Shown here piece after piece: positions 1 through 64,000 of a DNA stretch of 64,000 nucleotides. The translations under genes were made by a program, and so were the position numbers. The DNA is from Candidatus Woesearchaeota archaeon (GTDB taxonomy: Archaea > Nanobdellota > Nanobdellia > Woesearchaeales > UBA10216), in the NCBI GenBank assembly GCA_016192905.1, contig JACPTG010000004.1, positions 5,745 through 69,744 on the forward strand, written 5' to 3'. Below the pieces are notes generated by a model. That model ran no database searches. It saw nothing but the letters and a program-made list of their open reading frames with translations, and was not told the origin of the DNA. Numbering within the stretch: the first letter of the stretch is position 1; each line of letters begins with the position of its first letter.

Positions 1-3000
1 CAGCCCTGGCCAACAGTGCAGGTCTTGAACTCCAAAGCACAGGAGCCGCCGCAGTCAACATCAGTCTCCACAAACTGGTCCTTAACCCTGTTGCTGCATG
101 AAGACTCAGCCGAACTGCACCTTCCTGAGATGCACTTGCTCCCTAAAATGCAGTCGCCATCCTCAGAACAGGTCTGCGTGTCCTGGCACTTCCTGCCCAT
201 GCGGCTGCAGGAGCCGCCGCAATCCACGTCAGACTCGCCAACATCCCTGAACCCGTTAGAGCATGAATCTGTCTGGACTGAACACCGCTTGAACAGACAG
301 TAATTGGAAATGCAGTCAGCATTCTGGACGCAGGTGGCATTAAGCCTGCAGTCAGAGCAGGAGTTTCCGCCGCAGTCAACATCAGACTCGTTGCCATTCC
401 TAACATTATCGCTGCAGCTTCCACGCTTACAGGCACCTGAGCTGCAATAATAGCCGTCCCTGCAGTCTTCATTATCAGTGCAGCCTCCCCCGCCACCGCA
501 AGACCTGCAATCCCTGCCTCCGCAGTCAACGCCTGTCTCATCCGCATCCTTCTCCCTGTTATCGCAGTGATTGGACGAGCGGCCAAGCTCAACCTCAACA
601 TTCGCAGACCTGCCCTCAGCGCTTGTGTTCCCTGCATTGTTTGTTGCCTTTGCCTTCACGTAATAAAATGAATGGTTTGCGAAGCTAAGGCCTGTAACTG
701 TCTCCTCCTCGGCAGAAGTCCGCGTCCAGTTCACAATCAAAGTGTTATTCTCGGCGTAGTAAACAGAATATTCGTAATACTGGATGCCTGACTCATTATC
801 CACCGAATGCCAGCTTGCCCTTATCCTGTTTGAGAATGTTGAAACCTCGCCGTCCCTTGAGCCGTTCACAGACGGAGCAGACGGAGGAGTGGTGTCGACA
901 GTGAAGTCAGCCCTGGTGGTGGCGGTTGAGCCTGCAGCTGAAGTGCAGGTGAACTGGAACGAATACCTGCCCTCAGCGAGGCTAATCGTGGCCTGGTGTT
1001 GCCTTCCTGCCGGGCCGAAAGATGTCTGCTGCGAAGAGTTCTGAGAGTAAACGCACGAAGCCCGCTTGCTTGTCCTCGCGCCGAAAGCAACCTGCCTTGT
1101 CGGATAATACTGCCGGTAGTCAGGCTCAACCATGAAGGGAGCGCTTGTGTTCACCAATATGCCTATCTGGACCTTAGCTGAGAGGTTCCCGACCTTATTC
1201 ATGCACTGGAAGGTATAGTTGTTAACTGAATTGTCAACGAGGTCAGTGATGTTCTGCTTCCACAACGGCTTATAGGAGGAAGACTCTGACTCGTCTGAGC
1301 CAGCAAATGGAGTCATGGCGGAATAAGCCGCGTCAAAGGACTTTGAATAGCGGCAGACCACCTGCTGATTGGAAGTGACAGTGGCAGTGGAAATAAACGG
1401 AGTCTCGACAGAGACTGTGTCATAAAGGTTCTCCGCAGCCACCTGAATCTGCGGAGCATCGCTAATGACTGAGAGGGAAAAAGTGGATGCATTATTCTTG
1501 CCGCTGCCTGTACGGCAGGCAACGTGGACAACGCCACTGCCGATACCGTTAAGGCCGGAAACAGAATGACGCAAACCAGAAGAAGACGCGGAAAGCAACT
1601 GGCTCATAAGGTCGTAGTTGCGCTGGGTAAAGTCATACCTGCACGAAGCAGCCTGCAATGTCTCCACTGCAAGCGTGTACGGAATGCCTGTAAGCGCGCC
1701 AAGGGCAGGCTCAACAAGATAAACCGGGAAGGATGTATTCGCAACAATGGTTATGTTGGACTTCAAGGACAGATTACCGACCTTATTGACGCACTGCACT
1801 GTAAAGACGTTCACTGAATTATCAGCCAGGCCAGCCACCGGCTGCTCATGTGAAGCTGCGTAAGCAGACTCCAAGTCCTCATCATAACCAGCAAACCCGG
1901 ACATCTCGGCGAATAAATCCTGATAGACCCTTGTGTACCTGCACTGGACATCCTGGTCTGACTGAACCCTGATTGAAGAAGCAAGCGGAATAGCCGAGGC
2001 ATTGTCTGCTGTTAAGGTTATTGTTGCATTGTCTTTGAGAACTGTCAGGGCAAAGTCCTCCTCCACAGGCTGGCCGCCAGGAGCCTTGCAAGCCACATAC
2101 ACGTGGCCTGCGCCCAGGGATGTGAGGGGGGTGCCGTAGCTGTTTGGACCGGTAATTGACTGGTAAGGCACCAGGCCTTGAGTCATTGAATCATAATGCG
2201 GCTGAGTAAGGCTGTACCTACATCCATCAACAGGCACTGACGTGCCCACAGCAAAAATGAAATTATTGCCAGGCGTAAAGCCGAACCTCGGCTTGAGAAG
2301 TGCAATGGTCAAGTCGCCTGAAGGCGGGGTGACGCAGGCACCGTTATTATCGCAAACCCTGCCATCGGGACAGCGATTCTCAGCACTGCAAGGCACGCAC
2401 ACACCGGCAGAAGTGCAAACCCTGCCGCCAGTGCAGGGGTTTGAAGCGCTGCACTCGGGCTCGGATGAGCACACTCCATTATTGCACGCCTGACCAGAAG
2501 CGCAGCTAGTTCCTGAGTCCCACTCAAGACACGAATCCGAGTCATAATTGCCACAAGTCCGAACTTTACCATCAGAACTGCAAGACCTGGAGCCGGAGGG
2601 AGAACAACCATCAGAGCATTCAGCCACACACTGGCCATTCTGGCAAACCTGGCCAAGAGAACAGGCAGGGGTGCACGCATTCGGGTCAATGCACTGGCCG
2701 TTAACGCAGCTCCTGCCAGCAGGACAATCTGTGAAGAGCACGCAGCCAGAAGTGCACGCTCCATTTACACAGCGCTGGGCTGCCGGGCAGTGGGTATTGT
2801 CATAACAAAGGCCTGAGCACTGGCCGTTAACACAGCGCTGGCCCTGACTGCACTGGGAACTGTCAAGGCAGCCTGCAATGCAGCCGCCTCCAACACAAAT
2901 CTTTTGAGAGGGACAGTCACTGTTAATTGTGCATGCAGAAGTGCAGGCTCCGCTTACACACCTGCCTCCCTGGCACTGTGAATCCTGAGTGCAGCCAGTG

Positions 3001-6000
3001 CCTGCCGAAACGCAAGAGCCGTCAACACACCTCTGGCCTGAGCCGCAGTGCGAATTGCTGTAGCATGCAGAGGAGCAGACTCCTGCCACGCAACGAAGCA
3101 TCGGAGACTGGCAGCCTGAATCTGAGATGCACGCCGCGGAGCATACGCCATTTATGCAATTTTGCCCTGAAGGGCACTGGTTCTGGGAAGAGCCGAGTTC
3201 GCAGCTTCTGCCCTGGCAGATTCCATTCACGCATCGCTGATTATCCGGGCAGTTTGTATCAACCAGGCATGCAGATGTGCACTCGCCGCTGACGCATCTT
3301 GTATTCGGCGGGCAGTCATTTATGGATATGCAAGCAGAGCTGCAGACGCCATTGATGCAACGCCTCTCAACTGGGCACTGCGAATTCTGGCCGCAGCCAG
3401 GCGAGGGCACGCAAACACCCTGGATGCATCTCCCATTTGAACATTGGCTGTCAGAAGCACAGGCAGGAGCTGTGCAAACGCCATTCACGCAGCGCTGACC
3501 CTGCTGCTGGCAATTTGAATCAAATATGCAACTTGAGCTGCACTGGCCATTAACGCAGCGCGGCGTGCCAGCAGGACAGTCATTATCCACCATACACCCT
3601 GAAACGCAGCCGCCATTAACGCAAGGCTTACTGTTCAGACAGGGCCTTGAGTCGCTGCACTCTGAAAGGCATGCTCCGTAATAGCACCTCTGGTTTGCTC
3701 CGCAACCTGTATCTGACGTGCATCCGGTTCCTGCAGCAATGCAGGCTCCATTCAGGCACTTCTGAATGCCAGTGCAATGGGAATCAGAATAACATGCTGA
3801 CGAACAGGAGCCGCCAATACATCTGGTCCCCTGAACTGGGCAGCCAGAGTCTGAAGCGCAAGCAGCAGTGCACTGGCCACTAATGCAGTTCTGACTGTTC
3901 TGACAGTCACTCCTGGTAGAGCAGGAGCCGCCAGAGCAGATGCCATTGGAACACTGCTGGCCTGAAGAGCAATCGGATTGTGAAGTGCAAACAGCCACGC
4001 AAGCGCCGCCGGAAGAGCACTTTGTGCGGCTAGGACACTGAGTGTCTGAATTGCAGGCAGTAGTGCATGCGTTGTTTATGCAGCGGGGAACCGATGACGG
4101 GCAGTTTTCGGCAGACAGGCAGCCAGGAGCAGGAATGCAAAGGCCTGCAATGCATCTTTTATCAGACTCGCACTGGGCATCTGAAGCACAGGCAGCCTGG
4201 CACACTCCAGCCACACACTTCTGGCCGCTGCTGCACTGCGAATTATAGACACACGCTGAACTGCAGGCTCCGTTAAGACACCGCTGGTTTGAATTGCAAG
4301 CAGTGTCAGCAAGGCACCTCTGAACGCACGCGCCATCAACACACACCTGACCCTCCTGGCACGGACTGGCCTGACTGCAGGCAGGAGGAGCCACGCACTG
4401 ACCTGAGGGGCAAGGGTTGAGAGTCCCAGACCTGCCCTCAGCACTGACCAAGCCGCCCCTATTCGTTGCGCGAACCTTGGCATAAATCAGGTGATTGTCC
4501 GAAATGATGGTAAGCATAGTGGCACTGGCCTGCGCTGTCCTTGTCCAAGCAAGCAGCTCGGAATTGTTATTCGCATAATAAACAGAATACTCATAATACT
4601 GAATCCCTGACTCAGCATCCGATGAACTCCATGTTCCCCGTATTCCAACACCGGCGCTTATTCCCTGGCCACTAACAGCCTCAATAGTGACAGTGGGCGT
4701 TGACGGAGGGGTGGTATCCACCACAAACCGCTTGGTAAGCGAAGCTGACTGGCCTGAGGACGAAGTGCAGTCAACGGTGTGAGCATAAAGGCCGTCCTGA
4801 AGCTCAAGGCTGGCTGAATGAGCCAAACCAACCTCGCCGAAAGAAACTGGCTGGCCTGAGCCGGGAGTGTAAGTGCACGACGCCTTCTTTGTTGTGCGAA
4901 CGCCGAAAGAAACTGTGCGTGTCCTATAATAATCGCTGTATGAGGAAACAATGCCAAATGGCGCCTTTGTATTCACATCAATAGACTTTGTGACTTTGTT
5001 GGAAAATGTTCCGACCTTATTCATGCACTGGAACGTGAAGCTATTTACAGCCTCATCAACAAGGTCAGTTATATCCTGCTGCCACGAAGCCTTATACGAG
5101 GAAGCGGATGACTCGTCAGAGCCTTCAAATTGAGTCATGGCAGCATAAGCCGCATCCGCCTTCTTGGAATAACGGCAGACAACCTTCTGGGTTGAAGTGA
5201 CGGTGGCAGTGGCAAGCAGGGGAACCTCAGCAGAGAACGTGTCAGTAACATCATCAGCAGCCACGCTAATGGAAGGCTCGCCGCTCACAAGCTCCAAATC
5301 AAACGTCGTAACGTTAACCTTGCCAACAGGACCAGAGCAGCCAACCCTGACATAGCCGCTGCCAATCCCCTGAACATTAGCTGCCGAATGACTCAAACCA
5401 GAGGAACCAGCAGCAAACCTATTAGCCATCCGCTCATACCTCGTCTGCAAGAAATCATACCTGCACGAAGCTGGCTGATTGGTAGTTACCCTCAGAGTAT
5501 ACGGAACGCTTGGCAAGGCGCCAAACCTCGGCTCAACCAACGCTATAGGAATCGTGCTGTTAGCCAAAATCGAAACATTAGCCTTCATTGACAAATTGCC
5601 AACCTTATTCATGCACTGAACGGTATAAACATTCACAAAGCCATCCCTAAGGTCAGTAAACGGCTCAACATTAAGAGGCAACACATGCGCTTTCTTATAA
5701 GCAGACTCCAAATCCTCATCATAACCAGCAAACCGCGACATCTGAACGAATGAGTCCTCATACCGCTTAGTAAACCTACACTGAACATCCTGATCAGACA
5801 CAACAGAAATACTTGACTCAACAGGATAACTGGAAGTATCACGGCCAGTGAGGGTGATAGTTGCATTGGTGTTAAGGATGGCAAGGCTAAACCTCTGCTC
5901 ACTCAAAGCACCATCAGCAGCCCTGCAGCCAACATACACAAAGCCCTCCCCTACGCTGTTAAGGCTTATGCCATAATAGTTAATTGTGCCAGACTGCAAG

Positions 6001-8804
6001 GTGAGGGAAGCTGTCATGTCAGCATAACGCGGCGCAGTAAAGCTGTACTTACAGTCAGCACTCCTTGAAGTCGCCACTACCAAATTATAAGGAGTTCCTG
6101 AGGTAACGCCAAGCCTTGGGCTGACCAGCGTAATTCCCAAATCACCAGGTGAAACGCAGACACCTGCGGAATTGCAAATCTTTCCTCCGGTACAGGCAGG
6201 CCGGCCCTGGCCACACTCAGGAAGGCACTCGTTGTTCTCGCATACCTTCCCTCCGGTGCATGGCTGGTCAGCATAGCATTGCACGCAATATCCACCCACG
6301 CAGAACCTCTTAACTGCGTCGTTACAAGGATTGTTGCTGTCACAAGGAACTACGCAAGAGCCGCCCCTGCACTCCTGGCCAGCAGGACAGCGATTAGCAG
6401 TGGTGTCACAGGCAACGCAAGTGCCTGAGGAACTGCAAACCTTACCTCCGGTACACGACCTGGACTGGCTGCACTCAGGCCCTGCTGAACACACGCCATT
6501 ATTGCACAACTGGTCAGAAGCGCAACTGGCTCCTGAGTCCCACTCAAGACACGAATCCGAGTCGTAATTGCCGCAAGCCTGAACCTTACCATCAGAGCAA
6601 CGCTTCACGCCTTCGCTGCACTCATTCGTGCAGGGAACAAGCCGGGTGTCGCACTTCTTCGAATCCGGATTGCAGTAACCGGAAACGCAGTCACCATCTG
6701 AGCCGCAACCAGTATCAATCGGGCAGGCAGGGCACGGGCCGCCACAATTAAGGCCAACCTCGCCAGGGTCCTTTACCTCGTTGAAGCAGCTCTGCGGAGG
6801 CATGGGAGCGCACTGGCCTGAAGGATTGCAATAGCCTGTTGTACAGTCAGAGCCCTTACCACACTTCTGTGGAGGCGGGCACCTGGCGCAGAACTGGCCG
6901 CCGCAGTCAACATCTGTCTCGCTGTTGTCCTGGCCTGAGTTGCCGCAGCGAGGGTCAACCTCAACAAAGATTTCTGCTGTCTTGATGATTTCGAGATTCT
7001 TATTCCTGTCCTGGGCATAATAGAAAAGGAAATTCCTTCCCTGCGACAGGGTTTTGGCTGTAACAGCCTCGGGGATGTTAATCAGGTAGGAAGGAAGCTC
7101 CCTTGGAGTACAGGGGGTATTTGTTGCTGAGGAGCAGAAGAAAACCTTTGCGCCTGTAACATAGCCGCCATAACTTTCTTTGGAAACCCTGTCAAACACG
7201 CTGAACTGAAGATAATTAGAACCCTGCCTGAAGCTTGTACTTGGAGGATAAAAGTCAGCCTCACACTGACCTGAAGAGCAGTCAGCAGCCTGGTCAAAGT
7301 CAGCGTCCTTCTTACAAGCATCCTGAATCCACCTGCACACGTTAAGGCCGCAGAATGAATCAGGCGGGGAAACGAGCCGGTTTGAGGAGTCCTTAGACTG
7401 GGCAGAATGGGAGCTACAGGCAGCCTGGCCTGCAAGCCTTGTGCAGTCAACAGGACAATCCGCAGCCAGCCTTGTGCAGTCAAAAAGCGGAGTTGAAAGC
7501 GCAGCCAGCTTTGTGGAAGAGGGCGCATCGAATATTGAATTATAAGCGCTTCGAACGCCCTGAGTCCCTGCGCTGTCAAGCCACTGGCAGTTGTTCTTAG
7601 AACTGTCAATGCAGACTCCAGCCCCAATTTCATCATAAGTGGGCTTCCACTGGCAGTTTCCTGCCCTGCAATTGTTGGCTGTACAGGCGTCCCCTGACTT
7701 GTAGTCATAGCAGCTCATCTGGGGGGAACAGTCGTAGCAGGCATTGGCAGTGCTTTTTGACTTATCATAAAAGCAGTAATTTCCAGCAGCTTCGCAAGAG
7801 GAGCGGGTGGCAAATAGGCCGAAGGGCCTGCCAACAAGGCTGCAGGTTGAAGCCCGCACGCAGGAATAGCCCTCCCTTATTGATGAGTCAGGAGCGCACT
7901 GGGTGCCGGCAGCGCACTGTGTAGTTGTAAGCCTGTTCTGGAAGTCGCAGCTTCCCGCAGAATTGAACAAAGAGCGGAAGCTTGCAGAAACATACTCATC
8001 AAAAGACTGGGCGCCTCTTACCTCATCAATGTAAGGCTTGAATGGCGCCTGAGAGTAAAGCTGAGCGGAAATGCAGAATTTCCTGCCTGCAGCCCTGCCC
8101 CAGCAGGTCAAGTCGCCAGTATTGATGGACTTAACTGCGGGAAAGGACTGGCCTCCCTTGGAAGCAGTAACCCTGTAATTGTACACCTGCCCCCACCTCA
8201 GGCCCTGGTCCCTGTCAGAATAGCTGGTCCCCCTGGCAGTTGCGAGCTGCGCGAAATCAGTGCAGGAAACACCAGTGCAACGCTCAATATTAAAGCTGTC
8301 AGCAGCGCAGTCATCACTCCAAAGCAGCCTTACAAAGCGCTGCCCCTGGACATTCAAAAGCACAAGATTGGGGGTGCAGGAAACACCCTCAGGAGGCGTA
8401 ACCTCTCCACACAACACGCTGCAGGTCTTCCCAGCCACAGGCTCAACAGCAGCCTGGCCAGGCCTCTCGCAAAGCGCCTTCACAACCTTAGTACCCTCAG
8501 GGCAGCAGCAGACAACAGCACACTTCTGCTCAGCAGCGCAGGAAGACTCCTTGAAAAAGGCGCTGCGGCAAGCAGCCGGGGACTGCACCCGGTCAGAATA
8601 GAAGCGGGGGTATTCCTCAGGAGGAGAAGGGCAGCATTCTGAAGGCGAAACCTCAGTACTGGCACAAACCCTCTCAATGGCGTTGGGATTCAGGCAGCAT
8701 GCCTCTGCGCCATCAGCTGAATAAGCAGCCACCGCCAGAAAGGCCAGAGAAGCCAGTAACAAGTACAAAAATGCACCTTTTTTTGCTGCTCCAATACTTA
8801 ACAT
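1..8804 (-). CDS. Giant secreted Cys-rich surface protein (giant 1). Start codon is in the window and the 3' end runs off the left edge (2,934 codons visible)
   Basis: ATG at 8804 (atg tta agt att gga gca gca aaa aaa ggt...). Hand translation gives MLSIGAAKKGAFLYLLLASLAFLAVAAYSADGAEACCLNPNAIERVCASTEVSPSECCPSPPEEYPRFY... The minus frame with end mod 3 = 2 has no entry at all in the ORF track over 8.8 kb; every listed minus ORF here is in one of the other two frames (end mod 3 = 0 or 1). That fits one open frame with no stop inside the window. Spot translations at 6639-6659 (KKCDTRL) and 3-59 (VDCGGSCALEFKTCTVGQG) stay in frame. The N-terminus is paralogous to the heads of 10203..15041 and 15949..20634. 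Confidence 0.85.
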   Translation of the reverse strand, partial: MLSIGAAKKGAFLYLLLASLAFLAVAAYSADGAEACCLNPNAIERVCASTEVSPSECCPSPPEEYPRFYSDRVQSPAACRSAFFKESSCAAEQKCAVVCCCPEGTKVVKALCERPGQAAVEPVAGKTCSVLCGEVTPPEGVSCTPNLVLLNVQGQRFVRLLWSDDCAADSFNIERCTGVSCTDFAQLATARGTSYSDRDQGLRWGQVYNYRVTASKGGQSFPAVKSINTGDLTCWGRAAGRKFCISAQLYSQAPFKPYIDEVRGAQSFDEYVSASFRSLFNSAGSCDFQNRLTTTQCAAGTQCAPDSSIREGYSCVRASTCSLVGRPFGLFATRSSCEAAGNYCFYDKSKSTANACYDCSPQMSCYDYKSGDACTANNCRAGNCQWKPTYDEIGAGVCIDSSKNNCQWLDSAGTQGVRSAYNSIFDAPSSTKLAALSTPLFDCTRLAADCPVDCTRLAGQAACSSHSAQSKDSSNRLVSPPDSFCGLNVCRWIQDACKKDADFDQAADCSSGQCEADFYPPSTSFRQGSNYLQFSVFDRVSKESYGGYVTGAKVFFCSSATNTPCTPRELPSYLINIPEAVTAKTLSQGRNFLFYYAQDRNKNLEIIKTAEIFVEVDPRCGNSGQDNSETDVDCGGQFCARCPPPQKCGKGSDCTTGYCNPSGQCAPMPPQSCFNEVKDPGEVGLNCGGPCPACPIDTGCGSDGDCVSGYCNPDSKKCDTRLVPCTNECSEGVKRCSDGKVQACGNYDSDSCLEWDSGASCASDQLCNNGVCSAGPECSQSRSCTGGKVCSSSGTCVACDTTANRCPAGQECRGGSCVVPCDSNNPCNDAVKRFCVGGYCVQCYADQPCTGGKVCENNECLPECGQGRPACTGGKICNSAGVCVSPGDLGITLVSPRLGVTSGTPYNLVVATSRSADCKYSFTAPRYADMTASLTLQSGTINYYGISLNSVGEGFVYVGCRAADGALSEQRFSLAILNTNATITLTGRDTSSYPVESSISVVSDQDVQCRFTKRYEDSFVQMSRFAGYDEDLESAYKKAHVLPLNVEPFTDLRDGFVNVYTVQCMNKVGNLSMKANVSILANSTIPIALVEPRFGALPSVPYTLRVTTNQPASCRYDFLQTRYERMANRFAAGSSGLSHSAANVQGIGSGYVRVGCSGPVGKVNVTTFDLELVSGEPSISVAADDVTDTFSAEVPLLATATVTSTQKVVCRYSKKADAAYAAMTQFEGSDESSASSYKASWQQDITDLVDEAVNSFTFQCMNKVGTFSNKVTKSIDVNTKAPFGIVSSYSDYYRTRTVSFGVRTTKKASCTYTPGSGQPVSFGEVGLAHSASLELQDGLYAHTVDCTSSSGQSASLTKRFVVDTTPPSTPTVTIEAVSGQGISAGVGIRGTWSSSDAESGIQYYEYSVYYANNNSELLAWTRTAQASATMLTIISDNHLIYAKVRATNRGGLVSAEGRSGTLNPCPSGQCVAPPACSQASPCQEGQVCVDGACVQRCLADTACNSNQRCLNGACSSACVYNSQCSSGQKCVAGVCQAACASDAQCESDKRCIAGLCIPAPGCLSAENCPSSVPRCINNACTTACNSDTQCPSRTKCSSGGACVAVCTSQSDCSSGQQCSNGICSGGSCSTRSDCQNSQNCISGQCTAACASDSGCPVQGTRCIGGSCSSACYSDSHCTGIQKCLNGACIAAGTGCTSDTGCGANQRCYYGACLSECSDSRPCLNSKPCVNGGCVSGCMVDNDCPAGTPRCVNGQCSSSCIFDSNCQQQGQRCVNGVCTAPACASDSQCSNGRCIQGVCVPSPGCGQNSQCPVERRCINGVCSSACISINDCPPNTRCVSGECTSACLVDTNCPDNQRCVNGICQGRSCELGSSQNQCPSGQNCINGVCSAACISDSGCQSPMLRCVAGVCSSACYSNSHCGSGQRCVDGSCVSAGTGCTQDSQCQGGRCVSGACTSACTINSDCPSQKICVGGGCIAGCLDSSQCSQGQRCVNGQCSGLCYDNTHCPAAQRCVNGACTSGCVLFTDCPAGRSCVNGQCIDPNACTPACSLGQVCQNGQCVAECSDGCSPSGSRSCSSDGKVRTCGNYDSDSCLEWDSGTSCASGQACNNGVCSSEPECSASNPCTGGRVCTSAGVCVPCSAENRCPDGRVCDNNGACVTPPSGDLTIALLKPRFGFTPGNNFIFAVGTSVPVDGCRYSLTQPHYDSMTQGLVPYQSITGPNSYGTPLTSLGAGHVYVACKAPGGQPVEEDFALTVLKDNATITLTADNASAIPLASSIRVQSDQDVQCRYTRVYQDLFAEMSGFAGYDEDLESAYAASHEQPVAGLADNSVNVFTVQCVNKVGNLSLKSNITIVANTSFPVYLVEPALGALTGIPYTLAVETLQAASCRYDFTQRNYDLMSQLLSASSSGLRHSVSGLNGIGSGVVHVACRTGSGKNNASTFSLSVISDAPQIQVAAENLYDTVSVETPFISTATVTSNQQVVCRYSKSFDAAYSAMTPFAGSDESESSSYKPLWKQNITDLVDNSVNNYTFQCMNKVGNLSAKVQIGILVNTSAPFMVEPDYRQYYPTRQVAFGARTSKRASCVYSQNSSQQTSFGPAGRQHQATISLAEGRYSFQFTCTSAAGSTATTRADFTVDTTPPSAPSVNGSRDGEVSTFSNRIRASWHSVDNESGIQYYEYSVYYAENNTLIVNWTRTSAEEETVTGLSFANHSFYYVKAKATNNAGNTSAEGRSANVEVELGRSSNHCDNREKDADETGVDCGGRDCRSCGGGGGCTDNEDCRDGYYCSSGACKRGSCSDNVRNGNESDVDCGGNSCSDCRLNATCVQNADCISNYCLFKRCSVQTDSCSNGFRDVGESDVDCGGSCSRMGRKCQDTQTCSEDGDCILGSKCISGRCSSAESSCSNRVKDQFVETDVDCGGSCALEFKTCTVGQG

Positions 8805-8946
8805 CCCTTAAACAGCCTTTTAAAATTCACCCTTTATTATATTTTGCCTTATTCAAAGACTTAGGTGTAAATTTAACCGCCATTAAGTGGCTTATAAAAC
8901 TGTTAAACTAACCTTAATTTGTTCACTGCCTTTATTGGGTTGAACC

Positions 8947-9435
8947 CTACTCTGTCTTGCCGAACTCCTGGAGAATCTTGCGCTGCTCAGAATGCTTCTC
9001 CTTCAGCCGCTTCTCATAAATGTCGCGCTCATACCTGCTCATCACCATGTAAAGAGGGCTCTTCTGGGCCTCGGCATGGAGCTGCGCGGCCGCTGACAGG
9101 GGAACTGCCTTGGGCTGAGCCTTACCAGGCTTTGATTTCCTTAGAAGCATGAAAGCGGCGAAGCCAAGGCCAAGCACGCCGACTCCGATAAGAACAGGCA
9201 CGAGAAGGCCACCCAAAGGACTGCCAGCCTCCTCGGCCTCAGAAGAGGAACCTGAAGATGAAGAGGAGCCTGAAGATGGGGTACTGCCTGAGCCTGCTGC
9301 GGGTTGCTGGATGCTCCGGTCAGGCGGCGGCGGAGGCAGCGGAGGGCCATCATCTGCATCATGATAATTGGCAGCGGCAAATGAAGCCGACAAAACAGCC
9401 AGCGACGCTATCAGCACAATCAAAAAAGGCCTCAT
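8947..9435 (-). CDS. Small single-pass membrane protein (signal peptide, Pro/Ser-rich stalk, TM helix, charged tail)
   Basis: The track ORF 8947..9444 starts at GTG. The first ATG at 9435 gives MRPFLIVLIASLAVLSASFAAA. A PPPPPPD and SSGSSSSSGSSS low-complexity stretch is followed by a hydrophobic LLVPVLIGVGVLGLGFAAFMLL segment. No family recognised. Confidence 0.55.
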   Translation of the reverse strand: MRPFLIVLIASLAVLSASFAAANYHDADDGPPLPPPPPDRSIQQPAAGSGSTPSSGSSSSSGSSSEAEEAGSPLGGLLVPVLIGVGVLGLGFAAFMLLRKSKPGKAQPKAVPLSAAAQLHAEAQKSPLYMVMSRYERDIYEKRLKEKHSEQRKILQEFGKTE

Positions 9436-9502
9436 GATGGACACCTTTGCAAGGCATCAACAATCCTCATATATGAAGTTTGCGGTTGCGTTTTGGAAAG
9501 AC

Positions 9503-10147
9503 TCATTTCGCACCTTCAGAACCCTGGGGCCTGCGGCGGATGAAGATAAAGACGACAACCAGAGAGACAATGGCCACGGCAGCAACCACAGGCAGGACAG
9601 GGAATGAGGGCTTAACAGCAACTGGGATGAGCTTAACGCCTGCCGCGGCTTTTGGGCAGTCAGCCTCGCACTGCTCGCCCTCGGCGCAGATGGAGTCGCC
9701 ACAATAACTATTCAGATGCGCCACTCCAATATCAAAAATTTTTCTTCCACCGATGTCATAAACACGTACGAAAGAAGCATTCGGTGAGTATGGGAGATAT
9801 AGCTGGACAAATGTTGACTCCACTTCGGGCATTGGTTGAGCCTCGGGTACTATGATTTGATTTCCAGAGCGATCAAACCAAGAACCATTAGCCAGAAGCT
9901 GAATTTCGGTAGGAAATTCAAATGTGACTAAGTAAAGTTGGGAACCGTCTTGGCCAATCAACTCAGCTCTGTAACCATATTCAGGCCCCTTTTCAGGAAA
10001 AAAATATACTTGCATAGCATAAGGAAGCTTATATGAAATATTTCCATGAGAATACTCCAGTTCGATAACGTAAACCCTTTCATAAGCAGCATAAGCTACG
10101 GGGGCAAGTAAAAATGCCAGAAAAACGTACATTAAAACATTTTTCAT
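9503..10147 (-). CDS. Secreted, C-terminally anchored small protein, paralog of 15107..15952
   Basis: The ATG at 10147 (aa 43 of track ORF 9503..10273) gives a signal peptide, MKNVLMYVFLAFLLAPVAYAA. The protein ends ...CGDSICAEGEQCEADCPK...SFPVLPVVAAVAIVSLVVVFIFIRRRPQGSEGAK. The longer track start would overlap the end of the upstream giant gene. Confidence 0.75.
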   Translation of the reverse strand: MKNVLMYVFLAFLLAPVAYAAYERVYVIELEYSHGNISYKLPYAMQVYFFPEKGPEYGYRAELIGQDGSQLYLVTFEFPTEIQLLANGSWFDRSGNQIIVPEAQPMPEVESTFVQLYLPYSPNASFVRVYDIGGRKIFDIGVAHLNSYCGDSICAEGEQCEADCPKAAAGVKLIPVAVKPSFPVLPVVAAVAIVSLVVVFIFIRRRPQGSEGAK

Positions 10148-10202
10148 TTTATCCCCCCCAAGCTCCATCTCCGCAGAATACATCCATTCATGATTGGCAG
10201 GA

Positions 10203-13200
10203 TTAATGGCATTTCTTATCTGCTCCGCAAAGACCGCTAATGCAGTCGTTATTTTCACTGCATGACTTACCATTGGAGCATTTCAGGCAGTTACCACCAC
10301 AATCGACATCTGATTCAAAACCATCAAAAGCTCCATTTGTACACACAGTTGCGCATTTATTTGGAGTAGTATATGGGTTGCAGTAGCCTGTGGCGCAGTC
10401 TGTTGAAAACCTGCACAGCTTACCTTGCGCGCATGACACGCACGGACCGCCACAATCAGTATCTGTCTCATCACCATTCTTAATACCGTCGTTGCAGGGA
10501 TTAACAGAACATTTACCAGCGCTCCCGCAGTTACCAGATTCGCAATCAGTTGCAGTCCTGCAGGCCTTATTAAGCCCACACTTCACAGAACAAGAACCAC
10601 CACAGTCAGTGTCGCTTTCGCCGCCATTCTTAATGCCATCAGAACATGACGCGCCACTGAACTTATTCAGCTTATCCGTCAAAAGCTTCTTGTTCCACAG
10701 GCCAAAATCGTAAGTCCCGCACTCCAGGCAACTCATAATAGAAGTGTAAACAGAGCGAAACGCGCCAATTTCTTTCAACCCGCAGCCCTCATGACAATCG
10801 ACCTCAAGGCTGTAAAGCGGAGTACCTTTTTCGCAGTCCACAGTCCCTTCCTCACCGCAGCCATATCCAATAAGACCGTTCCAGGGAGCCTTTTCCCGAC
10901 ATTCCACTTTGGCCCCGCCTACATAGCAGTTGGGGATTGAATACTGAATTGAAGCGCCCTTTATCGCATACTCATCAGCAAGACGCCCAAAGCTGTGACC
11001 TATCTCGTGCACAACAACTTTGTTATCAGATGCGGCGGGAATGCAAGTTATTCCTCTATCGCACTGGAACGTACGGTGACAGGCTTTGAAAATTTCAAGA
11101 TCCACCTGATCTAATATTCCATCATCATTATAATCGTCCAACCCTCGGTCATAATACGCCCTACGATTCTCCTCACAGTCATTCTTTATGGGCACATTCT
11201 TGCAATAAGGCCTATATTTCCCATCGGCCATGCAGTAATCATAAATCCGTATGTAAGCTTGGTCCCCGATTGCAAACCCGGGATAAATGTTTCCATTTAC
11301 CAGTACGACCATCAGCTTGTTTGAGTAAGGGCACAGACCAAATAATCTAAATGCGTCCACCGTAAACAATTTTTCATCGAAGTGGTTACCGCCATAAACC
11401 GCATAGAAATTCATCTTATTCCTGTTGGACGTAAACGGCTCAACTGAGAGGAGGCCATAGTTGCTTCCTGAAGGATCAACAGCCATCTGTGCATATTTCA
11501 GAAACGATTCCTTTGATTCATAGCCTATGCCAACAAAAACGAAATTCACTCTGTCCGCAGACGCGTCATTGCCAGGTATCAGGTCCTCACATACTCCGGA
11601 AGATACAATTCTGAACGTCCTGATGTAGGTTTTTAATATTTTGGAACCGGCTAAATTTCCGGATAGAGTTGCCCTGATATAATATGATTCGGGAGGTGTT
11701 TTTGCGGAATTCCAGACTCCGCCATGGATATTATCCTGAGGGCTAAAATCGCCATGCTTGCCATCATTAAACATCTTAACATTTGCTATAACTTTTGATC
11801 TGCTGTCGAGAATATCCAGTCCAATTTCAGCATCGACAATCCTTGGATCAGTAGTAACTAAAATTGCGAATAATGTGCCTTCAATTATTTCTTGCGGTGC
11901 ATCAAGATACGCATATACTGACTTAGGCAGAATCTTGACTTTTCCCTTGTATACCTCCTTATTTCCTGGCGTGCATTTCACTCCACCCACACCAACGGGG
12001 CAATTCCAGCCTTCTACAGCTAATGTGTAGTCTCCAGGAGAAAATTTTTGAAGCGCATTGTCTAAAACGACCAATGATTCACCTTCTACTGATTCATAAC
12101 CCCATTTAAGTGTACTCCAGAGTTCCTCATCGTTTAAATAAGGGCTTATAACATTTGCGTAAGCATTCCTTTTAACCAGCACCTGAATGGATTCATCCTC
12201 CTCAATAATATCAGGAAAAACGTTGAGAAGTTCTACCTTCGGGCTTTCAATTTTTACACACTTTTTTGAAATGCAGTCCAAGCCAGCCCCACAGTCTGTG
12301 ATGCTGTCGCAATTCTTGCCCGTATAGCACTTAATGCAACTGCCCCCACAATCCACGTCAGACTCTGTACCGTCCTTGACACCATTGCTACAATGTTCAA
12401 CGGTGCAGATATTGCTGCCGCTACAATACTTGGTGCGGCAATCGCTGTATGAATTACATTTTTGGCCAAGTACGCACTTAACGCAAGAGCCTCCGCAGTC
12501 AACATCAGACTCAGAACCATCCTTTTGATTGTTATTGCAATGTCTTACGCACCTTGAATTATCACATATCTTGCCAGAAGGGCAAGGATTGGCGGCAGAG
12601 CACTCCGGCCTTTCACATTTCAGCAAGCTTGGATTGCAGTAGTTGCTCTGGCAGTCCGCTGATACCCTACATTCGTCATCATTTGCACAGCCATTGGGGC
12701 AAGAGCCCCCGCAGTCAATACCAGTCTCATCAGCGTTCTTTTCTCCATCATAACAAGAAGCTGCACAGACCAAGTTTGCACACATGCCCCTGCGGCAATC
12801 TAAGGGCGACCCGCACCTCTGATTATATTTGCAACCACCGCAGGTTCCGCCGCAATCGATGTCAGACTCTCGGCCATTTATAACGCCGTCCGTACAGGAA
12901 GGAATTGAACAAACCCCTGAAGATGATCCTGAAGAAACGCTACAATATCCAGTGCTGCAGTCGCGATACTCCTTACATGGAGACCCTGTCTCGCACGGAG
13001 GGCATGGACCTCCGCAGTTCAACCCTGTTTCCCCGCTATCCTGCACGTTGTTAAGGCAGCTGCTAAAAACAGCGCATTTTCCCTGATTACAGAAATTGCT
13101 CTGGCAGTCAGCCTTAGAAAGGCAAGCCTTATTAATAGGGCACTTGCCGCAGCGAAGGCCGCAATCAGTATCAGTCTCCATGTTGTAATCGAACTTCCCA

Positions 13201-15029
13201 TTGCTGCATGCGAAATCCTGCACAAAAATCCTCAGGGCTCCACTCCAAGGCATTATACCCTGCAACTCCGAATGCTCTGCAGAGGAAACAATATCCCTCC
13301 CGTCCATCGCATCTGAATTTTTGCCCTTATCATAAATCACGTTAGGAGGAAGATTATCCAAAGACATGCCAGCTGGAGGGGCAATGTAAACATTGCTCAC
13401 CTGCAAAACCCTTTTTTTACCAGTATTGTAATCAAAGACAAAGCTGTCAAAGCCCTGGAAGGCGCGGCTTGCTGACTGCAAAGGATTACCGCTGCCATCA
13501 CGCATATCATATTTATCCAGCTCATAAAGATACCACCTTGAGCAGCCATCAGGCTTATGGCTGAAGCCGTGAGCATCCTCAGGGTCAACATCGCAGATTC
13601 TCCTCCATGAACGCTTCCCGTCCTTATGCACGAAAGTCTGGACCAGATGCTTCTTTCCGTCATTGCCGTCAAAAGAATAAACATCAAAACCTGCGAAGCG
13701 ATGGTCCTCCCTGGGAATAACACTCCCATCAGCATAAGTCATCTCCTCCATGCTCAAGTCAACAAAGCGCCACACCTGCTCGCATGAGGCCTGGTTATAA
13801 GCATGAAAGCTCCCATCAAGAGTACAAACCCTATTCCACGCACGCCAGCCATCATGGTGGACAAAGGACTGCACAATCTTCTTGGTGCCATCTGACGAGT
13901 CAAAGATGTAGTCATCAAAGCCATAAAATGTTTTTTCAGAGTCTGCCAGCTTTCCTCCCAAAGAATCAGAAAAATCCTCATCCTTCAAATTCACAAAATT
14001 CCAGGCAGTGCAGCCATCAGGCTTATGGCTAAAGCCATGGTCATCATTCTCATCATAATTACATACCCGGTTCCAGGCACGCCAGCCATCCTTATGGACA
14101 AAACTCTGCAAAATTTTCTTAGTGCCATCGCTGCTGTCAAAAATGAATGTATCAAACCCTGAGAAAGTCTTATCATAAGAAGCAAGGTCAGCACCCCTAG
14201 AATTCTTAAACTCCTCAGCAGCCAAATCAACCCTCCTCCAGGGAGACTCACAGGAAGACTCATCATAACCCCAGTCAAGAAATCCCTTTATTTTGCAAAC
14301 CCGGTTCCAGGCGACATTGCCCTCCTTATTTACAAAAGACTGGACTACCAGCTTGTCAAAAACAGGCTCATCCCCGTTAGGAAAAACAACATCAACCTCC
14401 TGGCCAAGAGAGTAATCTGCCTGGGCGGTGTAAGTAAACCAGCCATCACCAACAGACCATTTTTGCACCTGCCGGCCATCAAGCCACAACTGCATCTCAG
14501 GCGAATTCTCGCCCTTGGCAGAAATCCTGAAACCAGTGCTCCCAACCTTGCCTGAACGGGTTGGAATAGTACCAGAGATAGGCGGAGTGCCTGCACCAGG
14601 AGGAGTTACAGTGCCTGATGGAGCAGCCTTCTCCCTGCAGAGCTGGTCGCACTTCTTCCCAGCCTCGGTCGGGTAATAGACGCTGCTGCCGCTGCACGCA
14701 GACTTCACCCTAACCGTGCCATCAGGACAGCAGCAGCCGACCACGCACTCATCAACCCCGCTGCAGCCTTGGCCCTGCCTGAAGTATAGATTGCTGCATG
14801 TCTGCTGGCTTTTTTCAATCCCTGTGTAAAACCTTGGATAATCCGACGGAGGGGAAGGACAGCATTCTGAAAGAGAAACATCAGTAGAGGCGCAAACCCT
14901 TTCAATCGCATTGGGATTCAGGCAGCAAGAGGCGGCGGAAACAGAACTTGCGCCAAGGGCAAGAAGCGCCAGAACAGCCAGTAATAAGTAAACAAGGACA
15001 CCCTTTTTTACAAATCCGGCACCAAACAT
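10203..15029 (-). CDS. Giant secreted mosaic protein (giant 2) with an M64-like HExxH metalloprotease domain
   Basis: The listed start at 15041 is TTG. The first ATG at 15029 gives MFGAGFVKKGVLVYLLLAVLALLALGASSVSAASCC. Domains seen: the Cys-rich head CCLNPNAIERVC...CCPSPPSDYPRFY...CCCPDGTVRVKSAC, a CBM-like module split by VQSFVHKDGWRAWNRVC repeats, about nine E(S/T)DxDCGGxC modules, and DRVNFVFVGIGY plus VVVHEIGHSFGRLADEY (HEIGH at 10995..11009). Confidence 0.9.
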   Translation of the reverse strand: MFGAGFVKKGVLVYLLLAVLALLALGASSVSAASCCLNPNAIERVCASTDVSLSECCPSPPSDYPRFYTGIEKSQQTCSNLYFRQGQGCSGVDECVVGCCCPDGTVRVKSACSGSSVYYPTEAGKKCDQLCREKAAPSGTVTPPGAGTPPISGTIPTRSGKVGSTGFRISAKGENSPEMQLWLDGRQVQKWSVGDGWFTYTAQADYSLGQEVDVVFPNGDEPVFDKLVVQSFVNKEGNVAWNRVCKIKGFLDWGYDESSCESPWRRVDLAAEEFKNSRGADLASYDKTFSGFDTFIFDSSDGTKKILQSFVHKDGWRAWNRVCNYDENDDHGFSHKPDGCTAWNFVNLKDEDFSDSLGGKLADSEKTFYGFDDYIFDSSDGTKKIVQSFVHHDGWRAWNRVCTLDGSFHAYNQASCEQVWRFVDLSMEEMTYADGSVIPREDHRFAGFDVYSFDGNDGKKHLVQTFVHKDGKRSWRRICDVDPEDAHGFSHKPDGCSRWYLYELDKYDMRDGSGNPLQSASRAFQGFDSFVFDYNTGKKRVLQVSNVYIAPPAGMSLDNLPPNVIYDKGKNSDAMDGRDIVSSAEHSELQGIMPWSGALRIFVQDFACSNGKFDYNMETDTDCGLRCGKCPINKACLSKADCQSNFCNQGKCAVFSSCLNNVQDSGETGLNCGGPCPPCETGSPCKEYRDCSTGYCSVSSGSSSGVCSIPSCTDGVINGRESDIDCGGTCGGCKYNQRCGSPLDCRRGMCANLVCAASCYDGEKNADETGIDCGGSCPNGCANDDECRVSADCQSNYCNPSLLKCERPECSAANPCPSGKICDNSRCVRHCNNNQKDGSESDVDCGGSCVKCVLGQKCNSYSDCRTKYCSGSNICTVEHCSNGVKDGTESDVDCGGSCIKCYTGKNCDSITDCGAGLDCISKKCVKIESPKVELLNVFPDIIEEDESIQVLVKRNAYANVISPYLNDEELWSTLKWGYESVEGESLVVLDNALQKFSPGDYTLAVEGWNCPVGVGGVKCTPGNKEVYKGKVKILPKSVYAYLDAPQEIIEGTLFAILVTTDPRIVDAEIGLDILDSRSKVIANVKMFNDGKHGDFSPQDNIHGGVWNSAKTPPESYYIRATLSGNLAGSKILKTYIRTFRIVSSGVCEDLIPGNDASADRVNFVFVGIGYESKESFLKYAQMAVDPSGSNYGLLSVEPFTSNRNKMNFYAVYGGNHFDEKLFTVDAFRLFGLCPYSNKLMVVLVNGNIYPGFAIGDQAYIRIYDYCMADGKYRPYCKNVPIKNDCEENRRAYYDRGLDDYNDDGILDQVDLEIFKACHRTFQCDRGITCIPAASDNKVVVHEIGHSFGRLADEYAIKGASIQYSIPNCYVGGAKVECREKAPWNGLIGYGCGEEGTVDCEKGTPLYSLEVDCHEGCGLKEIGAFRSVYTSIMSCLECGTYDFGLWNKKLLTDKLNKFSGASCSDGIKNGGESDTDCGGSCSVKCGLNKACRTATDCESGNCGSAGKCSVNPCNDGIKNGDETDTDCGGPCVSCAQGKLCRFSTDCATGYCNPYTTPNKCATVCTNGAFDGFESDVDCGGNCLKCSNGKSCSENNDCISGLCGADKKCH

Positions 15030-15057
15030 GTGTCTAAGCAACTAAATTTTAACCACC

Positions 15058-15065
15058 ATATATAT
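15058..15065 (-). promoter_or_regulatory. TATA-like box upstream of giant 2
   Basis: The minus strand reads gatatatatg, centred about 32 nt upstream of the ATG at 15029, in the 65-nt spacer after the stop of 15107..15952. Confidence 0.4.
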
Positions 15066-15106
15066 CTTGCTGTGATTGCTGTGAGCAATGCAGACTTATG
15101 GGAACC

Positions 15107-15952
15107 CTACTTCCTGTTATACCCATACTTCTGCTGAAGCTGCTGAAGGGCATAATACTCCTTCAGCTCCTCAGGGGACATCTGCCGCTTAATTGGCTGC
15201 TGCTGGGCGGATGGCTGACTTGGCTTTAGCTGCTGCGGCTGGGACTTGGCTGCGGCAGGAGCAGATGCCTGAGCCTGCTGCTGCCTGGCCGGAGCAGGGG
15301 CTTTGACGGCAGCCTTCTGAGGCCTGCGGCGGATGAAGATGAAGACGGCAGCGAGAGAGACAACAGCCACGGCAACAACCACAGGCAGGACAGGGAACGA
15401 TGACTGCTTTACCGCAAGTGGAATGAGCTTCGGCGATTCCTTCGGGCAGTCAACATCGCACTGCTCGCCTGGAGCGCAGACTGAGTCGCCGCAGAAACTG
15501 GTCAGATGAGATAATGGAATTTTAAGCAGCCTGATTCCGCCGGGCGAATAAACCTCAACTGAACCTGCTTCCTCAGAATATGGAAATAATACATCCTTAC
15601 TGGACTTTTGCAGTGTGACTGATGTTCCATTTGGAATCACCACCTGCCTGCCGGACTCATCAAACCATGATGGGTCGGCCAACCCCGCCAGGACAAGCGG
15701 AAAGTTGAACCGGACCTCCAAAAGAGGATCTGAATTTTTGTCAAGCAGCCTGGCAAGATAGCCGTCTGAAGGCTGATCCCGCTCAGGGTAATAAATGCCT
15801 TCCGCAACATAGGCGCCGCCGTCTGATATTGCGCCATTATCATAAAGCATTGTAACCACGAAAACCCTTCCTGAAGAGGGCGCTTCCAAAGCAACAGCAG
15901 CTACTGCCAGAAGCAGAATGGCCACTGATGCAAACAGGCAGATTCTTCTCAT
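15107..15952 (-). CDS. Secreted membrane-anchored small protein with Gln-rich tail, paralog of 9503..10147
   Basis: Signal peptide MRRICLFASVAILLLAVAAVALEA. The protein contains ...SFCGDSVCAPGEQCDVDCPK...SSFPVLPVVVAVAVVSLAAVFIFIRRRPQ followed by a Q/A/P-rich tail. Its ATG overlaps the giant 3 stop codon (ATGA at 15949-15952). Confidence 0.85.
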   Translation of the reverse strand: MRRICLFASVAILLLAVAAVALEAPSSGRVFVVTMLYDNGAISDGGAYVAEGIYYPERDQPSDGYLARLLDKNSDPLLEVRFNFPLVLAGLADPSWFDESGRQVVIPNGTSVTLQKSSKDVLFPYSEEAGSVEVYSPGGIRLLKIPLSHLTSFCGDSVCAPGEQCDVDCPKESPKLIPLAVKQSSFPVLPVVVAVAVVSLAAVFIFIRRRPQKAAVKAPAPARQQQAQASAPAAAKSQPQQLKPSQPSAQQQPIKRQMSPEELKEYYALQQLQQKYGYNRK

Positions 15953-18900
15953 GGTATGCTGAGTGTGAACTCAACCTCCAAGCTGGTTGGATTAATATTG
16001 CCTGAAATATCCTTGCACTTCACGAATTTCTTAATTTTCCCATTCCATTCCTTTGTGTAACTGTATGCCTTCAAATGAGTCTTCAGATCTGTATCCCTAT
16101 CCAAAACTGTAGCCATTTGATCAAAGGGAACATCTGAACCTCCCACCCTGCACGTTGCCGGTTCGTCTGTGGACACCTCGATTGTCACATCACCGGATGT
16201 AACCAGAGGGGCGGGTCTCACCAATGTGACAACCGGAGGGGTCTTGTCAGAAGCGCTTCCCCCAATAACATTGAAGTCCCTTGAGACGCCGTTATTCGGA
16301 TGGCGAAAAACCATCCCGATTTCAAAATCCGTGACAGTTGCATAAAAAGTGTGCCTGCCTGATGTGAATTTGCTCTCGTACTCACATGGCGCGGATGTAC
16401 ATGTTTTGACAGGTGTTGCACCAGCATCCACATATATCTTGTACCTATAGAGCCCTGTTAGGCTGCTTACAAGCCTGATTTTTACCTGGTCGGCAGTTGT
16501 GGGGGAGGCGGGGTTATTGACAAGGGTTAAAAGCCCCCCTCCACCGACTGATAGATATAATTCCTCGCTGGAGCCTGAGCCTAACCTTGCTGAGTCGGCT
16601 TTTCCAGATACAACAAACATATTTGGCTCTGGGAAAGTTACTGTCAAAGAACATGAGGCGCTGGAGCACTCCTTCACGCTGCGGTCATCAAGGCTGATTA
16701 TAGTGAGATCTGTGTCGGCAAGCTTGCTTCGAACATTTATTGTTACAGGCGAGCCTGCGACCGGCCTTTCAGGCGAATACGAAACATCAACCAAACTTAT
16801 TGCGGGAATTGATATAACTGCGTTACCCGCCGGGAACCTTACCTTATTGCCTGACTTGCCTGTGGCGACTGCATAATAATTCCTGTAAACATTCCGATTA
16901 GTCAGACGAAGAGCGTAACTGCAGGTATTGCTGAAACAGGTGGCCTCTGGGGAGTTATCCATGCCAACGAAAATATCTATCTTGTGCACATCAGGCGAGT
17001 CGCTGGCAGCAGTTATCGTAACTGACTGGCCAATAAACCCTGTTTCAGGGGTATGATAGGCGCTGACAGACAAAGCCTTTGGTCTCGCTGTTCCAGAGAA
17101 AGAGCCGAGGCGCGCGCCAAGCAGCTTCTCATTCCAGGAGCCAAAGGCGTAAGGGTTGGCAAAAACATTTCTCATAATGCTGTTAAATACGGAGCGGAAA
17201 ACCCCCTTATAATAAGCGCAGCCATCATGACACCCAACCTCCAAGTTATAGTTTGCATCAGACTCCTTACAGTCGACCACGCCATCGCTTCCACATCCGT
17301 TTCCAATCAGCCTAGACCACGGGGCTGCTGCCCTGCACTGGTCAGCTGTTACAGGCCTGGAAGGCACATCATAGCAGTTGCCACTTTGACGAATCGAGAA
17401 TAAAGGATTGCCGCGGTCTTCTTCATACTCATCCATAAGGCCTCCAAAGGCATGGCCGAACTCATGCACAACAACACGGGAGCACACAACCCCTGTCTCA
17501 CATTCCTTCCTCACCAGACTGCACGCAGGTTCATTACCATCAGCATAGGCCAAACAGCCCCGCCTTACATTCACCTTTAGACAGGACTCCACTTCGCTGC
17601 AAAGATCAGGATATGAGACGTAAGCATTCCCCTCCAAGTCAGCGAATGCCCGAAACTCGGCGTTTATGAGAAAAACTATATGGCTGTTTGGCATGGCACA
17701 CAAGCCGCCGAAACTATTTAACTCAGATTGCAGATCCTGACTGCCAGAATAACCCTTAAAGTCGCCCTTAAGGACGTCTATATACCAGAAGTTAAACTTG
17801 CCCTTCCCGGATTTAAACGGCTCCAATGACAACAGCCCCGCAGGCCCCTCGACAGAGTTCCGGGCGTACTTAATGAAGTTTTCCCTGCTCTTATATGCCA
17901 CTCCGGCAAAAACTATATTGGCCCTATCACCATCTGCAAGATTGTGGCCTGGAATAAGCTCCTTGCAGACGCCGCCCTGGACCAGGTTCAAAGTTTTTTG
18001 CTCAGACCTTCTGATAGGGCCACGCAACTCCCTCACATCAGCTGAAAACGCCACAGAATACTTCCCCGGAACCAACCCTAAAGTGCTGAAAACGCCGCCA
18101 AACACCTTATCATTCGCAGCCCCATCACCATGATTGCCATCATCAAAAATCTGGATGTTGCCCACCTTCCTGCCTGACTCATCAAACAGCGATGCCTCAG
18201 GCTTCTCAAAAGGCAATGACGAACTGACAGCAGCCCTTACAGAGGCAACAGTTCCAACAACTGCGGACTGGGGGTTTACATTCAACGCCACTGAATACTC
18301 AGAGGTATCAGTGCACTTTCCCTCAACACATTTCAGGCCTCCAAGGCACTTGGAATCTACATCGCATTCTGCCTGCAGGCATTTTCCGCCACTGCAGTAA
18401 TTGCTCTCGCAGTCTTGGGCTGAAAAGCATTGTTGATTGTAACTACATTTCCGCGGGCAGGCCGAGCCGCAGTCAGTATCTGACTCTGCCGGGTCTTTTG
18501 CCCTATTCCCGCATTTGGAAGCGTCAAAGGCGCATTTTCCAGAAGCGCAATAATCAGACAGGCAATCTGCGCCGGCAGAGCACGCCCTGCTGTTTGCACA
18601 CCGAGCCATGCATACTCCACCACAATCAACATCAGACTCGCCTGAATCCAAATTTCCATTGCCACAGCTAAAGCTGCGAAGCTTAAACCTCAGAGCCCCA
18701 TTATAGGGCATTCTCTTGCCGAGAGATGAGCGCTCGGAGTCGCTGACAATTTCGAGGCCGTCAAACGCAGCCTCTGCCTTTCCCTTATCATACACCAACT
18801 CTTTACTGTCTGCATTATAGACTTCGCCGTTTATGGCAACAGACTCCACAAAAAGCTCAGGAGGCTTGGTCTTGAAGATGTAATCATCAAAGCCTGCAAA

Positions 18901-20634
18901 GACCTTCTGGTCATAGGACAACGGAACGGTGTTGGACGAGAACTCCTCAGCAGAAATATCCACAAAATACCAGTCAGAGCAGCCGCCATGCTCGTAATCC
19001 ACGTCATGATAGAACCCATTCGGGTTGTTGGGGTCAACGCCGCAATTCCTGTTCCACGCCCTGCGGCCATCCTCATGGACGAACGACTGCACAAGCCTGA
19101 GCTCGTCCTTGTCATTCCTGAAAATGAAAGTGTCAAACCCTGCGAACTGCTTCTCCTCATCTGAAAGCAAGCCCTTAGCAGGGTCCCTGAACTCCTCAAG
19201 CTTAAGGTTAACAAACCTCCAGTCATCACAGCCGGGATAGTTGTGCTCAGGCCGCGGCGGGCCTGAAAATCCGTGGACATATCGGCCGTCAACAGGACAC
19301 CTCCTATTCCAGGCACGCCAGCCATCCTTATGGACAAAGCTCTGCACCAGCGTATACTTGCCCTTTGAATTAAGAAACTTCATGTCATCAAAGCCTGCAA
19401 AAGTCAAATCAGCCTGGGAAAGAAGCTGCCCAGGCTTAGCCGGGTCAGGAAACAACTCATCCCTCAGGCTTACCAGATTCCAAGATGAACAGGATGAAAG
19501 GTCAATCCCGCGCACTCCTGTACCATCCACAACACAGTCCCTGTTCCACGCACGCCAGCCATCAGAATTCACCACTGACTCAACAATGCGTAGCTTTCCT
19601 GTAGAGTCCTCAAAGACAAAGTTATCATAGCCGTAAAACTTCTGCTCGCCAGAACCCAGGGGCTGGCCTTCAAAAAGCATCCTTTCATTACTAAAAAAGG
19701 CCTCCTGCCAGCCTGTGCAGTCTGCGTTTCCACTTGGAAGCCTGGCAATCCCATTCCTGTCCTTGGCATCCATGCGGCAGGACCTGTAATAATATTTTGA
19801 AGAGTCCTTAAGGACAAATGTCTGGACAATGCGATCCTCTGCCTGATCTGCATTCACAAAAACAACAGCCACCTCCTTATCAGTCGAATAGTCTAAGTAT
19901 ACTGCCTTGTATTCCCTGTAATCAGCTGAATCCTCAACCACCCACTCCTTAATCTTGCTGCCTCCAACCCAAAGCTGCACCACAGCTCCACGCTGTCCCT
20001 TAGCCCTGACAACAAAATTTGCCGGGACCTTCCTGACAGGAACTGTCTCCTCTCCTGGAAGAACCCTCTCCCCCGTCCCCTGACCTGGCTCCGTACTTGT
20101 GGGAGGAGGTGTGCTTGTAGGAGGAACTGTGCCTGTTGGAGTGGATGAGCCCGGAGGTGTGGAAGACGCGGGCCCTGCGCCAGAGGAAGAAGCGCCTGTT
20201 GCAGGAGTAGTTCCTGTCGCTGGAGGAGGCGATGCAGGCTTCTCCCTGCAAAGCTGGTCGCACTTCTTTCCTGATTCTATCGGATAATACGTGTTGCTGC
20301 CTGTGCAAGCGGATTTAACCCGCACAGTGCCGTCAGGGCAGCAGCAACCCCTATTGCACTCCACCACACTGCTGTCGCTGCAATCCTTGCCTTCCTTAAA
20401 ATAAGGGGTCAGACAGGCCTGCTGGGTTTTCTCAATACCTGAATAAAACCTTGGGTAATCAGACGGAGGGGAAGGACAACATTGATTTGCGGTCACCCGG
20501 GATGTTGTGCACAAACGCTCAATGGCGTTAGGGTTCACGCAGCAGCCGTCAGCAGCCTGCACAGCCACTGCAATTACAAGAACAGGGGCTAAAATGGCGA
20601 GCAGCATTAGAATGCGGCGAATCAGCTTGTGCAT
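15949..20634 (-). CDS. Giant secreted mosaic protein (giant 3) with an M64-like HExxH metalloprotease domain and C-terminal Ig-like domains
   Basis: 1,561 aa with ATG at 20634. The signal peptide is followed by the same CCVNPNAIERLC...CCPSPPSDYPRFY...CCCPDGTVRVKSAC head and a P/T/S-rich linker. A split CBM-like module carries IVESVVNSDGWRAWNRDC, LVQSFVHKDGWRAWNRRC and LVQSFVHEDGRRAWNRNC repeats. DRANIVFAGVAY and VVVHEFGHAFGGLMDEY are present (HEFGH at 17452..17466). Confidence 0.9.
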   Translation of the reverse strand: MHKLIRRILMLLAILAPVLVIAVAVQAADGCCVNPNAIERLCTTSRVTANQCCPSPPSDYPRFYSGIEKTQQACLTPYFKEGKDCSDSSVVECNRGCCCPDGTVRVKSACTGSNTYYPIESGKKCDQLCREKPASPPPATGTTPATGASSSGAGPASSTPPGSSTPTGTVPPTSTPPPTSTEPGQGTGERVLPGEETVPVRKVPANFVVRAKGQRGAVVQLWVGGSKIKEWVVEDSADYREYKAVYLDYSTDKEVAVVFVNADQAEDRIVQTFVLKDSSKYYYRSCRMDAKDRNGIARLPSGNADCTGWQEAFFSNERMLFEGQPLGSGEQKFYGYDNFVFEDSTGKLRIVESVVNSDGWRAWNRDCVVDGTGVRGIDLSSCSSWNLVSLRDELFPDPAKPGQLLSQADLTFAGFDDMKFLNSKGKYTLVQSFVHKDGWRAWNRRCPVDGRYVHGFSGPPRPEHNYPGCDDWRFVNLKLEEFRDPAKGLLSDEEKQFAGFDTFIFRNDKDELRLVQSFVHEDGRRAWNRNCGVDPNNPNGFYHDVDYEHGGCSDWYFVDISAEEFSSNTVPLSYDQKVFAGFDDYIFKTKPPELFVESVAINGEVYNADSKELVYDKGKAEAAFDGLEIVSDSERSSLGKRMPYNGALRFKLRSFSCGNGNLDSGESDVDCGGVCMARCANSRACSAGADCLSDYCASGKCAFDASKCGNRAKDPAESDTDCGSACPRKCSYNQQCFSAQDCESNYCSGGKCLQAECDVDSKCLGGLKCVEGKCTDTSEYSVALNVNPQSAVVGTVASVRAAVSSSLPFEKPEASLFDESGRKVGNIQIFDDGNHGDGAANDKVFGGVFSTLGLVPGKYSVAFSADVRELRGPIRRSEQKTLNLVQGGVCKELIPGHNLADGDRANIVFAGVAYKSRENFIKYARNSVEGPAGLLSLEPFKSGKGKFNFWYIDVLKGDFKGYSGSQDLQSELNSFGGLCAMPNSHIVFLINAEFRAFADLEGNAYVSYPDLCSEVESCLKVNVRRGCLAYADGNEPACSLVRKECETGVVCSRVVVHEFGHAFGGLMDEYEEDRGNPLFSIRQSGNCYDVPSRPVTADQCRAAAPWSRLIGNGCGSDGVVDCKESDANYNLEVGCHDGCAYYKGVFRSVFNSIMRNVFANPYAFGSWNEKLLGARLGSFSGTARPKALSVSAYHTPETGFIGQSVTITAASDSPDVHKIDIFVGMDNSPEATCFSNTCSYALRLTNRNVYRNYYAVATGKSGNKVRFPAGNAVISIPAISLVDVSYSPERPVAGSPVTINVRSKLADTDLTIISLDDRSVKECSSASCSLTVTFPEPNMFVVSGKADSARLGSGSSEELYLSVGGGGLLTLVNNPASPTTADQVKIRLVSSLTGLYRYKIYVDAGATPVKTCTSAPCEYESKFTSGRHTFYATVTDFEIGMVFRHPNNGVSRDFNVIGGSASDKTPPVVTLVRPAPLVTSGDVTIEVSTDEPATCRVGGSDVPFDQMATVLDRDTDLKTHLKAYSYTKEWNGKIKKFVKCKDISGNINPTSLEVEFTLSIP

Positions 20635-21542
20635 ATCACTTCACCAGTATACTGTTTTTTTGAAGCAAATTTAAGGTAGCTTGAATCGGGAAGCCCGGGG
20701 TCAAGCGCAGGATTGTCCAGCGCAAACAGGTAGAGATTCTTGGTCACGCCGCTTACAGCCAAGATTTTCTCACCTTTTTTTCCCGGCTTAATTGTAATCT
20801 CTCCCTGACCGGACTTCTTATGCCTTGGCCCAGACCAGTCTGTACCCTGACAGTTATCTAGGATGGTCTGGGCGACCTTGGCCGCCTCATCATATGAAGC
20901 CATGAATGGGCTGTTTGAAGACCATGAAAAGTCAGAAAAAAGGTACTCTGAGGCACCGTCATGCACTGTCACGTTGGCCAAAAGCTGGACAAACATTTCC
21001 TTGTCGTTAAGGAGCGTGACTATATCAAAAGACTGCCGCTCAATTTCAACATCATAGCCTATGGCTTTCATTTTGGCAGCCACATCGCAAACCACTTTTG
21101 AATTTGCAGGCGGCGTGTAACCTGGACAAATATCGGCGTTTGCAGGCCTACTGCGAGGGTTCAACCGCATAGACAGGTATGCCTTCAGCCGCTCGGCGAG
21201 CCTTTCCTTATCCTGCCTGTGAACAACAAGCTCTATAGGCCTCTCGTCAAGAATATATGCGACCTTATAATCCCCATCATTAAACGCCTCTCCCTCAGTT
21301 ACGGGGTCTGAGGAATCACCGCCCTGACTGCAATAGATGTAGCCGCCCTGGCGTGCAGCCAGCTCAAGCCCTGCTGCAGCCGTGGATGCAATGCACTGCT
21401 CAACATAAGCCCTGACCGGCGCTGCGCTGTCATAACTCTTCAGCTTCACGCTGCTCTTTGGGGAAGTCACCCAGAAGACTATGCCTGCGGACACCATGAG
21501 TAGGACACCTATTATTATGAATACAGAGACCTGCGCCCTCAT
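20622..21542 (-). CDS. Membrane-anchored protein with pilin-like (class III-like) N-terminus
   Basis: 306 aa. The N-terminus is MRAQVSVFIIIGVLLMVSAGIVFWV (short basic N-terminus, then Q, then a hydrophobic helix). Its ATG overlaps the giant 4 stop (ATGA at 21539-21542) and its 3' end overlaps the giant 3 start by 13 nt. Confidence 0.8.
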   Translation of the reverse strand: MRAQVSVFIIIGVLLMVSAGIVFWVTSPKSSVKLKSYDSAAPVRAYVEQCIASTAAAGLELAARQGGYIYCSQGGDSSDPVTEGEAFNDGDYKVAYILDERPIELVVHRQDKERLAERLKAYLSMRLNPRSRPANADICPGYTPPANSKVVCDVAAKMKAIGYDVEIERQSFDIVTLLNDKEMFVQLLANVTVHDGASEYLFSDFSWSSNSPFMASYDEAAKVAQTILDNCQGTDWSGPRHKKSGQGEITIKPGKKGEKILAVSGVTKNLYLFALDNPALDPGLPDSSYLKFASKKQYTGEVICTS

Positions 21543-24500
21543 TTTACCCGTAAGCCTGAAGTAAGGGAAGTCCAGGCATCAAACAGCCTGCTGTCAGTGC
21601 CAGGAGACCTGCTGGCTGTTATTGACTGCCTTGAGCCTGACCTTGAGCAGCTGTTCTGCTGGATAGCGTTGGAGGCTGCGCAGAAGTCTGTGTTGAAGTT
21701 ATCGTATGACACTGAAAGCTGCTCTACCTGGGAACTGCCTGAGCAGCCTGAAGTTACAGAGCCCTCAATTTTCTTTCCTGATGCAGCGGACATTGAATAC
21801 AGCTTCTGCAGCCCAGAGCCCTTCTTCAGCTCTGAAGCAGCAGACCTTATGGAATTCCATTCTGAAGCAGGGCTGAAGCCAGCATTGTTATAAAAGAAAA
21901 TTCCTGTTGAGCTGTCGAAGTATAGATACTCGTAACCTGAGTAGCACTGGGTAAGGCCTGCTGGCTGTGATGAAGTGCAGGAGTATCCTTGCCTCTGCGC
22001 CTCATTAACAATGCTGTTAAGCTCTGCCACGACATCCGGAGATGAAACTGCGCCGCCAAATGCAACGAAACTTGCCCCCGAATCCTTGTGCTCAAGCACG
22101 CACAGGTCTGCAATGCATGGCTCGGGCTTATTGGAGAGCGGGCATGGCGACTTTAGCAGCGTTTCGGCAAGCCTGGACTCAGCGTAAAGATAATCATACC
22201 TGTTCAGAACCTCACCATACGGGCCGCAGACAAGGGCTGACTCAGGCCTCCTCTTAGCCTTGAAGTCAAGCAGCATGGAAGCGACAAATTTATTCTTTGA
22301 AACCCAGCTGCCTGAACTGCAGACAGCGCTGCCAAGCGAGCCGCCTGAAGCAACGCACCTGCTGGCCTGGCTGTCGTAACACTCACCAGCAGTGCAGCAG
22401 CCCTCCATGCAGCCGTCCTGACCCTTCCTTACGGTTTCACCATTATCGTCACCACAGCAAACTCCTCCAACAGTCCTGCACTGGGTAATCCTGAAGGCAC
22501 CAGCCCACTTCAGCCGCTCAGGCCCTATTGAACGCCTATCTGATTCGGGAACTATGTCATTGCCGTCGAATGCTGCCGCTGCGGCGCCCTTATCGTATAT
22601 CACCCTGCTGAAGTCCTCAGCCTCAATCTTATTGCCATCTATGGCTATGTAATCCACAAGCAGGTCCCGGTCTCCAGGCTGATTTGAAGTGAAGATGAAG
22701 TTGTCATTCGCAAACAGCTTCCCATCAGGAGCGCCCGAAGGCTCATCACCGATAGGAACGAACCTCCAGTCGTCACAGCCGCCTGCACCCCGCTTCAAGC
22801 CCTTTGGATCAGCAGGGTCAACACGACAAACCCTGTTCCACGAGCGCTGGCCGTCGCTATGTATCAGGGAGTGGATGAGGCTGTAAGAGCCGTCAGCCTT
22901 CTGCCACGCAAGTGTGTCAAATCCTGAGAAAACAGAATCGGCCGGGGAGATCTCATTTCCGGCTGCGTCCTTGAAACCCTCTCCCACCAGACTTCCGCCG
23001 CTGAAAGCAGAGCAGCCGCCGAAGCCGAACTCAGAGGAATCCTCAACGCAGAATCGGTTGAAATAACGCTTGCCATCCTGCTGAATAAGCGTCAGGACAA
23101 GCTGCTGCCTGCCCTGAGAGTTGGTAAAAACGTAATTGTCCAAGTCCCTGTACTTCCTTGCCGACGCGTCAAGCCCTGTGTCAAGCTCTGAGAGGTCCCA
23201 TGTTTTGAACTCGCCGCATTTTTGCACAGTGGTGCCGAACATGGAATCAGGAAGAACCTCGCACTTCCTCCTGAAGGCGAGCACGCCATCCTTGTCAATG
23301 AAAGTCTGCACAATATACTCCTTACCATTGACGGTATACACGTACTTGTCATGGCCTATGAATTCCTGATTCGCATCTGGAATTGAGTTTCCAGACTTAT
23401 CCTTAATGCTGATGCCGGTAACGTCCACAGCGCGGTAAGCCTCACAGTCAGCACCGTCAATGGGATGGTAGCCGTCATTGCGCAGCGGGCATCTCCTATG
23501 GTAAACAGTCCTCTTATCAGAGCCGACAAAGGACTGCACAACCCACTTCACCGCAGCGGTCTCATAGTCATCAGGAAATACGACTGCAATCTCCTGGCCT
23601 GGTGTATAAGAGAGGGGGACAGAGTAATCTGCATACTGGTCAGAATTCACAGACCACGACTGCAGGAATTGGTTGTTGACAAAGACTGCCATGTGAGGCC
23701 AGCCAGCGCCATTCTGGCCCTTGGCGCGGACAGTGAGCTGCCTGCCTGCACCAATGCGAAGCGAGCCAGCATAGCTAATCAGTTCCCTGGAGCTAAGAGT
23801 ATACAGATTATCAAACCACTCTGCCTCAGAGTTACCCTTATCATAAAAAACCCTAGCGGGGTCCTCAGCCTGAACTGTCTCAGAGCCGATTGTTATTGAA
23901 TCAACAATCAAATTGCGGTCAGTAGGCCCTGACAAGCTGAAGCTGAATGTGTCAAAGCCCGCGAACAAGCCTTGGCCTGCGTTAACTGTTCCATCGGCAT
24001 TATAGACTATTTCCTGGCTGAGGTCAACAAACCTCCAGCCTGTGCATTTTGCAGGGTCTATCCCGTGCAAGCCGACGCCCTCAACAGGGCAGACACGGTT
24101 CCAGCCCCGGCGGCCGTCATTATGAACCAGCGACTGGACCATCTGGAGCTTTGAAGATGAATCTGTGAAAAGGTAAGTGTCAATCCCTGCGAATACCTTG
24201 TCGCCTGCTGCGAGCTGGGCTCCATCAGCGCCCTTGACCTCCTCGTCAGCCATGTTCACCTGCCGCCAACTTGAACATGTGGAGGGGTTATAGCCATAAG
24301 CATTGGCGCCGTCATAATCACACTCCCGGTTGAAACCCAGGCTGCCTGACTTTGCGGACAATGACTGGACTATATGCTTCCGGCCGCCGGCATCTGCGAA
24401 GATGAAGTTGTCCATGTCTGAGTAAGCGCGGGCAGCGGAATCCACTTTTGTATCTTCAGAGGCTAAATTCCAAAGCTCCCAAGGGGTGCAAGTGGCAGGA

Positions 24501-25900
24501 TTAACAGAATGGGGAAAGGCACCGTCATACTGGCATTTGTTGCGCCAGGCACGCTTCCCATCCTGATGAATCATTGTCCTGACAAGGTACTTCTTTCCAT
24601 CCGAGCCATCATAAAAATATGCGTCAAAGCCGGCAAGCCTGTGATCTGCCGCAGAAAGAATGCTGCCTGCTGCATCAGTCACCCCTTCAGTTGTCAAGTC
24701 AACCTCATTCCATCTTGAGCAGGTCTGGCTCTCAAAGCCATGGAGGGAATCTGCCTTGAAAGAGCACCGCCTGTTCCAGGCCTTATCGCCAGTTTTAGAA
24801 TAGAAGGACTGCAAAACATACGAAGGGCTCTGCTCTGAATAGTAATCAATGGGAAACACCACTGCGACCTCATCACCCTGCGTGTACCCAGAGGGCAGCT
24901 TTGCCTCGTAAACAGCAGGCCTCCGGTAATTATCAACAGTCCACTCAGCGAACTTGACAAAGGAATTGCCTGACTTCCTGTAAGCCTGCATCAAAGGAAG
25001 GCCGTTGCCCTGGTCAGCAGATGCGACTATCCTGATTGTTGGAACAGCAGCTTCCTGGCCTATCCTGAAATTCCTGCCAGCAAGATTTCCAACGCCACAG
25101 GGCTTCCTCACATGAACCCACCAGCTGTAAGCAACCCCAGGCTGGACATTAACTGTAATTGAATTGGAATTGTAGCTGTTTATGCAGACAAAATGCTGGT
25201 TGCAGTTATTCCGGCTGTCCTTAGCAATATTCTTCCCTGGGGTGTCCACGTTTACCCTTATGTCATAGGTTGCGCCTGCCACAGGCTCCCACTCCAAAGT
25301 AACCTCCTGCGTGGAAGCTTGAAATGTCTGGGCCTCAGCAGGGCTTTTCGGGGTGGGCTGACTGGGGGAACAAGCGGATTCGCAAAGCCTATACTGCCTT
25401 ACCCTGTCGCCATGCAATTCCTTCAGCACGCCAAGGTCAACCTTGCCGTTCTCACACGCAGGGAGATTGCAGAGAGGAGATGCAGAACCTTCGCATGACT
25501 TAAGGCTTGGGGAATTCGCAGCACCCCCTTCCAAGGGATTAAGGCAAATCCTGTACTTCCTAACTATCTTGTTGTCATTGTGAAAGCCCTCATAAACGCC
25601 AGCCTCAAACATGCCTGAAGGGCAGGCAGGAGGATTGCAAGTGCCGCCGCCCCCTGTACTTCCCTCACAACCCCTGACCTCGCCGCCGGCACTGGAGCAC
25701 AAACGGTATCCAGTAACAGACTTATCAGCCGAGCCGTAGTTATCGTGAATGTTATTCGTAAGGCCGACTGAGCCTGAAGGGCACTGGCCTGGCTCGCAGG
25801 CAGCGCCATTATCAGAGCCGCATTCCACCACGGCTGCACTGGCTGAGAAAAGTGCCAGAAGAAGGATAAATGGCACCAAAATCAGCTTTATCGCACCCAT
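21539..25900 (-). CDS. Giant secreted mosaic protein (giant 4) with two tandem split CBM-like/WNR-repeat modules and no protease motif
   Basis: 1,453 aa with ATG at 25900 and signal peptide MGAIKLILVPFILLLALFSASAA. It has three ~50-aa Cys units and an Fn3-like segment. Two modules follow, each with four repeats (for example QMVQSLVHNDGRRGWNRVC and SLIHSLIHSDGQRSWNRVC), closed by DRNLIVDSITIGSETVQAED and DRDLLVDYIAIDGNKIEAED. Confidence 0.9.
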   Translation of the reverse strand: MGAIKLILVPFILLLALFSASAAVVECGSDNGAACEPGQCPSGSVGLTNNIHDNYGSADKSVTGYRLCSSAGGEVRGCEGSTGGGGTCNPPACPSGMFEAGVYEGFHNDNKIVRKYRICLNPLEGGAANSPSLKSCEGSASPLCNLPACENGKVDLGVLKELHGDRVRQYRLCESACSPSQPTPKSPAEAQTFQASTQEVTLEWEPVAGATYDIRVNVDTPGKNIAKDSRNNCNQHFVCINSYNSNSITVNVQPGVAYSWWVHVRKPCGVGNLAGRNFRIGQEAAVPTIRIVASADQGNGLPLMQAYRKSGNSFVKFAEWTVDNYRRPAVYEAKLPSGYTQGDEVAVVFPIDYYSEQSPSYVLQSFYSKTGDKAWNRRCSFKADSLHGFESQTCSRWNEVDLTTEGVTDAAGSILSAADHRLAGFDAYFYDGSDGKKYLVRTMIHQDGKRAWRNKCQYDGAFPHSVNPATCTPWELWNLASEDTKVDSAARAYSDMDNFIFADAGGRKHIVQSLSAKSGSLGFNRECDYDGANAYGYNPSTCSSWRQVNMADEEVKGADGAQLAAGDKVFAGIDTYLFTDSSSKLQMVQSLVHNDGRRGWNRVCPVEGVGLHGIDPAKCTGWRFVDLSQEIVYNADGTVNAGQGLFAGFDTFSFSLSGPTDRNLIVDSITIGSETVQAEDPARVFYDKGNSEAEWFDNLYTLSSRELISYAGSLRIGAGRQLTVRAKGQNGAGWPHMAVFVNNQFLQSWSVNSDQYADYSVPLSYTPGQEIAVVFPDDYETAAVKWVVQSFVGSDKRTVYHRRCPLRNDGYHPIDGADCEAYRAVDVTGISIKDKSGNSIPDANQEFIGHDKYVYTVNGKEYIVQTFIDKDGVLAFRRKCEVLPDSMFGTTVQKCGEFKTWDLSELDTGLDASARKYRDLDNYVFTNSQGRQQLVLTLIQQDGKRYFNRFCVEDSSEFGFGGCSAFSGGSLVGEGFKDAAGNEISPADSVFSGFDTLAWQKADGSYSLIHSLIHSDGQRSWNRVCRVDPADPKGLKRGAGGCDDWRFVPIGDEPSGAPDGKLFANDNFIFTSNQPGDRDLLVDYIAIDGNKIEAEDFSRVIYDKGAAAAAFDGNDIVPESDRRSIGPERLKWAGAFRITQCRTVGGVCCGDDNGETVRKGQDGCMEGCCTAGECYDSQASRCVASGGSLGSAVCSSGSWVSKNKFVASMLLDFKAKRRPESALVCGPYGEVLNRYDYLYAESRLAETLLKSPCPLSNKPEPCIADLCVLEHKDSGASFVAFGGAVSSPDVVAELNSIVNEAQRQGYSCTSSQPAGLTQCYSGYEYLYFDSSTGIFFYNNAGFSPASEWNSIRSAASELKKGSGLQKLYSMSAASGKKIEGSVTSGCSGSSQVEQLSVSYDNFNTDFCAASNAIQQNSCSRSGSRQSITASRSPGTDSRLFDAWTSLTSGLRVK

Positions 25901-25986
25901 TTTTTACAGCTTAAGCTACGCCTGAAAAACCGGCTGGCAGGTATATAAATGTTGCGAATGGGTTTTATCTTAACTTTAATGAAAAA

Positions 25987-26049
25987 TAGCAGGCTGTGGC
26001 TTCCTTGGATTCAGCAGCCCCTTTCAGGAGACCAGTAGCGTGAACCGCC
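25987..26049 (+). repeat. MITE-like intergenic repeat, copy A (L-arm type)
   Basis: Sequence is tagcaggctgtggcttccttggattcagcagcccctttcaggagaccagtagcgtgaaccgcc. It shares the identical 18-mer aaatagcaggctgtggct with copies B and F and ends with the same gtgaaccgcc as copy F. Confidence 0.8.
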
Positions 26050-26141
26050 TTGGCTTCTTGAAGGCAAGCTTAAAAGATTGGAAATCCGCCAGCCCACTCG
26101 CCAGGCCATGCAAAGGTTTTTATATTACTTACCTCCTTGAA

Positions 26142-26384
26142 ATGCCATTCAACGTTCAAAGGGGTGATAGATTGGCAGCTGACTTGCAGGTTGTTATCCT
26201 GTCCATAATCATCGGCACACTTGCCGCAATAGTGTATTCCCTGCGGATTCTTGTCCTGATGGAGAGGCGCATTGCCCGCATTGACGAGAACCTCTACAGG
26301 ATTGCCAAGCGGATTGTAAGGGAAGAGTTCAAGATTGAGAAGGAAGAGAGGCAGATTGCGGCAACGCTGAAGAGGAAAAAGTAA
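26142..26384 (+). CDS. Small single-TM protein with charged coiled tail
   Basis: The internal ATG at 26142 (MPFNVQRGD...) lies about 20 nt downstream of tttttatatt (26118-26127). A hydrophobic stretch VVILSIIIGTLAAIVYSLRILVL is present. The longer track start (26040) lies inside repeat copy A. Confidence 0.5.
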   Translation: MPFNVQRGDRLAADLQVVILSIIIGTLAAIVYSLRILVLMERRIARIDENLYRIAKRIVREEFKIEKEERQIAATLKRKK

Positions 26385-26772
26385 GCTTCTCGCCAGCAAG
26401 CTGATTAAGGCTAAGGCCCTTCATCCTTGCAAGCTCCTCTGTAACCAGCAAGTTCCTTCCAGTATCCTTAAGGTCTTCAAGCGAGAAGAAGTACCAGTCA
26501 GCGCCATACCTGAACCCAATCCAGGGCTCGCATGCAAACATCGCAGCGAACTGCCTGAGTTCCTCAACCTGCTGCTTCGTTATGTACCTTCTCGGGTCTG
26601 CGCTTGACTTGCACTCTATAGCCAGCCTTCTCAAGCCATTAGCCGCCATAATATCCGGGCAGGGATACTTTGTTGAGCCGCTGCCCGCAGCCCTGATGGA
26701 AAACCAGCCCCTGTCCCAAAGAAGATGTATGAGTTCCCTTTCTGCCGAGGTTCCCTTTGCCTTCCTGTCCAT
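26329..26772 (-). CDS. hjc: Holliday junction resolvase Hjc (archaeal)
   Basis: KGTSAERELIHLLWDRGWFSIRAAGSG...PDIMAANG...LAIECKSS is the Hjc-type PD-(D/E)XK pattern. The first ATG is at 26772 (the track start at 26781 is GTG), 5 nt after the RNase Z stop. Confidence 0.85.
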   Translation of the reverse strand: MDRKAKGTSAERELIHLLWDRGWFSIRAAGSGSTKYPCPDIMAANGLRRLAIECKSSADPRRYITKQQVEELRQFAAMFACEPWIGFRYGADWYFFSLEDLKDTGRNLLVTEELARMKGLSLNQLAGEKLTFSSSALPQSASLPSQS

Positions 26773-26777
26773 TTTCC

Positions 26778-27668
26778 TCACACCTTGAAGCGCATGAAAT
26801 CATCTGCGCCTGTTGAATTGCTAAAAACTGTCCTGGCGCTTTCCACAATCCGGCCTGTTTCCTTATAGCGCTGGGAGAAGTGCGTGAGTATGAGCCTTTT
26901 AACACCTGCCTGGTTTGCAATGCTGGCTGCCTGCCTGGCTGTAAGGTGCTTATACTTCCCAGCCTTCTCCTCCAAGTCATCATCATAAGTCGCCTCGCAA
27001 ATAAATGCGTCAGCCTCCATCGCAAGCTCCACAGCGTTATTGCAGACAGCAGTATCGGTCACGTAGCACAGCTTTTTCCCCTTCTGCAAATAGCTTACCT
27101 GCTCCGGGTTAACTGTTTCGCCCTTCCATTTTATGCCATGACCCTCAGCAAGCTGGCCGACCAATGGCCCTTCAGGAATCCCAAGGCTTTTTAGAGCCTC
27201 AACATTTATCCTTCGCCTATCCCTCTCAACAATGCTGAATCCAAGGCAAGGCGTTGAATGGTCCAATGGGAGGGCTTCCATAAAATATTCCCTGTCCTCA
27301 AAGAATACCCTCTTTGCAATGTCATGCACCTCTGTCTCAAAGCGGTCCTCAAACACAAGCGCCTTCTTCAGAAGCTCAAACCTCTTCCTGGTGCCTCTCG
27401 GGCCATAGATATGGAGAGTTCCAGGATAATCCATAGAGCCCATGGTCTGCACAAGCCCAGGCAATCCAAGAACATGGTCGCCATGCCAGTGGGTCAGGAG
27501 GATTTTTGTGATTTTCGTAAGGCTGATTCCAGCTGACTTAAGCTGCCTCTGCGTGCCCTCACCGCAGTCCAGAAGAATGCCCTGGTCCCTGTAAGTAACA
27601 AAGATGCCTGCATGGTTCCGCTCCTTAGTGGGAACCATTGAGCTTGTGCCAAGGAACAGGGCTTCCAT
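26778..27668 (-). CDS. rnz: Ribonuclease Z (tRNA 3' endonuclease, metallo-beta-lactamase fold)
   Basis: MEALFLGTSSMVPTKERNHAGIFV...LLDCGEGTQRQL...LTHWHGDHVLGLPGL carries the HxHxDH motif. Length is 296 aa. Confidence 0.9.
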   Translation of the reverse strand: MEALFLGTSSMVPTKERNHAGIFVTYRDQGILLDCGEGTQRQLKSAGISLTKITKILLTHWHGDHVLGLPGLVQTMGSMDYPGTLHIYGPRGTRKRFELLKKALVFEDRFETEVHDIAKRVFFEDREYFMEALPLDHSTPCLGFSIVERDRRRINVEALKSLGIPEGPLVGQLAEGHGIKWKGETVNPEQVSYLQKGKKLCYVTDTAVCNNAVELAMEADAFICEATYDDDLEEKAGKYKHLTARQAASIANQAGVKRLILTHFSQRYKETGRIVESARTVFSNSTGADDFMRFKV

Positions 27669-27753
27669 ACCGGATAGCGCAGCAGCCGGCTATTTAAGCA
27701 TTTGCCGAAAAAGCTGCAAAAGCTTTTAAACCGCATTGGTTCCCGGAAAGCGC

Positions 27754-28287
27754 ATGACCAAAGACATAGTGAAGGCATTCCTCTCCCATGAAAGAGTCAT
27801 AACCGAGAACACAGACTCGGCCAGGGAACTATACAACCAGGGAAGGTATGGAAAGCTTACGAAAGACGGGGCTGTGCAGCTATCGCTAATTGAAGCATAT
27901 TACCTGATGGAGAAGGAGCGCGTTGAAATAATTGATGGAAGGAACAAGCCTGTGCCTCCAGAAAAGCTGATGAAGAAGTCTTCCAAGATTGAGCCCAGCT
28001 TCTGGATAAGGCACTGCGTGTACAGGGACATAAGGGAGCGGGGATACATAATCAAGACAGCGCTGAAGTTTGGGGCAGACTTCAGGATTTACGACAGGGG
28101 CGTAAAGCCAGGAGAAGACCACGCCCGCTGGATAGTGTATCCAGTCCACGAGGCAGAGCACCTGACCTGGTATGAGTTCGCAGCCAAGAACAGGGTCGCG
28201 CACTCAACAAAGAAAAGACTTCTGATAGCGGTGGTTGATGACGAGGAAGATGTTTCTTACTGGGAGTGCAGGTGGCTGAGGCCTTAG
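27754..28287 (+). CDS. endA: tRNA-splicing endonuclease
   Basis: YRDIRERGYIIKTALKFGADFRIYDRG...HARWIVYPV is typical of the EndA catalytic domain. The first ATG is at 27754 (the track start at 27736 is TTG). A ttttaaa element lies about 25 nt upstream. Confidence 0.85.
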   Translation: MTKDIVKAFLSHERVITENTDSARELYNQGRYGKLTKDGAVQLSLIEAYYLMEKERVEIIDGRNKPVPPEKLMKKSSKIEPSFWIRHCVYRDIRERGYIIKTALKFGADFRIYDRGVKPGEDHARWIVYPVHEAEHLTWYEFAAKNRVAHSTKKRLLIAVVDDEEDVSYWECRWLRP

Positions 28288-28526
28288 ATTTTATTCAATC
28301 CTGAATTTCCGGCTGGCTCGAAAAATTTGCGAAAATGCCTGCGAAATTGAAGAAATTTCCGGCAATTACGAATATTCTGCAACTATTTCCGCAAATTTTT
28401 CGGAAAAAACCGGCATAATTTTATAAAGGATAATGCACCATATGATTTTGTGATTAACCAAATAGTAAAATTTGAGGGCTTCAAGGATTTCTTTACAGGC
28501 CCCTATGACGTAGCCCTCTTTTTGCT

Positions 28527-28847
28527 ATGGGTTCTTTCACTTGTTTACTGGTCAAAACAGGTGCTGTTTTCATGATAAGGATAACGCCTGACAGACTTAT
28601 CAAGGCAATTATCATATTTTTTGCAGCTTTCCTAATATACAATGTAATACTGAAACTGCTTGGAGGCAGCCTTACCAATGACCAGATATTGTTCTCCTTC
28701 CTTATAGCCGGGCTTTCCATACTTTATAATAATTCAAAGGGGCTGGCCAGGCTGGAGGCAAAATTTGACATGCTGGAAAAAAGCTTCAGAATGCTTGCCG
28801 ATGATTTCCGGAACCACTCCCATAAACACGGCAAAATAGGCTTTTAG
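28527..28847 (+). CDS. Small membrane protein, hypothetical
   Basis: Two hydrophobic segments (IIIFFAAFLIYNVILKLL and ILFSFLIAGLSILY) precede a charged C-terminal tail. No family recognised. Confidence 0.45.
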   Translation: MGSFTCLLVKTGAVFMIRITPDRLIKAIIIFFAAFLIYNVILKLLGGSLTNDQILFSFLIAGLSILYNNSKGLARLEAKFDMLEKSFRMLADDFRNHSHKHGKIGF

Positions 28848-28859
28848 GCGGCTGAGGCC

Positions 28860-29159
28860 TTAGCGCTTCGCAAGCTCCCCTATTGTGTAGCCTGCTATTA
28901 TTCCGAAGTATAATGGAGCAGCGCTGTGAAAGACTGCTTTTTCCAAGCTTCCACTTACCATATACCTGTTTAGGCCAATAGTTGCAGAAAATGCAAGACC
29001 TTCCAGCAATGTCTCAATGCCGCTGTTTTCAAATCTTGATTGCGAAACTCCCAAATAAAACCCTACTGAAAAGCAAATTGCATCCCCCGCATACATGCGC
29101 AGCCATTCCGATGCTTTTCCCCCCAGTTTGGGCATTTCATTAGGATGAACAACAGGCAT
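28860..29159 (-). CDS. Small membrane protein, hypothetical
   Basis: 99 aa with ATG at 29159 and Gly/Ala-rich hydrophobic segments. No family recognised. Confidence 0.45.
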   Translation of the reverse strand: MPVVHPNEMPKLGGKASEWLRMYAGDAICFSVGFYLGVSQSRFENSGIETLLEGLAFSATIGLNRYMVSGSLEKAVFHSAAPLYFGIIAGYTIGELAKR

Positions 29160-29216
29160 CTTCTTATTTTTTCCGCCTCAAAAGCTTTTTATAACATTCC
29201 AGCCCGCCTATAGCCT

Positions 29217-30137
29217 ATGAACCAGGAACAGGTGCTTGAGCTTGTCAAGGAGCGCGGGCCGGTCATACCCTCACAGATATCAAAGGACCTCAACACAAAC
29301 ATACTCCTGGCGTCAGCAATCCTTTCTGACTTCGCATCAAGGAACCTTGTGAAGGTGAGCAGCCTGAAGATTGGCGGCTCGCCGCTATACTACCTCACCG
29401 GGCAGGAAGTGAAGCTCCAGGACTACATGGCAAGGCTTAACCCTGTGGAAAAGCGGGCATGCGAGCTGCTGAGGGAAAAAGAAGTTTTGCGCGACAGCAC
29501 GCTTGACCCCCAGACAAGGGTTGCGCTTCGCCAGGCCAAAGACTTCGCCAGGCCGCTTGAGGTGACTTTTGACAAGCAAAAGGAAATATTCTGGAAATGG
29601 TACCTTGCCCCGAATGAAAAGGCAGAGGCCTCAATCAGGCGTGAGCTGGAAAGGCAGGAACTGGTTAAAAAGCCGGCTGCGGAGGTTGCCAAGGCAAGGG
29701 AACAAATGGCTGAAGTTGCCAAGCCAAAGCCAGCGAAGCCTGCGGCAAGACTGGAGCAGGAGATTTCAAGGCCCAGACCTGCTGTGAAGGCTGAGCAGCC
29801 TGAAGTCCTGAAAACCAAAGAATCGTCGGATAATTTCCAGCAAAAAGTGATGAAATTCCTTGAGGGGAAAGGAATCTCTGTCATTGAGCAAAAGGACGCC
29901 AGGGGCTCGGAACTCTCATGCACAGTCAAAGTCCCAAATCCAATCGGCGCGATTTCATACTTCTGCCATGCAAAGAACAAAAAGTCATGCACTGAAGCAG
30001 ACCTAAGCTATGCCTTAGTGCAGGGCCAGGTCAGGAAGATGCCTGTGTTATTCCTGACTTCAGGCGAGCCCACCAAGAAAGCCCAGGAGCTGCTACAAGC
30101 CCCTGAATTCAGCTCGCTGACTTTTGTAAAACTATAA
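29217..30137 (+). CDS. Putative winged-helix DNA-binding protein with charged linker, hypothetical
   Basis: The N-terminal EQVLELVKERGPVIPSQISKDLNTNILLASAILSDFASRNLVKV looks like a wHTH. A K/E/A-rich linker and a conserved-looking C-terminal domain follow. A TATA-like ttttataac lies about 25 nt upstream. Confidence 0.6.
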   Translation: MNQEQVLELVKERGPVIPSQISKDLNTNILLASAILSDFASRNLVKVSSLKIGGSPLYYLTGQEVKLQDYMARLNPVEKRACELLREKEVLRDSTLDPQTRVALRQAKDFARPLEVTFDKQKEIFWKWYLAPNEKAEASIRRELERQELVKKPAAEVAKAREQMAEVAKPKPAKPAARLEQEISRPRPAVKAEQPEVLKTKESSDNFQQKVMKFLEGKGISVIEQKDARGSELSCTVKVPNPIGAISYFCHAKNKKSCTEADLSYALVQGQVRKMPVLFLTSGEPTKKAQELLQAPEFSSLTFVKL

Positions 30138-30144
30138 TTACAAA

Positions 30145-30190
30145 TAGCAGGCTGTGGCTGCCTGGTTTGAGTTGCCCCTACCGGGAGTTA
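30145..30190 (+). repeat. MITE-like intergenic repeat, copy B (L-arm type, truncated)
   Basis: Sequence is tagcaggctgtggctgcctggtttgagttgcccctaccgggag. It begins 8 nt after the stop of 29217..30137. Confidence 0.7.
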
Positions 30191-30257
30191 TGCCACTAGG
30201 CTACACAACCAAGCAAATGCGACAAGCTTAATAAAAACAGCGTAATACTTCCCTAAC

Positions 30258-31283
30258 ATGGGAGTCCAGATAACTGAGATTCTTGAAGGGCACAAGATAA
30301 GCATTGACGAGCTCTCTGGACGGATACTGGCTGTTGACGCGCCAAACCACCTTTACCAGTTCCTGACCACAATAAGGGCAAGGGACGGCTCTGCATTCAC
30401 AGACTCCCATGGAAACATAACCTCGCACCTCATAGGGCTTTTCTCCAGGTCAGCCAACCTAATGCAAAAAGGGCTAAAGCTTGCGTATGTGTTCGACGGC
30501 CCGGCCCCCCACCTAAAGTTCAGGGAGCTTGAAAAAAGAAAGGCCCTAAAGCAGGAGGCTGAGAAAAAATACCAGGAAGCTGTGAGGCAGGGAGATGAGC
30601 AGGCAGCAAGGCAGCTTGCAGGACGCTTCTCCAGGCTGACTCCTGAAATGATAAAAGAGGCAAAGGCGCTCATGGAGGGACTCGGGATTCCACATGTTGA
30701 CTCCCCTTCAGAAGCCGAGGCACAGGCTTCCTTCATGGCTGCAAGAGGCGACGCCTTTGCTGTGGCTTCGCAGGACGCGGACTGCTTCCTGTTTGGAGCG
30801 CCAAGGCTTATAAGGAACCTTTCAGTAACAGGCAGAAGAAAGGCTGCCGGAAAGCTGGCGTACTCAACCATCAGCCCAGAGCTCTTTTCGCTGGAGGAGA
30901 ACCTAAGGCGGCTGAAAATCACAAGGGAACAGCTGATAGCGCTATGCATGCTTGTTGGCACTGACTACGATTCAGGAGGAATACGCGGCTACGGCCCGAA
31001 AAAGGCGCTGGAACTTGTAAGAAAATCCGGCACGGATTTTGAAACTGCATTCACGCAGGTGAAATGGAGCGATAATTTTGACGTGCCATGGAAGGACGTG
31101 TTCAGCCTATTCAAAAACGCAGAGGTTACAGGGAACTACAGGCTTTCATGGAAAACGCCTGACAGGGAACGCGTAATAAACCTGCTTTGCAATGAGCATG
31201 ATTTCTCACCAGAGCGCGTGAACTCAACCCTTGACACAATTGGCCGGGCCACGCCCCAAAAAGGCCTGGGGGACTTCTTCTGA
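30258..31283 (+). CDS. fen: Flap endonuclease 1
   Basis: MGVQITEILEGHKISIDELSGRILAVDAPNHLYQFLTTIRARDGSAFTDSHGNITSHLIGLFSRSANLMQKGLKLAYVFDG is a canonical FEN1/XPG N-domain. Length is 341 aa. Confidence 0.95.
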   Translation: MGVQITEILEGHKISIDELSGRILAVDAPNHLYQFLTTIRARDGSAFTDSHGNITSHLIGLFSRSANLMQKGLKLAYVFDGPAPHLKFRELEKRKALKQEAEKKYQEAVRQGDEQAARQLAGRFSRLTPEMIKEAKALMEGLGIPHVDSPSEAEAQASFMAARGDAFAVASQDADCFLFGAPRLIRNLSVTGRRKAAGKLAYSTISPELFSLEENLRRLKITREQLIALCMLVGTDYDSGGIRGYGPKKALELVRKSGTDFETAFTQVKWSDNFDVPWKDVFSLFKNAEVTGNYRLSWKTPDRERVINLLCNEHDFSPERVNSTLDTIGRATPQKGLGDFF

Positions 31284-32074
31284 TGGAATCACGGCGAAGC
31301 TTTGACGTGATAGGCAGCATAGCAATAATCGAAGTGCCGTACGGATTGCCCAGAAAGGATGCCGCGGCCTATGAGAAGAATGCTGGGCAGCTGATTCTGG
31401 CAGCGCACAAGAATGTAAAAACAGTTGTGGCCAGGACAGGGGCGCACACAGGCGTATTCAGGCTGCAAAGGCTGAAGCATCTTGCGGGCGAGAAAACAAA
31501 GGAAACAACGCATAAGGAGAATGGCGTCATGCTGAAGCTTGATGTTGGAAAAGTCTATTTTTCACCGAGACTGTCAGGAGAGAGGCTGAGGGTAGCAGGG
31601 CAAGTTAAGCCTGGTGAGAAAATCCTTGTGATGTTCTCAGGATGCGGGCCATACCCGCTTGTGATTGCCAGGAATTCAAAGGCTGCCGAGATTGTGGGCG
31701 TGGAGATAAACCCTGCCGCACACAAGTACGCTATGGAAAATGCCAAGCTGAACAAGATTACAAATGTACGCCTGCTTAAAGGAGATGCAGGAAAAACAGT
31801 TCCCAGGCTAAAAGGGAAATTTGACAGGATAGTCATGCCCCTTCCAAAAGGAGCCGAGGAGTTCCTTGCAACTGCAATAAAGGCGGCAAGGAAAGGGGCA
31901 GTAATCCACTACTACGACTTCCTGCCTGAAAATGACATTCCCAAAGCTTCCAATAAGAAAATAAAAGACGCCTGCCTGAAAGCAGGCAGAAAAGCAAGAA
32001 TCCTGAACGTCGTGAAATGCGGCCAGCTTGCGCCAAGGGCGTACAGGGTATGCGTGGATTTCAGAGTGGATTAA
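31283..32074 (+). CDS. Met-10+/Trm5-family SAM-dependent tRNA methyltransferase
   Basis: SFDVIGSIAIIEV...VMFSGCGPYPLVIA...VGVEINPAAHKYAMENAKLNK fits this family. The start overlaps the fen stop (TGATG). Confidence 0.8.
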   Translation: MESRRSFDVIGSIAIIEVPYGLPRKDAAAYEKNAGQLILAAHKNVKTVVARTGAHTGVFRLQRLKHLAGEKTKETTHKENGVMLKLDVGKVYFSPRLSGERLRVAGQVKPGEKILVMFSGCGPYPLVIARNSKAAEIVGVEINPAAHKYAMENAKLNKITNVRLLKGDAGKTVPRLKGKFDRIVMPLPKGAEEFLATAIKAARKGAVIHYYDFLPENDIPKASNKKIKDACLKAGRKARILNVVKCGQLAPRAYRVCVDFRVD

Positions 32075-32078
32075 TTAT

Positions 32079-32165
32079 TGCAGGCTAACCCTTCGTGTAC
32101 TAACGCAAAGAAATCCAAACGCAAATGAACGAGCACCGAACGAAGAAAACTATTCCTGCAGCCTG
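32079..32165 (+). repeat. MITE-like intergenic repeat, copy C (R-arm type, degenerate)
   Basis: Sequence runs tgcaggctaacccttcgtgtac...cgaacgaag...cctgcagcctg, with imperfect terminal inverted repeats. It starts 5 nt after the stop of the methyltransferase gene. Confidence 0.55.
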
Positions 32166-32309
32166 GCAACAAGTTTATATACGCCCGTTCCATCCCCTTT
32201 CAGCGCGCGATGATTTTGTGAACACCCGCTGAGGCTCACGCCTGTGAGGAACGGAAGTAACTTATGAGCGCGCATTAAAAATATAAGCCCTGATGCAAAC
32301 CCTCCTTCT

Positions 32310-32909
32310 ATGGCTGTTGACGCCGACAATATAACACGCCTTGTCTCAGCGCTCTATTCCCTAGCAAGGGGAACCTGGGGGAGGCATCTCCTGTACAGGC
32401 CTGCAATTGAAGAGGCCCTTGCGTACAGGGCAACTGTGAGTTTTTCAGTTATTCCTGAAGCCGCCCTTGAAGATGCTAAGCGCGCCATCGTTTCAGCATT
32501 TTGCCAGATTTCCAGCATCCGGACCTCAGAATATTACGCCCCTGATTTAGAGCACTGCCACCACCTGTTATTCTCAGCCTCAGCCGTCAGGAGAATTGCG
32601 CGCTGTCACTTTCCCGAAGCTGACTTCAGGCCGCAGATAATAGGCTACCTCCTTGACTTCGGCCTGCCTGACAGAAATGCAGAAATGCTTGCTGAGGTTC
32701 TTGTAGGGCCTCCAGTCCTCTACAATGGAGGGCCTGCGGATTTCAGGGCATTCTTAAACGGAAACGCGCATGGATTGGAACGCAGACTCCTCGCCTTTTT
32801 TTCGGCTGAGCTTAAGACCCTGAACACTGTCTTCAGGCAGGAAGCCTTCACAAAGCCATATGCCGCTGGCGCTGTGGAAGCGGCCCAGGCACTTATAAGA
32901 AACCCTTAG
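32310..32909 (+). CDS. Hypothetical protein
   Basis: 199-aa ORF with ATG at 32310 and aaaaatataa about 25 nt upstream. No motif recognised. Confidence 0.55.
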   Translation: MAVDADNITRLVSALYSLARGTWGRHLLYRPAIEEALAYRATVSFSVIPEAALEDAKRAIVSAFCQISSIRTSEYYAPDLEHCHHLLFSASAVRRIARCHFPEADFRPQIIGYLLDFGLPDRNAEMLAEVLVGPPVLYNGGPADFRAFLNGNAHGLERRLLAFFSAELKTLNTVFRQEAFTKPYAAGAVEAAQALIRNP

Positions 32910-34048
32910 CCAAACATCTGCCTGTAATCAGTATCCTCTGACTCGCCCCTCTGCCTTACCTTGCCAACCGCCGCAATAAAGTCCTGGTGGAATACTTTTG
33001 GCCTGCCAGCCCTTATCGCGAAATAGCCTGCCTCTGTGCAGACTGACTTGATATCAGCGCCTGACATTCCCTCTGACAGCTCAACCAGCTTGTCAAAATC
33101 TGTAGAAACCGCATTCATCCTCTTCGCATGTATCTGGTAAATCTCCTGCCTGCCTTTCCTGTCAGGAACTGGAACGTGTATCTGCCTTTCAAGCCTTCCC
33201 GGCCTCATCACAGCAGGGTCAAGAATATCCCTCCTGTTAGTGCAGCCAATCACCTTTATGTTCCCCAGGCTTTTGAAGCCGTCTATTTCAGCGAGAAGCT
33301 GCATGAAGGTCCTCTGTACCTCCCTTTCGCCGCTGGTCCCAAGCTCTATCCTCCTGGCTGCAATCGCATCCACCTCATCAATGAAAATTATGCTTGGCGC
33401 CCTTTCCCTCGCAAGCTGGAATATTTCCTTGACCATCTTAGCGCCCTCGCCTATGAACTTCTGCACGAGCTCAGAGCCGACAATCTCAATGAAAGTTGAG
33501 TTCGTACTGGACGCAACCGCCTTCGCAAGCATTGTCTTGCCTGTGCCAGGAGGGCCGTGGAGCAGAATCCCCTTTGGAGGCTCAATGCCGACCTGCTCAA
33601 ACAGCTCAGGCCTGAGAAGCGGAGTCTCAATAACCTCCCTTATCTCATCTATCTGGCCCTGCATGCCGCCTATATCCTGCCATGAAAGACTTGGCCGCTC
33701 CACTATCACAAATTTCTCAACATTGTGCCTCCTTGAGCTCCTGGCCTTCTTTACAATAGTAAGATTCTTTTGCTCCACAAAAACAGCGTCGCCAGGCCTC
33801 AGCTTCTCGCAGGCTGACGCCACCTCAACCAGGAACTGGTTTCCGTTCGGAATCTTGATTATTGCCTGAAGCCCGTGAACCTCGCGAATCTCGCACAGCA
33901 TCAATGGGGAGCGCCTGTACCTGTCTATCTCGCCCCGCAGCTGGCTTATGGTCTCCCTCAGCATCTGCCCCTCCTCCTCCAGCTGGTTGATGTCCACAGT
34001 ATAGCCATATATAATCTCGCTGAGCTTCTCCTCATTGGACTTCATCAT
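32906..34048 (-). CDS. pan: Proteasome-activating nucleotidase (AAA+ ATPase)
   Basis: Coiled-coil N-terminus, then GILLHGPPGTGKTMLAKA (Walker A), IIFIDEVDAI (Walker B) and a second region of homology. The ATG at 34048 forms an ATGA overlap with the pmbA stop. The longer track start (34303) would lie inside pmbA. Confidence 0.9.
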   Translation of the reverse strand: MMKSNEEKLSEIIYGYTVDINQLEEEGQMLRETISQLRGEIDRYRRSPLMLCEIREVHGLQAIIKIPNGNQFLVEVASACEKLRPGDAVFVEQKNLTIVKKARSSRRHNVEKFVIVERPSLSWQDIGGMQGQIDEIREVIETPLLRPELFEQVGIEPPKGILLHGPPGTGKTMLAKAVASSTNSTFIEIVGSELVQKFIGEGAKMVKEIFQLARERAPSIIFIDEVDAIAARRIELGTSGEREVQRTFMQLLAEIDGFKSLGNIKVIGCTNRRDILDPAVMRPGRLERQIHVPVPDRKGRQEIYQIHAKRMNAVSTDFDKLVELSEGMSGADIKSVCTEAGYFAIRAGRPKVFHQDFIAAVGKVRQRGESEDTDYRQMFG

Positions 34049-35367
34049 TCCGCTGACCTGGTTATCCTGACGTTGCCCACCAGAATTACCGGAGTTGTCA
34101 GCGGGGTTTCCATTTCCCAGCTCATTACCTGCCTGGACCTGTTCCCCAGGTGCCTGCTCTTCATGAGCATGTCCAGCATGTTGTCGCTGATCCTGACCCC
34201 CTTTACTGGCCTGGCTACCCTGCCCTTTTCTATCAAAAATGTTCCGTCCCTCGGTATTGTTGAAAATTCGCCTGTAGTGTAGTTCTGGAATCTGGTGTAC
34301 CATGTGTTGGTTACCAGAATTCCGCGCTTCACTTTTTCAACCAATTCATCTTTATTAAGGTTTCCTTTTTCAATAACCGGGTTAAAGGCGCGGGGAGCTA
34401 TAATGCCTGCGTTTCCTGTTGACTTTGCCCCATACCTTGCTGCGGTTGATGCGCTGTGCAGGTAGCTCCTCAGAATCCCATTCCTTATTATTTCAGTCCT
34501 CTGAGCCGGGAAGCCCTCCTCATCAAACTTTCTTGAGCCTGCACCGAAATCTGAAACAGGGTCATCTGCCATGCTGAATGACGTGTCAGCAACCCTCTTC
34601 CCAATCTTACCGCCAAAAAAGGAAAGGCCGGACTCCACATAAAACGGCGATGCGGAGTTTGCAACGGCCTCAAACAGGTTGGCGGCAGGCAAATGCTCTA
34701 AAATCACGTCATAAGTTCCTGGCGGCATGGACTTAGGCATTTTAGACTGTGTGGCTATTAGTGCGGATTCCTCTGCCGCCTCCCTGTAGTTGAATCCCTC
34801 CATGCCCGCAGAAACGCTTACTGAGTGGCCTGAGCCCTCATTTTCAGAAAAGCTGCGCATGGAGAAGTAAGCCCGGCTCATCCTGTCGCTGGCAGCCACG
34901 CCGCCTGATGTCAGCGTATGCAGGCTTACTGATGACTTCTCTGCAAGCCCGGCGGTTCTCTTTGCGCCATTAGCCAGTCCAATGTTAATTGACTCCCTGA
35001 CGCAATCCGCCAAATCTATGCTTTCAACAGCGGCATCGTAGTTTCTTACCTGCCTGTATTTGAATGGCCCCCTGGCAACCCCCCTAAATTCGCTGTTACC
35101 GCTTACAGCCTTTGAAAACTGCAGCAGCCTGGCAACAGCCCTGTCTGCTGACAGCCTGTCCGGCTGCGACTCAGTAAAAACTGTCCGCCTGTTTATGCAT
35201 GCAAAAACAGAAATTGAAGATGCCATCCACCTTTGGGTTATACTTACCTTGTTGTTCGCAAACTTCACCTGCGCCCTATCCTTCTGCTCGGCTGTTATGG
35301 CATAATCCTGCGCAATCGCCGAAAGCTTTTTCGCAATATACTCAGAAACGTCTATGGCCTTGTTCAT
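34045..35367 (-). CDS. pmbA: PmbA/TldE-family metalloprotease partner
   Basis: 440 aa with PmbA_TldD-family similarity throughout (for example GILVTNTWYTRF). There is an ATGA overlap with the tldD stop at 35364-35367. Confidence 0.85.
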   Translation of the reverse strand: MNKAIDVSEYIAKKLSAIAQDYAITAEQKDRAQVKFANNKVSITQRWMASSISVFACINRRTVFTESQPDRLSADRAVARLLQFSKAVSGNSEFRGVARGPFKYRQVRNYDAAVESIDLADCVRESINIGLANGAKRTAGLAEKSSVSLHTLTSGGVAASDRMSRAYFSMRSFSENEGSGHSVSVSAGMEGFNYREAAEESALIATQSKMPKSMPPGTYDVILEHLPAANLFEAVANSASPFYVESGLSFFGGKIGKRVADTSFSMADDPVSDFGAGSRKFDEEGFPAQRTEIIRNGILRSYLHSASTAARYGAKSTGNAGIIAPRAFNPVIEKGNLNKDELVEKVKRGILVTNTWYTRFQNYTTGEFSTIPRDGTFLIEKGRVARPVKGVRISDNMLDMLMKSRHLGNRSRQVMSWEMETPLTTPVILVGNVRITRSAE

Positions 35368-36782
35368 TTTAACTGGATACCCCTTATCCTCATTGAAGGC
35401 CCTCCAAACCAGACCGGAAGCGCCTGCATCGGCTCGCCCTTTCCGCAGCTTCCGGCATGGTATTCAGTGTTGTTTGCCGTGGCGTCAATAGCCTTGTAGA
35501 GGGCATATGTGCTGATTTCAATTGTAGGGCTCTTAACAGGCTGACCAAGCCTGCCTCCCTGAATCATGTATGCCTCTGCACCGACATATTTCTGGTGAAC
35601 CCGCCTGTCGTCTATATTCCACTCAGTGAAGCTCTTTATGTACACGCCTTTTTTTATGCCGGCGATTAACTCGTCCTCTGAATAATCGCCCTCCTCAACT
35701 ATCGTGTTCGCCATCCTCGGAATCGGCTCGCGGTCAAAGCCACTGGACCTTGCCGCGGCGTTGACTGGCTGATGCATTTCAGCCGCAGATTCCCTGCTGT
35801 GAAGGAATTCATTAACTTTTCCGGCCTTCATCAGCTGCCGGCTGCATGCCTTCACGCCCTCATCATCATACAAATAAAATCCGAAGCTGTTAGGAATTGT
35901 GGGGTCATCAATTATGCTTACTGCCTGGCTTCCAATCTGCAGGCCAATGCTTCCCCGGTCCAGGAAGGATTCGCCTGCCTGCGCAGCCTCCCTGCCAAGA
36001 ATCCTGTCTGCCTCATAAGGGTGGCCGCAGCTTTCATGGACGATTATGCCTGTAATCTGCGGGCCAACAACAACATCCAGCTTCCCTTTTGGAGGCTGGA
36101 TTCCCTTTTCAACGTTCCTTTTCATTGCAATGACTTCCTCTGCAAGCCTCTCATCCAGCCTGAACTCCCTGAATCCCTCGAATCCAGAAGCCTTTCCGTA
36201 CTGCCAGTACCTCTGGGCTGCATGCCTTCCCTGAACAAGCGTGGTGAAGTAATGGAAATTTACACGGGGGATGACTGAACTTATCCTTGCGCCCTCTGAG
36301 TTAACATAGAATTTTTCCTCAATGCAGTCATTATAGGAAAAGTACCTGTAAGGCACCCTAATCCGGGTGGCTAAAATGGACTTTTCAATCTGCATCAGCT
36401 CGCCAAGCTTTTCCTTAGGGCTCAGCTCGTCAAGCCTAATCCTCTGCCTCACCTCATACTTGGCCTTATGCGGCCTGTGCGCTGACAGCCTGGTCCTGTT
36501 CCTGAGCCGGCCAGCCTTCTTCGCATCAGCCACTGCCAGCTCAGCAGACTTCCTTACGGACTCCCCTGACAGACTGGTAGTTGCAGCAAACCCAAGCGTG
36601 CGGCCTACCAGAACCCTGATGCCCAATCCAGACCTCTCCTCAGAGCCGGAAAGCTCCGCAACACCGTTCTTAAGAAGAATCCCGCCGGAAACAGAACCCT
36701 CAAGCCTGGCGTCAGCGAACTTCGCCCCGCCTTTTAGAGCTGCATCAATCGCCAACTCAGCCAAGTCATGGTCCAATTGCAT
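35364..36782 (-). CDS. tldD: TldD-family zinc metalloprotease
   Basis: 472 aa. GIIVHESCGHPYEADR is the TldD HExxxH motif. Confidence 0.9.
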   Translation of the reverse strand: MQLDHDLAELAIDAALKGGAKFADARLEGSVSGGILLKNGVAELSGSEERSGLGIRVLVGRTLGFAATTSLSGESVRKSAELAVADAKKAGRLRNRTRLSAHRPHKAKYEVRQRIRLDELSPKEKLGELMQIEKSILATRIRVPYRYFSYNDCIEEKFYVNSEGARISSVIPRVNFHYFTTLVQGRHAAQRYWQYGKASGFEGFREFRLDERLAEEVIAMKRNVEKGIQPPKGKLDVVVGPQITGIIVHESCGHPYEADRILGREAAQAGESFLDRGSIGLQIGSQAVSIIDDPTIPNSFGFYLYDDEGVKACSRQLMKAGKVNEFLHSRESAAEMHQPVNAAARSSGFDREPIPRMANTIVEEGDYSEDELIAGIKKGVYIKSFTEWNIDDRRVHQKYVGAEAYMIQGGRLGQPVKSPTIEISTYALYKAIDATANNTEYHAGSCGKGEPMQALPVWFGGPSMRIRGIQLK

Positions 36783-36876
36783 CCCGGCTGGCTGACCTTG
36801 ATTCTTTTTAAATTAATCGGTGGGCTGATGCCTGATGTAAATGGTTTGTGGTTGGTAGTTAATAGTTGGTGGTTAT

Positions 36877-36947
36877 AGCAGCGGGCTAACTCTTCGTGCA
36901 CTGGCCTAGGGAAAGAACACCTAACTAAAAACGCAGAGTCAGCCTGC
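36877..36947 (+). repeat. MITE-like intergenic repeat, copy D (short palindromic R-arm form)
   Basis: Sequence runs agcagcgggctaactcttcgtgcac...gcagagtcagcctgc. The termini are inverted copies of the agcaggctgactct arm of copy E. Confidence 0.65.
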
Positions 36948-36974
36948 AACTTAAGGAAAACAGAAACGGCTTAT

Positions 36975-38030
36975 TTAGCCTACAACAGTAAACTCTCTCA
37001 TGTATTTTGTCAACAGCTCACCTCTCCCTTTTCTTATCAGCAAGTCATCCTCAATCCTTATCCCGGACTTTCCAGGGAAGTACATCCCTGGCTCTATTGT
37101 TATCGCCATCCCGCTTTTCAAAACGCCTTTGCTTCCAGGAGCTATCCTGAAGCCTGCATCATGCACCTCAATCCCGATGTGATGGCCAAGGCCATGTATA
37201 AAACTGCCGCTATGCCTTCCAAGCGCCTTTCTTGCGGCAGCGTCAACATCAGCCGCAACTGCACTGTCTTTTGCAGCGTCTATTCCCTTCTGCTGGGCGG
37301 CCCTCACCAGTTCATACATTTCCCTGTCCTTCCTTCCAGGCTTCCCGACATAAACTGTCCTTGTCATGTCCGAGCAGTACCCTTTATGCCTTATCCCGAA
37401 ATCAATCACGCAGAACCCATTCTGAAGTTTTCCGCTTCCTGAATAGTGGGGCATTGAGGCGTTTTTTCCTGATGCAACGATTGTATCGAAGCTGAGCTTA
37501 TCTCCAAACCTAATTACCTGCTCATGCAGGTGATTCTTTACCTCAAGCTCTGTCCTGAAGTCAAACTGGCTGATAGTTTTCCCTAAAATAACGTCTGTCC
37601 TTCTGCACGCCTCCCTGATAAGCTCAATTTCCCTACTGGTTTTAACCTGCCGCAGCATGCTGAGATTCCCAGAACAGTCAACAAGCTCATGAATGGGGGC
37701 AACAGACTTTAGATAATCAGAGTTTCGCAAGCTCAGGTAGTCCCTGTTTACTGCAATCCTCCTGAAATCCTTCAGAAGGCCTCTTAGGATTTTGTCCCTT
37801 TCAACTGCTGTGGAGAAAGAGAGGACACGCCCTATGCTTCCGTCAGCCTTTATGCGCTCCTCCTCAAGCATTACTGCAAGAATCGCAGGCTCTCCTTTGG
37901 AGGGAATAACCAGCGTGCACCTTTCAAGCTCCACGCCTGCGAAATAGAAGACATTTGGGTCGGTATCCATCAGGATGCATGCATCTAAATTAGCATCCCT
38001 GAGCCCATCCTGGAGCTCAGGAATCTTCAT
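36975..38030 (-). CDS. M24-family Xaa-Pro aminopeptidase/dipeptidase
   Basis: HYSGSG...IDFGIRHKGYCSDMTRT...HGLGHHIGIEVHD...ITIEPGMY...GIRIEDD are the metal ligands of the pita-bread fold. There is an ATGA overlap with the tyrS stop. Confidence 0.9.
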   Translation of the reverse strand: MKIPELQDGLRDANLDACILMDTDPNVFYFAGVELERCTLVIPSKGEPAILAVMLEEERIKADGSIGRVLSFSTAVERDKILRGLLKDFRRIAVNRDYLSLRNSDYLKSVAPIHELVDCSGNLSMLRQVKTSREIELIREACRRTDVILGKTISQFDFRTELEVKNHLHEQVIRFGDKLSFDTIVASGKNASMPHYSGSGKLQNGFCVIDFGIRHKGYCSDMTRTVYVGKPGRKDREMYELVRAAQQKGIDAAKDSAVAADVDAAARKALGRHSGSFIHGLGHHIGIEVHDAGFRIAPGSKGVLKSGMAITIEPGMYFPGKSGIRIEDDLLIRKGRGELLTKYMREFTVVG

Positions 38031-39103
38031 CTTGTTACCTCAAAACTCTTTACCTGCTCAAGAAGCTTCCTGGCCCTGCTGTCCTTTTCGAAGTGTTTTC
38101 TTGTAGGCTCGAGAAGCTCGTTGATTTTTTCAGCTACAGCAGCCTTCAGGTCAACAGGATGGATTTCGCCTGCAGAGTATGCTTTTTCAAGCTCTGCGAA
38201 GCTTTCCAAAACCCTGTTTCCCCCATGCTTCTCGCTCCTGCTGATGTCCAGCGAATCGAACCTTTCAAATATGATGTACTTGCAGTATTCCAGGATGGGG
38301 TTTTCAGCTGCCTGCCCCGGAGGGCAGTATGCCTTGGCTATCTTTCTCTTCACATCATCTGCTGTGTCTGTCATGAATATTGCAGAGTCCGGGATGGATT
38401 TGGACATTTTCATTGCAATCGCCCTTTCAGCCGCGTCTGTTATGCCTGTAACCGGCTGGCCAAGGCCCATAAGCATGTGATGGCTTACTATAACCGGCTT
38501 CCAGAAGCCAAGCGACGGGCCTATTTCCCTTGCCAGGACATTGACCTTCCGCTGATCCATCCCAAGCTGGCAGATGTCTGCCTTCAGCTCAAAAATGTCA
38601 GCAGCCTGCATGCAGGGGTAAAGAATCTGGGAAGCCTGCAGTGCATCAGACTCTGACCTTCCCATAATCTGCGCAGTCCGCAGAATCCTCTTAAGAGTAC
38701 TGTGCCTCGCCACCTGCATCACAGTCTTCCAATAACGTGTTTCCTTCAGAAGATCAGAAGCCCATACAAACTCAACGCTGTCAAGGTCCATGCCTGTTGT
38801 CTTCCACACCTCAACAAAGTACTTGCCAACAACCTGGATTTTTTCAAGGTCACCGCCCATCTTGTTGTTTGCCCAGCCATGCCAGTCAGCCACCAGCATC
38901 TTGAATTTTACACCTGCCTTCGTCATTTTGTTGACATTAATAGACCTCAGGATGCCCTGGGCGATATGAATAGTCCCTGAAGGCTCAAATCCGTCATAAG
39001 CGACCGGATGCTGCTTATCCCCAAGAAGCTGCAACAACTCTGCCTCTGTAACTATCTCCTCGCCAACCTCCTTAATCAGCGCGAGCCTACTTTCGGCATT
39101 CAT
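38027..39103 (-). CDS. tyrS: Tyrosyl-tRNA synthetase (archaeal/eukaryal type)
   Basis: AYDGFEPSGTIHIAQG (HIGH region), YPCMQAADIF and KMSKS are present. The first ATG is at 39103 (the track start at 39124 is GTG). Confidence 0.9.
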   Translation of the reverse strand: MNAESRLALIKEVGEEIVTEAELLQLLGDKQHPVAYDGFEPSGTIHIAQGILRSINVNKMTKAGVKFKMLVADWHGWANNKMGGDLEKIQVVGKYFVEVWKTTGMDLDSVEFVWASDLLKETRYWKTVMQVARHSTLKRILRTAQIMGRSESDALQASQILYPCMQAADIFELKADICQLGMDQRKVNVLAREIGPSLGFWKPVIVSHHMLMGLGQPVTGITDAAERAIAMKMSKSIPDSAIFMTDTADDVKRKIAKAYCPPGQAAENPILEYCKYIIFERFDSLDISRSEKHGGNRVLESFAELEKAYSAGEIHPVDLKAAVAEKINELLEPTRKHFEKDSRARKLLEQVKSFEVTR

Positions 39104-39159
39104 GCCAATAGCTTTGCAGGCCACGCTTAATAAGTTTACTCATTAAACTGACAATAAAC

Positions 39160-39271
39160 AGCAGGCTGACTCTTCGTGCACGGTACAAGATAAACGCCTC
39201 ACGAAGCCAGACAGTACACATTGGCGACCTCCCGAAAGGGACTGCTTAAACTAAGGACGCCACAGCCTGCT
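39160..39271 (-). repeat. MITE-like intergenic repeat, copy E (full-length, both arms, 9-nt perfect terminal inverted repeats)
   Basis: agcaggctg at 39160-39168 is matched by cagcctgct at 39263-39271. The reverse complement aligns with copies A, B and F (tagcaggctgtggcgtccttagtttaagcagtccctttcgggag...ggcttcgtga). The other end matches copies C and D (agcaggctgactcttcgtgcac). Confidence 0.85.
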
Positions 39272-39324
39272 ACTTGTTAACAGTCTTATAAGGGATTTCT
39301 GCGAATAAAAGAAATTTAATTAAG

Positions 39325-40176
39325 ATGACCTTTTCGCAAGCTTTCCGATTTTCCCGGGCAAATTATTTAAAACTGGCTTTTCCTGTTTTTGCGATGCTCA
39401 TAAGCGTCAGCGACCTGGCAGCATATGTTTATTGCCCAAGGAAGCTGTTCAATGAAAGGGTTCTGGGAATCACAGCAGCGCCATCACCGAGGATGACGCT
39501 TGGCTCGGTCAAGCACGCAGTATTCCAGCATGCAAACCTTGTTGAGAGAAGGGTGTTCATGTCATTCAAGGAAGGGATGACTGCCGAGGATGTGCACAGC
39601 CTGTTCCTGGACGCATACAAGTGGGCGCTGGAATGGCAACTTAAACGGAAGGCAGGCCAGCTTTCAGAACAGTCAATCAACCCTTCAGAGGCTTTCTCGT
39701 CACTGCTGCCTGTACTGGACGCCGAGGCGGGATTAAGGGCCTCGGCAGTGCACAAGTATGCATTGACAAATGGCTGCTACGGCTTTGACCTATGGCAGTC
39801 AGTTGTCCCGAAAATCTTTTCTGAGGTGAGGGTAAGGTCCAGGGAACTAAGCCTGCGGGGGGCGATTGACAGGATTGAGCTGTTTCCAGACAGATGCATA
39901 ACATATGAGCTTAAATCAGGCTCACCCCCCTCCTCAGGAGTATGGCCCTGGCACCGAATGCAGGTAGCCGCCTATTCCCTTCTTGCCCAGCGCAGGTTTA
40001 ATGTCCCTGCAAAGCAGATGGCTGTTGAGTACATTTCCTCAGGCGAGAAACGCGAACTGGCCATGAACCCCTTCCTGCAGCAGGAGGTTACTTCAACAAC
40101 TGCAAAAGTCCTTTCGCTTCTTGAATCAAAAGAACCGCCTTCTGCCTGCGGCAGGAAGTCCTGCAGCTGCGGCTAA
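39325..40176 (+). CDS. Cas4/RecB-like PD-(D/E)XK nuclease with Cys cluster (stand-alone)
   Basis: N-terminal SVSDLAAYVYCPRKLF, then RGAIDRIE...YELKSG (D...ExK), and C-terminal CGRKSCSCG. This is the Cas4-type 1+3 cysteine arrangement. An alternative start lies at 39394. Confidence 0.75.
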   Translation: MTFSQAFRFSRANYLKLAFPVFAMLISVSDLAAYVYCPRKLFNERVLGITAAPSPRMTLGSVKHAVFQHANLVERRVFMSFKEGMTAEDVHSLFLDAYKWALEWQLKRKAGQLSEQSINPSEAFSSLLPVLDAEAGLRASAVHKYALTNGCYGFDLWQSVVPKIFSEVRVRSRELSLRGAIDRIELFPDRCITYELKSGSPPSSGVWPWHRMQVAAYSLLAQRRFNVPAKQMAVEYISSGEKRELAMNPFLQQEVTSTTAKVLSLLESKEPPSACGRKSCSCG

Positions 40177-41249
40177 CCCTTGCTGGTATAAACCCTTCTC
40201 ACAGGCAGCGAAATCTCCAGGCCCTCCTTCCTAAACTCCTTCATCAGCTGCTTGATGAACTCATGATTCAGCACTCCCTTGTCCTTGCCATTGCCTGACA
40301 TTAAAACAACTGAGAACATGACGTTAGACTCGCCGAAGCCAGTGAACCTGAACGACGGCTCAAAATTTCTCACCCCTGCTGCCTTAAGCACTTCCCTTGC
40401 AACCTTCAAAGTGACCTGCTCCACCTTTTCAAGGTCATTCTTGTAGGATGTAGCGCAGCCAACGCTGAATGTAACCTCCTTAATCGGAAGGCTGTAGTTG
40501 ATTATCCTGCTCTGGGAAAGCTTGTTGTTCGGGACAATCAAAAGGTTCTGGCCAAGCTTCAGCCTGGTGCTCCTCCACCCGATGTCTGACACAACCCCTT
40601 CCTCGCCTGTCTCCAGCTTGACAAGGTCTCCTGGCTTGAAAGGCTTGTCAGCCATAATGTAAAAGCCGGCGAAAAAATTTGAAAGAGTGTCCTGAAGGGC
40701 CAAAGCCACTGCAAGGGAAACCACGCCGAGGCTCGCTATAAGGGCAGTGACCTTCACTCCGAGCTGGTCAAGGATGAATACGAAGCCAAGCGCATAAATG
40801 AAGATGTATATTATCTTCCTGATTGCAGGCATGAAATGCTCGCTGACCCTTGTTCCTGTACGCTGCGAAACCTCCTTGTCGTACCAGCCCAGCACAGCGA
40901 CAAGAAGCCTTGCCACAGTGTAAGTTGCAAGGATTATCAGGAATATGAGCAGTATCCTGCGCATAAGCTCCCTGTATGCCAAAAGAACCTCTACCTGGAG
41001 AAGCGAGAAATATACTCCAAGCGTGATTGCCAGGAAGTAAATCGGCCTTTGAAGGGCTGCGACCAACTCATCATCAAGTGTTGTCTTTGTGGCTTTTGTA
41101 AGCTGCGTTACATACCTCATTATTATGAAATACAGTATTTTCGCGCCAATTACAGAGGCTATCAGAAGCGCGCCTGCTGTCAAAAGGTCATTCCGCAATA
41201 TTACATCAAGATACTGCCCTGCCCATGAAAGGCTGTCAGGAAGCGCCAT
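40173..41249 (-). CDS. mscS: Small-conductance mechanosensitive channel (MscS family)
   Basis: Multiple N-terminal TM helices are followed by LQDTLSNFFAGFYIMADKPFKPGDLV...GVVSDIGWRSTRL, the MscS beta-domain signature. Confidence 0.85.
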   Translation of the reverse strand: MALPDSLSWAGQYLDVILRNDLLTAGALLIASVIGAKILYFIIMRYVTQLTKATKTTLDDELVAALQRPIYFLAITLGVYFSLLQVEVLLAYRELMRRILLIFLIILATYTVARLLVAVLGWYDKEVSQRTGTRVSEHFMPAIRKIIYIFIYALGFVFILDQLGVKVTALIASLGVVSLAVALALQDTLSNFFAGFYIMADKPFKPGDLVKLETGEEGVVSDIGWRSTRLKLGQNLLIVPNNKLSQSRIINYSLPIKEVTFSVGCATSYKNDLEKVEQVTLKVAREVLKAAGVRNFEPSFRFTGFGESNVMFSVVLMSGNGKDKGVLNHEFIKQLMKEFRKEGLEISLPVRRVYTSKG

Positions 41250-41360
41250 TGGAAGGGTTACAGGCAGTCAGTATTAATACTTTTCTGCGGCAAAAAATTT
41301 ATATATTCAGCTGTTTTGAACTCACTCTTCAGGAATTAAAAAAATTTGCGGGTGTTGCTT

Positions 41361-41624
41361 ATGGCTGATGAGGAAAAGAAGTTTTCAAGGCAGATAATCG
41401 GCAAGACAGTTGTCAGCAAGACCGGCAAGCGCTTCGGAGAAGTGGGAGACATAATCTTTGAGTCAAAGTCCGGCGAGCTCATACACATGGTATTAGCCAA
41501 GCCCACTGCCTACACTGAGAAGCTGCAGCTTGAAAGGGACAAAGACGGAAATATCCTGATACCATACAGCGCCGTAATAGCAATAGGCGACTTCATGGTC
41601 GTGGCAGAAGAGGACATTGTCTAG
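41361..41624 (+). CDS. PRC-barrel domain protein
   Basis: IIGKTVVSKTGKRFGEVGDIIFESKSGELIHMVL...IPYSAVIAIGDFMVV fits the PRC barrel. The ATG is at 41361 (the track start at 41346 is TTG). aatttatatatt lies upstream. Confidence 0.7.
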   Translation: MADEEKKFSRQIIGKTVVSKTGKRFGEVGDIIFESKSGELIHMVLAKPTAYTEKLQLERDKDGNILIPYSAVIAIGDFMVVAEEDIV

Positions 41625-41688
41625 CTTATTGAAAAGCCTGTGTTTAAACTAACAAAATTTATAACCATTCCATTACTGCTTTTTTTCG

Positions 41689-42636
41689 ATGAGCTCTTTA
41701 TGGACAGAGAAGTACAGGCCTGCTGATTTCTCACAGGTTGTCGGCCAGGAGGAGACAGTGCGGAGGATAAAGTCGTTTGTCGAGCAAAAAAACCTCCCCC
41801 ATATCATGTTCTCAGGGCCTGCAGGAACCGGAAAAACAACCCTTGCAATGCTCATAGCCAGGAAGCTCTTTGGAGAAGGTTGGAGGCAGAACTTCTTGGA
41901 TTTAAACGCCAGCGATGAGCGCGGGATTGACGTGATAAGGAACAAGGTCAAGGACTTCGCAAGGACAAAGGCCATCGGCAACGTACCCTTCAAGATAATA
42001 TACCTGGACGAGTCTGACTCACTCACAAAGGAAGCACAGCAGGCACTAAGGAGAACAATGGAAAATTATGCAGGAACCTGCCGCTTTATCCTCAGCAACA
42101 ATTATTCCAGCAAGATAATAGAGCCCATCCAGTCAAGGTGCGCTGTATTCAGGTTCAGGCCCCTAAACGAGGCTGAGCTTGGCACGCTGGCTGACAGGAT
42201 TTCAGCAGGCGAAGGCCTGACTGTTGACCAAGGGGCAAAAAAAGCCCTGGTTGACTCAAGCGAGGGTGACTGCAGGAAGCTTGCGAACATCATGCAGAGC
42301 GCAGCTGCCAGCTCAGAGGCCATTACTGAGGAGCTTGTCTACAGGCATGCGGGGGTTGCAAAACCAAAAGAAATAAAAGAGGTGCTTGCGCTGGCTATAG
42401 CCGGAAAGTTTGTTGAAGCGCGGGACAGGCTTTTCAACGCAATGGCTGCCCAAGGGCTGTCAGGGCTGGACGTGATAAGGCAGATACAGAAGGAGACTGC
42501 TGCGCTGGACTGCGAACCTGCCAGGAAGCTAAGGCTAATAGACAGGTGCGGAGAGATAGAGTTCAGGATGGTTGAAGGCGCTGACGAGTTTATCCAGCTC
42601 GAGGCGCTGCTCAGCAACTACGCCTTGCCAAGATGA
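41689..42636 (+). CDS. rfcS: Replication factor C small subunit
   Basis: LWTEKYRPADFSQVVGQEETVRRIKSFVEQKNLPHIMFSGPAGTGKTT...IIYLDESDSLT...SRC motifs are present. No intein. Confidence 0.95.
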   Translation: MSSLWTEKYRPADFSQVVGQEETVRRIKSFVEQKNLPHIMFSGPAGTGKTTLAMLIARKLFGEGWRQNFLDLNASDERGIDVIRNKVKDFARTKAIGNVPFKIIYLDESDSLTKEAQQALRRTMENYAGTCRFILSNNYSSKIIEPIQSRCAVFRFRPLNEAELGTLADRISAGEGLTVDQGAKKALVDSSEGDCRKLANIMQSAAASSEAITEELVYRHAGVAKPKEIKEVLALAIAGKFVEARDRLFNAMAAQGLSGLDVIRQIQKETAALDCEPARKLRLIDRCGEIEFRMVEGADEFIQLEALLSNYALPR

Positions 42637-44813
42637 AAAATAAGCTTGAATCCAATGAGCCCCCTGAAGAGCTTTTCAGCTCCATAAACAGGAGGCGGGC
42701 AAAGGAGCTTGAAGCCCTCAACAAAAGGCTGCGCGACCACATACTTCTAAGGGATTCTGCCCAGCGCGGCCTTGTTGATGAGTTCAAGAGGCAGATTGCG
42801 GAGAAGGACTCCATGATTCACAGGCTCACCAGCGAGCTTGACAACGCGCTGGCTGGCTCAGGGGAAAAGGACTCATTAAAACTGAGAGTTGCCAGCCTTG
42901 AATCTGAGAACAAAAAGCTCGCCTCAAAAGGAAGAGCCCTCGAGTCAGGGCTTGAATTGATGCAGCATGTAAAGGAAAAGGATTCCCAGTCAAGGGTGCA
43001 GGCCCTCTCTGCACGAATTGCAGAACTGGAGCGGCTCAACTCAGAGCTAAGCCAACGTACAGACTCCTTCAGGCCGGTAATGCAGCCCAAAAAACCTGAC
43101 GTAGAGGTTCTGGCGCTGAGGAACAAGGTGGCTGAACTGGAAGGCCTCAACAGAAAACTCCGCGACCACATACTCCTAAGGGACTCTGCCGAAAGGGCAA
43201 TGATCGAAGAATACAGGCAACAGATGGCCCAGAAGGATGAGCTGCTCAAGGCACTTGACTCCTCAAAGCTGGAATCAGACTCAGCCAGATTCTCTGAAAA
43301 TTCAGCCCTGTTCGCAACAGGCCTCCAAAAGGCCCAGCAGGCGTCCTCAATACTCAAGGCCCAGATTGAAACGAAAGAGGATGAAATTGAAAAGCTCAAG
43401 CAGGCCCATGATTCAAAAGAAAAATCATACGAAGCGTTGTGCACCCAGCTTACAGCCCAGCTGAAAGAGCGCAGCTTTGAGGTTGAAAGGCTGAAGGCAT
43501 TCGTATCCCAAAGGGAGGCGCTATACCAGAGCGTGGAGGCTGAGCTTGAGAAGGAAATCGCAAAAAAGGATGCACTGCTCAGGAAGCATGAGGTTTCCAG
43601 GCCAGCAGAGCACGTCATAGAGCTTGAAGAGCAGATAGCCCATTCAAGACAGGTCATAACACTAAAGGAGGCAGCAGCCAAAAGGGCATTCCTAGACTCG
43701 GTCAGGCTAAGAGAGAAAAACTCGGGCCTGGAAGCAGACCTCAAGGAGGTTAAAACAGCATTTGAATCCTCAAAGCAGGATTATGAGAGGCTGCTCTCAC
43801 GCCTGAAGGCAGAGTCAGACCGCTCCATCAAAGCACTCATAACCGACTATTCATCCAGAGAGGCTATGTTAAGGGCTGAAAATGAAAAGCTCAAGTCAGA
43901 GGTTTCAAGAAAACAGCTTGAGCTTGGAGAGCAGTCAAGGAAAATTGACGCAGCCATAACCGAATTCAGGGCCAGGTCAGACCAAATAATACAGCTCAGG
44001 CCAATAACGCAGGTTACGCCTGCTCCAGAGCCAGCTGCGCCGGATACAACGGTCCAGAGCCAGACTCCAAGGCATATACAGACAGAAGAACAGCTTAACG
44101 ACTACGCAAAGAAAGCCAGGGCCCTGAGAGAGAGCCTCTTCAAGAAGGACAGGGAGCTAATAAGCCGGGAAAATGAGATGAAACGCCGCGAAGAACAGCT
44201 CAGCCTTAAGGACAGCGAACTGAACACAATGCTTGGCGTTGTTGAGCGGAGGTTTGCCGAACTCCAGCAGCGTGAGGAAAGCCTGTCAAGGCAGGAACAA
44301 ATCCTGCTCAAGCAACAGGAAGCCCTAAACAAGGAGCTAAACTCCATGCCTGAGGCAAAGCCAGCTGAAATGCGGCCTGCTATTGCATCAATTAAAGCAG
44401 AGCCTGAAATTAAGATAGCAGGGCCTGAACCTAAACAAAGGCCAAAGCCCATTGTAAAGCCAGCCATAATCAAACAGGCTGTAAGCGTGGTTGCCCAGGA
44501 GCAGCCGGTACAACAGCTACCAAAGGAGCAGCCCAAAGACAGAGGGCCCCTGCTCATGGAGGAACTTGAAACAGTCCAAAGGATTATCCCAATAAAAGCC
44601 TCAAGCCAGAAGGTTGTTCCAGCGCCAAAGCAGGACGCAGAGATAGACCTGGCAAGCCAGTCCATAGGATACCATGAAGTTGACGAAATCGCAGCAATGG
44701 CTGACGTTGCCCTGCAGCACAATACCTCTGTGGAACAGATAAGAAAGAGCCTGGCAGCATCAGGCTACTCAAAAGAAAGCATCGAAAAGGCGTTCAAGAA
44801 GATGGGGCTTTAG
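42633..44813 (+). CDS. Long coiled-coil protein with small globular C-terminal domain, hypothetical
   Basis: 726 aa, E/K/L/Q/R-rich heptad-like sequence. A ~40-aa motif is duplicated internally (LNKRLRDHILLRDSAQRGLVDEFKRQIAEKD and LNRKLRDHILLRDSAERAMIEEYRQQMAQKD). There is an ATGA overlap with the rfcS stop. Confidence 0.75.
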   Translation: MKNKLESNEPPEELFSSINRRRAKELEALNKRLRDHILLRDSAQRGLVDEFKRQIAEKDSMIHRLTSELDNALAGSGEKDSLKLRVASLESENKKLASKGRALESGLELMQHVKEKDSQSRVQALSARIAELERLNSELSQRTDSFRPVMQPKKPDVEVLALRNKVAELEGLNRKLRDHILLRDSAERAMIEEYRQQMAQKDELLKALDSSKLESDSARFSENSALFATGLQKAQQASSILKAQIETKEDEIEKLKQAHDSKEKSYEALCTQLTAQLKERSFEVERLKAFVSQREALYQSVEAELEKEIAKKDALLRKHEVSRPAEHVIELEEQIAHSRQVITLKEAAAKRAFLDSVRLREKNSGLEADLKEVKTAFESSKQDYERLLSRLKAESDRSIKALITDYSSREAMLRAENEKLKSEVSRKQLELGEQSRKIDAAITEFRARSDQIIQLRPITQVTPAPEPAAPDTTVQSQTPRHIQTEEQLNDYAKKARALRESLFKKDRELISRENEMKRREEQLSLKDSELNTMLGVVERRFAELQQREESLSRQEQILLKQQEALNKELNSMPEAKPAEMRPAIASIKAEPEIKIAGPEPKQRPKPIVKPAIIKQAVSVVAQEQPVQQLPKEQPKDRGPLLMEELETVQRIIPIKASSQKVVPAPKQDAEIDLASQSIGYHEVDEIAAMADVALQHNTSVEQIRKSLAASGYSKESIEKAFKKMGL

Positions 44814-44816
44814 ATT

Positions 44817-45623
44817 ATGGAAAAGAGACTTGCAGTGGTTGCAGGAATTCTGATTCTATTGGCGCCTTTGGCAGTGCTTGGCCTGCCAAGAATAGACAAG
44901 GCATTGTTCCCAGCAAACCAAGCTCCTGGGCCAATTACAATCTTCGGAGTAGGGCTTGTCTTTACAGCGCTTACAGTAATAATCCTGATTAACTACACCA
45001 GGGAAAAAAACATGGGCAAGGCCTTTCTCTTTGCAGCCATTAGCTATAACATTCTGCTGGTGATTACCCGGTTTATATCATCGCCCTTAAGCCTATACGA
45101 GGCAAATAAGTTTAAAACCTTTGACTGCACAATCTGGGACAGTCCTATACTTATCGGGATTATTGCCATTTATGTCTTCATGCTCTACTTTGCCGTGTTC
45201 CTGCTTTTTTACCTATTTAGCAGAAACATAGTGAGCGCAAAGATAGGCCCACAAGACATAAAACCCCTCTTCAGCCTTAAAATTCCTGCATTCATCGGGA
45301 TTGCACTCCTGGCGATGCTGATATTAGGGGGTGGCAGTATGGTCTTGATACTAGTATTTTTCCCTCTACTTGACTATCTCAGGATAATTTTCTCAACACT
45401 GATGGGGGCTGCCATTGCGCTTGCACTGCTTGGAGCCGTCCTATTCCTAAAGGCTGCCTTTAAGGAGGCTGCTGAGCAGGCAATAGCAATAAGAGATGCA
45501 GGGGTCCTGGCAGGGTTCTTCTGGCTCGGCGCCGGGCTGCTGGTCCTGTATTCTTCAATGTGGCTGGTTTACATATTAACAGTCATTGCCATTTGGCCGC
45601 TTAAGACAGTCTGCCCAAAATGA
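44817..45623 (+). CDS. Polytopic membrane protein, hypothetical
   Basis: 268 aa with at least six hydrophobic segments. There is an ATGA overlap with the next gene. Confidence 0.7.
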   Translation: MEKRLAVVAGILILLAPLAVLGLPRIDKALFPANQAPGPITIFGVGLVFTALTVIILINYTREKNMGKAFLFAAISYNILLVITRFISSPLSLYEANKFKTFDCTIWDSPILIGIIAIYVFMLYFAVFLLFYLFSRNIVSAKIGPQDIKPLFSLKIPAFIGIALLAMLILGGGSMVLILVFFPLLDYLRIIFSTLMGAAIALALLGAVLFLKAAFKEAAEQAIAIRDAGVLAGFFWLGAGLLVLYSSMWLVYILTVIAIWPLKTVCPK

Positions 45624-46612
45624 GGCTGCTCAAGCTTCCAAAGCTATTTTTCCAGCTGCTCAGGTATCGCGTGGCTGTGATGCTGCTGATGTTCCTGCTT
45701 CTCGGAATTGCAGTTCACGACGGGCTCACAGGATTCAGCGTTTATTATCTGTACGCGGCGATTTCAGTCATTTGCGGGTATGTGGCGGCAACAAGCATCA
45801 ACGACATCGCAGACGAGAAGATAGACAAAGTAAACCATCCTGGCAGCGAAGGGAGGCCCCTGGTTTCAGGCGAAGCATCTGTGGCTGACCTGTATACATT
45901 AAATGGCCTCTCGGCTGCTGCCTCAGTTTTATTTGCATTTATCATTGGAAACACGGCACTTGTTATAGCCCTGATATCTGTTACCATAAGCTATGCTTAT
46001 TCCCTTCGGCCTGCTGCCATTTCGCACAGGACGCACGGAGCATACTTTCTCCTGGCTGTAGCATACGTGCTGCTGCCATACTGGCTTGGCGTTGCAGCCA
46101 CAGGCGCAGTATTCGGGATTTCAGACCTGTACCTTACGGCTTCCCTTATGGCCCTTTTTTTTGGAAGGATACTGCTCAAGGATTTCAGGGACAGAAAAGG
46201 AGACACCGCCTATGGAAAGCCAACCTTCCTTCTAAAGTACGGCAAACGTGCCACGGTAACTTTAAGCGCAATATCAATTCTTGCCGGAAATGCCCTTCTC
46301 CTCCTTTCGCTCAGGGAAAACGGAATTATCAAGTTGCTGCTGCTTGAAATCCTTTTTGTCCTTATCTACGCATCCGGCTATATGCTCCTAAAAGCAAGGA
46401 GCTTCAAGTCTGAGCAGGTGGCCATAGGACTTGGTGCAAAGCTTGGCAACGGAGTTGTCCTAAGCCTTCTTGGCCTTTTCATACTAAAAGGGTATAATGC
46501 TCCTGAAGGGCACGCCCTCTTTTTTCAGGCAGCAATAACCATGCTTTTTGCCGCAAGTTTCGCCTACCTGGCACAAAGGCCAAAGATTGCCATAATAGGC
46601 TACAGGGGTTAG
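45620..46612 (+). CDS. UbiA-family prenyltransferase (possibly DGGGP synthase)
   Basis: NDIADEKIDKVNHPGSEGRPLVSGE is the NDxxDxxxD motif. The protein is polytopic and sits next to a polyprenyl synthase gene. Confidence 0.8.
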   Translation: MRLLKLPKLFFQLLRYRVAVMLLMFLLLGIAVHDGLTGFSVYYLYAAISVICGYVAATSINDIADEKIDKVNHPGSEGRPLVSGEASVADLYTLNGLSAAASVLFAFIIGNTALVIALISVTISYAYSLRPAAISHRTHGAYFLLAVAYVLLPYWLGVAATGAVFGISDLYLTASLMALFFGRILLKDFRDRKGDTAYGKPTFLLKYGKRATVTLSAISILAGNALLLLSLRENGIIKLLLLEILFVLIYASGYMLLKARSFKSEQVAIGLGAKLGNGVVLSLLGLFILKGYNAPEGHALFFQAAITMLFAASFAYLAQRPKIAIIGYRG

Positions 46613-46617
46613 GCAAG

Positions 46618-46627
46618 AATTTTATAT
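46618..46627 (+). promoter_or_regulatory. TATA-like box upstream of the polyprenyl synthase gene
   Basis: aattttatat is centred about 25 nt upstream of the ATG at 46649. Confidence 0.45.
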
Positions 46628-46648
46628 GCCCTGGAATCACCTTATGCC

Positions 46649-47683
46649 ATGGAGGAGTATGTAAGGACTGCTGTATCCAGAGTTGAGTCAGAAATCAGGA
46701 GCTTCCTTCCCAAAGAGTCTTCTGGCGAATGGTGCAAAGGCATTGTTGATGGACTGGCTGATCCAGACTCCCTGATCCAAGTGTCCAGCAAACCCTTCTA
46801 TGAGCTTTTTGAAAGGGGAGGAAAGCGACTGAGACCTGTATTTGCATGCCTGGCGCATGATGCCCTGGGAGGCGAAAGCCCTGACATTTACAGGCTTGCA
46901 GGCATGATAGAGGTAGTCCACACAGGCACCTTAATTTTGGACGATATCGAGGACAAATCCGAGATAAGAAGGGGAAAGCCTGCTGTCCACAGAATTTTCG
47001 GCACAGAATTATCCATAAACACAGGCGTGCTTCTTGCATTTCTGCCGCAATTGCTGATTCAGAGAACCAGCCTGAGCATGGCTCAGAAGGCCTCCATGCA
47101 TGAGGCCATGGTACAGCACTTGACCAAGGTCATTGCAGGCCAAGGGCTTGATTTGTACTGGAGCAAAAGCCTCAAATTCGATGTCGGGCTGGATGACCAC
47201 CTTATCATGTGCAGGCTTAAGACCGGCTCCCTGTTTGCTGCTGCTGCAAAAATCGGAGCAATAGCCGCGGGCGCAGAACAACAGGTTATTGACAGGCTCG
47301 CGACTGCAGCTGAAGATGCCGGAGAAGCATTTCAAGTTCAGGACGACCTCCTCAATTTAAGGCCTTCTGCCAGCCTCGGCAAGGCGTTTGCAGAGGATAT
47401 TACAGAAGGCAAGGTCACATTCCCTGTTTTATTTTCAATGGCCAGAGCAGGCACTGAGGACAGGCTTAGGCTTCTGGGAATCCTCACTTCTGGAACCAGG
47501 CAGCCCGGCGAGCTCCAGGCCGCGATTAAGATTATTCAGGAGACAGGCGCTATTGCTGAAGCCAAGTCACACGCCGACAAGCTATTCAGAAGCGCAAAAC
47601 AAGGGTTTTCAGAGGCCTTGCCTGATGGCCGGCACAGGGAGATTCTGCTTACGCTCATAGACTCAATCGCGGCAAGAGGATAG
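46649..47683 (+). CDS. Polyprenyl (probably geranylgeranyl) diphosphate synthase
   Basis: LILDDIED (first DDxxD) and FQVQDDLLN (second DDxxD) are present. Confidence 0.9.
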   Translation: MEEYVRTAVSRVESEIRSFLPKESSGEWCKGIVDGLADPDSLIQVSSKPFYELFERGGKRLRPVFACLAHDALGGESPDIYRLAGMIEVVHTGTLILDDIEDKSEIRRGKPAVHRIFGTELSINTGVLLAFLPQLLIQRTSLSMAQKASMHEAMVQHLTKVIAGQGLDLYWSKSLKFDVGLDDHLIMCRLKTGSLFAAAAKIGAIAAGAEQQVIDRLATAAEDAGEAFQVQDDLLNLRPSASLGKAFAEDITEGKVTFPVLFSMARAGTEDRLRLLGILTSGTRQPGELQAAIKIIQETGAIAEAKSHADKLFRSAKQGFSEALPDGRHREILLTLIDSIAARG

Positions 47684-47687
47684 AAAT

Positions 47688-48629
47688 TTATCTCAAATGC
47701 TTGACAAGAATAGCTGTGTCCTCATGCTGCTTGTAGTTGTAGGAAAGCTCTATGCTGATTGGAGTCTGGAACTCCCTCTGGCCTGACACTGAGGCGGTAT
47801 TCATTGAGCAGGTGACAGGCCTCTTGTTCTCAGTAAGAACCACGTCGCCCTCGTTTGTGCCGCCAAGGGTTGAGCAGGTGATTGCGCCAACGCTTGCAGA
47901 CACCTTGACATGCACCTTGTTCTTGTTCTGGAAAGCCGTGTCGCAAAGGGCTCCTGAATGCACTGCGCCTGTTCCCTTATGGACCACATCAAATGAAAAA
48001 GTGAGCTTATTCTCTCCGCCGGGGTCCTGCTTGAAGTTTGCAACCTGCACAGGCGAGCCTGAATTTGAAACTGTCTTTGCCTCATCTATCTTGCAAGTCG
48101 GCTCGCGGTCAAACCTTGGAAGGAGCTTGTCAACGCAGAACTGGGTCGTGGAGAGCGTCTTATACCTGTAGCAGATATCTGCCCTTAAAGTGAATGGCGT
48201 GTTCCCAGGCAGGGAATGCTTATACTTGAAAGGCTCATCAGGGCTGACGCCGAAAGACACGTGTATCGGGCTGCCCTCTGTGCACTTGCCATCCTGATCC
48301 TTCTGCCTGGAGGGAACTGCCTCTGCAACTATTTTGCTGTATGACGGGCCGCCAAAGTCTGACTGGCTAATCCCTGACAACTCTATTTTCGTATCTGACG
48401 GCTGAACTGTGAACTCACCCTTGTTCAGGAGCCGCAGGGTCACCTCAAATGGGAACTGGTTGTTGTCAAACACCTCTGCCGGAGGGCCGCCCTCAACAAA
48501 CTTCATCTCGATGCCATCAATGCCTCCGCAAAATGGGCTCCCGCCAGAGCCTGGCTGAGTCTGGGTGCATCCTGCAAGTATTAAAGAAACAAGTATAATG
48601 ACAAGAGGAAGCACCTGTTTTGACTTCAT
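47688..48629 (-). CDS. Lipobox-bearing secreted protein, paralog 1 of 3
   Basis: MKSKQVLPLVIILVSLILAGCTQ carries a LAGC lipobox. It shares blocks with the next two genes: GIEMKFVEGGPP, ADICYRYKTLSTTQFCVD, SGSPVQVANF and ELSYNYKQ. Confidence 0.8.
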   Translation of the reverse strand: MKSKQVLPLVIILVSLILAGCTQTQPGSGGSPFCGGIDGIEMKFVEGGPPAEVFDNNQFPFEVTLRLLNKGEFTVQPSDTKIELSGISQSDFGGPSYSKIVAEAVPSRQKDQDGKCTEGSPIHVSFGVSPDEPFKYKHSLPGNTPFTLRADICYRYKTLSTTQFCVDKLLPRFDREPTCKIDEAKTVSNSGSPVQVANFKQDPGGENKLTFSFDVVHKGTGAVHSGALCDTAFQNKNKVHVKVSASVGAITCSTLGGTNEGDVVLTENKRPVTCSMNTASVSGQREFQTPISIELSYNYKQHEDTAILVKHLR

Positions 48630-48670
48630 ACCGGGCTGGCCTTGTGAATGGTGTTTTATAAATCTTTCTT

Positions 48671-49588
48671 TTACCTGGGTATCTTGGCGATTTCCAGGTC
48701 CTTGCTGACACTGTCCCTGTAACCATACCTGAGCCTGATGATTATCGGAGAGTTGAATGCAGCATTCTGGCCTCCTGGAATGCTATACGTGCAGAGGAAG
48801 CTCTTCCTGCCGTCTATAAGCTTAATGAAGCCCTCATTGTTGCCAAGGTCGACATTGCACGGCTGGCCGCCAATTGTAACTGACTCCACCCTTATCTGGT
48901 TAAGCTCCTCAAACTTCAGGCCAGGGCCGTAAGGCTGGCAACCATCCTCATGATCCACCTGGTAAACCAGGCCAGGGCCTACATTCTGGACGTGTATTGT
49001 AAACCTTATCTTGCCTGCGGCATTGCTCGGCTCTATCCTGGTTACAGCAACAGGCGCGCCCTGGCTGGACAAGCTTACTGGAGCTGACGTGCACACTTTC
49101 TGCCTCTCTGTAACGCCAAAGGGGGTTGGATCAACGCAAACCATTGTCGAGGCTATGGTCTCGTAATTGTAACAGGCAGTTGCCAGTATCCTTGTCCTGT
49201 AAACATCCACCTCGTCACTCAGCCTGGCATTCACCTTGAAATCCTTCCATGCAATCTCACCCTGCGAGTCTCCCACAGACTTTCCCCTAATGCCAAGCCC
49301 ATCATAAGGGATTCCTGCGCCGTTGGGGTTGCGCAGGTCACTGAGCACGCTTGGGTCAAACCCGCTAAGGTATACGTTGCCCTCTGCGGTCGCCCAGCCA
49401 GTGTTCTTTATCTGCAGGCTGATGCCCATCTCGCCTGGAACGATAAACCTGTCCGGGGGATTACCCTGGATAAAGCTCATCTCCAATCCGCGAGTACCAG
49501 ACCTTGTGTCAGGGGCTGACTGCTGCCCGCAGCCGGCAATCGCAATCGCGGCAAATACAAGAATTATGGCGGCTGCTCCTTTGCTCAT
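48671..49588 (-). CDS. Lipobox-bearing secreted protein, paralog 2 of 3
   Basis: MSKGAAAIILVFAAIAIAGCGQ carries the lipobox. Shared blocks are GLEMSFIQGNPP, ATACYNYETIASTMVCVD, QGAPVAVTRIEP and RLRYGYRD. Confidence 0.8.
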   Translation of the reverse strand: MSKGAAAIILVFAAIAIAGCGQQSAPDTRSGTRGLEMSFIQGNPPDRFIVPGEMGISLQIKNTGWATAEGNVYLSGFDPSVLSDLRNPNGAGIPYDGLGIRGKSVGDSQGEIAWKDFKVNARLSDEVDVYRTRILATACYNYETIASTMVCVDPTPFGVTERQKVCTSAPVSLSSQGAPVAVTRIEPSNAAGKIRFTIHVQNVGPGLVYQVDHEDGCQPYGPGLKFEELNQIRVESVTIGGQPCNVDLGNNEGFIKLIDGRKSFLCTYSIPGGQNAAFNSPIIIRLRYGYRDSVSKDLEIAKIPR

Positions 49589-49618
49589 TCCTGCGATTCC
49601 CCAACTTTCGTATATAAA

Positions 49619-50557
49619 TTATTCGGTCTTTGTTATCGTGACCTTTTTGGACTCGCTTGACATGTACCCGTAGCTCAGCTTTACAAGAAGCGGGGTGTTG
49701 TAGCTTGGAGTGGATGCCGGAACAGCCTCTGAAGCGATGCACCTCACCTTACCCTCGCCTGACTCCAGCCTGACAGGGTTCGGGCTGCAATCAAGCCCTT
49801 TTTCCGAAAGGCTGGCTGTTATGCCCACCATATTCAGCGCCCTTGGCTCAAGGATAGCCTCTGTGCACAGGGCTTGTACTGCCTCGCCGCTGACAACCTG
49901 GCCCAAGCCAACATTCTTGATATGAACAGTATATTGGGGCCTTACTGCTGTAATTGAACTTCCGCTTCCATCAGGAAGCATTTCAGGCTCAATCTTTACA
50001 ACAGCAACAGGCGCGCCCTGGCCGCTAAAGGCTAAGGATTTTGGAACACATGCCTTCTGCTTCATGTTGATGTTCAGCAGGTCAGCATCTATGCATGTAT
50101 CTGACAATGATTCTGTCGAGTACCTGTAGCAGGCTACAGCAGTTATCTTTGTTTCCCTCTTCTTTGACTGAACCTCAGTAAACGGCAGTGTCTGCGATGA
50201 GAAAAATTCGAATATGACTGTGCCAGGCGGGTTTGCCGGGCCCCTTCCAAGGAGTGAAACCTCACGTGAAGCATCCTCAACCCGAATATAATCCGGATTG
50301 TATATTATTGCCAGAAGGCCGCTGTCCACATCCGCAGCACCCTTATTGCTGATTTTCAGGCTGATTTTATAATCAACTCCCGCCTCCTCGCCTGCCTGCA
50401 GGTTTTCAGGGGGCCCGTTGGGAAGGAACTCTATCTTAATGCCCTCTGTACCTGAATGAATTGCCGAGTAGGAGACAGGCAAGCTTGGGCTTCCATCCCC
50501 TGACTTGCAGCCTGCCAGGGTCATCAGCGCAAGTATCGCGAATGCAGGCCATTTCAT
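49619..50557 (-). CDS. Lipobox-bearing secreted protein, paralog 3 of 3
   Basis: MKWPAFAILALMTLAGCKS carries the lipobox. Shared blocks are GIKIEFLPNGPP, AVACYRYSTESLSDTCID, QGAPVAVVKIEP and KLSYGYMS. There is an ATGA overlap with the upstream gene. Confidence 0.8.
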   Translation of the reverse strand: MKWPAFAILALMTLAGCKSGDGSPSLPVSYSAIHSGTEGIKIEFLPNGPPENLQAGEEAGVDYKISLKISNKGAADVDSGLLAIIYNPDYIRVEDASREVSLLGRGPANPPGTVIFEFFSSQTLPFTEVQSKKRETKITAVACYRYSTESLSDTCIDADLLNINMKQKACVPKSLAFSGQGAPVAVVKIEPEMLPDGSGSSITAVRPQYTVHIKNVGLGQVVSGEAVQALCTEAILEPRALNMVGITASLSEKGLDCSPNPVRLESGEGKVRCIASEAVPASTPSYNTPLLVKLSYGYMSSESKKVTITKTE

Positions 50558-52212
50558 GGAGAGACCTCAGGAACGGCCTCGCCAGCCTCACTGGAGCCCT
50601 CACCTGCACTTCCTTCCTCAACCGGAGCTGCTTCCTCAGGCGGCTGTGCGGGCGGTTCAGAGCCTGCTTTTTCAGGAACCTTCCTTTTTTCCTTTAAGTC
50701 AAGGGAAAGGTCCTTCTCAACAGAATAAACATAGCGGGCGTTAACCTTGAAGTTCCTGATGGCGAAAGGCTTTCCAGCCAAAAGCAAGGTATTATCAGTA
50801 ACCAGCAGGCTGCACCTGAAACTCTGATACTTGTCAATCTTAGTGAATTTTTCAGAGTCATCCTCGCGCTCTGCGGCTATGTCCAGAGAGTACAGGCTGT
50901 TTCCTGAAGAGTCCTCGCCAGCGTGGATGAACTTATGCGTACATCCCTCAGTTTCATACAGCTCTATTCCCCTTGGGAGGGTAATCACAACCTCTTCAAT
51001 GTCCTCAATCCTGCCTGACCACCTGTTGCTTATAGTTATCCCCAGTGACATCCTTGAGGCATCCTCCAGCCCGATTGGAGGCTCTGGAGCGCTAATGCCT
51101 ATCATGACAGGCCCGGGAGTGTGCACTGCAACAGGCTTTGGATCAGGCGCATCGTAAAGCCTCAACGGGTCTAAGCCATCCCTACCCAGAGACTTTAAAG
51201 TCTCTTTTTTCATGAAGTAACTGAGGAGCTCAGCCTGTGTTGTGAACCTGAACTGCGCAGCTGCCTTAATAGGATGAGTCCCTCTCTTAAGCCCCTTCAA
51301 CCTGCAGTCGAAGACAATGGTCTCTGAGCCAAGGATCTCAAAGGCCTCAGGCTGCGCCTGTCCTTCTGTCTCATCTGTCTTCTCCCTGTCAGACCAGCAG
51401 CGCGGGCTGGCGGAAATTGGCCTTGTCCTGTCAAGATTCGCGGCCTTGACTGTTGCCAGAAGCAAAACATCCTGGCCCTCCCTGTATTCCTGGTCTGCGG
51501 TCTTAAGCTCTGTAATGGACAGACTTATGGCAGAGCCAGACTCCTCTTTTCCAGGGTAAAATGCCTGGGTCGCAGAGTTGATATAATTATCCCAAGCCTT
51601 CTGCACTGTAACTGGAAGATTGACAATAGCGCGGCCAGTCTTCTGCAGCCCACCAATCAAAGTCCCCAAAGAATCCTGCGGGCCTGCCTGCACCCTTGTT
51701 TCAGCAAGGCCCAGCCGCTCAAGGACAAGGGAAAGCTGAGGGTAAATTATTCCAAAGACCAGCAAAAGGACAAGACAAACCCTTAGAAGCTCACCAAAAA
51801 AGCTCTTTGGAATATAGCTCTTGATGAACACCCAGGCCCAAACAGGGGCGAGCATGAGCAGGGACATGTTCAAAAGGAGCGTAAAGTCGCCCTGCGGCAG
51901 CTTTGAAACCTGCAGCCAAAGGTATGGTATGCCAAGGGAAAGCAGGGAGATGAAAATGGCTGGCTTAAGCTCAATTACCCTGAACAGGTAGGCGAATGTC
52001 ACAATAAGAAAATAAGCAAGAACCCTTGCCTCCAGGCTGATGTTATACCTGACTATCAGCTCATAGAACTGGTACAGGACCACAAACAGTATGAAGATTG
52101 CAGGAACCTCTGCCTTAGGCTTCAGAAAGTCAGGCCACCTCATAGTTATGCTTGTGCGCTGCGGCGGAGAATTCTCCCTTGCCAGAAGGTTATACGTTGG
52201 GTCTGGAGCCAT
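50554..52212 (-). CDS. Polytopic membrane protein with large extracytoplasmic domain and acidic tail
   Basis: 552 aa. About six N-terminal hydrophobic helices precede a soluble domain with features resembling the lipoprotein paralogs (GPVMIGISAPEPP, FKVNARYVYSVEKD). The tail is E/A/P-rich. Confidence 0.8.
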   Translation of the reverse strand: MAPDPTYNLLARENSPPQRTSITMRWPDFLKPKAEVPAIFILFVVLYQFYELIVRYNISLEARVLAYFLIVTFAYLFRVIELKPAIFISLLSLGIPYLWLQVSKLPQGDFTLLLNMSLLMLAPVWAWVFIKSYIPKSFFGELLRVCLVLLLVFGIIYPQLSLVLERLGLAETRVQAGPQDSLGTLIGGLQKTGRAIVNLPVTVQKAWDNYINSATQAFYPGKEESGSAISLSITELKTADQEYREGQDVLLLATVKAANLDRTRPISASPRCWSDREKTDETEGQAQPEAFEILGSETIVFDCRLKGLKRGTHPIKAAAQFRFTTQAELLSYFMKKETLKSLGRDGLDPLRLYDAPDPKPVAVHTPGPVMIGISAPEPPIGLEDASRMSLGITISNRWSGRIEDIEEVVITLPRGIELYETEGCTHKFIHAGEDSSGNSLYSLDIAAEREDDSEKFTKIDKYQSFRCSLLVTDNTLLLAGKPFAIRNFKVNARYVYSVEKDLSLDLKEKRKVPEKAGSEPPAQPPEEAAPVEEGSAGEGSSEAGEAVPEVSP

Positions 52213-52281
52213 CTATCCCTGAGCCTCTTTGTTTAAAGGAACTTAATCGCCCAGGCGCATTTAAATCTTTCTAGAAGCAAT

Positions 52282-53445
52282 TTACTCAAGCTGAATCCTC
52301 AGCTCAATGACATTAAGCGTTGTCTCAGGGGCTATCCTAATGAAGTTGTTCCCCCGCACTATATACTGGTCTATGTTCCTTGTGAAGTTAGCAGTCCTCC
52401 TCGTGTCCATAGACAGCTTCCTGTTGTTGATGGTAAGCTCTGCCCTCTTCTCCTCACCATCATCAACAAAGCCCATCCTTAGGAAAGTATCAAAAGTGTT
52501 GTTGTTAATCCACGCATACTGGGTATCGTTAACCTCAAAAAAGTATATCGGGTCAATCGGCTGCCTCAGCTTTGTCTTAACCTGCACCTGATCCATCAGG
52601 TAGCTTCCCGAGTCAGCTGAAAACCTGACAGTGTTAACTCCCCTGCTCAGCAGCCCAGCGTCAATAGGAAGCTTAACAGGGCTGCCACAATCCGGAACCC
52701 CGGAATGCACAAGCCCGTCATTCACAAAGACCCTCAGACTCCCTGCCTCAGTAACCCTGCAATACACGAAATACAGAAGATTTGCGCTTTCCAGCCCATT
52801 AATCTCCTCTGTGCCAATAATGAACGTCTGCTTGGCCTCCAAGCCCTCTGTCTGGCTTACCGTAGCAGTTATCTTAGCATCGGTCATCTCATAGAAGTTC
52901 CTCTGCCAGAAGGCAAATCCTGTCTCAGGCGCTGAAAATTCCAGCACATTGTCATCCTGAAGATTGTCCAGGCCAATCAGCTGCGCTCCTGATGCCTCGC
53001 CGTTAAAAATCTCCTGGTCGTTAAGCGAGACAATCAGCCTGCCGCTATGATCCTTTACCTGGAAGCTTAGCTGGGCATTCCCGGTCTTCCCGGGCTCTGC
53101 TGAGAATGCCACAGTCCTTTTCTTTGTGCTTCCGCTCTTGGACTCGACAAACACAGAGCCTATGGACTTCATCACGCGGTCTTCAGACTTCGCATAAAGG
53201 TTAAAAGCGTTAAGGTTATGTTCAAACTGGTCCTGCTTTGCCCTGAAGACTGTCCCGGGCTTCTCCAGCAGAAGAATCCTTGAAGGCTCTGAAATCCCCT
53301 TTACCTCGCCTGTGGTAGTGTTAGTGCCCAGCAGCTCCTCCCTTGCCTCAGGAGGCAGGAAAAGTATGTAAAGGAGCATAAGGCCAAGTATCGCCGCTAT
53401 AAGCGAAGCTGCCCCGCCTGCGCTCTGACCCTTTTTCGCGTGCAT
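52282..53445 (-). CDS. Pilin-like (class III signal peptide-like) secreted protein with repeated jelly-roll-like modules
   Basis: The N-terminus is MHAKKGQSAGGAASLIAAILGLMLLYILFL. Three similar segments follow (GRLIVSLNDQEIF..., GSLRVFVNDGLVH..., AELTINNRKLS...). Confidence 0.75.
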   Translation of the reverse strand: MHAKKGQSAGGAASLIAAILGLMLLYILFLPPEAREELLGTNTTTGEVKGISEPSRILLLEKPGTVFRAKQDQFEHNLNAFNLYAKSEDRVMKSIGSVFVESKSGSTKKRTVAFSAEPGKTGNAQLSFQVKDHSGRLIVSLNDQEIFNGEASGAQLIGLDNLQDDNVLEFSAPETGFAFWQRNFYEMTDAKITATVSQTEGLEAKQTFIIGTEEINGLESANLLYFVYCRVTEAGSLRVFVNDGLVHSGVPDCGSPVKLPIDAGLLSRGVNTVRFSADSGSYLMDQVQVKTKLRQPIDPIYFFEVNDTQYAWINNNTFDTFLRMGFVDDGEEKRAELTINNRKLSMDTRRTANFTRNIDQYIVRGNNFIRIAPETTLNVIELRIQLE

Positions 53446-53468
53446 TAAGAAGCCTAGAATCGCACAAC

Positions 53469-53480
53469 TTTATATATAAA
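53469..53480 (+). promoter_or_regulatory. TATA box upstream of pelota (divergent spacer)
   Basis: tttatatataaa is centred about 25 nt upstream of the ATG at 53499. Confidence 0.5.
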
Positions 53481-53498
53481 TCTTTCTTAGTGTTCCAA

Positions 53499-54548
53499 AT
53501 GCGCATCCTAAAGTCTTTCCTGAAGCATGGCGAAATCACTGTTGAGGTAACCTCACTTGATGACCTGTGGGCCCTGAGCCAGGTTATAGAGCCCGGCGAC
53601 CATGTCAAGGGAAGAACCCTGAGAAGGATAAAGGTAGGAGACCGCGACTCCACTGAAACCGTGAGGAAGCCTGTATGGATAAAGCTCACGGTTGAAAACG
53701 TGGAGTTCCACAAGTATTCAAACGTGCTGAGGGTTGGCGGAATGATAACAGAAGCGCCTGAAGACGTTCCCAAGGCGCACCACACATTCAGCTTTGAAGA
53801 GGGCACTGTAGCCATGATAACCAAGGAAAAATGGCTGAATTACCAGCTTTCCAGAATCAGGGAAGCGTCTCAAGAAAGGAATGAAAGGATTGTAGTGTGC
53901 GCATTTGACAGGGAGGAAGCGGTTTTCGCGCTCCTGCTCTCCCAGGGGTATAAGGTGCTGGCTGAAATCAGGGGCCAGGTTGAAAAAAAAGGGCAGAAGT
54001 CAGAGTCGAGGAACTTCTACAAGGAGATAATCAAACTCCTGGCAGAATATTCCGAAAGGTTCAATGCCCAGCACCTGATAGTTGCGTCGCCATCATTCTG
54101 GAAGGATGAGCTCCTCAAGGAGCTTGGAAGAAACGAATTAAAAACAAAAATAGTCACAGCCACATGCAGCAGCGTGACAAAAGGCATTGATGAAGTGCTG
54201 AAAAGCAGCGAGCTCAAGGGCGTGCTAAGGCAGGAACGCACTGCAAAGGAATCAAGGCTTGTTGAAGAGCTGTTCCTCGAGATTTCAAGACAGGGCAACG
54301 CCAGCTACGGGCTTGCCGAGACAGAAAACGCATCGCAGGCAGGGGCAGTCAGGATACTGATGGTAACGGACGGCCTTATCCAGAAGACAAGGCAGGATGG
54401 GAGCTTTGGAAGGATAGAAAAGATTATGCGCAGCGCCGACACAGCCGCAGGGGAAGTGGCAATCCTCAACAGCGACAACGACCCTGGAAAAAAGCTGGAC
54501 GGCCTCGGAGGGATTGCTGCGCTGCTGAGGTATAAGACGGGGTATTAG
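53499..54548 (+). CDS. pelA: Pelota (mRNA surveillance / ribosome rescue factor)
   Basis: MRILKSFLKHGEITVEVTSLDDLWALSQVIEPGDHVKGRTLRRIK... shows the eRF1-like domain order. The first ATG is at 53499 (the track start at 53490 is GTG). Confidence 0.9.
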   Translation: MRILKSFLKHGEITVEVTSLDDLWALSQVIEPGDHVKGRTLRRIKVGDRDSTETVRKPVWIKLTVENVEFHKYSNVLRVGGMITEAPEDVPKAHHTFSFEEGTVAMITKEKWLNYQLSRIREASQERNERIVVCAFDREEAVFALLLSQGYKVLAEIRGQVEKKGQKSESRNFYKEIIKLLAEYSERFNAQHLIVASPSFWKDELLKELGRNELKTKIVTATCSSVTKGIDEVLKSSELKGVLRQERTAKESRLVEELFLEISRQGNASYGLAETENASQAGAVRILMVTDGLIQKTRQDGSFGRIEKIMRSADTAAGEVAILNSDNDPGKKLDGLGGIAALLRYKTGY

Positions 54549-54558
54549 TTTTCAACGA

Positions 54559-55122
54559 TTAATTTTTTAATGCTTTAGGGTCATCTGAAAACATTATTTT
54601 ACTAATGAGTTTAGCCACATTTTCATGAGATTTATTCACGGCTTCTACAACGGTCTTGCCTTTAATTAATTCTTCTGCTATTATGTTAGAAGTTTCTATC
54701 ACTGGTTTTGCGAGAGGGTCTTGCAAAGGTCGGGACTCCATTTCATTTAAATGCGCAATCCAAAACTCATTCTTATAGCCAATGAACGCCTTACAACCAT
54801 ATTTAACAGCCTCTTTACCTAGTTCTTTAAGGCAATCGCAAGCTCTAGCAAAGGTGACTGAATTGGAAAAGCAATCCTTATCATTAAGTCCCAAAAGTTC
54901 TTCGTCCTCATTTTTCATCATACTTGATGAGGTTCCGTGACCGTTAAAAAAAATGAAGGACGGCCCGTGTTTTTTAATTCTATTCTTAACATTCTCCTTA
55001 TTAAGCTCTTTACATTCAAGAACAACTACATCAAATTTCTTCTTAGCTTGTTCAATTACAGACTGCGTATATTTTTTGAGGTATCGGCTGCCTATATCAT
55101 GATCGGTGAGAATCGTTATCAT
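54559..55122 (-). CDS. Minimal caspase-fold-like (clan CD-like His/Cys dyad) protein, hypothetical
   Basis: 187 aa. A hydrophobic strand plus His-Gly (SFIFFNGHG, His62) and a hydrophobic strand plus Ala-Cys (SVTFARAC, Cys95) lie 33 residues apart. The gene sits in the AT-rich island. Confidence 0.55.
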   Translation of the reverse strand: MITILTDHDIGSRYLKKYTQSVIEQAKKKFDVVVLECKELNKENVKNRIKKHGPSFIFFNGHGTSSSMMKNEDEELLGLNDKDCFSNSVTFARACDCLKELGKEAVKYGCKAFIGYKNEFWIAHLNEMESRPLQDPLAKPVIETSNIIAEELIKGKTVVEAVNKSHENVAKLISKIMFSDDPKALKN

Positions 55123-55330
55123 AGTTGCTCAGTGTAACCATTTTCCTTATAAAATTCAATTGAAATTCTATTGCTGCTTTTCCAATTGATGTCTCATTAT
55201 CAACTTCATCTATTAGCTGATCTCTTGTAAAATCGCCAAATTTTCCTATTGAAAAGCTTACGTTTGGCGGGATTGCGGCTAAACGCTTTTTTACAAGTAT
55301 TTTTATTTCTTCGGTATAATCTTTTTCCAT
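55097..55330 (-). CDS. Small hypothetical protein (island gene 3)
   Basis: The ATG at 55330 (MEKDYTEEIK...) lies 1 nt after the stop of the upstream gene. The 3' end overlaps the start of the 187-aa gene by 26 nt. Confidence 0.55.
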   Translation of the reverse strand: MEKDYTEEIKILVKKRLAAIPPNVSFSIGKFGDFTRDQLIDEVDNETSIGKAAIEFQLNFIRKMVTLSNYDNDSHRS

Positions 55331-55331
55331 A

Positions 55332-55526
55332 TTAAAGCACACCTATATGTTTCAGCTGATCGAGTATTTTTGGGGCCCTTTTTGTGTTATTTTCTATTTC
55401 CCCTCTACAAGCCGCCCATGATAAAGACTCATCATCTATCACTGCCACAATCTCTACCCTTAAAGGTATAGGTATGTTAGCGTAAATTTTTAAAAATTTC
55501 GATTTAGACATTTCATATTCATTCAT
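55332..55526 (-). CDS. Small hypothetical protein (island gene 2)
   Basis: 64 aa. Its ATG at 55526 forms an ATGA overlap with the stop of the unlisted micro-ORF upstream. Confidence 0.55.
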   Translation of the reverse strand: MNEYEMSKSKFLKIYANIPIPLRVEIVAVIDDESLSWAACRGEIENNTKRAPKILDQLKHIGVL

Positions 55527-55642
55527 TCTAACAGCACCGCCCTAACTTTTTTGCCAACCCAATGCTTAGGCACGTAAACCCTACCACTATTCCCGCTAAC
55601 CTGAACTACTTTTTCAACCACTTCATAGCCTTCCATTCGCAT
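55523..55642 (-). CDS. AbrB/SpoVT-like micro-protein resembling DUF2080 (not in ORF track, 39 aa)
   Basis: Hand translation from the ATG at 55642 gives MRMEGYEVVEKVVQVSGNSGRVYVPKHWVGKKVRAVLLE, then TGA at 55525-55523. An in-frame GTG at 55660 is an alternative start. The G-N-S-x-x-V-x-V-P-K-x-W-x-G-K-K-V string matches my memory of archaeal DUF2080 proteins. Confidence 0.6.
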   Translation of the reverse strand: MRMEGYEVVEKVVQVSGNSGRVYVPKHWVGKKVRAVLLE

Positions 55643-55684
55643 CTCGACAGGCTTAACCACAATTTAGCTATATTGTAGCCACCT

Positions 55685-55718
55685 ATATTAATGGATTTCT
55701 GATATTAATGGATTTCTG
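55685..55718. promoter_or_regulatory. Perfect 17-nt tandem direct repeat (x2) upstream of the island operon, candidate operator
   Basis: atattaatggatttctg at 55685-55701 is repeated exactly at 55702-55718, just upstream (minus-strand sense) of TATA-like tatattg/tatatta elements at 55663-55690. Confidence 0.5.
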
Positions 55719-55736
55719 TATTGCAAAATACGCTTC

Positions 55737-56381
55737 CTAAATTAGTTCTTCAGGAATGCCTTTCTGCATTATCTCAACCCTTGAGTGCGCCACTGACTTC
55801 TCAAACTTCTCAGCGTCATCAGCACTCCCTACTATGCTGCCGTAATGCATCGGTACAGCAATTTTCGGCCTTATGATGGCGGCTGCATGGGCTGCCTCAC
55901 GCGCATCCATCGTGTATGTCCCGCCCACAGGAAGAAATGCGACATCAGCCTTAATGCCCGCCATCTCATTGATGAAATCGGTATCCCCTGCATGGTAGAA
56001 CCTTTTCCCATCAAGCTCAATCACATAGCCAACCCAATCATCATGCCTGTTGTGGAATTTTTTCCCTATGTTATAGGCCGGCACTGCCGAGATAACTGCG
56101 CCATAAATGCTTACCTTCCCGCCCGGCTGGATGTTCCTGAACTCAGCGTAATGGAACCTGCCTGCCGCTATCTTGCTCTGGCAGCCAATGGGGGCAATGA
56201 TTACAGTCTCCGGGCCTGCAATTTTCTTCAGGTCAGCAGGGCTGCAGTGGTCATAATGCGGGTGGGTAATCAGAACCAAGTCTGCCTTTTCCCCCTCCTG
56301 CATCTGGAAAGGGTCAATGCAAACAGTCCTTGACCCTGCTATCCTAAACCCAGCGTGGCCCAGCCATTCGATATTCATCAT
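55737..56381 (-). CDS. Metallo-beta-lactamase-fold hydrolase (UPF0173-like)
   Basis: LVLITHPHYDHCSP carries the HxHxDH motif. Length is 214 aa. Confidence 0.85.
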   Translation of the reverse strand: MMNIEWLGHAGFRIAGSRTVCIDPFQMQEGEKADLVLITHPHYDHCSPADLKKIAGPETVIIAPIGCQSKIAAGRFHYAEFRNIQPGGKVSIYGAVISAVPAYNIGKKFHNRHDDWVGYVIELDGKRFYHAGDTDFINEMAGIKADVAFLPVGGTYTMDAREAAHAAAIIRPKIAVPMHYGSIVGSADDAEKFEKSVAHSRVEIMQKGIPEELI

Positions 56382-56399
56382 TTACACCCTGTCCATACT

Positions 56400-57728
56400 T
56401 CACACCGCTGCCATTGCGCTTATCAGAATGTCTTCCCTGAATGCAGGCGCGATTACCTGAAGTCCTACAGGGATATTGTCTATCTTACCTATTGGAACTG
56501 TTCCTGCGCAGACACCCGCAAGGTTTGCCGGAACTGTGAGCGCATCATAACCGTACATACTCAGGGGGTCTATCCTTTCGCCAATCCTGTGGGGCAGCCT
56601 TGGAGTGGTGGGCATCATTATCACATCAGCGTCCTTAAACGCCTCTTCAAAATCCTTAGTTATAAGAGCCTTAGCCTTAAGCGCCTTCCTGTAATAAGCG
56701 CCATGATGCTCTGCCCTGGAAATTTCCAGCCCTCCAAGTATCCTCCTCAGCACCTCCTCCCCGCAGCTCTCCTCAATCTTCCTCCCATACTTCCTTCCGT
56801 CAAATTTTCTTGTGGCTGAGAAAAACTCGACATACTGAATCGGGTAATATGCCTGCACAGCCAGGTCTGCGTGCTTCAGCCTGACATTGACCAACGATGA
56901 ACCGGTCTTTTCCGCGACACCTGCAATTGCCTTCAGGCACATCTCATAAATCCTTTTATCCGTGCATAGATGCCTTATCTCATCACTAACGCCAATCCTC
57001 AGAGATTTTGGCTTTGCATTGAAGCCAGCCTTGGCCTGCATTGTTACAGGGTCATGCCTGCTTTTGCCTGAGATTACCTCAAGAAGAGCAGAGCAGGACT
57101 CAATGTCCTTCCCCAACGGGCCTATCTGGTCAAAGCTCATCGCGCTGTCCACAAGCCCGAATCTTGACACCCTGCCGTAGCTGGGCTTTATCCCGACAAT
57201 GCCGCAGTGCGAAGCAGGGTTCCGTATAGAACCCCCTGTATCCGAGCCAAGCGCAACATCACAAAGCCCTGCGGCAACAGCAGCAGCGCTTCCTGAACTT
57301 GTGCCGCCAGGAATCCTGCCAGGCGCACTGGGATTTTGCGTGGGGCCGAATGCAGATGTCTCGCCTGAGCTTCCGCACGCAAACTCATCCATGTTTGTAA
57401 TGCCCAGGATTATCCCGTCCTCCTGCCTTATCTTCTGTATAACGTCAGCGTCAAAGGTCCCCTGATAGTCCTCAAGAGTCCTTGACGCGCAGCTTATATT
57501 CATGCCCTCCACGCTGATGTTTGCCTTAACAGCTATCGCAAGGCCAGCCAGCCTTCCTGCCCTGCCCTTCCCCAGCTTCCTGTCAACAGCCTCAGCCTCA
57601 CTTAGGGCGCTGCTGTTCAACCGCAAGAATGCATTAAGGTCCTTTTTCCGCCTGGCCTCGTCCAGGAATTTCTGCACGTTTTCTTCTGCTGATACCTCGC
57701 CCTTCATCAGCATTGAGAGCTTCTGCAT
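56400..57728 (-). CDS. gatA: Glutamyl/aspartyl-tRNA amidotransferase subunit A (amidase signature)
   Basis: GGTSSGSAAAVAAGLCDVALGSDTGGSIRNPASHCGIVGIKPSYGRVSR is the amidase signature. The gene follows gatC after 1 nt. Confidence 0.9.
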   Translation of the reverse strand: MQKLSMLMKGEVSAEENVQKFLDEARRKKDLNAFLRLNSSALSEAEAVDRKLGKGRAGRLAGLAIAVKANISVEGMNISCASRTLEDYQGTFDADVIQKIRQEDGIILGITNMDEFACGSSGETSAFGPTQNPSAPGRIPGGTSSGSAAAVAAGLCDVALGSDTGGSIRNPASHCGIVGIKPSYGRVSRFGLVDSAMSFDQIGPLGKDIESCSALLEVISGKSRHDPVTMQAKAGFNAKPKSLRIGVSDEIRHLCTDKRIYEMCLKAIAGVAEKTGSSLVNVRLKHADLAVQAYYPIQYVEFFSATRKFDGRKYGRKIEESCGEEVLRRILGGLEISRAEHHGAYYRKALKAKALITKDFEEAFKDADVIMMPTTPRLPHRIGERIDPLSMYGYDALTVPANLAGVCAGTVPIGKIDNIPVGLQVIAPAFREDILISAMAAV

Positions 57729-57729
57729 T

Positions 57730-57954
57730 TCACCAGCCCTTTTTTTCAGCTATGATATAAGATGAGTTCTTTTTTGGGGCATTCCTGAACATCCGCTCCC
57801 TGAAACCAGGCCAAGCCTCCGGCTTTTCCCCGCTTGTCTGCTCAGCCCTCTCGGTCCCATATTCCTCCTGCTCCACTTCAACCTTTTCCAGGGCAAGCAT
57901 GAACTGGTCCATTATCTGCTTGGCCTCTGCCCTTATCTTTTCATGGTCGGTCAT
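57730..57954 (-). CDS. gatC: Amidotransferase subunit C-like small protein
   Basis: 74 aa, acidic, immediately upstream of gatA. The assignment rests on position and size rather than on a strong motif. Confidence 0.6.
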   Translation of the reverse strand: MTDHEKIRAEAKQIMDQFMLALEKVEVEQEEYGTERAEQTSGEKPEAWPGFRERMFRNAPKKNSSYIIAEKKGW

Positions 57955-58511
57955 TTTCTACCTGAAAGCTCAAAGGCAAGGTCCTCCAGCTTCTGAAGGT
58001 CATATTTAATCCCGTCAAACTTCCTTCTCAGGTCGCCATTCCTGAAGTCGAAGTTCAACAGCTCGCCATACAACTCATTGAGGAAATCCTTAATGAACAT
58101 CGCCTTATCGGCATCACCCTTCACCGCGCTGTTAATCGCCAGCCGCACAAGCTCGCCTGACAAGTCGCATATGCCGAGCAGGTAATGCTCTGCCTCAACG
58201 GCGAGCTGGACTTTTGTAGGCAGCCTTTTTGACTCGGCAAATGAAAACAGGCAGGCGGCCTCAACATATTCCTGCATCGCGGTCCGGAAGTGGCCCTCTG
58301 AAGCGTCGCCCTTTTCCTTCAGCAGCCTGACTTTAGACCTAATTTCACTGATGCCGCTCCTGGCAGCCGCCAAGTCATCCCTGTGGACGCTGTAAATTAT
58401 CCTCTTCGAAAGCCTGATAATCTCCCTTGACAGGGCAATTGTCTGCTCCCTGACCTCATCAGCCCTCTGCAGCTCCTTTGCCATATTTGAGAAATCCTTC
58501 CGGTCAATCAT
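57951..58511 (-). CDS. Translin-family protein
   Basis: EHYLLGICDLSGELVRLAINSAVKGDADKAMFIKDFLNELYGELLNFDFRNGDLRRKFDGIKYDLQKLEDLAFEL parallels human translin EDYLSGVLILASELSRLSVNSVTAGDY...INELDSGFRLLNLKNDSLRKRYDGLKYDVKKVEEVVYDL. Confidence 0.8.
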   Translation of the reverse strand: MIDRKDFSNMAKELQRADEVREQTIALSREIIRLSKRIIYSVHRDDLAAARSGISEIRSKVRLLKEKGDASEGHFRTAMQEYVEAACLFSFAESKRLPTKVQLAVEAEHYLLGICDLSGELVRLAINSAVKGDADKAMFIKDFLNELYGELLNFDFRNGDLRRKFDGIKYDLQKLEDLAFELSGRK

Positions 58512-58642
58512 AACGCAGAGAACCTCAACGCTGTTTATAAATATTTTTAATGAAGCCTATGCGCAGTTAAACTGTTTTCCTTGCAGGCCCACATTTAAAT
58601 TAGAAGCGATACAACTGATAAACTACCATTAGCTTACACAAA

Positions 58643-58722
58643 TAGCAGGCTGTGGCTACCTTGGATTTAACAGCCCCTTTCGGGAGACTCGTGGCGTGTA
58701 CGGCCAGGCTTCGTGAACCGCC
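58643..58722 (+). repeat. MITE-like intergenic repeat, copy F (L-arm type)
   Basis: Sequence is tagcaggctgtggctaccttggatttaacagcccctttcgggagactcgtggcgtgtacggccaggcttcgtgaaccgcc. It aligns with copy A and with the reverse complement of copy E. Confidence 0.8.
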
Positions 58723-58861
58723 CCCTGTTTACTTCCTCTTGCTTGATGAACTCTTTCAATTGTACAGCTTACATTGTACCGTACACCAAAAAAAGGGCCT
58801 TTCAATAACTCGCATCCGCATCGGGATAAATTTTTATAGCTCAAATTTCAGAATTTGCCGC

Positions 58862-61429
58862 ATGTATGAGATAATGATTGGCCGGAACGAGGCTGACAAG
58901 CGGAGATTCGGGGACAAGGGCGCGTTTCTCCTTGCGCGGCATTATGTGAAGATGGGCCAGACAACCTCCCTCTCGGCCAACATCCACATGGATGCGCTCA
59001 GGCCGCACGTCGTATTTGTAGTGGGCAAACGCGGAAGCGGGAAATGCGTAACAGGAGACACTCTGGTACCCCTGTCAGATGGCCGCATTGTTCAGGTAAA
59101 AGACTTGGAAAATGATACTGGCCAGGTTTTGGCGCTCAATAGCGAGCTCAAGATGACTGCTGCCGGCAAATCAGCTTTTTTCAGGCGAACTGTTAATAAA
59201 ATCCTTAAGGTGATTCTTAAGAGCGGCAAGGAAATAAAATTGACTCCTGAACACCCGTTGCTGACTATCAGCGGCTGGCAGAAGGCTTCTGACCTTTCAG
59301 GAGGCAGCAGGATTGCTACCCCTCGCAGGCTCGATAATTTTGGGAACAAGCCTGTGCCTGAAAGTGAGGTTAAACTGCTGGCCTATTTGATAGCTGAAGG
59401 CCATCTTAAGCAAGGTGTTTTGTTTGCCAACATGGATGACAAAATAATTGCAGAGTTTAAGGAAGCCCTGCATGAGTTCGATCCCTTCTGTGAGCTTGTT
59501 AAATTAAAGGAGGGGGATTATCGGGTTTATACCCGGGGCAGGGTTTCAGGCAAGACAAGAATAAGGGAGTTTCTTGAATTGCACGGTCTCAAGGGAAAGT
59601 TGTCAGGCGACAAGTTCATCCCCGAGAAAATAATGCAGCTTCCCAGGAAATTGCTGGCGGTCTTCCTGAACAGGCTATTTACCTGTGACGGAAGTATTTA
59701 CAAGTCAAGAAAGGGCAAAAGGGTCATGTGGCAGATTTCGTACTCCTCCAAGTCTGAGAGGCTGATAAGGGAGGTCCAGCATCTTCTGTTAAGGTTTGAT
59801 GTCGTCGCCCGTTTACGAAATAAGATAACAAGGATTAATGACAAGGAAATCCCTTCCTTTGAGTTGGTCTTTGATGGTGAAAACCTGCTTAACTTCTGCG
59901 AGCAGATTGGCTTTATCAGCCACAAGGCTGTAAGGGAGGAGATAGCTATTGAGGAGACAGTTGTGGTAAAGCGGAATCCTAATGTAGATACAGTGCCTAA
60001 AGGCATTTGGAATTTATACAGGCCTGAAAGCTGGGCGCAGGTTGGAAGGGAAATGGGTTACAAGCATCCCAAGAGCTTAAGGGAAAGCGTAAGATACTCG
60101 CCTGGCAGGGCAAAGTTACTGCAGATTGCCTCTGTGGTGAAAGATGATTATCTGTACAAGCTTGCAACATCAGACATCTTCTGGGATGAAATCCGCTCTA
60201 TTGAGGAAATTTCAGGGTCTTTTGAGGTTTTTGATTTGAGTGTCCCAGAATATCATAATTTTGTGGCTAATGATATTATTGTTCACAACAGCTACACATC
60301 AGGCGCCATGGCTGAAAGCATGATGCTGCTCCCCCCTGAGGTTACGGAAAACCTGTCAATAATAATGCTTGACACAATGGGGATTTTCTGGACAATGAAG
60401 TACGAGAACAGGGAGGATGCAGCCCTCCTGAAGCAGTGGCACATCGGCTACCAGCCGCTTAACATCCAGATTTACACCCCTGCAGGCTTCTATCCCTCCT
60501 ACAAGGAGAAGGGAATAAGCGACTTCCCATTTTCCATAAGGACCTCCGAGCTTTCTGTAAACGACTGGCTGATGACATTCGGCCTTGGAATGAACGACCC
60601 TGTTTCAATAGTGATTTCAAGGGCGGTAAGCGCGCTGCAGGAAAAAGGGAGTGATTACTCCGTAAAGGAAATTATAGGCGCTGTCAATGCCGATGCAAGG
60701 GCAGGCAAGAATGAGCGGGAAGCAGCCGAGAACCTTTTTGGAGGGGCTGACAAGTGGGGGCTGTTTGACGAGAAAGGGACGAAATTCGGTGACCTCGTGT
60801 CCGGAGGCCAGATTACCATACTGGATGTCAGCTGCTATGCCTCGCTCACAGGGGTTGAAAGCATCAGGTCCCTGGTCATAGGGCTTGTCTCAAAGAAGCT
60901 GTTTGAGGAGCGAATGTCTGTCCGCAAATTTGAGGAGCTTGCAATGATAAAGTCAAAGCTCACCCTGGAATCGCAGAGGGCTGAAAAGAGAAAGCTGCCC
61001 CTCATCTGGATAATGGTGGATGAAGCGCATGAGTTCCTCCCGTTCCAGGGGCACACCGCAGCAACAGACGCGCTGCTCACGCTCCTCAGGGAGGGAAGGC
61101 AGCCGGGAATAAGCCTCGTGCTGGCAACCCAGCAGCCGGGAAAGATACACACAGACGTAATGACTCAATCAGACATTATCATCGCCCACAGGCTCACCTC
61201 CAAGATAGACATAGACTCGCTCGGCCTCCTCATGCAGAGCTACATGAGGGAGAACGTTGACAAACTGCTGGCAGAGCTTCCTGACGTCAAGGGCGCTGCC
61301 CTGATTTTTGATGACACAAACGAAAGGATGTACAATTCGCAGATAAGGCCGAAGATGACCTGGCACGGCGGCTCCAGCCCGATTGCCCTAAGCGAAAGGA
61401 AAGAGCTCTGGAGCAGCATCAAGATTTAG
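58862..61429 (+). CDS. HerA/FtsK-superfamily (DUF87-like) P-loop ATPase, interrupted by an intein
   Basis: The ATG at 58862 gives MYEIMIGRNE... The Walker A motif GKRGSGK|S is split by the intein. The C-extein begins SYTSGAMAE and carries LIWIMVDEAHEF (Walker B) and LATQQPG. The track start at 58652 (GTG) lies inside repeat copy F. Confidence 0.85.
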   Translation: MYEIMIGRNEADKRRFGDKGAFLLARHYVKMGQTTSLSANIHMDALRPHVVFVVGKRGSGKCVTGDTLVPLSDGRIVQVKDLENDTGQVLALNSELKMTAAGKSAFFRRTVNKILKVILKSGKEIKLTPEHPLLTISGWQKASDLSGGSRIATPRRLDNFGNKPVPESEVKLLAYLIAEGHLKQGVLFANMDDKIIAEFKEALHEFDPFCELVKLKEGDYRVYTRGRVSGKTRIREFLELHGLKGKLSGDKFIPEKIMQLPRKLLAVFLNRLFTCDGSIYKSRKGKRVMWQISYSSKSERLIREVQHLLLRFDVVARLRNKITRINDKEIPSFELVFDGENLLNFCEQIGFISHKAVREEIAIEETVVVKRNPNVDTVPKGIWNLYRPESWAQVGREMGYKHPKSLRESVRYSPGRAKLLQIASVVKDDYLYKLATSDIFWDEIRSIEEISGSFEVFDLSVPEYHNFVANDIIVHNSYTSGAMAESMMLLPPEVTENLSIIMLDTMGIFWTMKYENREDAALLKQWHIGYQPLNIQIYTPAGFYPSYKEKGISDFPFSIRTSELSVNDWLMTFGLGMNDPVSIVISRAVSALQEKGSDYSVKEIIGAVNADARAGKNEREAAENLFGGADKWGLFDEKGTKFGDLVSGGQITILDVSCYASLTGVESIRSLVIGLVSKKLFEERMSVRKFEELAMIKSKLTLESQRAEKRKLPLIWIMVDEAHEFLPFQGHTAATDALLTLLREGRQPGISLVLATQQPGKIHTDVMTQSDIIIAHRLTSKIDIDSLGLLMQSYMRENVDKLLAELPDVKGAALIFDDTNERMYNSQIRPKMTWHGGSSPIALSERKELWSSIKI
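59045..60289 (+). mobile_element. Intein (415 aa) with LAGLIDADG homing-endonuclease domain
   Basis: It starts with Cys (CVTGDTLVPLSDGRIV) and ends IIVHN, followed by Ser +1. The two LAGLIDADG-like blocks are LLAYLIAEGHL and FLNRLFTCDGSI. Confidence 0.9.
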
Positions 61430-61432
61430 GGG

Positions 61433-63616
61433 CTACTTGACAGGGTTTTTCAGCTTTTCAATATTCCTGCACTTGGGAAAGCGGTTGCAGGCGAGGAATC
61501 CCCCATAGATGCTTGTCCTCAGCACCATAGTCCCTTCACTGCACTTCTGGCACGGCTTCTCCTTAACATCAGCCGGAGTGTTTTTTGACGGGCATAAAGG
61601 ATTAATGCACAGCGGCTGGGGCTGCTTGCCCCTTCTTATCATTAGCACAATTGGATGACTGCACTCCTTGCATGTGTCCTGGGTGGGCTTAAGCAGCCCG
61701 GTGGACGGTATTTTGAATGTTGCGCTACACTCAGGATAGCGGCTGCATGCAATGAACCTTCCAAATTTCCCCCTCTTGATCATAAGAGTGCCCTGACTGC
61801 AGGCTATGCACTGGCCGACGGTGTTTGCCTTCTCCTCTGATTCCCTTGTTGCCGTTATAAGCTCTTCCCCGACTTCCTTTTGTTTCTTCCTGAATTCCTC
61901 CAGAGTTTTCTCCAGAACTTTCTTTGCCTTTTCAAGCACTACTTCGCCTGTTTTCTGCTTTGCCTGGATTTCCTCCATTTCCAGCTCAAAATGCCGCGTC
62001 AATTCTTCGTCGATTATTTCCGGGCAATATTTTCCAAGCGTAGTCACTGTCTGAATCCCAAGGTCTGTCGCCTCCAATGCCTGCCCCTGGATGTAGCCTC
62101 TCTTATAGAGGGTTTCTATTATTTCGCTCCTCGTGGCCTTCGTGCCGAGATTCTTCTTTTCCAACTCCCTGATTATTGAGGCAGGCGTATACCTCTTCGG
62201 CGGCTGGGTTTCCCGGTCATGCATATCAATTCCCTTGTTCCTGATGTGATCTCCTTTGCTTATTTTAGGGAGTTCCTCCTCTTTCATTTTGGCATATTGC
62301 CCATAGAACAGGTGCCAGCCTTTTTCCAGCGTGGTTGTTCCTTTTGCAACGAACATTTCCCCATTAACATCAATCTTCAATGTGACTGTCTGCCGTGTTG
62401 CAGGCTCTGCAAATGTTGCAAGGAACCTTCTGACAATCAAATCATACGCTCTTCTCTTCTGCCCGTCCAGACCCTTCGGAGGAATCCCTGTCGGGAATAT
62501 GGCGGGATGCGCAGGGTCGGTTTTCTTCCCGTTGTTCGGCTGGAGCTTTCCCTTCAGCAATTCGCTGCAAAGTTCAGAATATTCCTTCTGCTTGGACAGG
62601 TTCTTGAGTATTCCGCTGTACCCAATGCCTGGCGGCAGCTGCTGCGAGGATGTTCGCGGGTATGAGATGTATCCGCTGGTGTAAAGGTCCTGCGCTATTT
62701 CAAGCGTTCTGCTAGGGTTTATCCTCAGGCATCTGTATGCTTCGGTCTGCAAGGTTGTAAGGTCGAATGGGCTTGGAGGAGCCTGCTTGAATTCTGATTT
62801 CTCAGCTTCTGCAACAGCTCCATCCTTTCCTTTCGTCCTATCCAAAACCCCCTCTGCTTCCTCTTTCTTCCAGAACTTGTCTTTTTCATGCCAGGCTATG
62901 AATTCGCCCCCATGGCTTTGCGCTTTGAGTTCAAGCATCCAGAAGGGCTCTGGCCTGAATGCCCTGATTTCCTTTTCCCTGTCCACAATTATCTTCAGGG
63001 CAGGCCCCTGGACCCTTCCTGCGCTAAGTATCTTGAAAAAGCCTGCTTCTTTTACTGCCGATGTGAGGGCTCTCGACAGGTTTATTCCGTAGAACCAGTC
63101 GAGCTCATGCCTTGTCAAGCCTGCGTTTGCCTGCCCCCAGTCAAGATGGCTGCTTGCATGCTCATATGCGCTTACTAGCTCATCCTTTGTAAGCGTTGAG
63201 AATTTCATCCTCCTTGCATCCTTCTGCCCGCATATGAACCTTATAATGTTGAGCCCTATAGTCTCGCCCTCCACATCATAATCTGTGGCGACTGTGAATG
63301 AGTCTGCATGCCTGCTCAGCTCCTTGAGAGTGTTCAGGTATTTTATTGAGAAGGCCGCTGACCTGTCTATCTCTGATATCGGCTTCCACTCAATATCAAA
63401 TACAGGATATGTCCATCCTTTCCTCTTCTTGTCCTTTTTCTCAGCAAGGCCATAAAGATGGCCGACAGCGCATCCAACAATTATCTTTCGGCTCTTATGC
63501 TTAAGCTCATAATAAGGGACTCCAGCATTGCTTTTCTTGACAGGCTTTTCGTCTGCCAAGGCGCCAGCTATCATCTGCGCTGCCTTTGGCTTTTCTGTGA
63601 TGACCAGCTCAACCAT
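61433..63616 (-). CDS. topA: Type IA DNA topoisomerase with C-terminal zinc fingers
   Basis: TOPRIM N-terminus (VELVITEKPKAA...DYDVEGE), active-site GYISYPRTSS, and three to four C-terminal CxxC...C zinc-ribbon units. Confidence 0.9.
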   Translation of the reverse strand: MVELVITEKPKAAQMIAGALADEKPVKKSNAGVPYYELKHKSRKIIVGCAVGHLYGLAEKKDKKRKGWTYPVFDIEWKPISEIDRSAAFSIKYLNTLKELSRHADSFTVATDYDVEGETIGLNIIRFICGQKDARRMKFSTLTKDELVSAYEHASSHLDWGQANAGLTRHELDWFYGINLSRALTSAVKEAGFFKILSAGRVQGPALKIIVDREKEIRAFRPEPFWMLELKAQSHGGEFIAWHEKDKFWKKEEAEGVLDRTKGKDGAVAEAEKSEFKQAPPSPFDLTTLQTEAYRCLRINPSRTLEIAQDLYTSGYISYPRTSSQQLPPGIGYSGILKNLSKQKEYSELCSELLKGKLQPNNGKKTDPAHPAIFPTGIPPKGLDGQKRRAYDLIVRRFLATFAEPATRQTVTLKIDVNGEMFVAKGTTTLEKGWHLFYGQYAKMKEEELPKISKGDHIRNKGIDMHDRETQPPKRYTPASIIRELEKKNLGTKATRSEIIETLYKRGYIQGQALEATDLGIQTVTTLGKYCPEIIDEELTRHFELEMEEIQAKQKTGEVVLEKAKKVLEKTLEEFRKKQKEVGEELITATRESEEKANTVGQCIACSQGTLMIKRGKFGRFIACSRYPECSATFKIPSTGLLKPTQDTCKECSHPIVLMIRRGKQPQPLCINPLCPSKNTPADVKEKPCQKCSEGTMVLRTSIYGGFLACNRFPKCRNIEKLKNPVK

Positions 63617-63676
63617 TTCCGGTGCAGAATCCCGGCGGTTATATAAAACTTTGTTGAGCTATTTGCATTCAAAACC

Positions 63677-63686
63677 TTTAAAAAAA
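63677..63686 (+). promoter_or_regulatory. TATA-like box upstream of SRP RNA
   Basis: tttaaaaaaa is centred about 24 nt upstream of the proposed RNA 5' end at 63705. Confidence 0.4.
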
Positions 63687-63704
63687 GCCAGATATTCGCC
63701 TTTA

Positions 63705-63976
63705 CGGCAAGCTAGGCTGGCGCGTTAGCCCTGCGCTGTTACCATAAATGGGCTTCATGATGGGGCTGAAGCGGGATGAGGCTTCGTCCTGCGGCTTTGG
63801 TCCTGGTCACTACTGTGAGGCTCTGTCCTGTCGGGCAGTCATCTTTGAAAACCACGTCAGGTCCGGAAGGAAGCAGCGTTAATTGATTTTGGCTGTGCTC
63901 TCAGGGAGCGGAGCTGAGGAACAGCCAGGGGAAACCCTAACCGTATGACGCTGCCGATTCCCTGCGGCTTGCCGCT
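63705..63976 (+). ncRNA. ffs: Signal recognition particle RNA (7S/SRP RNA)
   Basis: It contains gtcaggtccggaaggaagcagc, the universally conserved SRP domain IV 5'-side motif. The 5' ggcaagc (63706-63712) can pair with the 3' gcttgcc (63968-63974). A ttttc run follows. No ORF covers the region. Confidence 0.85.
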
Positions 63977-64000
63977 TTTCCCCAAAAGTTTTATATAAGA

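What the first reader, a model, noticed from the sequence alone, without database searches (positions are those of the whole stretch)
47688..53445. Five-gene envelope operon: pilin-like protein, polytopic membrane protein and three tandem paralogous lipobox proteins
On the minus strand the genes run in this order: 52282..53445 (class III-like signal peptide plus three jelly-roll-like segments), 50554..52212 (about six TM helices, a large ectodomain and an acidic tail), then 49619..50557, 48671..49588 and 47688..48629. The last three all begin with a signal peptide ending (L/I)AGC. They share ordered blocks: G(I/L)(E/K)(M/I)xF(V/I/L)xxxPP, A(D/T/V)(I/A)CY(R/N)Y.....(T/S/D)..C(V/I)D, (S/Q)G(S/A)PV(Q/A)V and (L/R)(S/R)Y(N/G)Y. 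The ectodomain of the polytopic protein appears distantly related to them. One junction is an ATGA overlap (50554-50557) and the others are 30-70-nt spacers. I do not recognise the family. The combination looks like a dedicated surface or periplasm-like assembly anchored by lipidation, which is poorly studied in archaea outside haloarchaea.
Basis: partly seen in the sequence, partly recalled or inferred. Interest (0 to 1): 0.7.

Follow-up and report, generated by a model that had tools for sequence, protein, structure and literature searches.

The report
Conserved Woesearchaeota cell-surface gene cluster
Five neighbouring genes for membrane-anchored surface proteins with no described family form a cluster conserved across Woesearchaeota (tiny DPANN archaea), and in many relatives one of them carries a bacterial-cell-wall-cutting domain, so it may be the cell's contact platform for partner bacteria.

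Summary
The five minus-strand genes are real and lie exactly where stated. The lipobox signals, shared motif blocks, ATGA overlap and spacers were all verified. G3, G4 and G5 are true paralogues (BLASTP E 1e-15 to 5e-29). None of the five matches Pfam, NCBIfam, PHROGs or PDB sequences.

The cluster G1, G2, then 2-3 lipoproteins, usually divergent from pelota, recurs in 14 non-redundant Woesearchaeota/Nanoarchaeota loci. Two loci have G1 alone. The three lipoproteins are ancient positional orthologue groups (204/216 best hits), and the G2-G3 junction is tight in 10/12 loci.

AlphaFold models:
- Lipoprotein G4 is a tandem Ig-like beta-sandwich (pLDDT 92.8).
- G1 is an N-terminal helix plus three CBM/galactose-binding-like jelly-rolls (pLDDT 86.5).
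- Structural matches for both are generic only.

Two claims did not hold. The G2 ectodomain is not detectably related to the lipoproteins (hhalign no better than controls). The "operon" looks like about four promoter-bearing units.

New clue: in 5-6 of 15 loci G2 carries a C-terminal SLT/GH23 lytic transglycosylase, scattered across the tree. The window's G2 has lost it.

Best reading (confidence about 0.4) is a hetero-oligomeric surface platform for contact with a partner's cell wall. The function itself is unproven.

The parts
52282..53445 (-). G1: 387-aa surface protein. It has a conserved [KR][GA]Q motif, a hydrophobic N-terminal helix (class-III-like signal or signal anchor), a disordered linker, and three CBM/galactose-binding-like jelly-roll domains (about aa 57-200, 203-293 and 300-386).
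   Evidence: ORF. AF2 pLDDT is 86.5. Foldseek matches GH35 beta-galactosidase C-terminal jelly-rolls, BcsB carbohydrate-binding domains, CBM51 and the Cry protoxin CBM-like domains. 76 homologues were found, all Woesearchaeota where named. [KR][GA]x occurs in 59/65 members, with Gln at +1 in 51.
50554..52212 (-). G2: 552-aa polytopic membrane protein. It has 5-6 TM segments (aa 36-156), a conserved ectodomain core (aa 205-516) and a 36-aa acidic Pro/Glu/Ala-rich tail (aa 517-552, nt 50557-50664). Orthologues carry SLT/GH23 or other modules at the position of this tail.
   Evidence: ORF. Hydropathy and core boundaries. Positional orthologues score E = 4e-31 and 7e-52. Alignment A3. SLT in orthologues is shown. 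No SLT-like domain was found anywhere in the window.
49619..50557 (-). G3: 312-aa lipobox (LAGC) protein, the position-1 paralogue. Its start codon overlaps the G2 stop codon (ATGA) and it has no TATA element of its own.
   Evidence: The tight G2-G3 junction occurs in 10/12 loci. Positional orthology is 65/72.
48671..49588 (-). G4: 305-aa lipobox (IAGC) protein, the position-2 paralogue. It is a tandem Ig-like/CARDB-DUF11-like beta-sandwich with conserved cysteines.
   Evidence: AF2 pLDDT 92.8 and pTM 0.86. Foldseek gives only generic tandem beta-sandwich matches. 135 homologues were found, and 3,380 representatives at E <= 1e-3. Positional orthology is 72/72.
47688..48629 (-). G5: 313-aa lipobox (LAGC) protein, the position-3 paralogue.
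   Evidence: Positional orthology is 67/72.
53473..53487 (-). BRE/TATA-like promoter element (AGAAAGATTTATATA) about 30 nt upstream of the G1 ATG. It lies in the 44-nt divergent gap shared with pelota and implies a leaderless or near-leaderless G1 mRNA.
52258..52272 (-). BRE/TATA-like element (AGAAAGATTTAAATG) in the 69-nt G1-G2 spacer. It is followed by an SD-like AGAGG 12 nt before the G2 ATG.
49611..49618 (-). TATA-like TTTATATA in the 30-nt G3-G4 spacer. A TATA-like element 28-40 nt before G4 recurs in most related loci.
48655..48669 (-). BRE/TATA-like element (AGAAAGATTTATAAA) in the 41-nt G4-G5 spacer, about 29 nt before the G5 ATG.
53490..54548 (+). pelota (eRF1-like). It is the conserved divergent neighbour of the cluster and serves as a synteny anchor. 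It is not a functional part of the cluster.
   Evidence: Pfam eRF1_1/2/3. Pelota is adjacent to G1 in L001, L003, L005, L006, L007, L015, L017, L018 and the JGI locus.

Best explanation
The five genes encode a lineage-specific, multi-subunit platform on the outer face of the Woesearchaeota cell membrane. It is used to contact glycan cell walls of partner cells, probably bacteria.

Proposed working (steps marked 'inferred' are not shown):
1. G3, G4 and G5 are exported by Sec and lipid-anchored at the lipobox Cys, presumably by an AliA-type pathway (inferred). Each is a rigid pair of disulfide-stabilised Ig-like beta-sandwiches.
2. They are three ancient, non-interchangeable paralogues and form a hetero-oligomer (inferred).
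3. G2 is held in the membrane by about five TM helices. It is made in fixed proportion to G3 through translational coupling, and its beta-rich ectodomain docks onto the lipoprotein pedestal (inferred).
4. The C-terminus of G2 is a socket for lineage-variable outward-facing modules. In many lineages this is an SLT/GH23 lytic transglycosylase that would cut peptidoglycan. In others it is an Ig, fn3 or Cys-rich module.
5. In this organism the module has been lost and only an acidic linker-like tail remains.
6. G1 is anchored by a pilin-like N-terminal helix, possibly processed by a prepilin peptidase (inferred). It holds three CBM-like jelly-rolls that bind glycan (inferred).

All units carry consensus promoters, which suggests high constitutive expression.
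For: Shown:
- Conserved order G1, G2, then 2-3 lipoproteins in 14 non-redundant loci spanning deep divergence. G1 identity falls to about 30% and G2 to about 21%.
- The triplication is ancient and its order is fixed: 204/216 cross-locus best hits fall on the same position.
- The G2-G3 junction is 4 nt or less, or overlapping, in 10/12 loci. G3 alone lacks a TATA element.
- All 103 aligned family members have a Cys at the end of a Sec-type signal peptide. 95 match a lipobox pattern and none has a Tat motif.
- Confident all-beta models were obtained. G1 domains match carbohydrate-binding jelly-rolls, including BcsB, GH35 and CBM51.
- SLT PF01464 scores above Pfam's gathering cut-off in the G2 of L006, L007, L013 and L015. 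It is faint in a JGI locus and probable in L009.
- The SLT is always C-terminal to the core and is scattered over the G1+G2 tree.
- G2 evolves fast and its tails vary, as expected of a partner-facing protein.
- Three of the best promoter-consensus matches in the window lie in this cluster.

Literature:
- Large extracellular SLT/GH23 proteins of Woesearchaeota have been proposed to bind or degrade bacterial walls (PMC8204110; PMC9723730).
- AliA is reported in DPANN (PMC12462473).
- DPANN carry Epd-type (system 1) type-IV-filament systems, and class-III-signal proteins can be encoded away from pilus loci (10.64898/2026.04.22.720090).
Against: - No physical interaction among the five products was tested or predicted.
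- The window's own G2 has no SLT, and no SLT-like domain was found anywhere in the 64 kb. The core function therefore cannot depend on peptidoglycan cleavage.
- Structural matches are at the generic fold level only, with TM-scores of about 0.2-0.3. Glycan binding by G1 is inferred from fold class and not from any identified binding site.
- The cluster sits in a housekeeping synteny block and seems near-universal in the lineage. It also occurs on a 1.84 Mb contig. That fits a basic envelope role as well as it fits a symbiosis role.
- Two genomes keep G1 without G2-G5 nearby.
- Only 3 of 65 G1 sequences pass the strict FlaFind class-III pattern.
- The hosts of Woesearchaeota are unknown.
Confidence: 0.4

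Rival explanations
1. The cluster is a structural envelope scaffold. The five proteins would be constitutive building blocks of the Woesearchaeota cell envelope: an S-layer, an S-layer anchor, or a pseudo-periplasmic lattice made of Ig-like domains. They would have no specific role in partner contact, and the SLT and other tails would be secondary add-ons.
For: - The cluster is near-universal and lies in a fixed position within a housekeeping block: pelota, TrmB, PheRS, RFC, Tyr/TrpRS.
- Every unit has a consensus promoter.
- Tandem Ig-like domains are the usual building material of archaeal and bacterial S-layers. The D. radiodurans HPI S-layer protein is among the Foldseek hits.
- The cluster persists after loss of SLT in the window, L001, L017 and L018.
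Against: [quoted passage not shown] This cluster has five distinct membrane-tethered ones.
- No S-layer Pfam family matches.
- The fast-evolving, module-swapping G2 tail and the CBM-like G1 look like ligand-facing proteins rather than lattice proteins.
- The window also encodes four giant secreted proteins that are equally good S-layer or surface-coat candidates.
Confidence: 0.25
2. The cluster is a surface glycan-foraging module, analogous to Sus-like systems of Bacteroidota or the archaeal bindosome. Lipid-anchored beta-sandwich proteins and the CBM-like G1 would capture polysaccharide or peptidoglycan fragments. The G2 SLT would cut them, and the products would be taken up by a transporter encoded elsewhere.
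For: - G1 matches CBM/galactose-binding-like folds found on glycoside hydrolases.
- GH23/SLT is fused to G2 in several lineages.
- Paralogous tandem beta-sandwich lipoproteins resemble SusE/SusF in general architecture (own knowledge, not tested here).
- Class-III-signal binding proteins are encoded away from pilus loci in other archaea (10.64898/2026.04.22.720090).
- Woesearchaeota are predicted to degrade peptidoglycan (PMC9723730).
Against: - No transporter (ABC, SusC-like or other) is encoded in or beside the cluster in any of the loci examined.
- The G2 TM region is poorly conserved, with a single invariant Pro, which is unlike a permease.
- The cluster lies in a housekeeping block with consensus promoters rather than beside substrate-specific genes. 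Regulation itself was not tested.
- Half of the lineages lack any hydrolase module.
Confidence: 0.15
3. The cluster is an accessory module of a type-IV-filament (Epd-like) pilus. G1 would be a large minor or tip pilin inserted into a pilus by machinery encoded elsewhere. G2-G5 would form the membrane-proximal base or envelope-crossing collar, with SLT as the wall-opening enzyme by analogy with VirB1-type transglycosylases.
For: - The [KR][GA]Q motif directly before the hydrophobic helix is conserved in 51-59 of 65 G1 sequences. Gln at +1 is the hallmark of EppA-processed Epd pilins of Methanococcus (own knowledge).
- DPANN carry system-1 (Epd-type) machineries.
- G1 has its own promoter and can separate from G2-G5.
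Against: - No pilus ATPase, platform protein or prepilin peptidase lies in the window or within 8-9 kb of the cluster in any locus.
- Only 3/65 sequences pass the strict FlaFind pattern.
- G3-G5 are lipoproteins and not pilins.
- An archaeon has no peptidoglycan of its own to open.
Confidence: 0.1

Closest known systems
Large extracellular SLT/GH23 'murein-like lytic transglycosylase' proteins of Woesearchaeota and Pacearchaeota (fam00969, Module 98 of Castelle et al. 2021, PMC8204110; also Vigneron et al. 2022, PMC9723730)
   Same: The lineage is the same and the location is extracellular. The SLT domain is the same one found on G2 orthologues (L006, L007, L013, L015). Those authors proposed a role in binding or degrading bacterial cell walls. 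The five families here are plausibly among the 51 mostly unannotated lineage-specific families of Module 98.
   Different: Those papers describe single large proteins (up to 3,000 aa) identified by the SLT domain. In the passages read they do not describe this five-gene cluster, the polytopic G2 scaffold, the lipoprotein triplet or G1. The window's G2 has no SLT at all. I could not check whether G2 belongs to fam00969.
Bacterial-type lipoproteins and predicted archaeal lipoproteins (lipobox; AliA/AliB pathway of Haloferax volcanii, PMC12462473)
   Same: G3-G5 and essentially all 103 aligned relatives have a Sec-type signal peptide that ends in a lipobox-like [LVI][ASTVI][GAS]C. Lipoproteins and AliA are reported to be prevalent in DPANN.
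   Different: The mature domains belong to no described lipoprotein family. Lipidation has not been demonstrated in any DPANN archaeon. No AliA or Lgt candidate could be identified in the window.
Archaeal class-III-signal (type IV pilin-like) surface proteins with large globular domains, such as the Sulfolobales bindosome sugar-binding proteins and Epd-type pilins
   Same: G1 has a short charged N-terminus, a conserved [KR][GA]Q, a hydrophobic helix of about 20 residues and then a large extracellular domain. Like bindosome proteins, it is encoded away from any pilus machinery.
   Different: The extracellular part is three CBM-like jelly-rolls and not a substrate-binding-protein fold. No ABC transporter is adjacent. 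The strict class-III pattern is mostly not met, and processing is untested.
BcsB, the periplasmic subunit of bacterial cellulose synthase, and the CBM-like C-terminal domains of GH35 beta-galactosidases
   Same: These are the best structural matches to G1. They are membrane-tethered or enzyme-appended jelly-roll carbohydrate-binding domains arranged in tandem.
   Different: The match is at domain level only (TM-score about 0.2, 7-14% identity). No synthase or hydrolase partner is encoded in the window's cluster. The anchor is N-terminal, whereas BcsB has a C-terminal TM anchor (own knowledge).
Multi-protein Ig-like surface complexes of monoderm bacteria (WxL/WxLIP loci; RbmA; DUF11/CARDB repeat proteins)
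   Same: They are two-domain Ig-like beta-sandwich surface proteins encoded as neighbouring paralogues, and they appear among the Foldseek hits for G4.
   Different: There is no sequence relationship. The anchoring differs (lipobox here, against WxL, LPXTG or a C-terminal TM). The similarity is at the level of fold class.

Membership tests
Lipobox lipoproteins (signal peptidase II type) | N-terminal signal peptide with a positive n-region and a hydrophobic h-region, ending in the lipobox [LVI][ASTVI][GAS]C | tested here: met
   G3 has LAGC, G4 has IAGC and G5 has LAGC. 95/103 family members match the pattern and the other 8 are near-variants. The median Cys position is 19. No twin-arginine motif is present.
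Lipobox lipoproteins (signal peptidase II type) | A lipidation/processing pathway in the same genome (Lgt/Lsp, or archaeal AliA/AliB) | not testable with these tools
   Only 64 kb of the genome is available. No candidate was recognised by Pfam or NCBIfam among the window genes. AliA is reported in DPANN generally (PMC12462473).
Type IV pilin-like / class III signal peptide proteins | A short charged leader, [KR][GA] at -2/-1, and a hydrophobic helix of about 20 residues that starts at the cleavage site (FlaFind pattern) | tested here: inconclusive
   [KR][GA]x lies within the first 15 residues in 59/65 G1 sequences, with Gln at +1 in 51. Only 3/65 satisfy the strict FlaFind pattern, because 5-7 small residues (SAGGAAS) precede the hydrophobic core. 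AF2 predicts a helix at residues 10-29.
Type IV pilin-like / class III signal peptide proteins | Genomic association with a type-IV-filament ATPase, platform protein or prepilin peptidase | tested here: not met
   None is present in the window or within 8-9 kb of the cluster in any related locus. Absence from the whole genome cannot be tested.
SLT / GH23 lytic transglycosylase | A Pfam PF01464 match above the gathering score, with the catalytic Glu and the G-[LIV]-M-Q and A-Y-N-G motifs | tested here: not met
   The window's G2 has no hit. A tail-derived HMM finds nothing in any window ORF. The feature is met in orthologues: L006 25.0 bits, L007 21.8, L013 31.7 and L015 35.8, against a cut-off of 21.3. 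L009 is probable only (goose lysozyme E = 0.27).
CARDB / DUF11 / Ig-like beta-sandwich surface repeats | A sequence-profile match to the Pfam families, and a beta-sandwich fold | tested here: inconclusive
   The fold is met: the AF2 tandem beta-sandwich hits integrin legs, complement MG domains, RbmA and a DUF11 protein in Foldseek. The sequence profile is not met, with no Pfam hit at E <= 1 apart from noise.
Carbohydrate-binding modules / galactose-binding domain-like | A jelly-roll fold, a profile match to a CBM family, and identifiable sugar-binding residues | tested here: inconclusive
   The fold is met for the three G1 domains. There is no Pfam or NCBIfam match for the window's G1. One homologue, P0185, carries a precomputed PF14683 hit. 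Binding residues were not assessed.
Archaeal S-layer proteins | A match to a known S-layer family, or demonstrated lattice formation and high abundance | not testable with these tools
   No Pfam S-layer family is hit. Lattice formation and abundance need experiments.
Single polycistronic operon | One promoter upstream of the first gene and no internal promoters or terminators | tested here: inconclusive
   Consensus BRE/TATA elements precede G1, G2, G4 and G5. G3 is coupled to G2 by the ATGA overlap. No transcript data are available.
Paralogy of the G2 ectodomain with the lipoprotein family | Profile-profile similarity above that of unrelated beta-rich secreted proteins | tested here: not met
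   hhalign gives E = 0.079, against 0.021 and 0.009 for the controls. There is no hmmsearch cross-hit.

The most novel reading that the evidence does not exclude
The cluster encodes the core of a previously undescribed cross-domain contact machine. This would be an archaeal surface complex built on a pedestal of three ancient lipoprotein paralogues and a polytopic subunit. It would dock onto bacterial peptidoglycan through the CBM-like G1 and, in lineages that keep the SLT module, breach it. If so, it would be the conserved host-attachment and feeding interface of Woesearchaeota.
Probability: 0.2. Interest if true: 0.8.

Novelty: new variant of a known kind. Interest (0 to 1): 0.55.

Why it matters
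Woesearchaeota are among the most widespread DPANN archaea. No host, envelope structure or attachment mechanism was identified for them in the literature searched here, and as far as I know the lineage is uncultured.

This cluster gives a concrete, lineage-wide target:
- Three protein families have no curated model. The lipoprotein family alone has about 3,400 representatives of 50%-identity clusters.
- Confident structure models are available for two of the families.
- The gene order is fixed.
- A recurrent fusion to a peptidoglycan-cleaving domain links the cluster to the long-standing idea that these archaea live on bacteria.

The cluster is also a clear, conserved case of lipobox proteins in DPANN. 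It could be used to test whether the newly found archaeal lipoprotein pathway (AliA/AliB) operates outside haloarchaea.

If the cluster turns out to be a plain envelope scaffold, it would still be the first candidate envelope module for this lineage.

Tried and rejected
1. Known-family assignment. Pfam, NCBIfam, PHROGs and PDB sequence searches (single sequence and profile) gave nothing credible. Weak hits (LEA_2, RRM_10, LptM signal peptide, SelT) are noise or signal-peptide matches.
2. Homology between the G2 ectodomain and the lipoproteins. I tried a shallow profile, a deep profile with a reversed control, hmmsearch, and a re-aligned 11-sequence G2 profile with G1 as negative control. The result is not above the controls, so the claim is rejected as unsupported.
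3. Homology between G1 and the lipoproteins. None was found.
4. Pattern-seeded locus searches with alignments A2, A3 and A4 failed because no stretch was conserved enough. The single-protein genome-contig scan found only a 94%-identical contig.
5. An 'M23/LytM-like' reading of the L005 G2 tail is rejected. The only PDB hit is a spurious match to a designed propeller repeat. The L008 tail gave only noise.
6. The 11-mer as a cluster-specific operator is rejected. The degenerate form is the organism's general promoter consensus (13 sites, also before other genes) and it recurs in other genomes.
7. A provirus or mobile-element origin is rejected. There are no PHROGs hits. The GC profile across the cluster (0.49-0.52) matches the rest of the window. 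The chromosomal position is fixed and housekeeping across genomes.
8. The ORF-poor region at 640-7082 as non-coding or recoded sequence is rejected. It is one giant minus-strand ORF that runs off the window edge.
9. A structure prediction of G2 was not attempted. Both prediction jobs went to G4 and G1, where deep alignments of admissible sequences were available.

Full report
OBSERVATION

- G1: 52282-53445, 387 aa
- G2: 50554-52212, 552 aa
- G3: 49619-50557, 312 aa
- G4: 48671-49588, 305 aa
- G5: 47688-48629, 313 aa

G3-G5 begin with signal peptides ending in LAGC, IAGC and LAGC. They are clearly paralogous, with BLASTP E = 5e-29, 3e-19 and 8e-16 at 25-28% identity. The G2/G3 ATGA overlap was read directly from the sequence. 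The other spacers are 69, 30 and 41 nt. The window is archaeal: it contains an archaeal SRP RNA and pelota, RFC, tRNA-splicing endonuclease and similar genes.

NO KNOWN FAMILY

None of the five products matches Pfam, NCBIfam or PHROGs at meaningful E-values. G4 alone and a profile of G2 orthologues also find nothing among PDB sequences. Homologues are nevertheless numerous:
- 135 word-indexed hits for G4.
- 76 hits for G1.
- 3,380 representatives of 50%-identity clusters at E <= 1e-3 for a 103-sequence profile of the lipoprotein family, of which 1,695 are at E <= 1e-30.

Every named hit is 'Candidatus Woesearchaeota', 'Nanoarchaeota' or an unclassified archaeon (GW2011_AR16), and every one is annotated 'hypothetical protein'. 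G2 evolves much faster. The word-indexed search found only G2 itself and a 93%-identical relative, but positional orthologues are recognisable by BLASTP (E = 4e-31 and 7e-52).

CONSERVATION OF THE CLUSTER

I retrieved loci through lipoprotein homologues (L001, L003, L005-L008, L015) and through G1 homologues (L009, L010, L012, L013, L016-L018, plus one JGI locus without DNA). I annotated them with HMMs of the three families.

- Fourteen non-redundant loci, counting the window, show G1, then G2, then lipoproteins on one strand. Twelve have three lipoproteins, L006 has two, and L013 is cut by the contig end. The JGI locus, which was not HMM-checked because no DNA was returned, has the same gene layout.
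- In at least nine loci pelota is the divergent neighbour of G1. RFC-small, a PRC-barrel protein, a Cas4-like nuclease and Tyr/Trp-tRNA synthetase usually follow.
- The window keeps this block, but a coiled-coil protein, a membrane protein, a UbiA prenyltransferase and a polyprenyl synthase are inserted between G5 and RFC.
- Two related genomes (L010 and L016, the latter on a 1.14 Mb contig) keep G1 near pelota but lack G2-G5 within 7-9 kb.

SIGNS OF A MULTI-SUBUNIT ASSEMBLY

- The three lipoproteins are ancient positional orthologue groups. Across nine loci, 204 of 216 best BLAST hits in other loci fall on the gene at the same position. Median scores are 110-144 bits for the same position and 53 bits for different positions. 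The triplication therefore predates the divergence of these lineages, and all three copies are kept in a fixed order.
- The junction between G2 and the first lipoprotein is 4 nt or less, or overlapping, in 10 of 12 loci. The other junctions are 12-160 nt.
- G3 is the only gene without its own upstream TATA-like element, in the window and in nearly all loci.

These features suggest fixed stoichiometry between G2 and G3, and non-redundant roles for G3, G4 and G5. Physical interaction itself remains an inference.

TRANSCRIPTION

The exact 11-mer AGAAAGATTTA is a purine-rich BRE-like stretch plus the start of a TATA box. It occurs three times in the 64-kb window, and all three copies are in this cluster. 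They lie about 31, 49 and 29 nt before the ATGs of G1, G2 and G5 (0.04 expected by chance). G4 has a TTTATATA about 23 nt upstream.

The degenerate form AAAGNTTTAWAWA is the organism's general promoter consensus. It has 13 sites against 1.2 expected, including sites before topoisomerase I, the SRP RNA and translin. It also recurs before cluster genes in other genomes. The cluster is therefore best described as about four units (G1 | G2-G3 | G4 | G5), each with a consensus, probably strong, promoter. G1, G4 and G5 are probably leaderless. This fits the fact that G1 can be separated from the rest in L010 and L016.

STRUCTURES

G4, predicted with 103 sequences, gives a confident model (pLDDT 92.8, pTM 0.86). 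It is a signal helix followed by two beta-sandwich domains. Foldseek finds only generic multi-beta-sandwich proteins: integrin alpha legs, complement MG domains, RbmA, usher chaperones, WxLIP, the AglB C-terminal domain, the D. radiodurans HPI S-layer protein and a viral DUF11 protein. TM-scores are about 0.2-0.3. Six cysteines besides the lipobox Cys are invariant or nearly invariant in the family, as expected for disulfide-stabilised extracellular domains.

G1, predicted with 65 sequences, gives pLDDT 86.5. It has a helix at residues 10-29, a disordered linker and three beta-sandwich domains. The best matches are carbohydrate-binding-type jelly-rolls: GH35 beta-galactosidase C-terminal domains, the BcsB carbohydrate-binding domains, tandem CBM51, the Cry protoxin CBM-like domains and reelin. 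These are again matches at domain level.

TARGETING SIGNALS

All 103 aligned lipoprotein-family members have a Cys at the end of a Sec-type signal peptide. 95 match a lipobox pattern and none has a Tat motif.

In G1, [KR][GA]x precedes the hydrophobic helix in 59/65 sequences, with Gln at +1 in 51. The most conserved stretch is YILFLPPxER. Conservation of Gly/Ala-Gln goes beyond what a simple signal anchor needs, and it resembles EppA-type class III signals (own knowledge). However, only 3/65 sequences pass the strict FlaFind pattern, and no pilus gene is nearby. I therefore regard prepilin-type processing as plausible but unproven. A 2026 preprint reports Epd-type 'system 1' filament machineries in DPANN and class-III-signal proteins encoded away from pilus loci. 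A 2025 paper reports abundant predicted lipoproteins and AliA in DPANN.

G2 has a positively charged N-terminus and five to six hydrophobic segments (aa 36-156). An odd number would place the ectodomain outside, consistent with the fused extracellular enzymes in orthologues. The TM region is poorly conserved, with a single invariant Pro. That argues for an anchor rather than a channel or an enzyme.

THE CLAIM THAT FAILED

By eye the G2 ectodomain shows blocks collinear with the lipoproteins: TPGPVxIGI against QGAPVAV, NxWxG against NVGxG, and YDY against YGY. Profile-profile comparison does not separate this from background. Lipoprotein vs G2 ectodomain gives E = 0.079, lipoprotein vs G1 gives 0.021, and G1 vs G2 gives 0.009. 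An earlier run gave 0.015 against 0.37 for a reversed control. hmmsearch gives no cross-hit. A structural comparison would be needed.

FUNCTIONAL CLUE FROM DOMAIN FUSIONS

G2 orthologues range from 496 to 1112 aa. The variation lies partly in the N-terminus and mainly in what follows the conserved core.
- Pfam SLT (PF01464, lytic transglycosylase, GH23) scores above its gathering cut-off in L006, L007, L013 and L015.
- It is recorded as a faint hit in the JGI locus.
- L009 is the closest clade to the window (G1 61% identical). Its tail has the E...GVMQIN...YYNG motifs and best matches goose-type lysozymes, but only at E about 0.3.
- Other tails are Ig-like, fn3-like, Cys-rich or of unknown type.
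- The window's tail is a 36-aa acidic Pro/Glu/Ala-rich stretch. No SLT-like domain is found in any window ORF.

On a rough NJ tree of G1 plus the G2 core (no bootstrap), SLT-bearing loci are scattered and sister to SLT-less ones. The SLT is always in the same position, and by eye the SLT tails share Cys-rich inserts. This favours an ancestral fusion with repeated loss, including a recent loss in the window's lineage.

[quoted passage not shown] They proposed attachment to, or attack on, bacterial cell walls (PMC8204110; PMC9723730). One of them also reported a module of 51 mostly unannotated families specific to these lineages. In the passages I read, neither paper describes this cluster. Three further literature searches found no description of it either.

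INTERPRETATION

The best-supported reading is a conserved, hetero-oligomeric platform on the outer face of the membrane.
- A pedestal is formed by three lipid-anchored Ig-like paralogues and the polytopic G2.
- The C-terminus of G2 displays lineage-variable outward modules, often a peptidoglycan-cleaving SLT.
- A separately transcribed, pilin-like-anchored G1 carries CBM-like domains.
- The most likely job is contact with a glycan cell wall of a partner organism. In this organism the lytic module is lost, so the role would be adhesive or structural only.

I put this at about 0.4. The main rival, at 0.25, is a purely structural envelope or S-layer-type scaffold. It is favoured by the housekeeping location, the near-universality and the persistence of the cluster without SLT. 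A glycan-foraging module (0.15) lacks any adjacent transporter. A pilus-accessory role (0.1) lacks any adjacent pilus gene.

Shown: the genes, their conservation and order, the folds, the signals and the fusions. Inferred: complex formation, lipidation, prepilin processing, glycan binding and the partner.

NOVELTY AND SCORE

The protein families are uncurated and confined to one DPANN lineage. I found no description of the cluster in the searched literature. The general kind of system, membrane-tethered surface complexes built from Ig-like and CBM-like domains, is familiar. So is the idea that Woesearchaeota use SLT proteins on bacteria. I therefore rate it a new variant of a known kind, with interest 0.55. 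It gives DPANN envelope and host-contact biology a well-defined, structurally tractable, lineage-wide target, but there is no demonstrated mechanism yet.

Noticed in passing
window 3-8804 (-), 10203-15041 (-), 15949-20634 (-), 21539-25900 (-), with small genes at 9503-10273, 15107-15952 and 20622-21542 (-): Four giant secreted-protein genes lie in a row. The first is at least 2,934 aa, runs off the left edge of the window, and has a signal peptide plus Cys-rich, Ig-like and Dumpy-like bits. The others are 1,612, 1,561 and 1,453 aa and show only M64-like fragments or a CBM60 domain. Each is followed by an unannotated 256-306-aa gene, giving a repeated 'giant + small' module. These are candidate surface-coat or adhesin proteins. 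None has an SLT domain.
   Followed up: partly
window 53446-53499: Pelota and G1 are divergent and only 44 nt apart, and they share one near-palindromic TATA element (TTTATATATAAA). The listed GTG start of pelota (53490) is probably wrong. The ATG at 53499 (MRILK...) fits a leaderless transcript from the same bidirectional promoter.
   Followed up: partly
L004 (contig CAZDCW010000021.1): A 23.6-kb contig is about 94% identical to the window cluster at protein level, but it is deposited in a MAG titled 'uncultured Methanosarcinales archaeon'. All other relatives are Woesearchaeota, so this contig is probably mis-binned.
   Followed up: no
window 42633-47683 (+): Compared with other Woesearchaeota loci, four genes are inserted between RFC-small and the cluster. 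They are a 726-aa coiled-coil protein with no family, a 268-aa polytopic membrane protein with no Pfam or NCBIfam match, a UbiA-family prenyltransferase and a short-chain polyprenyl diphosphate synthase. The synthase ends 4 nt from the G5 stop codon, in convergent orientation. I could not test whether the unannotated membrane protein relates to lipid or lipoprotein modification.
   Followed up: partly
window 58652-61429 (+): A 925-aa ORF contains an intein (Intein_splicing plus a LAGLIDADG homing endonuclease, aa 140-546). The host protein was not identified. A V-ATPase A subunit with an intein was also seen in L016.
   Followed up: no
L010 and L016 (G1 at about 9001-10190 in each): In one clade, G1 sits between the V-ATPase operon and pelota, in the same orientation as pelota. 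G2-G5 are absent within 7-9 kb. It is unknown whether those genomes keep G2-G5 elsewhere or have lost them.
   Followed up: partly
L015 2638-4317; P0170, P0187 and other G1 homologues of 550-590 aa; P0335 (767 aa): Long forms exist of G1 (about 170-200 extra residues with no Pfam match) and of the lipoproteins (400-480 aa in L007, L015, L017 and L018). One 767-aa member carries fn3 domains. Accessory modules therefore vary on all subunits, not only on G2.
   Followed up: partly
window 39325-40176 (+): A stand-alone Cas4-like PD-(D/E)xK nuclease (TIGR00372, above cut-off) has no other cas genes among the neighbours annotated here. It is conserved in the same synteny block in most related loci. 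The window was not scanned for CRISPR arrays beyond positions 1-9500.
   Followed up: no

What the first reader, a model, noticed from the sequence alone, without database searches (positions are those of the whole stretch)
54549..55736. AT-rich 1.2-kb island between pelota and an MBL hydrolase: a compact four-gene operon of unknowns
Hand counts give 24/60 G+C for 54601-54660 and 19/60 for 55201-55260, against 36/60 for the flanking pelota line 54301-54360. The island encodes four tightly packed minus-strand genes. They are an unlisted 39-aa AbrB/DUF2080-like ORF (55523-55642), a 64-aa ORF reached by an ATGA overlap, a 77-aa ORF after a 1-nt gap, and a 187-aa protein with a caspase-like His/Cys dyad reached by a 26-nt overlap. 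The operon is preceded by a perfect 17-nt tandem repeat. The compositional contrast, the tight packing and a small DNA-binding protein at the head resemble horizontally acquired toxin-antitoxin or defence cassettes. I cannot match the gene combination to any described system.
Basis: partly seen in the sequence, partly recalled or inferred. Interest (0 to 1): 0.75.

Follow-up and report, generated by a model that had tools for sequence, protein, structure and literature searches.

The report
Imported mini-caspase gene cassette island
A 1.2-kb AT-rich stretch between two housekeeping genes of an uncultured archaeon is a recent foreign insertion: it carries a widespread but undescribed three-gene set (two tiny proteins plus a very small caspase-like protease) with an unrelated small DNA-binding-type gene in front, and the function of the set is still unknown.

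Summary
The island has 35.7% G+C against 50.3% for the window. It holds four packed minus-strand ORFs and a perfect 17-nt tandem repeat.

The island is an insertion polymorphism. A sister genome (L011; flanks 94-97% identical) has the pelota stop and the MBL stop 3 nt apart. Six independent metagenome assemblies reproduce the island and its junctions.

It is a chimera, not one conserved four-gene unit. ORF2 (64 aa), ORF3 (77 aa) and ORF4 (187 aa) form a strictly collinear, translationally coupled cassette. The cassette is found in about 80 other loci, and its protease family spans about 2,000 clusters at 50% identity. Hosts are mostly low-GC DPANN-like archaea, with at least one bacterial context. 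All three genes have dN/dS of about 0.12. The DUF2080 gene at the head occurs in none of these loci and has a different composition.

ORF4 is predicted (pLDDT 92.7) to have a caspase/CHAT fold, with an invariant His62-Gly and Cys95. The window copy lacks about 23 conserved C-terminal residues. ORF2 and ORF3 match nothing known.

There are no hits in PADLOC or PHROGs, none above threshold in Pfam or NCBIfam, and I found no paper on the cassette. A toxin-antitoxin or defence-like role is plausible but unproven.

The parts
54538..55746 (.). Inserted segment (1,209 nt) relative to the empty site in the sister genome L011, where 24 nt stand in its place. The intergenic island proper is 54549-55736.
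   Evidence: blastn of window against L011, junction sequences and mismatch clustering. G+C is 0.357, the lowest of 1,257 sliding windows.
54559..55122 (-). ORF4, 187 aa. Predicted minimal caspase/CHAT-fold (clan CD-like) cysteine protease with His62-Gly63 and Cys95. It lacks about 23 conserved C-terminal residues relative to homologues of about 210 aa.
   Evidence: Homologues and alignment. AF2 pLDDT 92.7. Foldseek PDB best match is SAVED-CHAT 8tl0 at E 9e-6, followed by caspase-11/-4/-3/-7. BFVD matches include clostripain, caspase-domain and metacaspase proteins. The family holds 1,997 50%-identity clusters. dN/dS is 0.12.
55097..55330 (-). ORF3, 77 aa. Conserved small protein of unknown fold class (helix, beta-hairpin, helix, long helix). 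It is always immediately upstream of the protease gene.
   Evidence: Collinear in related loci. AF2 pLDDT 84.8. No significant PDB fold, PDB sequence or Pfam match. dN/dS is 0.11.
55332..55526 (-). ORF2, 64 aa. Conserved small protein and first gene of the conserved cassette. It may be a distant paralogue of ORF3.
   Evidence: Collinear in related loci. hhalign ORF2 against ORF3 gives P 0.0018 and probability 15%. No Pfam or PDB match. dN/dS is 0.12.
55523..55660 (-). ORF1, 39-45 aa. DUF2080 (SpoVT/AbrB-like) small protein, joined to ORF2 by an ATGA overlap. It is a lineage-specific addition and not part of the conserved cassette.
   Evidence: NF033496 at 2e-16 and PF09853 at 7.8e-7, with a weak MazE_antitoxin hit. 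Absent from 84 related loci, and no conserved fourth gene there. G+C 0.464 and GC3 0.457, against 0.33-0.36 and 0.24-0.33 for ORF2-4.
55685..55718 (.). Two perfect tandem copies of a 17-nt unit (minus strand: CAGAAATCCATTAATAT) 25-58 nt upstream of the ORF1 GTG. Each copy contains a TATA-like TTAATAT. Candidate promoter and/or operator.
   Evidence: TRF and repeat finder. Unique in the window. Sequence. The promoter/operator role is inference only.
53490..54548 (+). Left flank: pelota (eRF1 domains 1-3). Its last three codons differ from the sister genome (MTA* becomes TGY*).
   Evidence: Pfam and junction comparison.
55737..56381 (-). Right flank: metallo-beta-lactamase-fold hydrolase. Its last codons are recoded relative to the sister genome (ELV* becomes ELI*).
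   Evidence: Pfam Lactamase_B_3 at 1.8e-28 and junction comparison.

Best explanation
The island is a recent horizontal insertion of about 1.2 kb into the 3-nt spacer between the convergent pelota and MBL-hydrolase genes of a ~50% G+C, DPANN-like archaeon.

Its cargo is a three-gene cassette: ORF2 (~64 aa), ORF3 (~73 aa) and ORF4 (~210 aa). The cassette is native to low-GC ultra-small archaea and also occurs in at least one bacterial context. An unrelated DUF2080/AbrB-type small gene and a tandem 17-nt TATA-containing repeat have been grafted onto its head.

ORF4 is a minimal, single-domain caspase/CHAT-fold cysteine protease with a His62/Cys95 dyad.

Most likely mechanism (inferred, not shown): the cassette is a self-contained, translationally coupled protease module. 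The two small, possibly paralogous proteins bind the protease as inhibitor/adaptor or as cleavable substrate, in a toxin-antitoxin or abortive-infection-like arrangement. In this genome the DUF2080 protein would act as a DNA-binding autoregulator, or as an extra antitoxin-like partner, at the repeat-bearing promoter. The window's protease copy lost its conserved C-terminal ~23 residues at the insertion boundary, so it may be impaired.

My confidence by part: insertion and foreign origin about 0.9; conserved three-gene cassette plus add-on DUF2080 gene about 0.9; caspase-fold protease about 0.8; TA/defence-like function about 0.35. The single figure of 0.5 is for the whole statement, mechanism included.
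For: Shown:
- Empty site in L011, with flanks 94-97% identical.
- Six independent assemblies reproduce the island and its junctions.
- Extreme compositional contrast: z of -7 to -12 for ORF2-4.
- In 49 other hosts the cassette G+C equals flank G+C (mean difference -0.006).
- The closest ORF4 homologues, at most 57% identical, are in Woesearchaeota.
- ORF2-ORF3-ORF4 keep their order, with 1-8-nt gaps or overlaps, in about 80 loci; DUF2080 is in none.
- dN/dS is about 0.12 for all three genes.
- The ORF4 family holds 1,997 50%-identity clusters, nearly all 205-220 aa.
- The AF2 model (pLDDT 92.7) matches SAVED-CHAT, caspases, clostripain and metacaspase best.
- FFNGHG and RAC are invariant, and sit at the ends of predicted strands 56-60 and 89-93.
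- Genomic context beyond the three genes is variable, and some neighbours are AbiE, MADS, OLD-nuclease, PIN or MazE genes.

From the literature:
- A DUF2080-containing protein is an experimentally validated antitoxin (PMC10440598).
- DUF2080 is the C-terminal domain of CalpT, the substrate of the CRISPR protease CalpL (bioRxiv 10.1101/2024.05.08.593097).
Against: - No PADLOC, PHROGs, Pfam or NCBIfam model recognises ORF2, ORF3 or ORF4 above threshold.
- Most neighbours are housekeeping genes, so there is no clear defence-island signal.
- The protease assignment rests on a predicted structure. Sequence-level links are weak: Peptidase_C25 at E 0.002-0.01 in 2 of 19 members, and no hhalign match to caspase-3.
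- No mobility gene, target-site duplication or terminal repeat explains how the island inserted.
- Polarity (insertion, not deletion) rests on one comparator genome plus composition.
- The ORF4 truncation may mean the module is not functional in this host.
Confidence: 0.5

Rival explanations
1. The cassette is a housekeeping module of ultra-small archaea and bacteria for regulated proteolysis or protein maturation. The small proteins would be adaptors or substrates of a processing protease. It is not a conflict or addiction system, and its arrival here is incidental gene transfer.
For: The family is very large, uniform in length and under strong purifying selection. Its G+C matches host flanks in most loci. 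Neighbours are mostly housekeeping genes. There are no PADLOC hits.
Against: - Neighbourhood is not conserved beyond the three genes.
- The cassette is present or absent between sister genomes.
- Pseudogenised copies exist (L023, L053/L055 and the truncated window copy).
- It occurs in both archaeal and bacterial contexts, which implies repeated transfer.
Confidence: 0.3
2. The island is a functionally dead relic. It would be a fragment of a larger mobile element (for example a DUF2080-associated transposon or integrated element with cargo) that was trimmed by deletion. That would leave a truncated protease gene and no mobility genes.
For: - NF033496 is defined as transposase-associated, yet no transposase is present.
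- ORF4 lacks its conserved C-terminus exactly at the island edge.
- ORF1 composition differs from ORF2-4, which suggests a mosaic.
- There is no TSD or TIR.
Against: All four ORFs are intact, with precise translational coupling (ATGA overlap, 1-nt gap). The island is fixed and 99.9-100% identical across six samples. The empty site in L011 is clean, with no scar of a larger element.
Confidence: 0.2
3. The four genes are ancestral at this locus and were deleted in the L011 lineage. On this reading there was no insertion in the window lineage.
For: Only one close comparator genome exists. More distant relatives (L012-L015) lack the MBL neighbour, so they cannot polarise the event. Junction sequences differ on both sides.
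Against: - GC3 of ORF2-4 is 7-10 SD below host genes.
- The nearest homologues are in low-GC Woesearchaeota at no more than 57-67% identity.
- The deletion would have had to restore two complete ORFs of unchanged length separated by 3 nt.
Confidence: 0.06
4. The island is an assembly chimera that joins a low-GC organism's DNA into a 50% G+C contig.
For: The compositional step is sharp. The same samples also contain low-GC Woesearchaeota that carry the cassette.
Against: Six contigs from six independent runs span the junctions at 99.9-100% identity.
Confidence: 0.01

Closest known systems
Clan CD cysteine peptidases: caspases/metacaspases (C14), CHAT-domain proteases (e.g. SAVED-CHAT, PDB 8tl0; TPR-CHAT/Craspase), clostripain (C11), gingipain (C25)
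   Same: The predicted alpha/beta/alpha caspase-like fold matches. An invariant His-Gly follows one central strand and an invariant Ala-Cys follows the next. The best structural matches in two libraries are CHAT, caspases, clostripain and metacaspase.
   Different: - Only about 210 aa (187 here) and a single domain.
- No sensor or repeat domain (no SAVED, TPR, NACHT or similar).
- No Pfam or PDB sequence-level membership.
- Always preceded by two small unknown proteins.
Type II / tripartite toxin-antitoxin modules with SpoVT/AbrB-type antitoxins (MazE-like; the DUF2080-containing antitoxin of the NetFlax network, PMC10440598)
   Same: The genes are small, co-directional and overlapping. Genomic context is variable, and transfer between genomes is shown here. 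The head gene in this window belongs to DUF2080, a family with a validated antitoxin member.
   Different: The effector would be a caspase-fold protease, which is not a known TA toxin family. The two conserved small proteins have no recognised DNA-binding or antitoxin domain. The DUF2080 gene is not part of the conserved cassette. Toxicity is untested.
CalpL-CalpT-CalpS (type III CRISPR SAVED-Lon protease, MazF-DUF2080 anti-sigma factor, ECF-like sigma factor)
   Same: Both are three-part protease signalling modules in which a DUF2080 domain sits next to a protease (bioRxiv 10.1101/2024.05.08.593097).
   Different: The protease there is Lon-SAVED and not caspase-fold. There is no MazF, no sigma factor and no CRISPR locus here. 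The resemblance is thematic only.
DUF2080 family transposase-associated protein (NCBIfam NF033496)
   Same: ORF1 scores 59.3 bits against a cut-off of 22.
   Different: There is no transposase next to it. It heads a protease cassette instead.

Membership tests
Clan CD (caspase-hemoglobinase fold) cysteine peptidases | Caspase-like alpha/beta/alpha sandwich fold | tested here: met
   AF2 pLDDT 92.7 and pTM 0.88. Foldseek PDB top matches are SAVED-CHAT at E 9e-6 (TM 0.60-0.63), then caspase-11/-4/-3/-7. BFVD matches include clostripain C11, caspase-domain and metacaspase proteins. The structure is predicted, not solved.
Clan CD (caspase-hemoglobinase fold) cysteine peptidases | Catalytic His (followed by Gly) and Cys at the C-terminal ends of adjacent central strands | tested here: met
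   H62-G63 and C95 are invariant in 19 diverse homologues. They lie directly after predicted strands 56-60 and 89-93. I could not inspect residue-level superposition on a solved dyad.
Clan CD (caspase-hemoglobinase fold) cysteine peptidases | Sequence-model membership in a curated clan CD family (C14, C11, C13, C25, CHAT and others) | tested here: not met
   Only Peptidase_C25 matches, at E 0.01 (15.6 bits against a cut-off of 23) and in 2 of 19 members. There is no PDB sequence hit and no hhalign match to caspase-3.
Clan CD (caspase-hemoglobinase fold) cysteine peptidases | Peptidase activity dependent on the dyad | not testable with these tools
   Needs biochemistry.
Type II / tripartite toxin-antitoxin module | Small adjacent co-directional genes with translational coupling, variable genomic location and horizontal mobility | tested here: met
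   Gaps or overlaps of -8 to +2 nt are typical in about 80 loci. There are no conserved neighbours. The sister genome has an empty site.
Type II / tripartite toxin-antitoxin module | Recognisable toxin or antitoxin family | tested here: inconclusive
   ORF1 belongs to DUF2080, a family with a validated antitoxin member (PMC10440598), but it is not part of the conserved cassette. ORF2-4 hit no TA or defence model.
Type II / tripartite toxin-antitoxin module | Toxicity of one component neutralised by another | not testable with these tools
   Needs expression assays.
Known anti-phage defence systems (PADLOC-DB v2) | HMM match of any component | tested here: not met
   No hit at E <= 1 for any of the four proteins.
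Known anti-phage defence systems (PADLOC-DB v2) | Location in defence islands | tested here: inconclusive
   Of 145 non-redundant neighbour proteins only a handful are AbiE, MADS, PDC or AriA-like. Most are housekeeping. No background rate was available.
DUF2080 family transposase-associated protein (NF033496) | Score above the curated cut-off | tested here: met
   59.3 bits against 22. Pfam PF09853 scores 29.2 against 21.5.
DUF2080 family transposase-associated protein (NF033496) | Adjacent transposase gene | tested here: not met
   The neighbours are ORF2 and the MBL hydrolase. There is no transposase in the island.
Insertion sequence / integrative element | Transposase or integrase, terminal inverted repeats, target-site duplication, or tRNA target | tested here: not met
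   None of these was found. There is only an imperfect 11/12-nt direct repeat, ATTAGTT(C)TTCA, at the two edges.

The most novel reading that the evidence does not exclude
ORF2-ORF3-ORF4 define a previously undescribed, very widespread class of protease-based conflict or addiction module in ultra-small archaea (DPANN) and bacteria. It would be a sensor-less 'mini-caspase' of about 210 aa held in check by, or acting on, two small paralogous partner proteins, and it would move between genomes as a 1-kb cassette. That would make it among the simplest caspase-fold death or defence effectors known, and a candidate for the minimal ancestral form of CHAT/caspase immune proteases.
Probability: 0.3. 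Interest if true: 0.8.

Novelty: new variant of a known kind. Interest (0 to 1): 0.6.

Why it matters
Caspase/CHAT-fold proteases are central effectors of cell death and antiviral immunity, in animals and in bacterial CBASS and type III CRISPR systems. The known prokaryotic ones are large, sensor-fused proteins.

This is a sensor-less protein of about 210 aa with that fold. It is always coupled to two tiny unknown proteins. Its family spans about 2,000 50%-identity clusters in the least-studied archaea, with at least one bacterial case, and no annotation library recognises it above threshold.

The window gives an unusually clean natural experiment: the same locus with and without the cassette in sister genomes. 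That shows the cassette moves as a unit.

If it is a toxin-antitoxin or defence module, it adds a new effector class and would be one of few defence or addiction modules proposed for DPANN-like archaea. If it is housekeeping, it identifies an unknown proteolytic pathway in reduced genomes. Either answer is testable with three small genes.

Tried and rejected
- Viral origin: no relatives in IMG/VR contigs and no meaningful PHROGs hits.
- Non-coding RNA or tRNA target in the island: Rfam and ARAGORN found nothing.
- Transposon or IS structure: no terminal inverted repeats or target-site duplication. The short ATTAGTT(C)TTCA edge repeat cannot produce the L011 junction by simple repeat-mediated deletion (read).
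- A conserved fourth gene upstream of ORF2 in other loci: none.
- Other DUF2080 copies in the window or in related loci: none.
- Identity of ORF2 and ORF3:
  - Pfam scans of 42 and 35 members and PDB profile searches gave only scattered chance-level hits.
  - The ORF3 model has no significant fold match; the best is prefoldin at E 1.6.
  - My impression that ORF2 resembles sigma-70 region 4 found no support.
  - The ORF2/ORF3 paralogy is only suggestive (hhalign P 0.0018, probability 15%).
The PDB hmmsearch also gave nothing.
- Polarising the event with outgroups: L012-L015 share the hyp387/pelota pair but not the MBL neighbour.
- Looking for the window's exact MBL or pelota proteins next to an empty site: only the island-bearing contig is on record.
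- ORF2 homologue search by word index found only itself, so I could not model ORF2 with an alignment.
- A first dN/dS script timed out and was rewritten.
Full report
**1. Observation**

- The three hand counts are exact: 24/60, 19/60 and 36/60 G+C.
- The 200-nt G+C profile falls from about 0.50-0.56 in pelota to 0.33-0.40 across 54500-55800, then returns to about 0.50 in the MBL gene.
- The island 54549-55736 has G+C 0.357 against 0.503 for the window. It is the lowest of 1,257 sliding windows of its own length.
- The four minus-strand ORFs, the ATGA overlap, the 1-nt gap and the 26-nt overlap are as stated.
- The 17-nt unit occurs as two perfect tandem copies at 55685-55718 and nowhere else in the window.
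- Six contigs from six different sequencing runs match the region at 99.9-100% and span both junctions. The island is therefore not an assembly chimera.

**2. The island is an insertion polymorphism**

A genome-collection scan with pelota found a sister genome, L011 (MAG CAZDCW010000021).
- Its flanks are 94-97% identical to the window over about 14 kb.
- In L011 the pelota stop is followed by 3 nt and then the MBL stop.
- Window 54538-55746 (1,209 nt) corresponds to 24 nt in L011.

Composition supports a foreign origin.
- ORF2-4 have G+C 0.33-0.36 and GC3 0.24-0.33.
- Twenty-eight host genes have G+C 0.510 +/- 0.015 and GC3 0.569 +/- 0.034, so ORF2-4 lie at z of -7 to -12.

I found no transposase, integrase, tRNA, terminal inverted repeat or target-site duplication.

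One detail is unexplained. Mismatches to L011 pile up in the last ~10 nt of both flanking genes.
- Pelota changes from MTA* to TGY*.
- The MBL end changes from GAG TTG GTT TGA to GAA CTA ATT TAG, i.e. ELV* to ELI*.
- The adjacent 60-nt blocks have only 0-2 mismatches.

More distant relatives (L012-L015) share the divergent hyp387/pelota pair but not the MBL neighbour, so they cannot polarise the event. Polarity therefore rests on composition, on the phyletic pattern and on the truncated ORF4.

**3. The host**

The host is an archaeon. The window encodes a proteasome-activating nucleotidase, an archaeal topoisomerase I, pelota and an intein-bearing protein. L011 is labelled 'Methanosarcinales'. 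However, the local synteny and the best pelota matches (42-49% identity) are with low-GC Woesearchaeota and Nanoarchaeota MAGs. I therefore regard the host as DPANN-like. This is an inference.

**4. A conserved three-gene cassette plus an add-on**

ORF4 has 38 close homologues, of which the named ones are from Woesearchaeota. A profile search of 1.84 billion representatives found 1,997 clusters at E <= 1e-3 and 818 at E <= 1e-10. Nearly all are 205-220 aa, so this is a large single-domain family.

I fetched 84 related loci and searched them with the four window proteins.
- ORF2, ORF3 and ORF4 homologues lie in the same order and orientation, with typical gaps of -8 to +2 nt, wherever enough upstream DNA is present.
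- In about 15 loci ORF3 is too divergent for tblastn, but a gap of about 240 nt remains between ORF2 and ORF4.
- The DUF2080 protein has no match in any of these loci, and no other conserved small gene sits upstream of ORF2.
- ORF1 also differs in composition (G+C 0.464, GC3 0.457).
- Beyond the three genes no neighbour is conserved.

Neighbours are mostly housekeeping genes. A few are TA or defence genes: nucleotidyltransferases, AbiE pairs, MADS components, an OLD-family nuclease, PIN and MazE. Contexts include an archaeal one (next to RadA in L028) and a bacterial one (next to PNPase in L088).

In 49 loci with enough flank, cassette G+C equals flank G+C (mean difference -0.006). The window's -0.146 is the extreme case.

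All three genes are under purifying selection, with median dN/dS of 0.11-0.12. Decayed copies also exist: an in-frame stop in L023 ORF2 and a split ORF4 in L053/L055.

**5. The proteins**

*ORF4.*
- AF2 with a 19-sequence alignment gives pLDDT 92.7 and pTM 0.88.
- Foldseek against the PDB puts the CHAT protease of SAVED-CHAT first (8tl0; E 9e-6, TM 0.60-0.63), followed by caspase-11, -4, -3 and -7. Generic flavodoxin and CheY folds score lower.
- The viral library returns clostripain-related, caspase-domain and metacaspase proteins.
- FFNGHG (His62) and RAC (Cys95) are invariant. They sit directly after predicted strands 56-60 and 89-93, which is the clan CD arrangement.
- Sequence-level evidence is weak. 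Peptidase_C25 matches below threshold in 2 of 19 members. There is no PDB hmmsearch hit and no hhalign match to caspase-3.
- The window copy stops about 23 residues early. It loses a conserved tail (...SLQALVxNDxxLxFEG...) that contains two nearly invariant positions. The stop lies 10 nt from the pelota stop, so the truncation coincides with the island edge.
- Whether the tail is the last sheet strand is my inference from the caspase topology.

*ORF3.* The AF2 model has pLDDT 84.8 and shows helix, beta-hairpin, helix, long helix. It has no significant structural or sequence match.

*ORF2.* It has no match. It may be a distant paralogue of ORF3: the two share an 'IP..v.fsiG...ft.deli.Ev...t.iGk.il'-type motif, with hhalign P 0.0018 but probability only 15%.

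*ORF1.* It is a bona fide DUF2080 protein.

**6. Mechanism**

Shown:
- The unit that is inherited and transferred is the ORF2-ORF3-ORF4 cassette.
- It is translationally coupled, selected, and moves between genomes.
- Its largest product has a caspase/CHAT-like predicted fold with a conserved dyad.

Inferred:
- The protease is the effector, and the two small proteins are its stoichiometric partners (inhibitor/adaptor or substrates).
- The behaviour resembles an addiction or abortive-infection module. I put this at about 0.35. A housekeeping proteolysis role is the main rival, at about 0.3.
- In this genome the DUF2080 protein and the two TATA-containing 17-mers upstream provide promoter and autoregulation. 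DUF2080 belongs to a SpoVT/AbrB-like family with a validated antitoxin member (PMC10440598), and the domain occurs in the protease substrate CalpT (bioRxiv 10.1101/2024.05.08.593097). This role is inference only.

**7. Comparison with what is known, and novelty**

- By predicted fold and dyad, ORF4 works like a clan CD protease. It fails sequence-model membership of every curated family, so I do not file it in any of them.
- The cassette resembles a tripartite TA module in architecture and mobility, but it has no recognised toxin or antitoxin.
- It hits no model in PADLOC-DB v2 or PHROGs, and none above threshold in Pfam or NCBIfam.
- Six full-text searches found no description of it.

I rate it a new variant of a known kind: a caspase-fold protease module in a minimal, sensor-less, three-gene form.

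**8. Verdict**

The 'four-gene operon' should be corrected to a three-gene cassette plus an add-on gene. The defence/TA function remains open. Interest is 0.6. The window's own copy is a truncated single instance, but it exposes a large, unannotated and experimentally tractable family.

Noticed in passing
window 58640-58709 and 26008-26032; L011 4597-4666 and 10105-10139: A conserved motif of about 35-70 nt (...AGCAGGCTGTG...CAGCCCCTTTCGGGAGACTCGT...) recurs near the starts of large genes in both sister genomes. It could be a leader or small repeated element.
   Followed up: partly
L011 4540-4777 and 9946-10057 vs window about 52280 and about 58625: The sister genome carries two extra intergenic segments (238 nt and about 112 nt) that the window lacks. 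These are further small indel polymorphisms between the two genomes.
   Followed up: no
window 10203-25900: Three giant tandem minus-strand ORFs (1,612, 1,561 and 1,453 aa) are interleaved with ORFs of about 281-306 aa. Part of the first (about 10950-11400) is a secondary low-GC stretch at about 0.42.
   Followed up: no
window 58652-61429: A 925-aa ORF contains an intein N-terminal splicing region. Its partial matches are to intein-bearing replication proteins.
   Followed up: no
L088 3398-5491 and L028 7092-8156: The cassette lies next to a bona fide PNPase in L088 (bacterial context) and next to RadA in L028 (archaeal context, on a 921-kb contig). It therefore occurs in both domains.
   Followed up: partly
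L023 364-561; L053 and L055 (ORF4 region); L087: Some cassette copies are decayed. L023 ORF2 has an in-frame stop, and ORF4 is split or shortened in L053, L055 and L087.
   Followed up: partly
L092 1236-2903; L007 188-765 and 6914-8890: Some cassette copies sit beside defence or TA genes. L092 has an OLD-family nuclease (AAA_15 + TOPRIM). L007 has MazE, PIN and DUF3368 genes.
   Followed up: partly
L011 record title vs L012-L015: The sister MAG is labelled 'uncultured Methanosarcinales archaeon'. Its hyp387/pelota synteny and closest pelota relatives are low-GC Woesearchaeota and Nanoarchaeota MAGs, so the label may be wrong.
   Followed up: partly
window 54544-54554 and 55741-55752: An imperfect direct repeat, ATTAGTTTTCA / ATTAGTTCTTCA, sits at the two edges of the island. 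It may be microhomology used in the insertion, but it is short enough to be chance.
   Followed up: partly
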